From: Girardia tigrina
Taxonomy: Eukaryota
Direction of reading: 5' to 3'
DNA length: 57,362 nt
Assembly (NCBI GenBank): GCA_001938485.1
Contig: MQRK01230384.1
Coordinates: 1-57,362, forward strand
Part shown: piece by piece, positions 1-57,362 of the stretch
Layout of the letters: each line of letters opens with the position of its first letter
Numbering within the stretch: position 1 is the stretch's first letter
The notes under the pieces: generated by a model
What the model was told of the DNA's origin: nothing
Databases searched by the model: none
Seen by the model: only the letters and a program-made list of their open reading frames with translations
Program-made: the position numbers and the translations under genes

Positions 1-605
1 ATATATATATATATATTTGATCAATTTAATGGTAGCTTGTAATAAGTTAGTGGCAAGTATTATTTTTAAAAACATTAAAAATAATTAAAAAATGAAATAT
101 TCATTAAATTATCAGTATATTAATTAAATGCATTCTTTTTATCAAAGAAAAAAAATCATTTCATTCAAAAAATTTTATCTATTAATTTGAAGCAAAAATT
201 AATTTTATTACATGGAAATAAAAAAGAATTACATTTTTATTTAACAAAACAAATGATGTTTATCACAAACATATTGTTCAAATTAGAGCTTAAAATGAAA
301 AATCTAAACAGTTTAGGAAGAATTATTTTAATTCAGTCTTTTTTCGTAAGCCTTAAACAACAGTTAAAAAATAACGACCGCATGTTGACTGATTTTATCA
401 TTCCTTAAAAAAATAATTTTAAAATAATTATTTTGTATTTCTTTAAACCACAGGGCAAAAAATAATTTTATTATATTTCTAAAAAATATTTAATTAATAA
501 TAATTAATTTCATTTCATTTTAATTGTAAAGGAATGTTAATTATTCAATAATTATAATCCTAATTAATAATTCATCTTTAATAATTATTATTGCTTAATA
601 TAAAC

Positions 606-1222
606 TATGAGCGATTCATTTAAATTTTCATCTCGCCAGAATAATTTATTATTTTATAATTTAAAAGGTAAAATATTTTAATGTTAATATGCTTATTTAA
701 TATTTTAAAATTAAAAATGATAAAATAAAACATATATTAAAAAATCGAATACGTATTTAAAAATAAAATGTTTTAAATGTGTTTTTTAAATATTTTAAAA
801 AATTAAAAATCATATAATAAAAGAAAATCATAAAAAAATTAAATATCTAAATAAAAGTAAAAATATCTTTTTATTGTATCTATTAAATATCTTAAAATTA
901 AAAGGATAAGAAAACCATTAAATATTAAATAGTTATTTATAAATTAAAATATTTTTACAGTCATAGCAATTTATATATTTTAATATAAGTTAAGAAACAA
1001 TTTTAAATAAATTTTAAAATAAATTTTTAGTTTTAATGTGAAATGTATTTTTTAAATGTGCAAGATTTTAAAAATTGAATCGAAAAGAATTTAATAGATT
1101 AATTTGTGGCGGATAATTAAATTAACAGAAAAAAATGTTTAAATATGTGAATTGTTGTTATATAAATAAATTTTGGTGTTAAAAAATGAATTCAGATATT
1201 GATGTTACAACTACTTCTCACA
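606..1222 (+). repeat. 5' LTR of gypsy element 1
   Basis: Direct repeat of 5199-5720; followed by TGG PBS-like sequence. Confidence 0.95.
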
Positions 1223-1239
1223 TGGAGACTAACACTGCA

Positions 1240-4200
1240 ATGGATATCTTCACGGGTCAACTGTTACCTGAAAAGTACAGAAAAGGCGATAATGTGGAGA
1301 TATTTATTGAAGAATGTGAAATATTCTTTACTTTTGCAGGAATAGCGAAGGCCAAACAATAGACAATAGACATTTGTTTGTTGGAGAGAGAGCAGAAAGA
1401 TCGATACAAAGCGGCAGATAAGACAATAGTAGGTTTTAAACACCGATTGAGAAAGGCATTCTCTTGAATTTCCTCACTATTCGAAGACCTGACTGAGGCA
1501 TGCCGGTACAGGATGAAGGAAGATATACCGGAAGTATTTTTAGAAAGTAGAAAAGCCATGAAAGCTGTCAAATGTAGAAATTGTGAAAAAGCTGGTCACA
1601 CATGTGAAACGTGACAAAGAAAACCAATCAAGTGTTTCGGATGTGGAAAAGGACACATGATAAGAAACTGTTCGGAAAGTAGACCAATAAAATTTTATGG
1701 GTGTGGACAACAGGGACACGTAAGAAGAAACTGTCCAAATATCGAATGCAAAAGATGTCAAGATAAAGGTAACAGGGAAAGTGAATGTTATGCAAACTTA
1801 AATGGCAGAAGAAGACAGCAAAATACAGGTGACAATAACTATCGCGGATCCGGATACTATCAACAAAGATATAGAGATAGAGAAGATAGAAGATGAGGAG
1901 ATAATTGAAGATTCGAGAATAACATTGAAGAAGAATATGAAGAATCATTTACTGGAAGTGAACACCCAAAAAGCAACGCCTCGACAGAAGTGGAGCCAGT
2001 CAGGGCAATAAATTGAAAGATAACAGCGACTCCCAAAGTATTGGTATTTATAATAGAAGTAATATATCAAATATTATAGACGTAGTGATAGACGATGAAA
2101 GCAATGTTGAGATAAGTGAAGCAAGAGTAAATGATAAAGTACGGAAATTTATAAAGAAAGAAACTTTTGAGAACAAGCTTGGACGAAGTTAGTGAGAACA
2201 ATTGAAGAAAAGAACACAGAAGAAAATGTCAGGATGTTGTCAATAGATGAATGGAAAGCAGAAAATATATTGTATGATAGAATGCAAGGCCGGCCGAGTA
2301 TAAAGTTGATGATACAAGGTAACGTGGAGGATTGTTTATAGGGTACAAGTGCATTAGTAAATGTAATCCACAGAAAGATTTTTGAGAAACTAATGAACGT
2401 AAAATCAGAAAAGGCAGATATTAAATTAAAATGTGCGAACAGTAGTCAACTAGATTGTATGGGTAAAATTTCAGTGGACATAGAAATTAAAGAAAAACGA
2501 AGAAATATAATGTTCATTGTAGTAAATGACGTAAAACCAGACATACTAGGAGGCATAGAACTGCAGATAGCATTTGAAATCGAGTTACATTGGAAAAAGA
2601 AAGAAAATGATGTGAACGAACAATGTTATCAATTATGTAACTTAGAAGCCAAATTTGGACGTAAGGTTACAAACGAGGAAAGATTCAAAAGAGCCATGGA
2701 AATTATGAAAATTGCAGATAAATCAAAGATTGTGGATATTGTTAAAAAACATCAAGGAGTTTTTATGGTGGATAAATGGGATATCGGATGTACGACGATG
2801 ATTAAACATAGAATAGACACGAAAGGACCTTCAATTAACCTAAGACCACATAGGCAACCAGTTAATCTGGAAGAAAAGATCGATGAGACTATTAAGATTT
2901 TGTGGGAAAACCACATTATTAAGAAATGTAATTAACCATGGAATACACCGATGATTTGTGTATGGAAGAAAGAAAAGAATGAGGTTAGAATTTGCTTGGA
3001 TTTTAGACAGCTAAACCTAGTCACGGAGAGACAGGCATTTCCTATGCCAAGCATGATAGAAATGATGGACAAATTGTATGGAACCAGATAATTCACATCA
3101 AACGATTTATGTAATGCATACTACCAGGTCAAACTAAAAGAAGATTCAAAGCTAAAAACAGAATTTCCCACAAAGCTAGGATAATTTTGTTTCAATAGAA
3201 TGCCTTTCGGTATAGCAGCGGCACCGGGAATGTTTCAGGAACCTATGACAAAGGTGGTCGGAGGCATAGAACAGACAGTGGTATATTTAGATGACATTCT
3301 TATATTTTCAAAATCGTTGGAACAACATTACGAAACTTTGGATAAAGTATAGGACCAAATCAGGAAAGCAGGTTAAATAATTAATCTGGAAAAGTACCAT
3401 ATCTTAAAAACGGAAGTTAAATTTTTGGGACATGTAATTAATGATAAAGGTATACAGACGGACCCATCTAAATTAGAAGCCACAAAGACATTTGAAAAAC
3501 CGAAATGTGTAAAGAATCTAAGAAGTTTTCTTGGAATTTGCAATTATTACAGACGATTTATTAAGGACTATGCTACAAAGGCCAATACATTGGAACAACT
3601 GTGTGGATTGAACAAGAAGAAATTGTTATGGACAGACGCATGTGATGAAGCATTTGCAGAGATGAAAGAGGCTTTAACAACATCACCGATTCTAGGATTC
3701 CCAGACTTCCAGAAAGAATTTATACTGGACACTGATGCCAGTTTCGACACGATTGGAGCAGTATTATCCTAAAGACACAAGAACGGACGTGAGACAGTTA
3801 TTGCATATGGTTCACACTCCATGAATACTCATGAAAAAGGAAATTACTAGGAAAGAGCTGTTGGCAATGTATTACTTTTGTCAGCATTTTAGTCATTATT
3901 TATACGGGAAGCGATTCACTTTGAGAACTGATCATAAGGTAATTACTTTTATGGTTAAAACAAAAAAAAACGATAACGGCGCAATTTCAGACATGGATAA
4001 ATTATTTATCAAGCCTGGACACACACTTAGAATACAGAAAAGGAATAGACCATTCCAACGCGGATATGTTGTCTCGGAATACATGTGATACATGTACGCA
4101 ATTCTTGATGGCTCATGAAGATAAAGACTCGAAGAATCAACGTACTGGACATATCTCAGATATTCAAATATCAACAAGAAGAAATAGAAGAAATTAAAAG

Positions 4201-5190
4201 AGACCCAATTTCAGGTAAAGACAGAATACTTACAATTGAAGACGACATAATAAGAACAAATATGGGGAAGATTTGGATACCAAAGTCAAAAATAAAAGAA
4301 ATGATCATACAAATACTTACGCTTTTCTGGCACGCGGGCGAAGAGAAAGTAATGAAATACATCTCAGAAAATTATGTCATGATCAATCGGAATGAAAAGA
4401 AGTAATTGGACAATGGGAAGCATACCAAAAAGTAAAACATTAACGTCCGCTACGAAGGAAAAAACGGGTGACACTGGTCACAAATGAACCATTTGAGAAA
4501 GTCTACATAAACATATGCGGACCACTAAAAGAGACTTGGAGAAGGAAAAAGTATGCTGTTGCAATCATAGATCTGTTTAGTAGGTACATATCTTTGACAG
4601 CCATTACCAAGCAGGATTAAATAACCATTAAAGACACGATAATGACTTAATGGATCTTGAGATTTGGAGCACCGAAGGAAATACATACACATTGTGGCAA
4701 GACATTCGAATTGAAGGTAATAGAAGACATGGCTGAAAGCATGAGCATCAAAATGTGTTACTCAAGCCCTTACTATCATAACACGAATGGAATAGTAGGC
4801 AGACAATTTCGGACAATTAGAGAATATTTGAACGCATTGTTACAATCAAAGAAAGTATCAAACTAGGAGGAACTACTACCGGAAATAGAATTCACATTAA
4901 ATGCAACTTTTCAGACATCAATAGGGAAGAGCCCAGCGGAAATTTTATTCGGTAAGAAAATATACAGAGAAAGATGGCATACAACAAGAAAAAGAAAACA
5001 CAACAACCAGAAGAAATTTCGAAATTGTAGATGAAGTACTAGTCAAGGTGGAAACGGGTATAAAGAGTAAAGATAAATATGAAGGGCCGTATAAAGTGAT
5101 AGAGAAAACATATGACAGAATATATAAACTAATAAATGAAGATGGAAGAATTTTAGATCGAAATGTGGAAAAATTGAGAAAATTCTATAA
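1240..5190 (+). pseudogene. Disrupted gag-pol of gypsy element 1
   Basis: ATG at 1240. ORF pieces 1657-1896 (zinc knuckles), 2393-2935 (PR/RT), 3425-3772 (RT/RH), 4115-4405 and 4657-4866 (IN), separated by stops and frameshifts. Protease DTG site is degraded. Confidence 0.95.
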
Positions 5191-5198
5191 AAGGAGGA

Positions 5199-5720
5199 TA
5201 TGAGGGGTTAATTTAAATTTTCATCTCGCCAGAATAATTTATTATTTTTTTAATTTAAAAGGTAAAATATTTTAATTTTAATATGCTTATTTAATATTTT
5301 ATAATTAAAAATAATATAATAAAAGAAAATCATAAAAAAATAAATATCTAATTAAAAATAAAAAATATCTTTTTAATGTATCTATTAAATATCTTAAAAT
5401 TAAAAATGATAAGAAAACCATTAAATATTTATTTATAAATAAAAATATTTTTACAGTCATAACAATTTATATATTTTAATAGAAGTTATGAAACAAATTT
5501 AAATAAATTTTAAAATAAATTTTTTAGTTTTAATGTGAAATGTATTTAATAAATTTGCAAGATTTTAAAAATTGAATCGAAAAGAATTTAATAGATTAAT
5601 TTGTGTTAGATAATTAAATTAACAGAAAAAATTATTTAAATATGTAAATTGTTGTTATATTAATAAATTTTGGTGTTAAAAAAATGAATTCAGATATTGA
5701 TGTTGCAATCACTTCTCACA
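5199..5720 (+). repeat. 3' LTR of gypsy element 1 (about 95 bp shorter than the 5' LTR)
   Basis: Preceded by PPT; matches 606-1222 apart from one internal indel. Confidence 0.95.
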
Positions 5721-6179
5721 TAACCAAATAATATTTATGAAATAAAAATAAATATATTTTTAAATTTTTTATAAGTAATTAAAATTAATTTATTTTATTT
5801 TTTAACAAAATTTTTTTAATTTATATAAAAAATTCATCTTAAAAATTTAAAATGAGTCTCAATTTTTTATTTTATTTCATAGAATATTAATTTTATTGAT
5901 TTAAACAATTTCATGCATAACTTAATGAAAACAATTTTTAAATTCTGTTCCTATTATTATTTTTGATATAACTTTAAACTTTTCTTAAAAATGATAAAAA
6001 TAATTCATGAAATAAAATAATTATTATAAAAAGGAAACTTAATGAAAAAATTATAACTTTTTTTCATATTTGTTTTTAATTTTTAAAATATTTTATTTAG
6101 ACAAAATATATATTGAATTAAAATAGTTGAATATGATTTTTTTTTAATTTTTTAAATATTATTATCTACTTATTATCTA

Positions 6180-8280
6180 AGCCTTTATTTTAACTAGTTT
6201 TTGACACAACTCCTTCAAAAAATGAAAGCTAATAAAAATAAACATATTTCCCCAGATAAATTATTTAATTCGAAAGAATGATTATTAAAAAATAAATTAA
6301 TGATTTTAAGAGCAATAAAATTCTCTAAAATTCAATATAATAAATGAAGCAAAAACTCTCTTTCTAGATATCCGATTTGATAAAATAATTTTTACAATAA
6401 ATGTCCTTGACATATGGTGGTTTACTGAAATCTCGTTAAAATTATTTTATTTTTTTAAAATTTATTTTAATTAGTTAAGAATACATTTCCATAAACATTT
6501 GCTAATTTCTTAGGTTAAAATAATTATTCTATTAAGAAATATTTTTTAGACAAATAATATTATTAATGAATAATAAGAATTTAAATAATAGTAATTATAA
6601 TTATTATTATACTTCTAAATATAATAAAATAATAATAATAATAAAATTTAAAATAATATGACGTCGAAAACGTTTCATTTGAATTTTATTTTCTAAATGT
6701 TTTAATTAATTAAAAGTAATTTGTTTAATTAATCTCTGTTCGTTTTTATTTGATCATTACTAGTTTTACTTCACAATAAAATTAAATGCCTCACTATAAT
6801 TAATTTTAATGCTAGATTCACTTTTATATTATTAATTATTTTTCCAGTTCTCGTTAAACTTGAATTAGAATATTTTAAATGTAAACAAAGCTTTTTTTAA
6901 TTGGAATTAAATAAAAAGATCTCTTTTTTTAAGATTATTTAAACGTTTTCTTAAGAAAATAAAATATACAGTTAAACGATTATTCTACAAAGTCTAAACA
7001 AACTTTTTTATCAGAAGGAAGGAAAACGAAATGTACAAAAAAAAACAAAATAGAACATTTTTGCAGAATTAAATAAAAAATTTATTTAACAAATAACTAA
7101 TTGTTTCAGAAAGGCCATTGGGAATGCCTTGCAATCCAACCTCGATCCAACTGTTTTATTAAAACCAGTGTTTCCATGTTCCCTTAGTCAGTTTAATAAT
7201 ATTTTAAATGATAAAAACAATAAAATTTTAAACAAACTGTAACAGACGAAAGTAGGAATGAATAAATCATTAATAATTGTTCTCTAAAATATTTTATTTC
7301 ATATTTCCTGTTGAAACAAATTCCGTCTTTCTGTTAATGAAATTGGAACTCCGAAGGGCTAAACTCATATTTACAACTGTACTAAGTGATAACAAAAAGT
7401 AACACGAACGGTAACTTCAAAGATATCAAAATTAAAATGTTTCTAAATTTTATTTTTGAAACTACAACGAATTTTGATCCACGCACTTCCAAGACGTTTG
7501 TTTTTAAGATAAGTTCCACATTCTTTTTCCAAATAAACTGCAAGATCGGTACTGTCTCTTTATTCATACTTTTGCGAATTTAAGCGATGTCCTGGTGGAG
7601 TCAATGAGGGAGACCATTTGGTTATTAATTTATCTGTATATTTTTTTTATTTACCATGAGGTTTCTAAACTAAAGAAAACAAATTCACAGGGCATTTTAG
7701 CAAAATCAGCTATGCTTGAAGTGGTTATTTCAGTTGTAGATTTTGGTACGAGAGTGTTGTATGTTTCCTGCTACTGATTCAATATTTGGTGATTGTTGTC
7801 ATCACTCGAAATAAAAAAATTAATAATATGTTTATTACCTAGATTGATAAAGTATTATTATTCTCATATTTTGCTTAGTGGTCTTGTCCTAGTAGTTATG
7901 AAATGCAACTCGTTTATTCATTTATAGATTTTTTACACAAATTCCAAATATTCAATCCATTTCTTTATATCAATGCCTTATTCGTCAAAGTAAAAATTTC
8001 TACAAGTTTGAATATTTGTGACTCGAAAACTAATTTAAATTCTATAATTTGAATACAGTCTTAAAAATAGAGAAAGATAAGAATGATATTATTATTAATA
8101 TTTTAAAAGTTCTAAACAACAATATAAATATTTAACTTACTCAATGCCGTTGTCAAACAAGGCAAAATCTGAAGAAGTTTAAAAAAGGATTCTATATTCA
8201 GAATTATGGTCAATTAATTATAAATTTATAATGGGTCATTTCTTCAAAAAACCTGTGTTTAGGCCGAAACACTTTCCTTG
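6180..8280 (-). pseudogene. Decayed multi-exon protein-coding gene of unidentified family
   Basis: Protein-like minus-strand frames with stops (HNSEYRILFKLLQILPCLTTAL; DLAVYLEKECGTYLKNKRLGSAWIKIRC; FDIFEVTVRVTFCYHLV; PFGVPISLTERRNLFQQ; WIEVGLQGIPNGLSE) separated by short AT-rich GT..AG intron-like gaps (e.g. about 8081-8140). Confidence 0.5.
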
Positions 8281-8558
8281 TTAAATTTTTACTACCAAAT
8301 TATTTTTTTTAGTTTTTAATGTATATATCCATGAAATTTTATTAATTATTTAATACAATTATAAATCTGGATTAAGTTAAGGACAGAAAAGTTATTCTGG
8401 TATTTTTTATTACAGGTGTATATACCACATAATAAACTAATATATTTATATTTATTTGATTATTTTCTTTTTTCTTTCTCTCTTCATGTACCCACTGGAA
8501 GACCTATTATTAGATGGCTGCTTCAGTAGAAAGAAAATTTTTAAGAGAGAATAAATAA

Positions 8559-8605
<47 letters not shown>

Positions 8606-8639
8606 GAAAAGAAAGGCCTTTTTTTGAATATTAAATTTA

Positions 8640-9170
8640 TTCCCAATACAAACGTGTTTCACCATTTCGGCATCTTCAGTGTAATGAAATAAAGTGATTA
8701 ATTACTATTTATATAGTCGAAAAACTATTACATCATACGTCTCAAAAACATGCTTTTTTTTCTTTTAAAAAAAAGTATTTTAATGATATTTTAAAAAACT
8801 TTAATATGATTAGATGAATCACCTTGCACGTTTAAGCATGGTTTATGATGCTTTATTAACAATGCTTCGGCAATAATCTTTTCATAATTTGTGTCAAAAT
8901 TATTTAAAATCACTTTAAAATCATTATTGTAATCCATAAGATTACCTTTACATTTTTTAATATGGCTCAATATCGAACTATTTCTACTCGATTGAGTATG
9001 TTCAGCAATTCTAGTGCGGAGATGACGACTTGTCTCTCCAATGTATAAGTGATTGGAGACATTTGAATTGATAAACTAGATTTGCCTTAATACACAAAGG
9101 AGTTTTCAATTTGTTGGAGAAATAGTTCCGGCATTTATTAGTTAAAAAAATTACTCTCAATTTTATAATA
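8640..9170 (-). mobile_element. 5'-truncated Penelope-like retroelement: GIY-YIG endonuclease tail plus 3' region
   Basis: Manual translation: NYFSNKLKTPLCIKANLVYQFKC/(frameshift)NHLYIGETSRHLRTRIAEH...EALLIKHHKPCLNVQGDSSNHIKVF*, with the stop at 8791-8793. A hammerhead motif lies about 110 bp downstream. Confidence 0.9.
8646..8685 (-). ncRNA. Minimal type I hammerhead ribozyme motif
   Basis: Minus strand reads UACA-CUGAAGA-U-GCC-GAAAU-GGU-GAAA-CAC-GUU-UGUA: both catalytic boxes, stem II, NUH triplet and a 4-bp stem I. Confidence 0.8.
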
Positions 9171-10108
9171 TTGATTACTCTCAATTAGAATTATATAATA
9201 TTTTTCATTAAAATTACGTTTTGCAATTTATGACTTTGTTAACATAGAGTTACTAAAACTCTTGGAAGATGAAAATTTCAAAAAAGAGATAAAACTTAGT
9301 CAAGTCTAATTTAAATTTATTTTCTCAAAGAAGAATGTATGCCGAAAAATATTTAAGTATTTCAATAAATATAATTAAAATATTAAATAAATCAAACAAT
9401 ATTTATGATCAATAAATTCAAAAATAATATATTCTAAAATAAATAATTAAAGAATGAAACCTTAAAGTAATGTTAATTATTATTTATAAAAATAAATTTT
9501 GATTTTTATTTTGGCATTAAAACGACTTAAAAATATATACATTTTTATAAATAATAAAATCAAAAATTTCAAAATAAAGCAAAACATTTTCAAAATGAAA
9601 ATAATTTCAAATAATAATTAATTATTATTAATACAAAATTAAATCAAATAAAACATTTTTGTCCAGACAAATTTTGAAAAAAATTTCAAGATTAATGATA
9701 AATATTATAAATCGTTTTAAATAATTGTTTGACAATTAGATTTATTTTAAAATTATAATATTAGAAATTATTCCGTATGAAAATTCTTCGTTTTATCTTT
9801 ATTAAAATCTGACATTAGAAAAACAAATTACCAAAAATAAAATTAGGAATTCGTTTATTAAATCGAAATTATATAAAATTTTGATATTATCATTATACTT
9901 GATGAATTTTTATTTTTCCTGAAAAAAGTATTTGTTTTTTGTTTGATAATGAAGATCATGTTGAATGGATTGCAAATAATAAAAAATATATTAATACTCT
10001 ATGTTATGAAGCTGAAATAGGTAGAGAAAAAAGAATGTAAACAGAATATTTAATATAATAATATTAAATTAATATAATTATTAAAAATTGAATATTTATT
10101 ATAATGTT

Positions 10109-10475
10109 TGTGAGGAATAATTTGAATGTTTGATATTTTTTGTTTGAATTTTTATGTTGATTTGGAATTTGAATTCTTATTATCTGAAAATATGTATTGT
10201 TTAAATTCATTTTTATTTAAATTTATTGAAATATTTTAAATAACTTTATTATTTTTATTTACAGTTTTTAAATAAATAATTAAATTAATATTTTTTAATA
10301 AATAATAATCATTTTAATTTTTAACTAATAAATATTTTAACAATTTATTTAATTCCCCATTTGCTCAGATAATAAGAATCAAGTCAATAATTAATAGACC
10401 GATGCAATCTTACGAAAGTTTTGACAAAGATTGTCCTGAGGTCATTAAAAGTCATTTTGGTGTTCTTAATAATGT
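10109..10475 (+). repeat. Solo/partial gypsy LTR
   Basis: Starts TGTGAGGAATAA like the PPT-anchored LTR at 51113; 3' part matches 15505-15685. Confidence 0.7.
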
Positions 10476-12391
10476 TAATGAAACTAGAATTAAAAATTAA
10501 TTGATAAAAAATTATTTAGACTAAAATCATCATTTGATATAAAAATTATATTTATTAAAAAATATTTTTTACGGTGTGTAATTGTAGAGAATTCAGCACT
10601 GTTTGTCCAACTAAAAAATTGAACAATAAAATTTATTTTGAAAATTAATTAATGAAAAAACTTGTTTAAATAAATGAATTTGTGTGATGATAAATTAACG
10701 AAATGAACGTTACATTTATTTCCATTAAATTTTTATACGAATTTAATAATAATAAAAAAATATAATAAAATTGTTCGACGATAACGATTGTTATAATTTC
10801 GACAGTCAAATATTTTTCAATATTCATTTCACGACGGTTTCACACAATTTATTTGAATTATTAATGAATCATTTGAGTCCTGAATTCAATTTCTGTTTAG
10901 TCTCCGTTTTGTGTTCGAATTTCTCTCAGCATCACGAGTAGTCTCTCGGTTCGATCCCGCTCTAGACCACTTAATTATCATGATCCTTTCTGGTCAAAGA
11001 TCCCGCTCAGTCGTCGGACTGTTCTCTGAAAGTCATCTAATTTTCCCAATCACACCTTGGCAGTATGGCACGCTTGTCCACTCGTCGTTTCCGACAGGTT
11101 TCGGAAAGTGTGCTAACTCGAAAAATTAAAATAAAATGATATGACCAAGTGTCGGCCGAAATCTTAAACGAGAAAGACTTTTGAGTCGGTGATAAAGTGC
11201 CTTTTATTTCCAGAAGGAATAAAAAACATCTTCGTTTTATAACATTTTTTATTTTAAATTAACACTTTTATTGTATCTTTTTTTTGCGTTTTAACAAGCG
11301 TTTTTATATTCGCAAATTTCAATAATCACAATGATCACACAATTTTTTTAAAGTTTTTTCATTTCTGTTTCAATTATTGGAGCATCACACTCATTTGGAG
11401 TAATCGAAAGACATTTTAATGAAATTAATCGCGTAATTTGATGTGCTAAATCGATTGAGAACGTTTTCAAAATGGTAAAAATATTTTCTCACAGATTTTC
11501 TTTGGTAATGAGTAAAATATGCCATTCAGAACTATTTCTAATATCACAACAGATAATGATGATTTGTTAGAAAAATCGAGAGCGAGAGCGAGCAGAGCGA
11601 TATCGTGGCTGCGGCACTCTGGTGATGGGTGGCAGTTTTTTGGTTGTAGGGATGAAAAATAATTTATCATACCCGGACCTTGCCAACTTTGGGGATGTTG
11701 GAGCGCCTTTTCGGGATTGGTTTTCATCATTATCTTATACTTGCCTTCGATTTCGATAATCGGTTTGAGAATTTTTCCTTCTCTCTCTATTTTCGCCGCA
11801 GATATCGAATAGTCAGTTCATTTTTTATCGATAACCAATTCTTTGGTAACTAAAACCACCGTTGAAACTCCAATAGGTTTTGGAACCACTTGAAAGCATT
11901 TACTACTATCAACATTGGAGGATCCATATATTTCACCATGAAGTCGACTGAATTCAGTAGTAACATTTGTTGGTTTTCTGATTTCAGTTTGTAAAGAACC
12001 TTACTCTGATAAGAAGCACCGACATCGGAAAGAAACGTTTTCTTACAGCACAACCGACACATTAACACCGACGCTCGATCAACAAGAATCACTCAATTCG
12101 GTCGAGAAACACGAGATCGCCATGCACTAATCGGGCCCTTGAATAGTCCATGAGAACGATCGATCACATCATCCAACAACTCAGTGTGATATTGGCAACA
12201 GTAGCGATCCTTGTCCCGTTTCTCACAATAGATTAACTAACACACAACTGACACTTCCATTCTCTTCTGTCAGTCGACGATTTCCTTCGATCGATTCTCG
12301 GTCGCAATTTGCGAGTGCATCGACAATTTTCATTGATCGGACAATTGTCGTAGGAACACGAACAATAATTCTCGGCGACTTTCCCGTTGTG

Positions 12392-12617
12392 GAGTCTAAA
12401 TTCCATCGTAATCGCGAGTAATTCAATTGTTTCATTAACGGAAGATTTTTTCTAATTTAATTTGATTTGTGTAGATATTCGAGTAAATATTTGAAAATAT
12501 TCGGCTTCATTTCTTGTAACACTAACGGACTTGCGGAGTCTTTGCAACTCATTTGATCGACCATCATCGATTTGAATATTTCAAGCACGCAATTAAAATG
12601 AATTTGTGACCATAAAA
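12392..12617 (-). pseudogene. Frameshifted BTB/POZ-domain fragment (resembles BTBD19-type proteins)
   Basis: Joined frames: FYGHKFILIA/EIFKSMM...SPLVLQEMKPNIFKYLLEYLH/TNQIKLEK/SSVNETIELLAITMEFRL, matching the BTB consensus (HK.IL...F..M...PLVL..P..F..LLEYL). Confidence 0.75.
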
Positions 12618-13836
12618 TTGTAATAAGATCTTGTAATAAGATTTCGGCTGTTAGTATCCTTAATAAAATTGATTATAAAAAAATAGTGAATTTCAATCAA
12701 GAAAAAATTCGCGCGTTCAAAAGGTTTATTCATTTAATTCGACAAAACAAAAACAAATTTTAATAAAAATTCGATTAAATTCGATTACACCAATTCATAC
12801 AATTTCTAATGTTTTTAAATTAATAAAAATTTTTGAAATTTTATAGAAAACATAAAAAAATTGTTCAATTATATGAATAAAATATTTTTAATCAACTTGA
12901 ACACAAAAAATTCTGACAAATTTTCGAATTACAATTTCGCCATCTAATCAAAACGACAGATTCATATCCAAATAATGAAACCGATTGAAAATAATATTAC
13001 AAAATAGACTACCGAATTAAAAAGATCGATTTAACGTTTATTTGTTGTAAATAATCAATAATGCAGTTTGATTGATAATTTGAAATTGCGTTTGGAAAAA
13101 TCCCCGTTTTCGAACTTTTCAACAATTCGACGTTTTTATAAGAAAAGTCAAAACATCGCAAAACAGTAATTGATATAAATGTCTAAGACGTTCTAAACAT
13201 GACCTATTTCACTTGACAAAAAGAGATATGCTTTTAAAACTCCCCTCTTCGTCGTCTATATCAGAGAGCGATGATCAATAATTATTGCTTACGAAACAAA
13301 TGTACAACTTAACGAATAGATCATCAAATGTCGAGCAGGTCGATCAGTCTCTGAAATATTTATGAACTACAGAAACTAATTAGAATGTAATTAACAAAAA
13401 ATATTATATAAAAATAAACTTTTCATATTTACAAATTCAGTAGAAAAAACAGTCATAACGAATAATGATTTTTTATTCTCACTCAGAGATATTACTTCCT
13501 ATTTTCTTTTATCACAATTTCCCGTAACTATTATTTGTTTTTTGTTTCTTTACATTCTTTTCTTTTGAAAAAACTTGAATAAAATACCCTATAAAAATAT
13601 TTTACCATATATTTAATAATATTTATTTATTTCCCCGCATTCACAAAGGAAATATCATTTGAGATGGGAAAAATTCCATTAAAAATAATAACACTAAAAC
13701 AATCATCAACAAAATATCGTATCAAAATACAAGAAAGAAATATTATTCCTTACTTTATATATATATANNNNNNNNNNNNNNNNNNNNNNNNNNNNNNNNN
13801 NNNNNNNNNNNNNNNNNGAAAGAAATATTATTCCTT

Positions 13837-13881
<45 letters not shown>

Positions 13882-14727
13882 TATTTATATTTTTGTCACA
13901 GGTTTACGGTAATATGTTTACTAAATTAATAAAGTATTACTTCATTTATTTAAAAAAAATATTATGTCTGAAAATATTATTTGTAAAAGAAAATAAACTT
14001 TTTTAAGAATATATTTCTTGTTTGATTCTTTCAATAAAATTTAAATTAATTTTTTGAGACACACTTAATTAAAGTTCTTAAAAACCTCTAATATTTAATT
14101 CTCTTTTTATTTATATTTATTTTCTATTTTGGGCCACGTTTTTTAAATAATAAAAAATAAATAAAATTTTTTATTCAAATATTTATTAAATTTACATTTT
14201 AAATCAAAACACTCACAAAAAAAGCAATTGCTTATGGTTTATTTATCTTTTAAATATAACATAAAAGTGAAGCATAACATTCATTTTGTTATTTATAAAA
14301 ATATTTTTTGAAATGAATTTAATTTGATTTATCCATGCATTAAAACCATTGTCATACAATAATTTAATGTTAATTAAGACTTTTTTGCGAAACGATTTTT
14401 ATTTGAAAAATTATGTTGAATAATCTTACAAACAAATACAAATCATATAAAAGTAATCATAAAAATAATAAGAAGAATAAATATAATCATGATATATAAA
14501 TATAATATAAATTATTTCAGAAAACTCTTTATTAACAATATATTATTTTATAATATTTATAAAAAATCATTTAAAATTTGCAGAATTGATTTCATTTTCT
14601 TTCAAGTTATGTTACTAATATAAATTTTGAGTAAGAATCTATGTTCGGAGTTTAAATTAAATGATTATTATTATATCGTCATTATTATTATTTATTCACA
14701 AAAAGCCGTTTTTATAATTGAGCCTTG

Positions 14728-15189
14728 TGTGAGGGATAATTTGGAATGTTGTAAGTTTGTTGTTTGTATGCTGTTTAGATTTGTGACTCTCTTACTCAGA
14801 TGGGATTGATATGTTATTTGATTAATTATTTGAATCTAATGAAATTAATTTAATGATATTAATTTTAAATACTAATTAATTAAAGTTTGATAATTATGAA
14901 TTTTAATAATATTTTCAGTAAAAGATTTTAACTTATTAAATGTAATATATTTTAAAAATTAATGTTTATTTAAAAATTATGTAATGACTTTTATCCAATA
15001 AAAATTATGAGAAATGAAAATTTATTATTAATCTGTCCCATTCATTGTTTTTTAGATTTGAATATATTAACCAAAAAAACTATATCAATCAAAGAAAGAT
15101 GACCTCTGAAAATTGTTGTGAAGAAAATGTTTGTGTTGTCAATAAATGTTTGCATTCAAATTGTGATGTTGTTAATACCTTGAATGACA
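14728..15189 (+). repeat. Solo gypsy LTR
   Basis: TGTGAG start, CA end; first about 300 bp closely match 31806-32100. Confidence 0.8.
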
Positions 15190-15489
15190 AGTATTGTTAA
15201 TTTTATTCGCCTTTGCCTCTTTTTCTTTTATATATAGACATATATGTAAATAAATAAATTAATAAAATAATCAAAAAAAGAAATAAAAATTAAATTTAAA
15301 GAAATTTTAAAATAAAATCTGAAATGAACTCAGTTTAAATTATTTTTTATGAGTTATATGAATCGTTATTGATTTGGTATTTATGTGTTAGTGATGTGAG
15401 CGGATGCAAACCGAGTTGAGTGATGAAAAAGTAAACAAACTTGCTCTTATTTATTATTTTTATTTATTATTTATTTATTATTTTTATTT

Positions 15490-15685
15490 TTAACCAATAA
15501 AATTTTGAATAAATATTTTAACAATTTATTTAATTTTCCATTTTCTCAGATAATAATACTAAAATCATTAATTAATAGACTTATGCAATTGAACGAAAGA
15601 TTTGACAAAGATTGTCTTGAGGACAATCAAACTTGTTATGTTAATAATAATATTAAAAGTCAAATTGATGTTCTTAATAATTACA
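15490..15685 (+). repeat. 3' part of a solo gypsy LTR
   Basis: Matches 10325-10470 and ends TTACA. Confidence 0.65.
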
Positions 15686-16487
15686 AAATCCCTTATTAAA
15701 CTCCCAAAAATTCAGAAATTATATAAATTGAAATTAAAAAATCACACGAAAAATTAAACAAATTTAAAGACAAAATTTTTTTTATTTTTTTGACTCCCTA
15801 AATCTATTATAAATGTTTATATCTAACAAAACGCATCCCTTATTATTTTCAATCAACATTTTGAAATGTTAGGAATAACAACGCTAATATTATTCAATTA
15901 TATTTCTCAATTTTCTAAGTATTCTGAGTCTAACATTTCTTCTAAAAGCAAATTATTATTCCCCATCCAGACAATAAGTGTTTAGAAATTATTACAATAA
16001 ATCTTCATAAGTTACAAGTTGGAAGTATGTGACTCTATATTTGTTAACTGGCAGACATATTTTTTGTTATCCTGATTTTCAAACTGCATTTTCCTGACAG
16101 TTCCTAAAACTATCTTTTTATTAATTAGTATCAATAATCATGTTTATGTTACGAAATTATTTTGTTATGTTAGAAAAAAAAGATAATGCAATTAATGTTT
16201 TATAATAAAATAAACTCATTAACGCCGGCTGTACGGATTCTGCACTGTTTAATTAACTAGACATACGCATATTGTTTAGTATTATTTATGACTTTGTAAG
16301 TATATATTTTTTAAATATTCAAACTAATGTCTTAGAAGAAGAAGACAAGCGAAATGTTGCGGAATTTAAATTATAAATTATTTATTATAATGTATGTAAA
16401 ATAACTAAACGATTGAAAATCTTTTTTTTGAATACGCAGTGTCACAATTTGAATTTTCACTAAATCTCTGCGAGTATTAAAACATTT

Positions 16488-16717
16488 TTATTCAATGTTA
16501 AAAATCTTATTTACGTCCTTCTCAAAATCCCTACCAGATTCGCCATCACTTGAATCTACATCAACAATAAAATCGTCAAGATAAGTCGGATGGCGTATTT
16601 CCCGCTGAGGTTCTTCTTTCTCCGACACTGGCTTGCTCTTTTCGCTACCTCCATGTCGCGAGCTTGATATCTCGTGATCTAATTTCCGCAACATGTCTGG
16701 GAAATCTGAAACCGTTA
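16488..16717 (-). mobile_element. Short LTR-retrotransposon pol fragment (post-integrase linker)
   Basis: PQREIRHPTYLDDFIV resembles the R.R..P.YL.DY/F motif found downstream of integrase. Confidence 0.45.
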
Positions 16718-17130
16718 TGTGAGGAATGTTTTGAATTATGTGTTGATATTGTGCATGTTGTATGTTGATTCGGATTGTGCCTCTTCTACACAGATGGATG
16801 ATTGGTATTTTCTTTGATTCCTACTAATTAGAAATAATTTAATTTAAATTTAAAGTAAAAAGATTTAAAATAATTTCTGAATGTATTATTTAATTTTTAA
16901 TTTAATTTAAAATTTTAATATATTAATTTAATATGTACTTTTAAAAATGTTTAGATTTAATTTTAACATATTAGAATATTTTTAATTAATAATTTTTATT
17001 AAATGATTTTCATTTATTGAAAATAATTAGTATGAATTCAGAAATATATTAATCAAGAAAAATGTAAATAATGAAGGCGTTTGTAATAATAATAAATGTT
17101 TAAAAATTCATATTGATGTTGTTAATAATA
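16718..17130 (+). repeat. Solo gypsy LTR
   Basis: TGTGAGGAATG start, CTCTTCTACACAGATGG box, family-typical TTGATGTTGTTAATA end. Confidence 0.8.
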
Positions 17131-17132
17131 TG

Positions 17133-17670
17133 TTTGGTTAATCCCACATTGCTAATTCTACTTACCAAAAAATGGCTCACTAGGCATTTGTATTCAATGT
17201 ACACCTCCAACAAAAATATTAAAGAGAGGTGCTTTTCGAACCCATTTAAAGTTTGATAATAAGTTGAAAGCATTTCGCCCCCCTCAATACTTCTAATCAT
17301 TCTCTTTATCAGGTTCAACTACGGAATCATAAACCCCATCTATCCTGAGGGAAAGTTCGGAAGGAACCAGCTACTAGATGGTTCTATTAATCTTTCGCCC
17401 CTATTAGAATGTCTGACGATCGATTTGCACGTCAGAAACGCGGCGGTCCTCCATCAGAGTTTCCTCTGACTTCAACCTGAACAAACATAGTTCACCATCT
17501 TTCGGGTCTTTACACTATCACTCAAACTCCACCCAGATGCGAACACCTCCAGCACTCGTCCGGGAAAACCGGATAAAGTCCCATCACAGCTCACTTAAGA
17601 ACCTTTACATTAATTTCGCCGTGGGGTTTCGTAAAGCCCTTTGACTCACGATCATATAAAACTCCTTGGT
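17133..17670 (-). rRNA. Decayed 28S (LSU) rRNA gene fragment, D3 region and flanking core; pseudogene
   Basis: Reverse complements of conserved LSU motifs: CTATCCTGAGGGAAA, GAACCAGCTACTAGATGGTTC, CGATCGATTTGCACGTCAGA, CATAGTTCACCATCTTTCGGGTC, ACTCCTTGGT. Substitutions occur in normally invariant positions. Confidence 0.93.
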
Positions 17671-18006
17671 AGGTGTAAAGGTCCAACTTATTAAATACTT
17701 TATCGAGTCAACATGTTTCACGATGACTTCATTCATCCCCTGTCACATGAAAGGTGTGCATTGACTTCTAGAAATCTGAAGACTCAAGATCTGTTCTCTT
17801 TACCAGTTTACTAAGCAATTTTTAACCGGTTGGTACGGATTTATACAGCTCCTAACTCGGAAGTTCCTTGTTGTTGGATGGCATTCTGTCATACCGCTTT
17901 CAAAATATCAATAATTGATCGACACGCTATTGTCTTTGTACTCCTATGGTTTGTTCAACTATTCCGTTAAAGTTTGGTCTGTTTACGGCCCGATAAATAA
18001 ATTCAA

Positions 18007-18090
18007 CTAGTATTATCTAGTATTATCTAGTACCTAGTATTATCTAGTATTATCTAGTACCTAGTATTATCTAGTATTATCTCGTACTTA
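18007..18090. repeat. Minisatellite, 27-bp unit (CTAGTATTAT)2-CTAGTAC x3
   Basis: Directly visible tandem array. Confidence 0.9.
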
Positions 18091-18102
18091 TCTATTAATC
18101 TA

Positions 18103-19366
18103 TTAGGTTGGTCGAAAAATAATGGCGGTTTTGGGACACAAACTGCAAAGACGTGCAAATTCACAGAAACAAAAGTTTATTAATCAAAGTATGAACCGTT
18201 GGAATCAATACATTTTTGCCAACGAGAAACAAGTTGTTTTAGTCCATCAGCATAAAATGCATCGGTTCTCGAAGCGACGAATTCTTGGAAGGCATTTTGA
18301 GCATCATTTTGGTTTTTGAAATTTTTTTCACGTAGGAAGTTGTACAAATGCCTGAAAAAGTAGAAGTCCGTTGGCGAGAGGTCTGGTGAATATGGTGGAT
18401 GAAGCAGGCTTTCATAGCCCAACTCATTAAGCTTTTGAAGAGTCACTTTTGAAATATGAGGTCTAGCGTTATCATGAAGAATGATGGGACTTTTTCGATT
18501 GACCAATCCCGAACAAAGAGTTTACAATTTTTTATGCGTTTCATCAATTTCATGACAGTACCTCTCCGCTGTGATTGTTTCACCTGGATTCAAGAAACTA
18601 TAGTGGATGATTCCAGCATCAAACCACCAAACTATAACCTTACGGGGTGTAAATTTCGGTTTTGGAAAGTGTTTCGGTACTTCATCTTTGTCCAAACACT
18701 GTGCAGATCGACGTCGGTTATCATACAGGATCCAGTTCTCATTACAGGTGCGATCAAGAAATGGATCGTTTTTATTGCGAAGATGATTGGCAGAACAAAT
18801 TTCATAGCGTCGGTTCTTTTGATTTTCATTTAAATCATGTGTAATCCATTTATCAAGTTTCTTGATTTTTCCAAGTTGTTTTAAATGATCCAGGACTGTT
18901 GAATGACTAATGCCCAACCCATCTGCAAGTTTTCTGATTGTTGTACGGGGATCTGTTTCCACCANNNNNNNNNNNNNNNNNNNNNNNNNNNNNNNNNNNN
19001 NNNNNNNNNNNNNNNNNNNNNNNNNNNNNNNNNNNNNNNNNNNNNNNNNNNNNNNNNNNNNNNNNNNNNNNNNNNNNNNNNNNNNNNNNNNNNNNNNNNN
19101 NNNNNNNNNNNNNNNNNNNNNNNNNNNNNNNNNNNNNNNNNNNNNNNNNNNNNNNNNNNNNNNNNNNNNNNNNNNNNNNNNNNNNNNNNNNNNNNNNNNN
19201 NNNNNNNNNNNNNNNNNNNNNNNNNNNNNNNNNNNNNNNNNNNNNNNNNNNNNNNNTAAGATTTCAAATAATATCTAACACTAATGCATTTAAACTTATA
19301 TACATATCAAAGTAGATAAACAAAGTATAAAGCTCAAAAACCGCCATTATTTTTCGACCAACCTAA
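18103..19366 (-). mobile_element. Mariner transposon (cecropia/Hsmar1-like TIR), disrupted transposase, internal N gap
   Basis: Perfect 30-bp TIRs TTAGGTTGGTCGAAAAATAATGGCGGTTTT, TA TSD; motifs WITHDL, HDNARPH, YSPDLSPTDFYFF. Confidence 0.97.
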
Positions 19367-21644
19367 TATTACATTCGTCTGAGAAAAACGTGGTATAGTT
19401 ATCCAATATAAATACCCGATGTACGCCGTTTGTAGAATAAGCTTGACATTTCCGAAACAATCAAATTGACATTATCTATACTTATTGGTTTCCTAATTAC
19501 GAAAAATGAATATCAGCAATTGATTATGTTGAAAGATTTCTTCTGATTGTATTTAGTAACATATACGACCAAGTTTCGTCAACATTCAGCGTTTTATTCA
19601 TACATTTTACAGGTGTTTAGTCGATCGATTGGCATCTCTGAAATTTTAAAATTATATCCTTGATATCCGCGTGTGATGCCCCGATGTGCAGTCTTTCCAA
19701 TAAATATTTCATTCTCCTTGCTCTAAGATGGCACTTATTCTGAAGCTCTAGAAGCCTTTCATGATTATCTGCGACAAAAACAACAGTTAACCTGTTTTAA
19801 TTGGCTCTATATTCTAGTCAACTCGTCCGCCATGTAGCTTTCGCTACTTATGAACTCAATCAAAACGTCTATTTTATACTCTTGGCATAACTTTGTGATG
19901 ATCGGCACTCGTCTCTTAATCGACAACTGACTAAAAGACCTTGAGCTCAACTTCCTACGATCCTCTAACGTGTTAGATATCGAAAATATTAAAAATAATA
20001 TATTAAATCAGGCACTTATTTGATGGAAATGGCCCGAGCTTTTTTTCAACATTTATTACAGCATTTACTGAAAATTTACCATAAAAACTACCAAACTTGT
20101 GGTACAAAAATACTTAATAGGTGGACAATATATTTTTAAGAACTTTTGATTGGGTTTCTGTCTTATTTTTAACTTTAGAAAAGTTGAAAACCTTTAGAAC
20201 GAATTGGAAATTTCATTTTTGTAACCGAACTTGAAATTGAATCATTAAACAATTAAATACTAAATTTCTTTTTGCTGAAAATTCCATCAGCTTTATTAGT
20301 GAAAGTTCAACAAGTTTTTTTTTCACTTGGTAAAGAGTTTTCTTGAAGAATGCTATTATTACTCCCAATCAAATCATCAGAATCCTCTAAGTCAAAATTG
20401 TGCTTATTAAAGTTGCCTTTTGAATTGAAAAAAAATTTTAAGAGAAGATTTCACCATTTGATTTTTGTTATTATTTTCGTAATATTGGCAAAGTTCCATA
20501 CATAACACACACACACACTTTAGCATCCAATCACATCAGAAATACACACAAAAAACACACTGCCTTATTTGTATACATTGTGCTATTGAAAAATTCAAAT
20601 TAACAAACGTCATAAGACATTCAAATTTATACACACATAATCACATGACCAATACTCAATCGATTCAAATATCTGGTTAATACTATTCACAGAATCGATT
20701 TAAATTAAACAGATTTTCATTATTCAAAAAATAAAAATACCGAGCAACAAAAGATCCACGCGCTCCACCGACACCGAAATCACTCTTCATTTCAAAAAAT
20801 AATACAATTTACTTTGTTTTAATATCCACAATTTTAAAAATCTTTCATTTACTCATTTAATTAATTTGTTTATATATTATACTTTTTTTATTTTATTTTA
20901 ATTTGGTTATTGATATTATTTCCTTAATTATTTTTAATATATTTAAAATTATTTTCTTTTAATTTAAATGGTAAAAATGTCCGGTCAAATCAAAATTGCG
21001 CTCCACTATGTAAAGACATCTGTAAAAGAGCTAACTGAAAACCTGTTTCAGTGAGCTCCTTTAACGTAACAAAAATAAAGATAAATATGTATAAAACTTT
21101 ATTTTTACGCAATATAAATAAACATATATAACAAAAAAAACGACATACGAGAGAGGATAAATTTTGGTTTCGATTTGTGTCTATTGTTCAAAGATTTCTA
21201 AGGAAAGATCTTCTGTTACAACGATATTGATGGAAACGTCAAAGAATTATTCGGTTGCACGATGAGATTTTGAGGAAATAGATTATCTGAGAGATGCACT
21301 TTCAGGGGAATTTTTATAAATTGATTTGCAGAAAATCCCTTTATAAAACGAATTTACAGGAAAATGTTTTCGGTGTTTTGATTTGAAATTTAGATGCGAG
21401 TTTGATGTTTGTAATTGGAATGATTGATAGTTTTGGAAATTATTCTGAATGAGCTATAGAAATGCTATCGATGCTGCTAGAAAATTCATTTATGAAACGA
21501 ATTTACAGAAAAATGATCTGTATTTAATATTATAATTGTAATCCGTAATATTAATGCATTCAAAATTTCCGATCTTTATTTCTTATCGATTTATTTTTTT
21601 CTTATAATATATCTATTTATATATCCTATAATATTAATATATTA

Positions 21645-22876
21645 GTATTATGTTAAAAGTATTCCCTAAAATTACACAACTAAAATGTATGACCCTAAAA
21701 TTTCACAACTAAAAAGTATGCCACTGAAATTACACAACTAAAAAATATGCCCCCGTGTAATAAATACAATAAAAACACAATACAAAATTATGAAATTTAT
21801 TCATCATTAAAGTAATTTTTCAATAAATTCATCAATTTTTCAAAAGAATCTCCAGAAATGTTGTCTCGGCACATAAACTCATTAAGGTAATCTGCAAAAA
21901 TTCTTTTTTGACTCCTTTCATTTTCTTGCACCGTTTTTTTTGTTTTTATTCCAATAAGATTCAACATTTTGTGTGTGAATCCCGGTTCTAGGATCTACAA
22001 AATTAATCGAATGATTAACTGTATCATGATCATATCTTAGAGCATTTAAATTGGAATATGCTTTCCATTCATCACTGCGAATAGTTGTACACGGCAATAT
22101 TACTTCACAGATAATGGGTCTCAAAATAGCCGCAGATCTGTTTGGAACCACTCACATTATACCTCTCGCCGGAGTAAAAGATGTATCTACGATACCAAAT
22201 ACCAATACCTGATGGTTAGCAACTCAGTCACGATGATATTTTTGTTTGTGGCAAAAAAGACTTTCATCGATTTGATAGATTACATTTTCGCTGCCCAATC
22301 TTACAGGATTAGCTTCAAAATATTCAAAAATGCATTTTATTATGGTTTTGAATATTTCAATAAGGGTGGGCGTTGATACAGTCAAAGACCGTTGAATCGC
22401 CATAATTGATTCTAACATTGCTCCATCTGTAGAGCAAATTTATCTATGTTTGAAGACTGATTCTGAAAATGCCCAAAAAATAATTAGTTCTAATTGAGAA
22501 AGTTGTTTCGTAATTTGAACACCTCTTATTTTGGTAGTTCCAGACATATTGGTCTATAAAACTTTGCTTAGCTGTCCAGGTCATTACCTCGCCGCAACTG
22601 CCACACTTCATTGATGATTTCAAAATCACCTTTGTTTTAAAAAATTTTATCGTGTCTTGTAAATCAGCATTCATTAGTCTTCTTATGATTGTTTCATACG
22701 CACTAGGTGAAATGATCCAAAAAATATTTATGAACATTAAAATAAATAAGATGTATTTATAATGAGATATAATTACAGAACTAAAAAGTACGCCCCTAAA
22801 ATTACACAACTAAAAAGTACGCCCCTAAAATTACGCCCTAAAATATGCCCCTGGGGGCATATTTTTAACAAGATCC
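21645..22876 (-). mobile_element. Merlin (IS1595/ISXO2-like) DNA transposon, disrupted transposase
   Basis: 8-bp TSD ATATATTA, imperfect TIR (GGATCTTGTTAAAAATATGCCC), about 30-bp subterminal tandem repeats; motifs CGSCG, QIDES, SDEWKAY, HTQNVESYW. Confidence 0.93.
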
Positions 22877-23579
22877 ATATATTATATTTAATATTTATAA
22901 TGGTACTTTTACAACATCTCTGGCACTTATATAATTAATGTATCATTTGTAAACCATACCAAAACTAGAGTGTAGAATTTGAATTTTTTTAATTCCATTA
23001 TTTAAATATTTTTATATCTTTCGGTATTTATCTTTGTTTTTGTACCTTAATCTTTTTTATTTCTACGTATCCGCTAGTACCCACTCTAATTAATGATCAG
23101 TTACCAGAAAGAGGAAAACATATTTACAATTAATTTTTTATTTTTTAATAATTATTTTGGTTAGATGATCGCTTATATATTTTATATAAATGATTAAATA
23201 TTATTTATACTTTTTCTATTTTATTTTTTATTTATATATTTTTTCATTTAAATTTTAGATTATTGTGATTAGTTCTAATGCGTAATTTTTATATGTAATC
23301 ATTTGATTTAATCCGAAGAAAGTCTGTCTTACAACAGAGACTCAAAATTGTCAAACCTAAACTAAGTGAACCATGATTATTGTCAAATGAAAAATAAAAT
23401 AAAGATACATAATTTTTCTTGTGTTTTTTTTAAATTTCAAAAACTGTCCAGTTTATTTCATTTCAAATTTTAGGTATATAATTTAAATAAATTAAGTTTA
23501 CGTTAGTTAATATAAGGAAATATTAAATTGACAACCTATTATATACTTTAAAATATATTCGACTGAATCACATATATAA

Positions 23580-24166
23580 CTAGAAAGTATTATCAAGCAA
23601 GCATCCTAACACTTTTTTTTGTTTGCTTTTCATTAAACCCATGTGAAATTCGTTTATCAAACTTTTTACTTAATCGATTTGAGTTAAAAGATTCAATATT
23701 GTTTGCTTTTTAACAGCAGATGTTAGTGATAAATCATGAGTTCTTTATGATGGTTTTGACTCTACAGCTACTTTCAGTTCGTCATTGTCTACCAGCATTC
23801 TTCAGCCCCACCGAAACTCATTTTTCAGATTAAAATTACCTTCCACAAATCTCATGACCAATTAAAGACTGTCTGCTGCTTAGTAACATTGTATCCAAAT
23901 ACACATATTGATATTTCGTATGGTTTCTGATACTTAGTTTCAATAGTTTAAAGTTATAGTTCCAATTTCTGCATTTTACACTTTTTAAAATACTGATATT
24001 TTTTAAAAAAGCTATAAGTACTTCTTATTAATTTATTTGAGGTGTTCAATAGTCAAGATATGTAGCATGCAAACGAAAGAAACTTAGCAACAAAATGTCA
24101 TTAAGAAATTTTAACTATTTGAATTTATTGTAATCATGCCTGCAAATTTCATACTTGACAACTTAA
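23580..24166 (-). mobile_element. Mariner 5' fragment, same family as 37089-38267
   Basis: TIR ...TTTCATACTTGACAACTTAA-TA at the right end; decayed SETIRNI and KKFDKRISH (WVPHEL region). Confidence 0.75.
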
Positions 24167-24283
24167 TAATTTTATCTAGACAATAAAAGAATGTATATTT
24201 TACATTTTTGTAATTTATAACGTTGTACACTGCTTAAATGATTATATTTATAAAATTAACTATTAAAACGTAATTGTATTCAG

Positions 24284-24707
24284 ATAAACGCAATAGACAA
24301 CGACAATGGGGTTAACGGGACAGTACAATACAGAATTGTAGAAGACAGAAACAAAAAATTGTTTGATTTAAATTCCCAAACTGGTGATTTGACTCTTATA
24401 CGATCTTTAACAAGTGCAGACGTAGGTTCATACGTTCTGAACATTGTGGCATCCGATGGAGGAACTCCCAAGAAAGAAATGACACAGACCTTGGTCATTG
24501 AAATTGATAATTCCAATCCATTGGGCACTCAAATGACTTTAGAGTCAATACTTTATTCAGATCAGGCCTTGAATTTGTATATAATTGTTGCAATTATTAT
24601 TGCATCTTTCATCATATCAATTATAATGTTAACTGCCATTTGTATAATTCTGAAGAAATCCAAACAACAAAGACTGAGAACGACTCAAAATACAGAAATT
24701 AAAAAAG
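24284..24707 (+). CDS. Protocadherin-type gene exon: last cadherin repeat, transmembrane helix, juxtamembrane basic stretch
   Basis: CAG acceptor; open frame INAIDNDNGVNGTVQYRI...FDLNSQTGDL...VASDGGTP, TM LYIIVAIIIASFIISIIMLTAICIIL, then KKSK; donor AAG/GTCGGT (phase 1). Confidence 0.93.
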
Positions 24708-24958
24708 GTCGGTGTTTTGTAAGAATGTATAATAACGCTGTATTTAATCTTTAATTATATTAAAAGAAATTAATTTTTAATTAGCAAATTTGTCATAAAT
24801 ATTGAGTGAGATAAATTTCGTTGAAATAATTTTTTTTAAATAGTTGCAGAAAACTAATGAAGCTTTTTCTTCATAATGATCAAATAGAGAATAAATAAAA
24901 TTAATGTAAGGAAGCTAAAAGATAATGTTGCAATATCTTTTACCTTCCTTTCCAAATT

Positions 24959-24990
<32 letters not shown>

Positions 24991-25040
24991 NNNNNNNNNN
25001 NNNNNNNNNNNNNNNNNNNNNNNNNNNNNNNNNNNNNNNN

Positions 25041-25090
<50 letters not shown>

Positions 25091-25282
25091 TTCTAAGAAT
25101 ATTCCAACCATGACCTGTGATTTCAAAATTGGAAGAAAGAATTCCTAAATCTGTGAACTAAGCCCGTTAACATACCTTCCTACTATCTTTACTTACACAA
25201 GTTCTGTTGTCTAGAGACGTGTAGCTGCGTAATTCATTATCTGTATAATTCATTTTTATATTGCCTATAATGTTCCTTCTTT

Positions 25283-25895
25283 TGGTACCCCGACAAATGC
25301 ACTAAAAGGGATTGCATAAATGTTTTGAAAATAATTTATTATTAATTCATTAAGGCTAAAAATATTTTTGGAATATAAATTCATGAATTGCTTTTGAAAA
25401 TAATTCAGTTTAGGGTTGGTGTAATGTATTTCAGTCATATGTTGTTTGTCATCATCCTACCATTTTCAAATTGGTTAATCACTTCTATCATGAACAGGGT
25501 GTGACAGAGCAAACTATAGATCGTATATTTAGTGGAATACTACTTAAACAGCCAGCAAATCTAAGTACGTTCAATTATCTAAACGTCTTGCTGCAATTAT
25601 TCTTACTTATAAATGATGTGAATTTAAGGATTATTTGCACGCTGTAGCTTTTAATATTGATATTTAGATTTTATCTTTTGGATAATTGATTAATTGATAA
25701 AAAAAGTTGTATTTTTCATCTTTTAGTCCATGATATTAAATTAATATTGACATTAAGAAATCCATTTTATTAATATTTTTTTTAAATATTACAAAAATAT
25801 TTTTAGCATTTACAAATTAATGATAGAAAATTTTCAAAAACATTTTTGCAATCACATTTTAGCGTATTTTTCGGCGCGCATCTGCCGGGTCACCC
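25283..25895 (+). mobile_element. Internally deleted MULE/Mutator-like element
   Basis: Imperfect TIRs (GGTACCCCGACAAATGC vs GGTGACCCGGCAGATGC); transposase C-terminus NNSV*GWCNVF...HHPTIFKLV...EQ...DYLHAVAFNI. Confidence 0.75.
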
Positions 25896-26875
25896 ATTTG
25901 TTTAACTTTCTGGCATTTGTAGATATAAATTAAAAGATTGTTTCTCTTTCCTATTTCTATTCATTTTTTATTATGACTTGGTAGTTAGTTGGATGTCGAT
26001 TTAGGTTTGAGGAATTGGTTAGTAAAAATAGTCAAATATTGGAAATATAATAATCAATATTTAAAGTTTTTAAACAATATTTGCTCAATATTTTATCATC
26101 AATTACTTTTTAAAATTCTAATATTTATTTTTCAGGAAAATATTTATTTTTTTTATTTATCATATAAAAATTATTGTACCATTACAGTTATATATATATA
26201 TGGTAAATACAATTCGGGAAACTCTGAAAATGGAATAAAGTTACTAAATTAAATCGAATTTCATTCCTTTAGTAAAATTGATATAAACCGTAGAGTTAAT
26301 TACAAAAATAATACATAAATTATTAAGACTAATTACAAAATTTCTGAGAAAATAGTTCTTAAATTTTAATTCAAGGATTCAAAATGAAAAACAAAAATAA
26401 GACAAATAAGAATGTAAAAATATATGTAATGTCAAATATATGTTTTTTTTAAATTTAAAGAACGATAAATGTCATAAAAATTAAAATTTTTTTTCACATT
26501 ATTTTGTATTATTATATTTATTTCAACGAAATTTATCTCACTCAATTTATCTCACGGATGATCATCAAAATTGCTCGTAGATCAAGCTCTAATTAACTAC
26601 AAATTTATAAAATTTGTAGTTCTAACAAAGTATTTCACTTAATTGCATAATGTGTTTAATCTGTATCGGAGCTGACAAGGAAAGAATGTGCTAAAAGATG
26701 TAACATTTGTAGACAGAACACTTATATCTATCTAGGTTTTAAATATTGGTTTCGTTTTACTTTATCGATTTTAAGTAGAAATATTTCATTGTATGTTTAA
26801 ATTTGGTTTTAGAGGTCAAGTTCCAAATTTATTTGAGCTAAAACAAAATAAATGTTATATTTTCGATTCTTTTTA

Positions 26876-27175
26876 TTAGTTTACTTTCTATATAGGTATA
26901 TATATATATATNNNNNNNNNNNNNNNNNNNNNNNNNNNNNNNNNNNNNNNNNNNNNNNNNNTATATATATATGTATATGTATATATATAGATCCATGGAA
27001 TTCTGAAACCTATTTCTGAAGGCTTTTTACTCAATCGATTTTCTTCAAAGTTTGCACACATACTCATTTTCTAGGACAATAAATGATTATGTAAAAATAA
27101 GATCGAAAAAAACATTTTAAGATCACAAAATTCGAAAAAACGAAAAATTCGGAGTCCCCGATATATATATATATA
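26876..27175 (+). repeat. Short interspersed repeat with internal (TA)n, possibly a non-autonomous Helitron/Helentron type
   Basis: TTAGYTTACTTTCTAYATAGG-(TA)n-TCCATG...TACTCAATCGATTTTCTTC shared with 46899-47008; the class assignment is inference. Confidence 0.6.
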
Positions 27176-27362
27176 TTAATTGCAAGATATCTACTTATAA
27201 ATTATAAGTAGTTTATATTAATTTTTAATGTATTTTTTAATTAAAATTTCTAAAATTTTACTTTTTTTAAATTTTAAAACTTTATGGGCAAAGTAGAGTT
27301 TTGTCTGCTAAAGAATGGATATAAAAAATTAATTTTTTTGATTTACTAGTTCATTATTAATA

Positions 27363-27961
27363 ATGGATATCGCCAAATTGGATCACTGATACTATTTAAA
27401 TAATATCACTAAAATTTTTTTAAGTTGGTGATACTATTTGGGTTGTGATACTATTTGGTGCTTTCAATTCCCATTAACAAAAATATCAAAATATGAATAA
27501 AAAAAGAATACAAATATCAATAATACTTTATTCATTAACGACATCCAATCATTCTACATCATCATTATCATCTAAACAGTCTGATCATCTACATATTCCC
27601 CGGAAATAGACTCGTAGGGAAATTGTTCAATCTGGTTTGAAACAGCCCAATCCTCGCAAAACTTTTTACCATACACATCATGCTTTGCTATATGCCAATC
27701 TTTAGGGTTCGAACTAAATCCTGATGATATTATTGAGTTTTGTATGGTTTCGGTTTTCAAAAATTCTCCGATTTAACAATTTAATTAAATGATTTTAAAA
27801 ATTAATGATTTTATATTTTTTATGATTTTTAAAAACTTAAATAGTGATACTAATAGGGTCGTGATACTATTTAAATAGTATCACTAAAAAATTTTTAAAT
27901 TGGTGATATTATTTGGGTCGTGATACTATATGGGTTGGTGATAATGATTGGCAATATCCGT
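27363..27961 (-). mobile_element. Non-autonomous TIR element with subterminal GTGATACTATTTGGG repeats and a short coding remnant
   Basis: TIR A(T/C)GGATAT(C/T)GCCAA flanked by TA; internal frame TIQNSIISSGF...DWHIAKHDVYGKKF. Confidence 0.7.
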
Positions 27962-29055
27962 TATGTTCAGTTTGTAAATATATTTATGTCTTAGGATTTT
28001 CTTTGTATTTTAGTTTCTGCTTTCGAATTGCTATTTGAAAATTATTTTAAAATATTATTTTCTTATTATTATAAATTTAGTTTTCGAGGTATTAGAGTTA
28101 TTTATTTTACGTAAATTGTTCCCAAAACATAAATGGTCGACGCCCTTAACAATATTTTTTTTGAAAGTGAAATTAAATATTTATTTTTTTGAACAGCCTT
28201 TTGCACAATTAAAAGGTTTATTGATAATAAATCGTTTATTTTCAACTTAATTTCCAAGGAAAATCTGCCACACCTAAGGCAAACTTTAGATACTGAAAAA
28301 TAATAATTTAACAAATGAAATTTTGATATTTTATTTTTATTAAATATATAAAATATCAGTATTTTATTTGTACTAAATTAAACAATATTGCTAATAAAAT
28401 TCCATTTACTCTAATTAAATGTCGATAAATTTATTTAAATTACTACTTCCAGTAAAACATATCACGCGATTCTCTTCTGAACGAAAGGAAAATTTGATCT
28501 TAATATATCGTATCTTTTATTGAATTTTTTAAATGCTGTCATATAATAACAAATTAAAATAAAATTAAGTGCATTAAAACAAAATTTAATTATAAATAAT
28601 GTTGCTTTTTTTAAGATTTTTAATTACATCTTTTTTTGTATCCTTTCTTTTATCGAACCTTTTCTAGTCAAAGTTTTAGCTCTTAACTTTTAAGTTTATA
28701 ATTTAAAACCCTTGAAAATTAAATAATAAATATTTAGTTTCATATTTACTAATTATTATATAAATAATATAAATTAAATCAAAAATTAGAATATCGTGGG
28801 AAAAAGAGAACAATGTTAGAAATTAGATGACCATCAACATTTTCGATTTGATTAACGTTTTTTCAAGATTTAAATAAGGAAAGAAGTTTTAAACAACTTC
28901 TTCTAGATAAAATATGCAAAGAAAGTTTCTAAAAGTATATATTTAAAACTTAAAGAAGTATATGAGAATAATGGAAGGAAGTGCAAATTCAAATCTTTTA
29001 ATTTTCCAAATGTTGAAAAGAATTCATCAATTCGTGAGACAAATCAGCTTCGTTA

Positions 29056-30338
29056 TTAAGGTGAACCAAAAGTCTTTTCGTATTTTTTATTAAAAATTTA
29101 AACATAATTTTACAACAAATAAAAAACATTTAAGTTTCAAAGTAAAGGCCATTTGAATCTATAGCTTGAACCCATCTATGGGCAAATTGTGCGATCCCGC
29201 TGCGGTACCAATCCTTGTTCTTTGAAGCGAAGAACTGGTGACACCCGTTTTCGACCTCGGCCAGATTATTGAAGCTGCGACCACGTAGAAAGTGTACCAT
29301 AGAGCGGAAAAAGTGATAGTCGGATGGCGCAAGATCAGGACTATATGCTGGGTGTGGAAGAAGTTCAAAGGCGTCGAGATTTTTGATTTTTTCCTTTGTT
29401 TGTTTGGTGGTGTGCGGTTTTGCATTGTCCTGTTGTAAAAGAACTCGCTTTCGATTGATCAAAGCGAGGTATTTCTCGCCTAGTGCTGCATACATTCGAT
29501 CAAGTTTGGTGCAGTAAAGGTCAGCGTCAATGGTACGACCATTTGGAACCAGCTCAAAGTGAATCATGCCTTCGAAATTCCACCAAACACACAAAAGTGC
29601 TACCTTGAGAAACGATCTCGTTTTGCTACCGGTTTCGCCATTTGTCCGGGGTCCAACCATTGATTTTGCTAATCTGGATTACTGACGTAAACCAACTTTT
29701 ATCGCAAGTTACAATTCGACTCGTGAAACGGTCATCGCGTGGATTTTCAAGCAATTTTGACAAGTTTCGAAATGCATTTCGGCTTGAATTTGTGTCAATT
29801 CATGAGGCACTTCTCGACATCGTCTGTTGACCTTGCCAAGGCGTGAAGGTGTCGTACAATAGATGTTTGAGGAATAATGAGTTCGGCCGACATTCTGCGA
29901 GTACTTATTGATGGATTTGTCTCGACGGCTCAACGAATTGCTTCGGAATCTACGGTGATAGGTCGGCCTGAACATGCATTTTCTCCGAGGTCAATGTCGC
30001 CTTCGTTGAACCTTTTGAACCAATTTTGTGCAGTACGATTTGAGATCACATTATCGCCTTCAACTTCGCATATCTTCTTTGTTGCTGCAGTTGCGTTTAA
30101 GCCATGTTTTCAGTAATGGCGTAAAAGAACACGAATTTCAAAAATTTTCATGATTTTTCTAAATGACCATAAAAATTATATTAACGACTAAGTAGAAGTT
30201 TTAATATATATTGTGATAGAGCGGTTCAAGAGCTTTCAAAACATATAACACATGTATATAAAATATCTTCATTTGGTAATAAGAAACAATTGAACAAAAA
30301 GACGTAGAAAATATGAAAAGACTTTTGGTTCACCCTAA
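29056..30338 (-). mobile_element. Full-length mariner transposon, inactivated transposase
   Basis: TIRs TTA(A/G)GGTGAACCAAAAGTCTTTTC(G/A)TATTT, TA TSD, 1283 bp; ATG at 30151 with an early stop; VPHEL, CVWWN, QDNAKPH, YSPDLAPSDYHFF. Confidence 0.97.
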
Positions 30339-31194
30339 TAAAATAAACAGCGCTCACTTTCGCAGTATTTTTTTAATGTATGTAAATCGGAATTTACGAT
30401 GATTACAAACCAAATCGATTCAAATTCAAAATTGAAAAAAAATAATCGACAATTTCTTCGTAACTCGAGGTTAGAGTCATCTAATTTTGCGAGAATTAGC
30501 AACTGGTTCCCAATGGTCTACACCAATTACTGTGCAGTGTTATGATTCAGATTGTGGAGTCGATACTTCGTTTTGGGTGAGCCAATAATCAAGGTTTTTC
30601 AGAGCGGCTGATGTTTCCAAACTCCGACTAAATATTGTTTTTTCAAGACGAACTTTTCATTAAGACTTATGAGATATTTAACATTGATTTTGTTAATTTA
30701 CACATACTCGCAAGAGTTTATTCGTTAAAAGTATAACTCCCTGGAAAGTCTGAATTGTTGAGTTTCAAAAAGTTCCATTTAATGAAAATAAATAAATGGA
30801 AAATTAATATTAATCTGTCTAATATTGAAATTAATTAATTATTGATACATGATCAACATTGAAAACAGAATCAGTTAATTTCATTTTATCATCCTTTCGA
30901 TTTGCTAACTTGCTAATTCCGATAGTACAGTTTTCCTATTTGAAGACGTACAAAAGAAATCCTTATCTCTTATTAAGAAGATTTTTACTAATATTACAAC
31001 CTGAATTGTCCTAAGAAAAATCATCAGCAAAACTCTCACAAATGTCCGTCTTTCTAGATTAATAAATTACATATAAAAAAGTTAAAATTAATTTAAATAT
31101 AAGACTATTTTAATGCTTTTTATAATTATATATGATATATTTGTCTAAAAAATATGTTTGTTTTTTTTCGTTTGTAAATCACACTAAGAAATGT

Positions 31195-31370
31195 GAAATT
31201 GCAGAAGAACTGGAATGAATCCATTTAAGGATGTCGTCAATCTGGATAGCCCGATCAAGATGTTTCTGTCGGTACAGCGCCTTTGCCGAAAAACGCCGTC
31301 AAACCGACGAAATCGATCGAAAAGCGTGTTGGTCGTTAAATTGTAAAATCAACATCGATTTCGAATATTG
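31195..31370 (-). repeat. Diverged copy of the GC-richer repeat at 51690-51936
   Basis: Reverse complement aligns collinearly (AAATCG.TGTTGATTT, ATTTAACGACC, ACCGACAGAA, ATCCAGATTGAC). Confidence 0.8.
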
Positions 31371-31805
31371 ACGATTAGTATGATTCCTACAAGGAAATTC
31401 ATGAAATAATAAATAATAAATTATATTAATTACGATTTGAAAATTAAAACAGAAGCTTTCAAAGACGAAAATTCAGCTCATCCGTCTTTTTCTAGTTTTG
31501 AAATAATTTTTAATTTAATAATAAAATATATGTACAACTTTACAAATGTTATGTCTGAATAATCTGAATATCAAAAATAATAAAAATATTCATAGTCAAT
31601 GTTAGTAACAGAGACAATTTCATAACAACAGATAATACAATAAACATTTTTTTGGATTTTTGATGATTTAAAACAATAAAAGAAACGATTATTATTTGAA
31701 AGTTGTAAGATATTTCAAAATATTGTTGAAGGACAAATGTTTGAATAAAATACATTTAATTTCATATACTAAATTTCCTAATATTTTATGAAATTATTTT
31801 TTGAT

Positions 31806-32250
31806 TGTGAGGAAAATTCTGAATGTTGTAAGTTTGTTGTTTGTATGCTGTTTAGATTTGTGACTCTCCTACTCAGATGGGATTGATATGTTATTTGATT
31901 GATTATTTGAATCTAATGAAATTAATTTAATGAGATTAATTTTTAAATATTAATTAATTAAAAGTTTTATAATTATAAATTTTAAAAATATTTTTAGTAA
32001 ACGATTTAACTGATTAAATTTAATATAATTTAAAAACTAATGTTTATTTAAAATTTATTTAAAGCATTTTTATCCAATAAAACTTTGAGAAGTGGAAAGT
32101 TAATATTATTTATATCTCATTTTTTAATCAAAGATTTGCATGTAGCTACAAAAACATATTAATGAAGAACGATGATTTCCGCAGAATGTGCTACTGAAAA
32201 TGAGTCTGTGTAGTTAAGAAATGTTTTCATACAAATTGTGATGTTGCTAA
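31806..32250 (+). repeat. Solo gypsy LTR
   Basis: TGTGAGG start; close match to 14728-15050. Confidence 0.8.
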
Positions 32251-32692
32251 TTAGGATTAAAATCTTTTTGGAAAATAAATTAGTTTCAAAAAAAGCAAAG
32301 GGTTTAATCTTCAAAACATGAAATATTTTGAGTTAAACTGTTACATGAAAGATTTGTTTTTGGAGAATAATCAGCAACCCCTTTGGTTTTAGTTATTTAG
32401 GCTTTCTCGTCACCATATCTTTGACTTTTATATTTTTTAAATATTTGAATTTTAAGAAACCTTTTTAACATCATAGAAACGATTTTTGTATTAAACACCG
32501 AAATTTCAAAGGAACGTAAAAAAGAATATTTCGTTTTTTCAAATAATATATATAAAGCAATTTTTTAAAATCCCTACATTGATACACTGATATAGTCTGA
32601 ACCGCTTACACAAGTTCTCATCAATAGGTCAATAAGTAAACTAGAAAATAAAAGATTTGTAAAATATATTATTGTTGCAGAACAATATTTTA

Positions 32693-32935
32693 TTAGGTTG
32701 AAAAGAAAGTTTTGCACGATTTATTTTAAACTTTATATTTAAATAAAAATATAAAAAAGTTTGTGAATTATCAACGAAATTTTTATCACCTTCAACCACC
32801 TTTATGACAGTGACCGGATGCCTCTTTCATCGAAGCTGGCTGGCTTGAGCTCGAAAAACTGAGAAATGTTTTTTTGGATATTTTCCAAGTTCGAAAAACT
32901 TTTTTCTTTGACGAAGGGCTCTATTGATCGGAAAA
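32693..32935 (-). mobile_element. Mariner 3' fragment
   Basis: TA-TTAGGTTG TIR; FRSIEPFVKEKSF...FFELKPASFDERGIRSLS*RW. Confidence 0.8.
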
Positions 32936-33367
32936 AGGGGTAGTCTGTAGGTTATAAGTCTAGTTGGCACACAGGCTGGGGTAAGACCTCTAAGCTTATA
33001 TTTTTCTATTGTATCCTGGGTAATTTTCCCTACATGTGGCGTCGTGTTATATCATATACCCATGTAGCCATATTCTATGCAAAGATTTGATTAAACGTGT
33101 TAATTGTTGTGGATAAAGTACAGTAATAAGTGTTAGACAATAATCAAAAAGAATAACAAAAACAGAATTAAAAATATGTTTAAATTATTCAATAATAATA
33201 AAATATATTAAAAATCTTATTTTTGTTGAAATATTATTAATTTTTTCCCCTATAGTTTTATTTTCAATATGATTTTTATTATTATTAACTTTAAAGTGAA
33301 AAAGAAAATTCTGAATTTTATTCACTGAAGCGTTATGATTGAAATATGAATATTATTTCGTTTTTAG

Positions 33368-33561
33368 ATAATCAGCCTGACGGACTGGATTTTTCAAGCA
33401 GTGATTTAATTCAAAACGGTCATTCAACGAGTCTTTTAGCTATCAGTCAAATACAGAGCAGTCCAGAAATTATTCCCACACCCTTTTGCCATACTAAATC
33501 AAATGATCAAATCACTCCCAGCTCCATGAGACAATTCATTCAAGCATACACTTCCCCTTTA
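33368..33561 (+). CDS. Probable cytoplasmic-tail exon of the protocadherin gene
   Basis: TTTTTAG acceptor and TTA/GTAAGT donor; stop-free Ser/Pro/Gln-rich frame; phase 1 start matches the phase 1 donor at 24707 (G+AT = Asp). Confidence 0.75.
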
Positions 33562-33692
33562 GTAAGTGAACAAAATTGTAAATTACCTGGACTAAAGAAA
33601 ATTATTTCGATCATTTGAGCATTATAATTTAATTATATTTTTAATTGATTAAAATTTAAATATGGACATAAATTTTTATTTTAAAAAGTTAT

Positions 33693-34280
33693 TGTGATGA
33701 ATGTTTTTGAATGGTGTTTAGCGTATGTCGTTTGGAATGTTGTTTCAGGATTGTGTTTCTCCCACCCAGATGGAAGATTGATATTTTACATATTTAAAAA
33801 CGTTGGATTATTTTATTAATTTTTAAATCAACTTTAAAATTAAATTAATATATCATAAATATTATTTAATTTCTTTAAATCAAATGGTAAATTTAGTCAT
33901 TAAATAAAAATAACACCATTTTAATTTTAAATTTTTATTGGAAAACATGTCTCACCACTTTTGTGGCATCTTCAGATCTGTATTTAATTAGAAAGTTATT
34001 GTTTATATAGAAAGATGACCATTACGTCACAGTGTGTCATAAATATTATATTTAAAATATTTTTTTAAAATAATGACAATTATTTTGTAATCGGATTGTA
34101 AATTAAATTGTCCTTTAAATTTGTTTTGGAATAATAAAACGTTTAGAAATAAAATTAAAATTTATCAATCAAGAACGATGCCGAGCTACGAAAGTTTTGT
34201 GGAGAATTGTCCTAGTGGCAATTTAAATTGTGATATTAATAAATGTATTAAAAAATATAATTAATAGTCTTAATAGTTAT
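33693..34280 (+). repeat. Solo gypsy LTR interrupted by a short Penelope-like insert
   Basis: TGTGATGA start, TCTCCCACCCAGATGG box, 3' part like 10410-10470 and 15590-15685. Confidence 0.7.
33941..34145 (-). mobile_element. Short Penelope-like 3' end with decayed hammerhead motif
   Basis: Minus strand CUGAAGA-U-GCCAC-AAAA-GUGGU-GAGA-CAUGUU; flank resembles 8685-8745. Confidence 0.6.
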
Positions 34281-36376
34281 AATATATATCTTTGGATAAC
34301 GACCTTCTTATCGAACTCTTGGAAATAAGGTTGAAATGAAGACTTGGATTCATTCACAGCTTTTATTCTTTCAGTTTAACTATTATAATTTTAATATTTT
34401 TAATAATGCTGGTAATTATATTGTTAATGAATTTTATCAGATATATTTTATTTATGTTGAGAGTACATACAGAATCATGAATATAATCAGATTATAATCT
34501 TAAATATAATTATAATATTCCAAAATAATGGCGGTTTTCTGGCGTATATTCCAAAATAGTATATTTTTATTTAAAATAAGATATATTAATAATATTTAAA
34601 ATAAAATTCATTATACTTCATTTCATTTTTTCAAATGAGATACAAGTATTTTTTATTTAGTAATTTGGAAATCTGGATTTAAAATTTCCTGAATTCATTG
34701 TAGGTTGCTTTTATATTAGATTATTAGTTTATAAAAACCTCTCTTGACTGGACGGATAACTGATTATCTTAGAGACTTCAATATCAGCATCAGCGTACAG
34801 GGCAGTGAGTCATAGAAACCATAAATATTTAATAGAAAGCGTACTGCATTTCTCGCACGGCTTAGGATGCAAGAATGAGGGCTTTCAGAACACGGGCACG
34901 CCTCGTTTCTCAGTCACAAAGGACCAGTCATCATCCGTTGTACAGTGATTCTGCAGAGCCTTGGCTGTGTAAGCACATTAAAAATTATCTTTTAAGTTAT
35001 TTTCCCCGTCAAAAAGTTTTCTAAATTGTTTAAAAATGGTAACTAGCTTTTCACCGCTGAATTCTCAAAGTGTACCCCATACATAATATTTCTTCATCTC
35101 AGAGTCATCCATTTAATCACTAAATATCGTGTGTAAAATTTTCTTAAATAACGTAAGAAATAATTAAATAAATTAAAAAAAATTAAAAGTGATGACAATA
35201 AGTGAAGGCATTATTTAGATTTTTTCAATAATAATAATAAAGTTTAGGAAAACCTTATAACTGTTAACTCAAATGCTTAGATAAAAAATTTTTTTATATA
35301 AATAATGGTTTAGGATTTCTCTAGAAACGTATATAATTACTGAAGAATCAGAAGTAATTAATTTGTTTAATATAAAATATATTTTATAAATTTAAAACTA
35401 TACATTAAAAATGAAGTACTTAATTAACTTACAAGTCATAACGAAGTGAAGACATAGGTTAAGAATATAAAGCTTAAAAAGCATATTATAAAATAATAAT
35501 AAAAATGCCATAAAACTGCATGTATTACAATTAACTAGTATAAGTAAATAAATAAATGATAATTAAATTACTTGAAAAATCAAAAAATATAAATAAAAAA
35601 TAAATTAATAAACACATGTTTTTGTTTTTTAATAATTACATATAGGTAATAGTAATTGTAAAAATAAAATTTAATATAATATTATATAAAAATAATGTTT
35701 TTCTAAATCTTGATTAATATAATTATTTTTTAATGCATTTAATTAGTCAATTTAAAATTTATTCTAATTTTGTTTAATTCAGAACTGTTTTGAAAAAAAA
35801 ATATAATTATCAAAAAATAATGAATAATCTCAGATTTCTTTTCATGAAATATATATTTTGAAAAAATTATATTACAAATTTTATCGAATACATATTTTAA
35901 ATTTTTATAATAAAACTATGATAAGATTTATTTTTAGATTGACTTAAATTTACTTTCAATTTAATAATTTATTTATAATGGAATTTTCCATTCTTAGAAA
36001 AAAACTAAATTTTAGAAAAATAAATAATTAAAATATATTAATTTAATAATGTGTAAAAGTTAAATAAATAAAATATTTCTTTCTAGAATGAATATTTTCC
36101 TGAAAATAAATTAATAATATCAATATATTATGCGATACTTCTCGATATTTTTGTTATTTATTTTTTCTTGTCTTATCCTTCAATTTCTGGGTTGGAAAAC
36201 AACGAAAAACGGAACCGCTTTTTTATCTTGAAGTTCTAACTTAATAAGATGGAGTGAAACATTATTTTGTATTGAAAAATTGTCACTTTCAATTAATTGA
36301 TATTTAAAAATTCATTTCTTGTCAATTCTCCATGCTTAGAAATCCTTATCGATGACCTCTGGCTTTGGTCCCATCA

Positions 36377-36930
36377 CAGTATCGGTCTCGCTGTCACAAA
36401 CCACCTTAATAATAAACAATTTCTGTCAAACTGGACAAAATATTTTAAAATTAGATAAAAATTTTTATTATACTTTCTGTAAAGAAAGAAAATTGCAATT
36501 AATATTTTACTTACGAACGTAAGGTGTTCCAGCTGCCGAATTTGTAATATTTCTGGCCATATATCTAACGTATCCCAAACAGTCACTTTCTGTTATTTGA
36601 CTAACTTCATTCATAATCATTTCAGGCAAATTAATGTTAATATTATTAGCCAATATAGCTCGAATACCAGATTTTATGTTTGAAAATGAATTTTCAATCG
36701 GATTCAACATATATGAATAAGGAGAAAGAAAATGGAATGAGAAATGATATTATTCAGTTTACTTTGCAATTTTTGCTGGGAATGAACTCTTGCATTGTCC
36801 AATATAAAAAAGCATTATGTATTTTCTCAACATTTAAAACATGATCGCAGAGCTCTTCTAAATACTCTTCAAAAACATTAGAATTTACTGTGGTATTGCT
36901 AATCACTTTACTTTTACAAAACACTCTGTT
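36377..36930 (-). mobile_element. Tc1/IS630-like (DDE_3 type) transposase 3' fragment
   Basis: FILDNARVH...HFLSPYSYMLNPIENSFSNIK; CAGT-type terminus at 36377. Confidence 0.8.
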
Positions 36931-37088
36931 TTAAACAATAATAATTTATTCTAAAATTACCATTTTGTATATACATATACCTTTTTGTATATGCAACTTT
37001 TTCAAAATTGATTGGGCATTCTTTCAATCGAAATTTAAACGCTGATTTTGTTCAATGTCATTTGTTTTATAATATGGATTTTTTATAC

Positions 37089-38267
37089 TATGAAATTCGT
37101 AGGCATGATTACAAAAAATTGAAATAGTTATTATTTGAAAAAGACGTAATATTTTGATGCTCAGTTTTTTCTGTTTGATTTCTTTATATTTTGGCTATGT
37201 AAAAAAATAAAGAAACAATTATTAAAATTATTAATAACTTGTTTTAATAGTTAGTAATTTGAAAAATCGAAAAGGCAGAAATTCGAACTATTACAAAGTA
37301 CGATTTAATATATAGAAGCTCAGCATCAGAAACCATGCGAAACATCACTAGTGCTTTTGGATATAAAGTTACTATGCAGCGGACATTCTCAAATTTGTAC
37401 ATGAAATTCCTGAAATGTAATTTTAATCTCGAAAATAAGTCTCAGGTTTGCCTAGAAACGCCGATAAATAAGTACATAATGAAGGTAGCCATGGAGTGAG
37501 AACCATCATAAAATTGTCATGATTCATTACTAACATTAACTGTAATAGAGCAAACAATATTGAATCACTTGGCTAAAAATGATAATATTAAAAAAATTCG
37601 ATATGTTGATGCCATATGAGTTTAATTAAAACCAGAAAAAAGCGTTTGAATGCTTGCTTGATGATGCTTTCTCTTGGATCCAATATGATAATTGCAAACG
37701 TTTAGTAAGCTAGATGAAGAGAAACGAAACACTAAAACATAATCTAAAGCACAAAATTAATCAAAAGAAGTTAAAGATGAGTGTTTGGTAGTCTGCTGTA
37801 AGTGAAATATATTATGACTTTATGAAATCTGGTTTGTCGATCACAGAAAAGATGTCTACTACAACTAATTAGAAGATATACTGTGGAAACTCAAAAAAAA
37901 GCAGCCGCGTTTGGTAAACAGATTGTCTCCCATCTTACTCAAAGACAATACAAAACAAAATTATCCGTACTGACATAACTTAGCTTCAACGGTCTATTCT
38001 TTCTTTCTCAATTAGAATAACCTTTGATTGAACAAAATTTCATTTCCGCAGATGTCGTAAAAATGACCTTCCAGAAATTTATAGATTCTCGCTCTCCAAT
38101 TGTTTATTCAAATGACCTTAATAAGCTGCCGCTCAAATGGCAAAAGTGTTTCAAAAATATGGATGCATATTTTGATGAATGACATAAATATTTGTATTGG
38201 TTAATTATAATTTAAATATAAATAAACTTGGGCCTTATTTCTTCAAATTTCATACTTGACGACCTAA
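37089..38267 (+). mobile_element. Heavily decayed mariner transposon
   Basis: Right TIR TTTCATACTTGACGACCTAA-TA, partial left TIR; EKAEIRTITKY...SETMRNITSAFG; LVNRLSPILLKDN; LPLKWQKC. Confidence 0.85.
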
Positions 38268-39191
38268 TAATATAAAAGCTTTCTAGTTTTTTATTTTAAT
38301 ATTCTTCTATTTTTCTGAGAATAAATTTTTTTTAATATTTTCCAACTCAATCAAAAATTTAATTTTTTTTAAAAAAACTTTATTTTTTATTTTTTAAAAA
38401 ATGACACAAACATTTTTCTTGATTGTCTACAAATTTTTTCAATTGCAAATTAATAAAATAAAAAATAATTATGAAGAAAATTTCGATGAACTTTGTAAAA
38501 AAACTTTTACCAACTTTTCTTTGCCCTAATCAACAATTTAATGGACTTGTAAATTAATTTTTTGACAAGCTTGAGAAGGATGAAATGTCGATTTTTGTTT
38601 TGTTTGAATTTTTTTGTTTTACTGATACGATTTTAAAGATAAAAACAATAAATAAAAATTATTTTTTTGTTTAAAATATTATTATAAATAATTATTAAAA
38701 TATATATAATAATAATTAGAAAAATATTTATTTATATATTTTGGATTTATATTTATATTTATATTACAAAAAAATTCCAAAATTATTTAAACAAAAAATA
38801 ATTTTAATAATAAATTATAAATTCTACATAATTCTTTTGAATTAAAATTAATTAAAAGTATTACATGAGACGATATATTTTAACGAATTTTATTGTTTTA
38901 ATTAGTTTTTAAATGAATTAATTCATTTTTATCGACATTAATTTGAATCATTATTTATTATAATTTTTATTCGTCTTTAATAACAAATTTTATTTTTTAA
39001 AAATATTATTTTATGTATATATATACATGTATATATAACATTAAAATTTTATTTTTCATTAAATTATTTTTTCTTTAAAGTGATAATAATTAAAATGATA
39101 TATTATTATGAGTCACTCATAAATTATAAATTATTTAATAAAAAAGCATAATATTTGTATAATTTATAATTCCTCTTATAATAATTTTCAG

Positions 39192-39269
39192 TTTGAGCAG
39201 TCTGAAACCCTGGATTTATGTTGTCTCGACTCAGCCTCTGTCGCTATTAAACAATATCTCTTGTTTTAA
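39192..39269 (+). CDS. Candidate terminal exon of the protocadherin gene
   Basis: TTTTCAG acceptor; phase-0 frame FEQSETLDLCCLDSASVAIKQYLLF* is compatible with the donor at 33561. No homology support. Confidence 0.25.
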   Translation, partial: FEQSETLDLCCLDSASVAIKQYLLF

Positions 39270-41768
39270 ACAAATAAAATATAGTTGTTGAAACAACAAG
39301 CTGCATTCCTTTCTCTTCGAATATCTGACGGTTCAATTTAAACTTAAAATACAATAAAATATTTTTTAAAAAGGCTTTTAATATTTATTTATATTTTTTT
39401 TCATTTTTAAAATAGTTTACATTTTATATATATACTGTAAATAAAAAGGATACATTATTTGTTCTCTTAATGGTTGTTTTAGTTTTTCATTTATTTTCCG
39501 TCTTTTTTTATTTATTTTTTTATTTCTCTAAAAATAATATATATTTTGACTTCCTTGTCTGATGCTGAAAACAATTAAAAGAAAAACAATTAAATATTCT
39601 TTATTGCTCTTCGCTATGTTATATTTATATAAATCTTTATTTTTTATTTATATTTTCATCATATTACAACTAAAATAATTATTTATATTTATTTATTATA
39701 TATTTATGTACTATTATTTGTACAAACCTGTACTATGACACCACATTCCAATATTATACGTTTATCAAATAACATATAATATAATTATTTATATTATTTA
39801 TTTTATAATGTTGTTTTAATACGCCCGCGGTAATGGGGCATAAAATAATATCAAATCCAAAACAAATCGATAAACAATATTAGAAATACTGAATATCATT
39901 TTAAGAAGCCGTACAAAAACAGATTTCCGCAATTATTCCAATTCATTGAAAATTACAATTTAAAACCCGTTAAAACCAAAAGAATTTATCCGATTATATC
40001 CGAATATTTATATCATTCGATTAATTCTCACCAAATATTTTCTCCAATATTATTTTCTAATTAATCAGTATTTTTATTAAATCTGATTACGACGTTTATT
40101 TTCAATCCTCATTATTCGCGGTAATTCGTTTAGTGGTGCTAACTTGATGCGTTTGTGCTCTGTTGCTGCTGTGATTGTTAGGTCTTTATTTATTATTATT
40201 TTATTTCCTAAATTAAAATTTGTATCATATTTATTTTATTTACAACTAAGTATTAATAAAAATGGACTAAGAGATATCTCTGATTACTACAGAATCACTG
40301 AGTCTATTTTTGAAAAATGCATTATTTATAATTTCATATTTAAAGTTAAAAAATCAATCAATCAATAAAATTATAATAATTGTTTAATAAAAAAATTGAC
40401 AGTATTTCTTATGGTAATACATATTGTGAATCATTGTGAATCATCATCCATTTCAACTCTTGCAATTCTTCCATTTCTAACAACAATTCTAACAACTCAT
40501 TTGTATCGGTGATACCCTACTTCCGTGTGTTTTGTGTAAGAATGATGTTATCTCTCTTTCGTTTTTGTACAAGATCTTGATTTGTTAAAGTGGTAGTTGT
40601 GCATAGGCGTCCTTTAGCGTGATGTATGTTGTGTTTGCGATGGGTTTTTTTGGAGATTTGTTTTATTACTTCTTTTTTATTACAACCCATCGTTATTCAA
40701 GGACAGTTTTATTGACGGAACGATAATGTAATTGCGGATTTTATTTTAATGCGTTTTTTGTAAGTAAAGGTTATTAAAGATTTTCTAATTTCAATTTTGA
40801 CTCAAACGTTGTCAAGAACATTTACAATGTCGAGAAGCACAGAAAGCAAGAAGTGTTGATCTGATGAAACTCGAAGGTGGAATTTAATAATTCTGCTTAT
40901 AACTTGTAGCCAACTTACAAGGGATTAAAACATCCATAAAAGGGGATCTAGGAGAGGATTTCAACTTCAGATTACAGAAAATAACTCAATATCAATACCT
41001 TTATGCATATAATTTTGATTTAACAAAGGGGAAAAGAGAAATTTTATTTCAAGCAATATGCGTCTAATAACATAAAAGACAAAAACTCAATCTAACTTAT
41101 GTGATCTATTTTGCCGTGTGGTAAATATCAAACCAACTTATCGCTTGAAGTAATTCAATCTATATTATTACAGTTAACAATCCGAGAATCGAGGCCATAA
41201 TTTATAATTGAAGAAGATCGAAACTTCAACTAAAAGTAACAGGTCTATCTTAATTCTTCCTTTATCTCCTTTCTCTTTAACCGTGATATTCATCGTTATT
41301 TTCTTTGTATGCTCTTTCTGTTTAGGTTTGTTGTTGACATAATTATATTTAGTTTGAAAAAAAACTCAATAAAAAAATAATTAATAGACAATAATTAATT
41401 ACCATTTGCTGTTAAAGTTATATGTCTTATGCTGCAAAATAAAATTATTTTTTCACTGCGGTTATTTTTATTTTTATTTACAGATTTTTTATTTGCTGTT
41501 TTTTATTAGCTGTTTGTTTTTGTTATATATAAATTTGTTGACTATTTTTATTCTTGAGTAAAAATAGATCTTTGGTAATACTTCCAAACATCTATTTCTA
41601 CAGTATCTACTAATTTACCGAGTACTTGATATTCCAACAGTCATTTTAAATGAAACCATTCTAACTGATTATCTTTAAGCTGTAATTTCTGGTGATTGAA
41701 GATATTGTATTATTCTATCAGACTAAATATTTCCGAATACATTCTAATATTGAGGAAGACTCGACTTC

Positions 41769-41930
41769 AATCCATTTAATCATAAATTTGTTAGAATTAA
41801 AGAAAGTAACTGATTTATTCTTGTTTTATTTTCTTGCTATAAGCCATTTTTTCCTTGTTCAGTGATATTGTATCCCTTCTTTTTATTACTTTCCGTTTTA
41901 TTGTTACATCAATTAATATAACTTATAATT
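41769..41930 (+). repeat. About 160-bp segment duplicated at 43699-43860
   Basis: Near-identical direct copy (AATCCATTTAATCATAAATT...ACTTATAATT). Confidence 0.9.
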
Positions 41931-43592
41931 AAGTGAGCACTTATTATTTATATTTTTATTTTATTATTTATATATAATATTGTATAAAGATGAAATGTTT
42001 TACTATTTTAATACGGTGACTCAGTCAGCTCATTTTTATATCAAAAGCTATTAACTAACCCAAAATTGTCTTTTCTTCGTTTGTTAAAATACTTTGATTA
42101 ATTGATGGTAAAATTATCTCCATTAATATAAGTTTCTTTTTAAATATCCCAAGCAAAAAAGCAATAAAAGACCAGTAATTGTCATTCGAATATCCTGATA
42201 AATGTCTCGATTTGAATGTGATATTACATAAGAGAAATTTTATTGTCTTTTTGCTGGAGAGAAAATGGAAATTAGATATAAAAATAATGACAATACAATA
42301 TAATAAATTCATATTCCGAAGTATCGTGTTTTCAAAAATTGTGGATTTAATCAAGGTTTTCTCGTTAAATGTGTATGACACTGGATGTATTTTAACTTTC
42401 TTGGATCATCTACGACTCCCGTATTTCCCAATAACCAACAATGATATTTTTTTTCAGAACCATCCATATATGCATAAAAGTAATGCATTCTTTGCTTTGC
42501 TTACCACTATGACTTGAGCTACTCTTAAACGAGATATTATTGTCTAAAAGTAAATTGAAGAATAAACCCATTTTATTAGCGTTGCTTTTTTAGATGGATT
42601 TTTAATTTAATATTACAAATTTTACTGAATAAATTTATTCAATTAACGATTAAAGATAAAAAAGTATTCTTCGACGAGCAAACATTTCCTTTCTACAACA
42701 ATATGGGCAGGGAACAAACATGAAATATCCGAGTGTCTATTCCACGACTACCATTCTGTCTTCGTAGCTTCCTAGAGATAGAGCATATAGATGTATATGA
42801 AGAAAATATTTATCTAATCACATGGTAACACAATATTTATGAAAATATAAGTTTTTCAATGTTAAAACTCATTTAATAATAATAATAATGATATTTTAGT
42901 AAAATATTGCAGAAGTGAGGCCTGGACAGCTGAAACAGCGTAATCTGATTTAAAAACAGCGTATCTATAAATATAAATATATAAATAGTACCATCAAGAA
43001 AAACAATTTTTCATTTAAACAAAATTTGAGTAATTAATTTATCAAAACTCATTTATATTACTGTCAGAAAGAAACAAAATATTTATAATTCCATTTCTAT
43101 GAAAATACAATACAAAAAAGTAAATTAAAAAAAACTAAAATTATTTTGTGAAATTAAAAAAAAATAAATAAATTTTAAATTTAAAGTTTTAAAAATAAAT
43201 AAATATTAATATAAAATTTCTGTCAATAAAATCTTGAATTTTTAATTTTAAATTTCCTTTATGATAACAAAAGATTGATTAAAATTATTTTTATTCGTGA
43301 TTCAAACAATATTCATATACTTATAAAAATGAAATATTTTCAAATTTTAAAAAAAAGATTTAAAATTCCGATTATCGCATTATAATTTGATAACAATATT
43401 GTAATATTATAATGCAAAATATAAAATATTTTAAATAAAAATACAATATTATGTTTATATTATTTTACCAAATTTAAATATACTTTTGTTAAAAGAAATA
43501 TACGAGAAAATTATTTCACCATTTAAATAATGTTTTATGATATTTTTTATGGTAAGCCGCTGTAGTTTTCGCATATAATGTATACACTAAAT

Positions 43593-45400
43593 AAGTGTTT
43601 CTCAACCTTTTTGAGTTAGTGACTCACTCAAAAGACCGTTAAATTTTGGCGACACACCACAAATAAAAGGCTATTTGTTTTTCGAAGTAATAACACATCA
43701 ATCCATTTAATCATAAATTAGTTAGAATTAAAGAAATTAACTGATTTATTCTTGTTTTATTTTCTTGCTATAAACCATTTTTCATTGTTCAGTGATATTG
43801 TATCCCTTTTTTTTATTATTTTCCGTTTTATTGTTAGATCAATTAATATTACTTATAATTATATATTAATTTATATTAATATTCATATTAAGTATTAGAA
43901 TGGGAAAGACAAAAGAATGGCTTCTAAAAAACAATATCGTGACGACAAGAGATAACAAATATTGGATCCATCTAAAAAAGGGAGCAGACTTTATATAAGA
44001 TATACATAAAATGTTATGCCACGCAGGAAGTAAGAAAGTTTACAATTACATAAAAGATGACTTCGATATGTATGAAATGAAACAACAAATAAAGAACATC
44101 GTACAAAGTTGCGCAAACTGCCAGAAATGGAAGACACTGACGACAAAAACGAAAGAGAAACACACATTAAACAATCTGCCGACGAACCATTTCAAAAAAT
44201 TTACATGGACTTTTGCGGACCGTTCAGAAGGTCTATGAATGGATACCAATACACTTTAGCAATAATCGATCAATTTAGTAGGTACATCAGCTTGACCGCA
44301 GTGGTACACCAAGACAAGCAATATCATACATATGAAATGGATTTATTTATGATATATTGCAATACTCATGAATTAAATACAATTAATATTCCAAATCCTC
44401 AATGAACATTTATTTTTTGTTATGACCTCTTGCTCTAGAGAACAAAAATTCTTTCTCGTTTTTTGGTTTTAATTTCAGTCATAACTGAGTATTTATATTC
44501 GCACAGATACAAAGTAGAGAAGGGTAATAAAGTGTTCATGGAAATTTTTATATATTTGGAAATTCAGGTAAGATTTTTATCCAAAATGAAGAGATATTAT
44601 TTTCATCGAAATTTAGTTTTAAACTTCTGTCATTTTTAATATCTATTAGCTTTTTTCAGTCGAGAATGAAAAATGATTTCCGCTGTTATCGTTATTTAAA
44701 AATTGATTTCTTACCCAGTCGTATTTTCTAACGTCTGTAGAGGGAAATTAGTGCAAAATCTTGTTTTGCAAAGTTTTCAGTGTTTCAGTAATTATAATAT
44801 TATCACATTTAGCTTTTTATGTTAGAGGAAACATTTCTAAGTTTTTATCTTCTAATCCAAGTACTTAATTTATTATTAAAAGAATTGATTTTGTCACATG
44901 ATAATAAAATATTTCTTGTTCTACTTACATTCTTAAATTTAATTTGTTGAAATAGTCAAACAGAGCTGCTAAAAATACTAACTTTGAACACTATAAATAC
45001 TCTTTCAAATAATCATTATACCTATTTTGTTCGGACGTAAAATAAACAAGTAAGTCTACTTGTAATTCATAAAACCAAGATAGCACTATTTTAAAAAATG
45101 TGAAGCTATGAATGCAGCTCACTTAACATTGTTAATGTGCACGGAAGGTCTGTGGTTATCTAATGGAAAACAGTCGGCATTTCAGGGCTTAGTTTTTATA
45201 AAATTCACAACTTGTATTACTTGGTGTAAGTCAGCGGTTAGACATTTTGAGATTTTAGATTGTCTGTGTAATACACAGAGTAGCAATTATATCAGTATTA
45301 TATTCCTTAACAATGGTAAAAAATCCTCTTAATGAGTCTCACATTGATTTTGCTGCATCAGTACAAATACTTATGCAAGATTTTCGTAGTATGCCGTAAA
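43593..45400 (-). mobile_element. hAT (Charlie/Buster-like) transposon remnant
   Basis: Terminus AGTGTTTCTCAACCTTTT; CVLHRQ...VIQVVNFIKTKP; dimerisation domain SFWIKILPEFP...LLPFSTLYLCE..SVMTEIKTKKRER. Confidence 0.85.
43891..44318 (+). mobile_element. Gypsy integrase fragment, inverted near-identical copy of about 48080-48508
   Basis: HKMLCHAGSKKVYNYIKDDFDMYEM...CANCQKWK shared with the minus-strand element. Confidence 0.92.
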
Positions 45401-45429
45401 TCTATCATAAAATAAATTAATTTAAGTTT

Positions 45430-45800
45430 ATTATAACAAGTTTATACGTGTAATGAGGCAATGCGCATACATTAGAGAGACTTCCCGTCATCTCTGCAAA
45501 CGAGTCCAAAAACACGCTTATAGAGAGAGTGAGAGAAATATTGCTGAGCATAGAAAAACTTGTAAAGGTGATTCGAGTAAAAATGATTTTAAAATTCTAT
45601 ACAAGCATTTTAAAAATTATTGTTCATAAGGTCTAGTGACCCTAAAATTAATGATAAAACAATTTTTAAGAGTTTTCCATTAATGAAACGTAATAAATTA
45701 CATAATCATCAATTTCGTATCTGAGCAATAAAAAAGCTAAAAATTAGTGATCGAAATATGACGGTAAAACCGTCGAAATATATTTCGGAAAAAAATAAAA
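45430..45800 (+). mobile_element. Penelope-like GIY-YIG 3' fragment with decayed hammerhead motif
   Basis: AYIRETSRHLCKRVQKH...IAEHRKTCKG...NDFKIL aligns with the 8791-9060 GIY-YIG; hairpin GACGG-TAAAA-CCGTC-GAAA-TATATT at about 45760-45784. Confidence 0.8.
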
Positions 45801-46898
45801 GCTACTGATGCTTGTAACCGTGAACCCTTGTCAACCCCATTTTTTATTTTTCATGCTTCCAAAAATATAATATAATCTTACAATTAGATTTTATGAAAAT
45901 TTGTTATTTAATATTTTCTAATGAAAAGATTTATGTAAAAAGATTTTGTTTGGAAGTTACGGCAATGAAACGCCAAGCTAAAGTCAATCAAAAACGCGTC
46001 ATCCAAATAGGACAACAAAATATCAATCGGATTAGAGTGACACAAATGAATATATGAATTTTTTGTTTAAATTTACTAAGAAATTACATTTCAAAACGCT
46101 TAAAATTGAGACAAGAAATTCGCGTTTTTCTCTTTTCACACACAAAAATTATGACATTCACTTATTTACATTTATTTAAAAGAATCGTTTTTGTTTTAAT
46201 AAAGAAATTTCGTCATTGATTTTATTTTATTTTATGTTTCAGTTCAATAAAAGAATTTCTTTGAAATTTATAAAATAGTTTAATTTAATTTTCAACAATG
46301 CTGAGATTTAAGTATTTGAGGAATTTATATTTATATAAATAAATAAATAATTAAAATTATATATTTTCTGTTCTATTAATATTATATTTATTCGTAAATA
46401 TAGAGAAAACAATTATTACTATAATAATAATAATAATAAGTATTATAAATTTATAAAATGTCTGTCTCTTTTTATGATTAACTAAATAACAATTGATAAA
46501 GTTCTTAAAAAAGCTAAAATAATTTTATAAGTATAATCTTTATCGTAGAAAAAAAATCTTTTTTTTTCTGAAATAAAATAAATATCGGATTAAATAGAAA
46601 TAATTTATTTTATTTTAAGTGTTTAAAAATATTTCCTTAACCGTTACTCAAATAGAAATTTTGAAGCTCCATAAATATTTTCCTTTCACTGTGATATTTG
46701 AACAAGATTTGTCAAAATTGAAATTTTAAATTACAGATTTTTGTATTTGAAGAAAAATATTTTTGTAATTATAAGCTTATAATACCGGTTTTCTAACTGT
46801 GAATATAATTATTACAGAAATATGGTTATTATAATTCTTTATTATTATTATTATTATTGTTATATTATTATAATTATTATTTTTTTCCATTCTTTTTA

Positions 46899-47008
46899 TT
46901 AGCTTACTTTCTACATAGGTATATATATATATATATATATCCATGAAATTTAGAAACCTGTTTTTGAAGGCCTTCTACTCAATCGATTTTCTTCGAACTT
47001 TCCACACT
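46899..47008 (+). repeat. Truncated second copy of the 26876 repeat
   Basis: Sequence match on both sides of the (TA)n tract. Confidence 0.7.
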
Positions 47009-49265
47009 ATTAAGAAAATTTAGACAAGTCTCATTTGAATTTTTATTAAAATCACATTTAGAGTCATTATGACTCTCAGAAGATCTTTTATCGTTTGTTA
47101 TCCTTCTAATTGGTTTTCTTATTTCTGTTTTTAATCATGATTATTCGAATAATTTTTCTAAGTTATTTTTTAAAATATTTAACCTCTAAAAAATATTAAT
47201 TAAAAAATAATATTTTTACCATTTCTCAATAAATCCCAAAATAATAAAAATATCATCAAATTATTAAAAATACATTTAATTTAAATTTTACTAAAAATTA
47301 TTAAACATAATTTTAATTCTGTAATTAAAGATATGAACTTATAAAATGATTATTTTAATTATGTTCGAATAGTCAATCCTTTAAATTTAAATAAAAATAC
47401 CAATCTCCATCTGGGTGGGAGAATCACCATTCTAAATTCAAAATACTTAAATCAACATACAACATCCATCCATTTACACATTCAAACAATTTAAAATATT
47501 CCTTACATCCCCCTCGGTTTAAAGATCCTGTCGTCCTCTAGTTGTATCTCATTACTTCTTTCGTGTCTTTGCTTTATAATTTTAACTGGTCCCATATAAC
47601 GGTCATCATCTTTTGATGGGTTAACTTTCTTTATCAAGACTTTATCTCCGACGTGAAATATTCGCTTTGTTTCAATAGGATTTTTATTTTATTTTTCTCC
47701 ACTTTTTCCTTCTTTTGTGTTCTTCCACCAATGTCTGAGTTTTCTTCCGAAGATTATCTCGGCTGGAGATATTCCAGCTGTTGCTTGAATTGTACTGTTT
47801 AACATGAATTCTATTTCTGCCAACATTTCTACCCAATCTCTATGCATTTCATCCTTTAATCGTATATTTATGGCGTCTCTTATTGTTCTGAATTGTCTTT
47901 CAATGATTCCCTTGGTGTTGTGGTGATAAGTACTTGAATAGACTATCTCTGTCTTAAATCTTTTCATCGTTTCTTTAAAGAGTGTTGATTCAAAAGTTTT
48001 CCCTCTATCAACGTGTATCTCCTTTGGTGGTCCGAATTTCCAAATCCATTTATCCTATAGTACCTTCCCTGTAGTCTTCTCGTCTTGGTATACCACTGTG
48101 GTCAAGCTGATGTACCTGCTAAATTGGTCGATTATTGCTAAAATGTATTGGTATCCATTCATAATCCTTCTGAACGGTCCGCAAAAGTCCATGTAAATTT
48201 TTTGAAATAGTTCGTCGGCAGATTATTTAATGTGTTTCTCTTTCGTTTTTTTCGTCAGTGTCTTCCATTTCTGGCAGTTTGCGCAACTTTGTATGATGTT
48301 CTTTATTTGTTGTCTCATTTCATACATATCGAAGTCATCTTTTATGTAATTGTAAACTTTCTTACTTCCTGCGTGGCATAACATTTTATGTATATCTTCT
48401 ATAAAGTCTGTTCCCTTCTTTAGATGGATCCAATATTTGTTACCTCTTGTCGTCACGATATTGTTTTTTAGAAGCCATTCTTTTGTCTTTCCAATTCTAA
48501 TACTTAGCATTTTTTCTTTAAGTATTTTATTTAATCTTTTCTATTTCTTTATCATTCGTCTGCCAAATGAACTATTCTGAATCTTCAGTTAATGCAAGGA
48601 TTCTAGTTTTAACTTTTCCTTTTTTAGCGTCATCGTGCATTGTCTGACATTGTACACATAGTTCACATGTATTTCTCGACATTACGTCTGCATTAGTGTG
48701 TTTTTTGCCCTTGTGGTATTCCATCTTCATGTCTAGTCCACTATGGAAGTTTATCCAAGTTTGGAATTGTGGAGTTATTGGGTTCTTCGTTGTCATCATG
48801 AATGTGATGGCCTTATGGTCCGTTCTAAGTAGAAACTTCTTTCCGTATAAGAAGTGTTTGAAGTGTTTGGTGAAGTAATAGATTGCTAATAATTCCTTTC
48901 TTGTAATACAGTATCCCGGTTCGTGTTTGTTTATCTTGTGGGATCCGTATGCAATTACTCTTTCCCTTCCGTATACATCCTTCTATGCAAGTACCGCCCT
49001 TATTGTATCAAAACTGGCGTCTGTATCCAGTATGAACTCATTTTTGAAATCTGGATATGCTAGGATCGGTGTTTTTGACAGTTTATCTTTTAATGTCTGA
49101 AATGCTTCGTCACATTCCTTTGTCCATGTGAATTTTTTATCTTTATTTTTTCCACACAGCCCTTCCAGTATTTTTGAATATTTTGCATAATCCTTCAAAA
49201 ATTTTCTATAATAGTTCGTTAACCCCAAGAAACTTCATAAATGTTTAATGCATGAAGGATTTTGA
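47006..49265 (-). mobile_element. 5'-truncated gypsy element (RT end, RNaseH, IN, PPT, 3' LTR about 47006-47507)
   Basis: FILDTDASFDTI, RTDHKA, HKMLCHAG, GIIERQFRT; PPT GAGGGGGA then TGTAAGG. Confidence 0.93.
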
Positions 49266-51561
49266 AATTTGACGGAATAACCCAGAAAAATGCCAATTTT
49301 TAAAAGAAAGAACAAAATGTTTAGGATATATTGTCAGTAAGAATGGTATAGAAACTGATCAAACAAAGATTAAGGCCATTAAAAAATTTCAGATCCCATC
49401 ATGTATCAAAAATTTGAGAAGTTTCTTGGGTTTAACAAATTACTACAGAAAATTTTTAAAAGATCACGCAAAATACTCAAAAGTTATGCAGAGTTTGTGT
49501 GGTAAGAAAAAAGACAAGAAAATAATATGGACTGATGATTGCGAGGAAGCTATTCGAAAACTGAAAGAAAAAATGATTGATACTGGCGTATCCTGATTTT
49601 GAGAAGGCGTTTATACTGGATACGTATGCAAGCTTTGATACAATCGGTGGCAGTATTATCACAGAAGGACACGTATGGCAGAGAGAGTAATCGCGTATGG
49701 ATCACATAAAATGAAGAAACATGAGCTTGGATACTGTGTTACAAGGAAAGAGTTGCTGGCAATTTATTATTTTACGCAAACTTTATTTTAAATACTTCTT
49801 ATACGGTAAAAGATTTTTACTAAGAACTGATCATAAAGCTATTACCTTCATGCTGAATATGAAAAACCAAATAATACCGCAATTTCAAACGTGGATAAAT
49901 TTTCATAGTAGTGTGGATATGAGAATGGAATATCGGAAATGATGAAAACACTCAAATGTAGATGCAATGTTTGAATTATGTAGTCAGTGTCAAACAATGA
50001 ACGAATAAGCTAAAAAAGGAAAGATTAAAACACGAATCTTTAGACGATGAATCAAAAGAATTCAAATGGCAGAAAGATAATGACGAAATAAATCAGATCA
50101 GAGAAGATATTAGAATAGGAAGAACAAAGAAATGAATACTGAAAGACAATATTGTGACAACAATAGATAACAAATATTGGATTCCGAGAACCACAAGGAC
50201 AGAATTCACGCTCACAAGATGCTGTACCATGCTGATAGTAAAACGGTTTATAAATATTTGAAAGACGATTTTGATATGGTTAATATGAGAGAGATAATTA
50301 AGGAAATTGTAAAATGTTGTATAAACTGTCAAAAGAGAAAGACTTTAACCACAAAAATGAAAGAACGTTTTATTAAACAATTCGCTGATGAACCATTTCA
50401 AAAGCTGTATATGGTTTTTTGATGGACCATTTAAAAGGACTTTAAATGGATATAAATATATTAGCTATAATCGATCAATTTAGCAAGTATATTATTCTGA
50501 ATGCTGTAATTCATCAAGATGAGAAAACTGCTCGGAAGGTACTACTGGACAGATGGATTTGGAAATTCGGACCATAAAAAGAGATCCATGTGGAAGCATT
50601 CGAATCGTCACTCTTTAAAGACACACTGAAGAGATTTAAAGCAGAAATAATTTACTCCAGTCCTTATTATCACAATACCAATGTCATCATTGAAAGACAA
50701 TTTAGAACTATTAGAGATGCTATGAACATAAGTATAAAAGATCAAGCCCACAAAGATTGAACTAAAATTTTTCCAGAAGTAGAATTTATGATGAACAGCC
50801 AAATTTAGACAGGTATCTCAGCAGCAGAAATGATATTTGGTAGGAAGCTAAGGCATTGGTGGAAAGATACTAAGAAACGGAGTTGTAATAAGAAAGAAAA
50901 GAGCGTAAATACGATAGAGACAAAATGAATATTTCATACAGGGGATAAAGTGTTGATAAAAAAAGAAAACGCTACAAAGGAAGAAGATCGATATATGGGT
51001 CCAGTCACAGTAAAAAGCAGAAAACATGAAAGAAGTTATGAATTTGAGCTAGAAGATGGTAGAATTTTGATCAGAAATGTGGAATGGCTAAAGCCATTTA
51101 AATCGAGGGGGATGTGAGGAATATTTGGTGTGTGGATGTTTTTGTGTAGTTTTTGTATGTTTAAATGTTGTATGTTGATTTGGGATATTGCCTCTCCTAA
51201 CCAGATATATGATCAATACTTTAATTCTTATAATCTGAAACTAATTTATTTAAATTTTGATTTAATATTCAAATTTTTAAATTTTATTATAGCTACTTTT
51301 AAAAAATTAAAATCAAATTAATGTTTAAAAATGACTCTAAAAAAATATTTTATTTTAGCCAATAAAATTTAAATTAAATATTTTTAAATAAAATAATTTT
51401 CTCAAGTATAGTTCACATTATAATGTGAGATATTGGAAATTGATTGATGGATCTAAGTGAAAGCATTACTGTTGATCATCATAAAGATGATAAGAAATGT
51501 GAATGTAGTAAATGTTCTGTCAAATGTTTAAGTTCTCTTAACAGCATAAACGCTACTTACA
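49266..51561 (+). mobile_element. 5'-truncated gypsy element (RT end, RNaseH, IN, PPT, 3' LTR 51113-51561)
   Basis: NPEKCQFLK, RSFLGLTNYYRKF, RTDHKA, IIERQFRT; PPT GAGGGGGA then TGTGAGG...TTACA. Confidence 0.93.
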
Positions 51562-51689
51562 ACGAAAATTTGTAAATTTATACTAAATTAATTTTTAGCA
51601 ATATAATTATTGTATAAGTGATTGAAATTGTCATTTATCAAATGAATTATTATTGTATTAGTATTTTCATAAAACTTCTCTTGAAAGAA

Positions 51690-51936
51690 TCATCAAAATC
51701 GGTGTTGATTTAGCGATTTAACGACCTGCACGGTTTTTAAACGATTTCTCTGGTTTTCGGTGATTTTCAACAACGGCACACCACCGACAGAACTGTTTTG
51801 ATGTGGGCAATCCAGATTGACCACGCTCTTACGTGGATTTGCTCCGGTTACTTCGATTTGTTGCATTTTAATCATAGCATGCATTGAGCGTTACGGACAT
51901 ACATACATACATACATAAATGGGATATTATTATATA
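51690..51936 (+). repeat. Interspersed repeat ending in (ACAT)n and TTATTATATA, possibly a non-autonomous Helitron/Helentron type
   Basis: Homolog at 31195-31370; terminal microsatellite architecture; the class assignment is inference. Confidence 0.55.
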
Positions 51937-52776
51937 AAAATTACACTTTTCGGAAATTTTTTTAAAGAGAAATCAAAAATCAAATTTTATTATGCATAAT
52001 AAAAAAGTAAATTTTTCTTTACATTTCGATAAAAAATTATTTCGTAATTTACTTCAACACTCTGAAGTGTCTAAAAATCTGATGGATCCTTTATATAATT
52101 TAATTATCATACAATAATTAAAGCAAAATAGGCGAAATTCCTTGACATCACTTATTAAAAATATGTTATAAGTATTTTAGATAAATTAAATCGTTTATTT
52201 TTCTTCTTTGAATGTCACCGCGTCTTAATTGACATAATTAAAAACATAATCATTATTAAATAATATAAATTCATATAATCATTAGAGTTTCCTTTTTTCG
52301 CATCGAAGAAAAGAATAAATATTTATCTTTATACTTTATTATTTGAGACATAATTGTTAAAATATAACAAGATTTGTCGACATTGATTTCTTTATACTCA
52401 AACAATTTTCAATTAATTTAAAAATAAAAAAAATAAATAAATAAAAAGCTTGTAAAAATAAGTAAATAAATTCAAATGACATTTCGGTAAATTTTATTTT
52501 ATTTTTACCACTTATTTATATATAAATTTTTGAACCGTTCTTGCTGTATTCAGTCACTTACATTTTAATAGACGTAAATTTCCGCCGATCAAAAATAGGG
52601 AGAAACGTGTTTACATTTCGACAAGAAGTAACAGAAATTTGTATTTGCCTTTAAAACAGGTGAAAAATTAATGTTAGAATCAGAGTAACGTGCTGTACAA
52701 AACATTAAATATGATTGAAGTAAGATTTATAAACTTTTATAAAAGTTCAATTTTATATTGAGATACTTTTAATATT

Positions 52777-55700
52777 TGTTAACATATGGAATCACTTAAT
52801 TTAGTTGTTAAAATGGAAATATAATATAAATATTTCTAATACTACGAAGAATGATAAAATTATTAAATATTTATTAATAGTAACACACAAATAAGAAGGA
52901 TAACTGGTAAAATTTATAAATGTTGCGCGAAAATATTCTTTTTTCTATGAAATATTCTTTTTATTCCCTTTAAGATTTATTCACCTTTTTACAACAAAAC
53001 GGCCTGCAAAAATTGTTTTTTAAAATGTTTCAGATATTTATAATTCTTGTTATAGTCTTAAATAAAAGATTAATAAGATGGGTTATAAATATTTATTAAC
53101 AAAAACAATGTTTAAATAGTAATATTTAAACAACATATAAATTTCTATTTTTAATAATTTCTTTTTTTTTATTCATTTTTTAATAATTATCATAAATGAT
53201 AATATAACATCCCCCTTTGGAAATCAACGATATTTTGGTGCTGGATTCCTGGTGCTTCTAATCGGGTATTTCGTCTTTTTGACAATTGATTCTTTCATGG
53301 ATATTAATGACGTACTTGATTCATAATCTATTGGTGCGTTTAATTCCCCGTTGTACTTTTTTAACTGATTATAATTTCTTCTCATTACTTTCTGTGATGT
53401 TTTATCTTGAAGAATATAAGTATACTTATTTAAAATCTTTTATATTCTATATAGTTCACTGTATATTGGTTTACCCAATCTTCTCTCTCCGTTTTCTTTA
53501 ACCAGTACTTTGTCTCCGATACTTAATTGCTTTTACCATGTGTTTCGATTATATATATATCAGCTGAGTAACCACAACCTGTTTTCATTTTGTCTATTAT
53601 CAATTTGTTTAGTTTTTCTTGTTCTCGTTTAAGCCACATCACGTAATCACTTATTGATCTTGTTGTACCATCATTGTTGGTTGTGTTTAAGACTATTGGC
53701 TTTCTACCATAAACAATTTCAAAAGGACTAAGGCCTGTTGTCTTTTGATTTGAACATCGTAGCCCAAACTCAACCACTGTTAAAATGTCAGACCAGTCAC
53801 CTGTCNNNNNNNNNNNNNNNNNNNNNNNNNNNNNNNNNNNNNNNNNNNNNNNNNNNNNNNNNNNNNNAACTAAACCATTTGATTGTGGGTAATAAGGTGA
53901 AGAGTTTGACTGTGTTATGTTCATACCTGAACAAAATCGTCGAAATTCCGTTGACGTAAAATACGAGGCATTATCTGAATGAATCTTTTCTGGTTTTCCA
54001 TATTTAGAGATCCATTTATTCCATAAGGACTTTATGATCGTACTCGAATCAATTTTCTTAATAGGAATTAAAGACAGATATTTTGAGAAGTAGTCAATGA
54101 TGCCTAGTACATAACGATGACCATCTTTAGTACAGCGAAAAGGACCACAAATATCTATTCCAATCATTTGAAATGGTTGGTTTACGAAAAAGCTCTGAAG
54201 AGGGGCTTTATCACGACCATTTTTTCCCTTCATTCTTGAACACGCTTCACATCTTGTTACGAAATTCTTTATATCTGTTGTCATATCTGGCCAATAAAAT
54301 TCAATTTTCATTGCATTTGAAGTTCTTTCAATTCCAACATGACCTAACAATTTATGCATTTTATGAATCATATTGAATCTGTCAGATTCCGGAACTATTA
54401 ATCTGTATGTATCTTTGTCTAATAAATAAAGTACATTTCCTCTAAGGCGTAAATCTGATAATTTAGATTACAAAGTTCTAAATCCTTTGTTTTCTTGAAC
54501 ATCTTTGTGTAGACTTTTTATATCTATTTCTTTTTTCAATATTTTGACAATCGATTTAATAATCACGTCTTTAAATTGATTGTCATCACTAATAAAAAGC
54601 TTGCATATCGTTTTTTCTATATTTGATTTATTTGAATCCTCATCGTTTAAAACTTTGACATTTCTTTTCTTAAGGGGTTCATTGTGTTTCAGTGTACATT
54701 GTTCACAGTAGCCTAACCCGGAAAGAGCATCGGCATTAACATGATCCTTTCCCTTCCGGTATTCTATAACCATATCGTAAACTTCCAGTTCAGATTTCCA
54801 TACACAAAATTGAGAAGTGTTTGGACTACCCCATTTAAGGAACCATTTTAAAGCTTCATGGTCAGTTCGAACTGTAAATTTTTGTCCTAATAAATAATGC
54901 TTAAATCTTAATACAAAAGTATAAATTGAAAAAAGCTCTTTTCTAGTAATGCAATATTTTCTTTGGCTTTTAGTCAATGTTTTTGACGCAAAAGCCACAA
55001 CTCTTTCTGAACCATTCTGAATTTGTGATANNNNNNNNNNNNNNNNNNNNNNNNNNNNNNNNNNNNNNNNNNNNNNNNNNNNNNNNNNNNNNNNNNNNNN
55101 NNNNNNNNNNNNNNNNNNNNNNNNNNNNNNNNNNNNNNNNNNNNNNNNNNNNNNNNNNNNNNNNNNNNNNNNNNNNNNNNNNNNNNNNNNNNNNNNNNNN
55201 NNNNNNNNNNNNNNNNNNNNNNNNNNNNNNNNNNNNNNNNNNNNNNNNNNNNNNNNNNNNNNNNNNNNNNNNNNNNNNNNNNNNNNNNNNNNNNNNNNNN
55301 NNNNNAGCATAATTCTTGATAAATCTCCTATAATAATTGCACAGGCCCAAAAAAGACTGCAACTCTTTAACACACATTGGTATATGCCACTGTTTAATTG
55401 CTGTTATTTTATCTGGATCTGTTCTTACTCAATCAGCATCAATAACATGACTCAGATAGAGTACTCTGGTCTTCAAAATGCAACACTTTTCTGGTGACAG
55501 TTTCAGACCAGCTTCTTTAATTCTCTGGAGTACTAAGCTTAATCGTTCATTATGTTCGTTTATGGTTCTTCCAAAAATCAGAACATCGTCTAAATATATT
55601 AGACACTTACTCCAATTCTCTCTTTGCAGAATTATATTCATCATTTTTTGGAAGGTGGCAGGAGTAGAGCATAGACCAAAAGGCATTCTTGTAAATTCGA

Positions 55701-57362
55701 ACTGTCCATGTTTGTTGTAAAGGCCGTTTTTTTTCATATCATCAGACTTAATAGGGATTTGATAATAACCACTAGACAAATCTAGCGTTGAAAAGTATTT
55801 GGCCTCTCCAATTGCATCAAATATTTCTTCACTTGCTGGAATAGGATAAATTGGGCGATCTGTTTTAGCATTTAAACCTCTATAATCCACACATAATCTT
55901 ATATCTTCGTTTTTCTTTTTTACGATTACGAGTGGAAAATTCCAAGGAAAATGACTCTGCTTTATTATTCCAGCATGTTCTAGCTCCTTTTCTTTAAAAT
56001 TTACCACTTCCTCCAAACCAATTGGTATTCTTCTAAGCTTAAAAGCTATAGGCTTAGCTTCTCCTGTATCAATTGTATGCTCTATAACATTGGTAAGACC
56101 CACATCTAACGAGTATTTGCTAAAAATATCTATATTTTTCTTTATGATATGCATTGTTTCATTTTTACACTTTCTGCAACGTCATCCATATTTTTCTCAA
56201 TAATATAACATATATCTGATAATCTAGATATTTCTCTATGTTTTGAAATCTCGGATAAACTGCATATACTTCTTTTAGTATTCTGATTTTTGTCATCTCT
56301 CCATTCTTCAGCATATCCAAGTACTGAACCCACATGTAGCGTTTTAGAACTTCCATCTGGCATATATAGCCGGACCCAGATGGAACCATCTTCCAGCGAT
56401 ACAATAGAGTTTCCAATTAATAAATTTTTATCCGCCATTTTTGCTTTGTCACCAGTAAAAATCATATCTATTTCGGACCTTGATAACTTCTGATTATTTT
56501 CATCTATTACTACTCCTCTAACCAGATATTATCGAGTTCCACATAACTGAACATTATCACATAAAATTACACGCATCATTAAGCAATTTTGAGTTCCTTC
56601 AGCACCCATCTCCGCATCCGAACTCTGAAATACGGTAGGGATTAGTTTAAAGTTGTTGCAGCTTTAGTAGCTGAAACAAATGGGACGATTATCTTATCTA
56701 TTTCAATAGAATCAATATCTGGTCTAATTATTATNNNNNNTTTTTTCATGCTTCGTAATCCGATAAACATATCTGGAGATATATCTGGCATAATATCAAA
56801 TACATGCTTGGTTAAAATTGGACCAACATTTACCGATAATTTTACCTTGCCTTTACAACTACCTACCTGACCATTAGCACATTTTACCTTTGTTTCTGAT
56901 GGATATATTTTATATTTTCTCGCTGAGATAGTTGTTTTGCAAAGTTCTCACTTACAACATTCAAATTTGCACCTGTATCAAACATAACATTAATCTTACT
57001 ATTTTGAACTGAACACTGAACTATCGGCTTATTTGCTAACGGCTGATTTTTTAATAGCGCTTCTTTGTAAAGTGGACGTTTCGGTTTCGTTGTTGTACCG
57101 TTAATGTAAGACACATATTGGTCGATTAGATCCGGTTTTTTCAGGGGTTTAGTTTTCGCCATTGAGTTAATTTGCCTTACATTATCTCTACTTACTTCTG
57201 AAATCGAATCTGAATTTTGGCCTTCCGATAACTCCGTTTCCTATAACAACTTAACAGATTTAAGGTTTGGGCAATTTGTTTTCTTGTGGTTACCACCACA
57301 TTCGTAGCAAATTATAGCTTTGCAAAAACGTTTGATGTGTCCAACTTTATTACATCTAAAAC
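52777..57362 (-). mobile_element. Gypsy LTR retrotransposon of a different family, running off the window end (gag knuckles, PR, RT, RNaseH, IN, 3' LTR about 52777-53209)
   Basis: CYECGGNHKKTNC, FDTGA, LCVDYR, YLDD, RTDHEAL, HKLLGHVG, IHSDNA, YYPQSNGLV; PPT AAAGGGGGA then TGTT at 53209. Left LTR boundary is tentative. Confidence 0.95.

Follow-up and report, generated by a model that had tools for sequence, protein, structure and literature searches.

A minimal type I hammerhead motif in a truncated and frameshifted Penelope-like element copy of Girardia tigrina

Introduction

The contig MQRK01230384.1 of Girardia tigrina, analyzed here over its entire length of 57,362 nucleotides (the window), is full of transposon remains and belongs to an AT-rich genome of 1.43 Gb. 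One of these remains, on the minus strand, raises the question of whether a hammerhead ribozyme lying behind the end of a GIY-YIG endonuclease is genuine, to what kind of element it belongs, and whether this copy could still cleave its own RNA. The reading favored here, and held with considerable confidence, is that the window carries a 5'-truncated, frameshifted copy of a high-copy Penelope-like element (PLE) with a minimal type I hammerhead; that the motif of the family is predicted to cut only when paired; and that this lone copy is likely unable to do so, its palindrome having been broken by a point change. The feature is genuine and belongs to a class already described, and the copy that carries it is a dead one. 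Published accounts leave open what PLE hammerheads do (Craig et al. 2021, PMC8557442; Frangieh et al. 2024, PMC11167929). The window copy itself is of little weight, being one decayed end among more than 1,500, and the question of how cleavage relates to translation belongs to the family, not to this locus.

The hammerhead and its setting

As read from the sequence, the predicted hammerhead occupies positions 8683-8647 of the minus strand with a predicted cut between 8651 and 8650 (Table 1), which is where the original prediction had set it and where sequence and family together confirm it. The CUGANGA and GAAA boxes and the UH at the cut are all present, 11 of 11 core positions carry the family letter, and the monomer is predicted to fold into the hammerhead topology. 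The motif begins 107 nt past the stop codon of the GIY-YIG frame (8793-8791, minus strand), in keeping with the distance of about 110 nt first proposed. The endonuclease C-terminus that had been read on this strand is likewise upheld, the stop-to-stop frame 8791-9075 (94 aa, with no start codon ahead of YIG) matching Pfam GIY-YIG PF01541 at 29 bits (E 1.3e-6), above the cut-off of 22.6.

The significance of the hammerhead derives from its family, because it is there that exact core matches, a fixed place behind the endonuclease and covariation between families are found. Its identification as a minimal type I hammerhead that lies within a PLE pseudo-LTR, an already-described class, is supported; the pseudo-LTR location, a full-length copy and the covariation agree with the original assignment to that class.

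Table 1. Features of the PLE copy and its hammerhead in the window
Feature	Position	Strand	Basis
5'-truncated PLE copy: linker end, GIY-YIG endonuclease, 3' UTR/pseudo-LTR with hammerhead, next-ORF start	8604..9165	-	family similarity from 9165
Linker and first half of GIY-YIG (VYQFKC), frame upstream of break	9050..9165	-	frame 9011-9184; tblastn to P0001 aa 682-721
Endonuclease break: 5-nt deletion and clustered substitutions	9046..9057	-	alignment to L016, L039, L152; column counts
Second half of GIY-YIG (YIGET, R, H, E, N) to stop	8791..9049	-	Pfam PF01541; tblastn to P0001 aa 728-808
3' UTR, 5' part of pseudo-LTR	8684..8790	-	common to family copies
Minimal type I hammerhead, 4-bp stem I, 3-bp stem II closed by G-U	8647..8683	-	sequence, fold, family counts, between-family covariation
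Stem I 5' strand UACA	8683-8680	-	sequence
CUGAAGA box	8679-8673	-	sequence
Extra U between 9 and 10.1	8672	-	sequence
Stem II GCC/GGU, loop GAAAU	8671-8669 and 8663-8661	-	sequence
GAAA box	8660-8657	-	sequence
Tetramer CACG (family CGCG)	8656-8653	-	sequence
UU before predicted cut, triplet GUU	8652-8651	-	sequence
Stem I 3' strand UGUA	8650-8647	-	sequence
Copy-level G-to-A, breaks stem III palindrome	8655	-	G in 77/81 copies found by DNA similarity
Copy-level G-to-A in stem I, G-U to A-U, pairing kept	8682	-	G in 78/83 copies
Likely ORF start inside ribozyme: ATG in loop II/stem II, five codons, cut after third base of Val codon	8651..8665	-	L152 frame
(TA)n microsatellite at 3' end of insertion	8563..8603	.	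sequence

The element remnant in the window

The window copy is a 562-bp PLE end, 5'-truncated and frameshifted, that lies in (TA)n. A DNA similarity search of the genome returned 3,409 candidates, and among the best 40 that were scored (29 aligned) family similarity starts at window 9165 in 39 other top places (92-94% identity); the copy is considered truncated at that position because the similarity starts there. Depth in four public runs is zero at 9190-9260, an absence of cover that is itself uninformative, and loose ends at 9165 continue into family sequence. Of the 562 positions of the copy, 18 (3.2%) depart from the family majority; for the 51 copies whose alignment exceeds 400 nt, the median divergence is 2.1%. 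Near 9050 the copy has lost 5 nt, a deletion absent from the original prediction, which puts the endonuclease out of frame and takes away the second Cys of the CxxC.

At its other end, the copy uses the shorter of the family's 3' ends, lacking the optional tail of about 30 nt found on many copies, and a target-site duplication is unreadable since this end lies inside (TA)n. The insertion would have come from target-primed reverse transcription at a TA repeat, halted after 562 nt, and would have decayed neutrally since. No host gene across the insertion was identified by one Atlas search or by Pfam on a selection of 66 frames from the window, made up of 24 of the 53 that reach 90 aa and 42 others.

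The family and its full-length copies

A single ORF, reverse transcriptase (RT) followed by GIY-YIG, holds for the family, of which the window copy retains the endonuclease part only. The copy L039 has an open frame of 458 aa with both RVT_1 (E 4.5e-12) and GIY-YIG (E 2.4e-6) domains, and 44 long homologues of this frame measure 807-1084 aa; a search of PDB sequences gave weak matches to group II intron-like RTs only. L152 is a near-complete tandem copy of the form hammerhead - RT/GIY-YIG frame - hammerhead, with same-strand hammerheads at 3476 and 6276, 2,800 bp apart, that bracket matches to P0001 aa 7-808; a truncated copy in inverted orientation lies just upstream, at 3272. Partial tandems, inverted 5'-truncated copies and an optional tail of 30-40 bp are all found in the family, most of whose 3' ends lie at one of two points separated by about 30 nt, usually with TA repeats after them.

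The motifs of the protein point to a putative place in the Penelope/Poseidon clade. A CxxC inside GIY-YIG (two Cys between GIY and YIG) and downstream His residues, which together make up the CCHH motif, are present in L039 and L011, the RT-endonuclease linker of L039 has no CX2-5CxxC finger, and frames of the L124 and L139 types carry DKG.

Two candidate variants within the family were rejected. In L152 and L145, stem I is preceded by an altered sequence that was considered as a spliced form like that of D. virilis; it proved by eye to be the reverse complement of endonuclease coding sequence and so marks an inverted-copy junction. Close same-strand pairs (L120, L165, L152 6276/6426, L183-184), considered as retrozymes, straddle N gaps and are probable assembly duplicates. 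As a separate observation, L152:3272-3490 and L145:220-250 have different cut-site bases and the same inverted-copy junction upstream of stem I, which suggests that the junction itself was copied. Hammerheads of other PLE families (L019, L024, L076, L110, L156, L192) often lie within 1-2 kb of each other or of family copies, a clustering consistent with common TA-repeat targets.

Cut site, start codon and role in the family

The hammerhead of the family appears to overlap the start of its ORF. In L152, a frame of 80 codons begins with an ATG in loop II/stem II. It can be aligned to P0001 from residue 7 onward (E 7e-9), and the starts of the three nearest homologues lie at roughly this point. 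The predicted cut falls after codon 5, at the fourfold-degenerate and hence synonymous third base of a Val codon. In the first 100 of 1,302 pattern matches this base is U in 49, A in 42, C in 9 and G in none, and G occurs in only two of all 1,302. Because the position is synonymous, protein constraint fails to explain the avoidance of G, which is weak evidence for a trace of selection for cleavage, resting on only two or three changes in ancestral copies. GUU is cleaved less efficiently than GUC. The original prediction had counted this triplet as a weakness of the window copy, a view at odds with the family, in which GUU is the commonest triplet among the matches counted. GUU is counted among the active sites, and GUG among those that are not cleaved, in PMC3138052.

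An unlikely reading of these data is that the hammerhead of the family is no longer a working ribozyme and that its letters persist through their overlap with the first ORF codons and with a start signal for reverse transcription. The ATG and four further codons inside the motif fit such a reading, as does the closing pair of stem II (10.1-11.1), which is G-U in the window copy and in all 1,588 exact matches of the core and is fixed in the family, whereas it is G-C in 9 of 10 paired clusters from the comparison between families described below; the G10.1-C11.1 pair is called highly conserved, not invariant, by Cervera and De la Pena (2014, PMC4209133). Even intact family copies may be poor ribozymes, given this G-U pair. 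Cleavage was, moreover, described as unneeded for insertion of the Anolis element in vitro (PMC11167929), and there is no significant enrichment of copies with their start at the cut site: five begin within one base of it (5 true junctions in 11 hits) against 1 of 4, 1 of 3 and 4 of 8 at the control offsets +7, -29 and -10, a weak hint only (binomial P=0.076), as the four patterns differ in tolerance. Against a defunct ribozyme, however, the 5' half of the motif (stem I strand and CUGAAGA) is non-coding yet intact, and the near-absence of G at the degenerate cut-site base speaks the same way, within the limit of the few ancestral changes on which it rests.

A further proposal, rather improbable as a whole, makes the ribozyme a switch on its own mRNA, in which the cut would remove the start codon and either stop production of the transposon protein or shift it to an in-frame AUG at codon 25, a minority of insertions would be copied from cleaved RNA, and the occurrence of U, A and C but not G at the cut site would be the trace of selection. 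The family is young (median divergence as given above), has a tandem copy that is nearly complete and offers three cleavage triplets that occur naturally, so that it would lend itself to a test of whether cleavage controls translation.

Stem III and the activity of the window copy

The change at 8655 converts the family palindrome ACGCGU to ACACGU. The imperfect stem III palindrome noted in the original prediction is therefore true of the window copy, but it is not a family trait, as CGCG occurs in 84 of the first 100 of the 1,302 pattern matches (counted by eye) and the departure from it is copy-level decay. The CACG variant is found in 44 copies genome-wide, among which the window copy is the sole one that also has the stem I change at 8682; it is seen on both GUA and GUU backgrounds, which are different subfamilies, and is therefore recurrent decay and no subfamily marker.

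The consequences for pairing are predicted to be severe, with duplex energies of -7.5 kcal/mol for two intact copies, -2.6 for the window copy with an intact one and -2.3 for the window copy with itself. Within a single molecule, the predicted pair probability of stem III is 0, and no second family hammerhead exists on the 57-kb contig. In the account of Cervera and De la Pena (PMC4209133), minimal hammerheads were not cleaved when single and only to a low extent as dimers. The hammerhead of the window copy is probably inactive, because its palindrome is broken, its predicted duplex is weak, no partner lies on the contig and the monomers of that account were uncleaved. The earlier suggestion that this copy may still self-cleave is, on these predicted energies and in view of the missing partner, not sustained. 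In an active tandem element, by comparison, two hammerheads 2.8 kb apart would pair through the six-base palindrome and cut after GUH, perhaps with the aid of the element's protein, and such cleavage would trim long read-through transcripts and sever the start codon from the ORF.

Two points weigh against inactivity of the window copy, namely its intact core with a monomer fold of hammerhead topology, and the prospect that protein help in trans, as in the Anolis PLE, could bypass the pairing rule. A rival proposal, judged very improbable, is that the copy still cleaves at a low rate if transcribed, aided by the element's protein or by the transcript of an intact copy. Its stem I is slightly stronger than that of the family, protein-assisted cleavage is described as demonstrated for the Anolis element (PMC11167929), and family-like contigs occur in public runs. 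Of the 22 such runs listed, all are contigs, none contains half the words and most are only guessed to be RNA; a single run declared as RNA-seq (X7), which may contain DNA, holds family-like sequence. Yet the contigs of five public runs that cover 8655 and 8682 have mostly the family letter there, not that of the window copy, the predicted heteroduplex with an intact copy is as weak as stated, the contig provides no partner, and the RNA-seq described for Anolis had no reads starting or ending at the cut site (PMC11167929). Inactivity of the lone copy is accordingly retained as the preferred reading.

Conservation and covariation between families

Within the family, the core shows no significant excess of conservation over base-matched flanks, with 11 mismatches in 903 where 17.5 would be expected, in keeping with the neutral decay of copies after insertion, and covariation within the family is uninformative because its copies are young and decay in this way. 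The comparison was consequently drawn between families, from 30 hits that form 15 clusters, 14 of them from loci unselected for pairing and the last being the family of the window copy, with none dropped and chance hits included. Pairing is found for 35 of 45 pairs in stem I (shuffle mean 20.7) and 35 of 45 in stem II (shuffle mean 22.4), values that none of 5000 partner shuffles reached in either case, and for 21 of 30 in the tetramer (shuffle mean 12.2), a value reached by 1 of 5000; the shuffle ignores relatedness between families. Several pair types occur per position in the stems of these clusters. The tetramer is palindromic in 80 of the first 100 generic matches listed, as counted by eye, many of these matches being copies of few families. 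The original prediction had been staked on conserved boxes and covarying stems, and it is borne out, stem I, stem II and the tetramer all covarying across the 15 clusters.

The hammerhead scan proposed at the outset gave a divided result: Rfam returned no hammerhead at the gathering score anywhere scanned and none at E up to 10 in 8000-10000, whereas genome-wide pattern searches lay strongly above their reversed controls. Chance resemblance in AT-rich sequence is scarcely credible as an account of the motif: although the loose hammerhead pattern is not enriched in the window (14 matches against a shuffle mean of 6.9, with 11 of 100 shuffles reaching 14), the monomer fold z is about 0.6 (fold z-scores overall, at 0.1-0.7, being uninformative) and Rfam is silent, this reading is refuted by 1,588 exact genome matches of the 23-nt core against 0 for the reversed control, by 7,634 matches of the generic pattern against 381 (a 20-fold excess), by a fixed pseudo-LTR place in a family of over 1,500 copies and by between-family covariation in three stems.

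Comparison with described elements

The closest counterparts of the motif are the metazoan PLE hammerheads described by Cervera and De la Pena (2014, PMC4209133), with which it shares type I topology, intact boxes, a 4-bp stem I (helix I has 4-5 bp there), the extra nucleotide between 9 and 10.1, a small helix III that is palindromic in most family copies, and a pLTR location in what are mostly lone copies of truncated elements, with some opposite-strand pairs. It departs from the examples described there in its stem II, which has 3 bp against 6-8 bp in those of Schistosoma and D. virilis, in a closing G-U pair where G10.1-C11.1 is highly conserved, and in the palindrome, which is lost in the window copy and kept in its family.

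Poseidon element PAc from Anolis carolinensis (Frangieh et al. 2024, PMC11167929), as described, resembles the family in its single RT and C-terminal GIY-YIG frame, its start codon inside the hammerhead with the cut site downstream of the start, its optional tail of some 30 nt, which results from two alternative 3' end points, and its AT-rich targets. Counted from the A of the start codon, the predicted cut lies 15 nt downstream in the family and that of PAc 26 nt downstream. According to that report, the PAc hammerhead cleaves only with the element's protein and is dispensable for insertion in vitro, and RNA-seq gave no ends at the site.

The endonuclease-bearing Penelope/Poseidon PLEs (Craig et al. 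2021, PMC8557442) are described with a C-terminal endonuclease bearing two Cys inside GIY-YIG, DKG, a linker without the CX2-5CxxC finger, a pLTR hammerhead, and partial tandem and inverted 5'-truncated copies with a tail, all as in this family. Unlike them, the family combines strong (TA)n targeting with a linker that has no zinc finger; in that paper, targeting to TA is linked to the linker. Non-LTR retrozymes (PMC7229834; bioRxiv 10.64898/2026.07.22.740005) share the type I hammerhead and short helix III and have a proposed origin from PLE pLTRs, but are described as non-coding tandem repeats of 170-400 nt. The window copy was considered as such a retrozyme and rejected, being a single copy with endonuclease coding sequence and with no second family hammerhead on its contig.

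Other features of the contig

Just upstream of the insertion, 9912-10583 is a further repeated sequence with high contig depth and a 145-nt direct repeat shared with 15508-15652. Within about 11400-12700 on the minus strand, 12460-12672 gives a weak BTB match (E 0.001, below the cut-off), and run contigs match 12392-12583 with indel differences of 1 nt and 2 nt, which suggests a decayed gene duplicate. An isolated large-subunit rRNA fragment of 294 nt (17367-17660, minus strand, 96.7 bits) is probably a dispersed piece of rDNA. On the plus strand, 24260-24754 holds a cadherin-domain frame followed by a hydrophobic stretch, with no other cadherin repeat found on the contig.

Remains of LTR retroelements (RT, RNase H, integrase) occupy 2342-5683, 43889-50805 and 53523-56528, with long inverted arrangements at 43.9-50.8 kb. 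Two Tc1/mariner-type transposase remnants lie at 18522-19274 and 29130-29678, and a piece of an ISXO2-like transposase at 21918-22809, between 29-bp repeats at 21638-21762 and 22739-22863. A weak tblastn match to the GIY-YIG part of P0001 at 45462-45617 on the plus strand (35% over 55 aa, E 0.009) is possibly a remnant of another PLE family.
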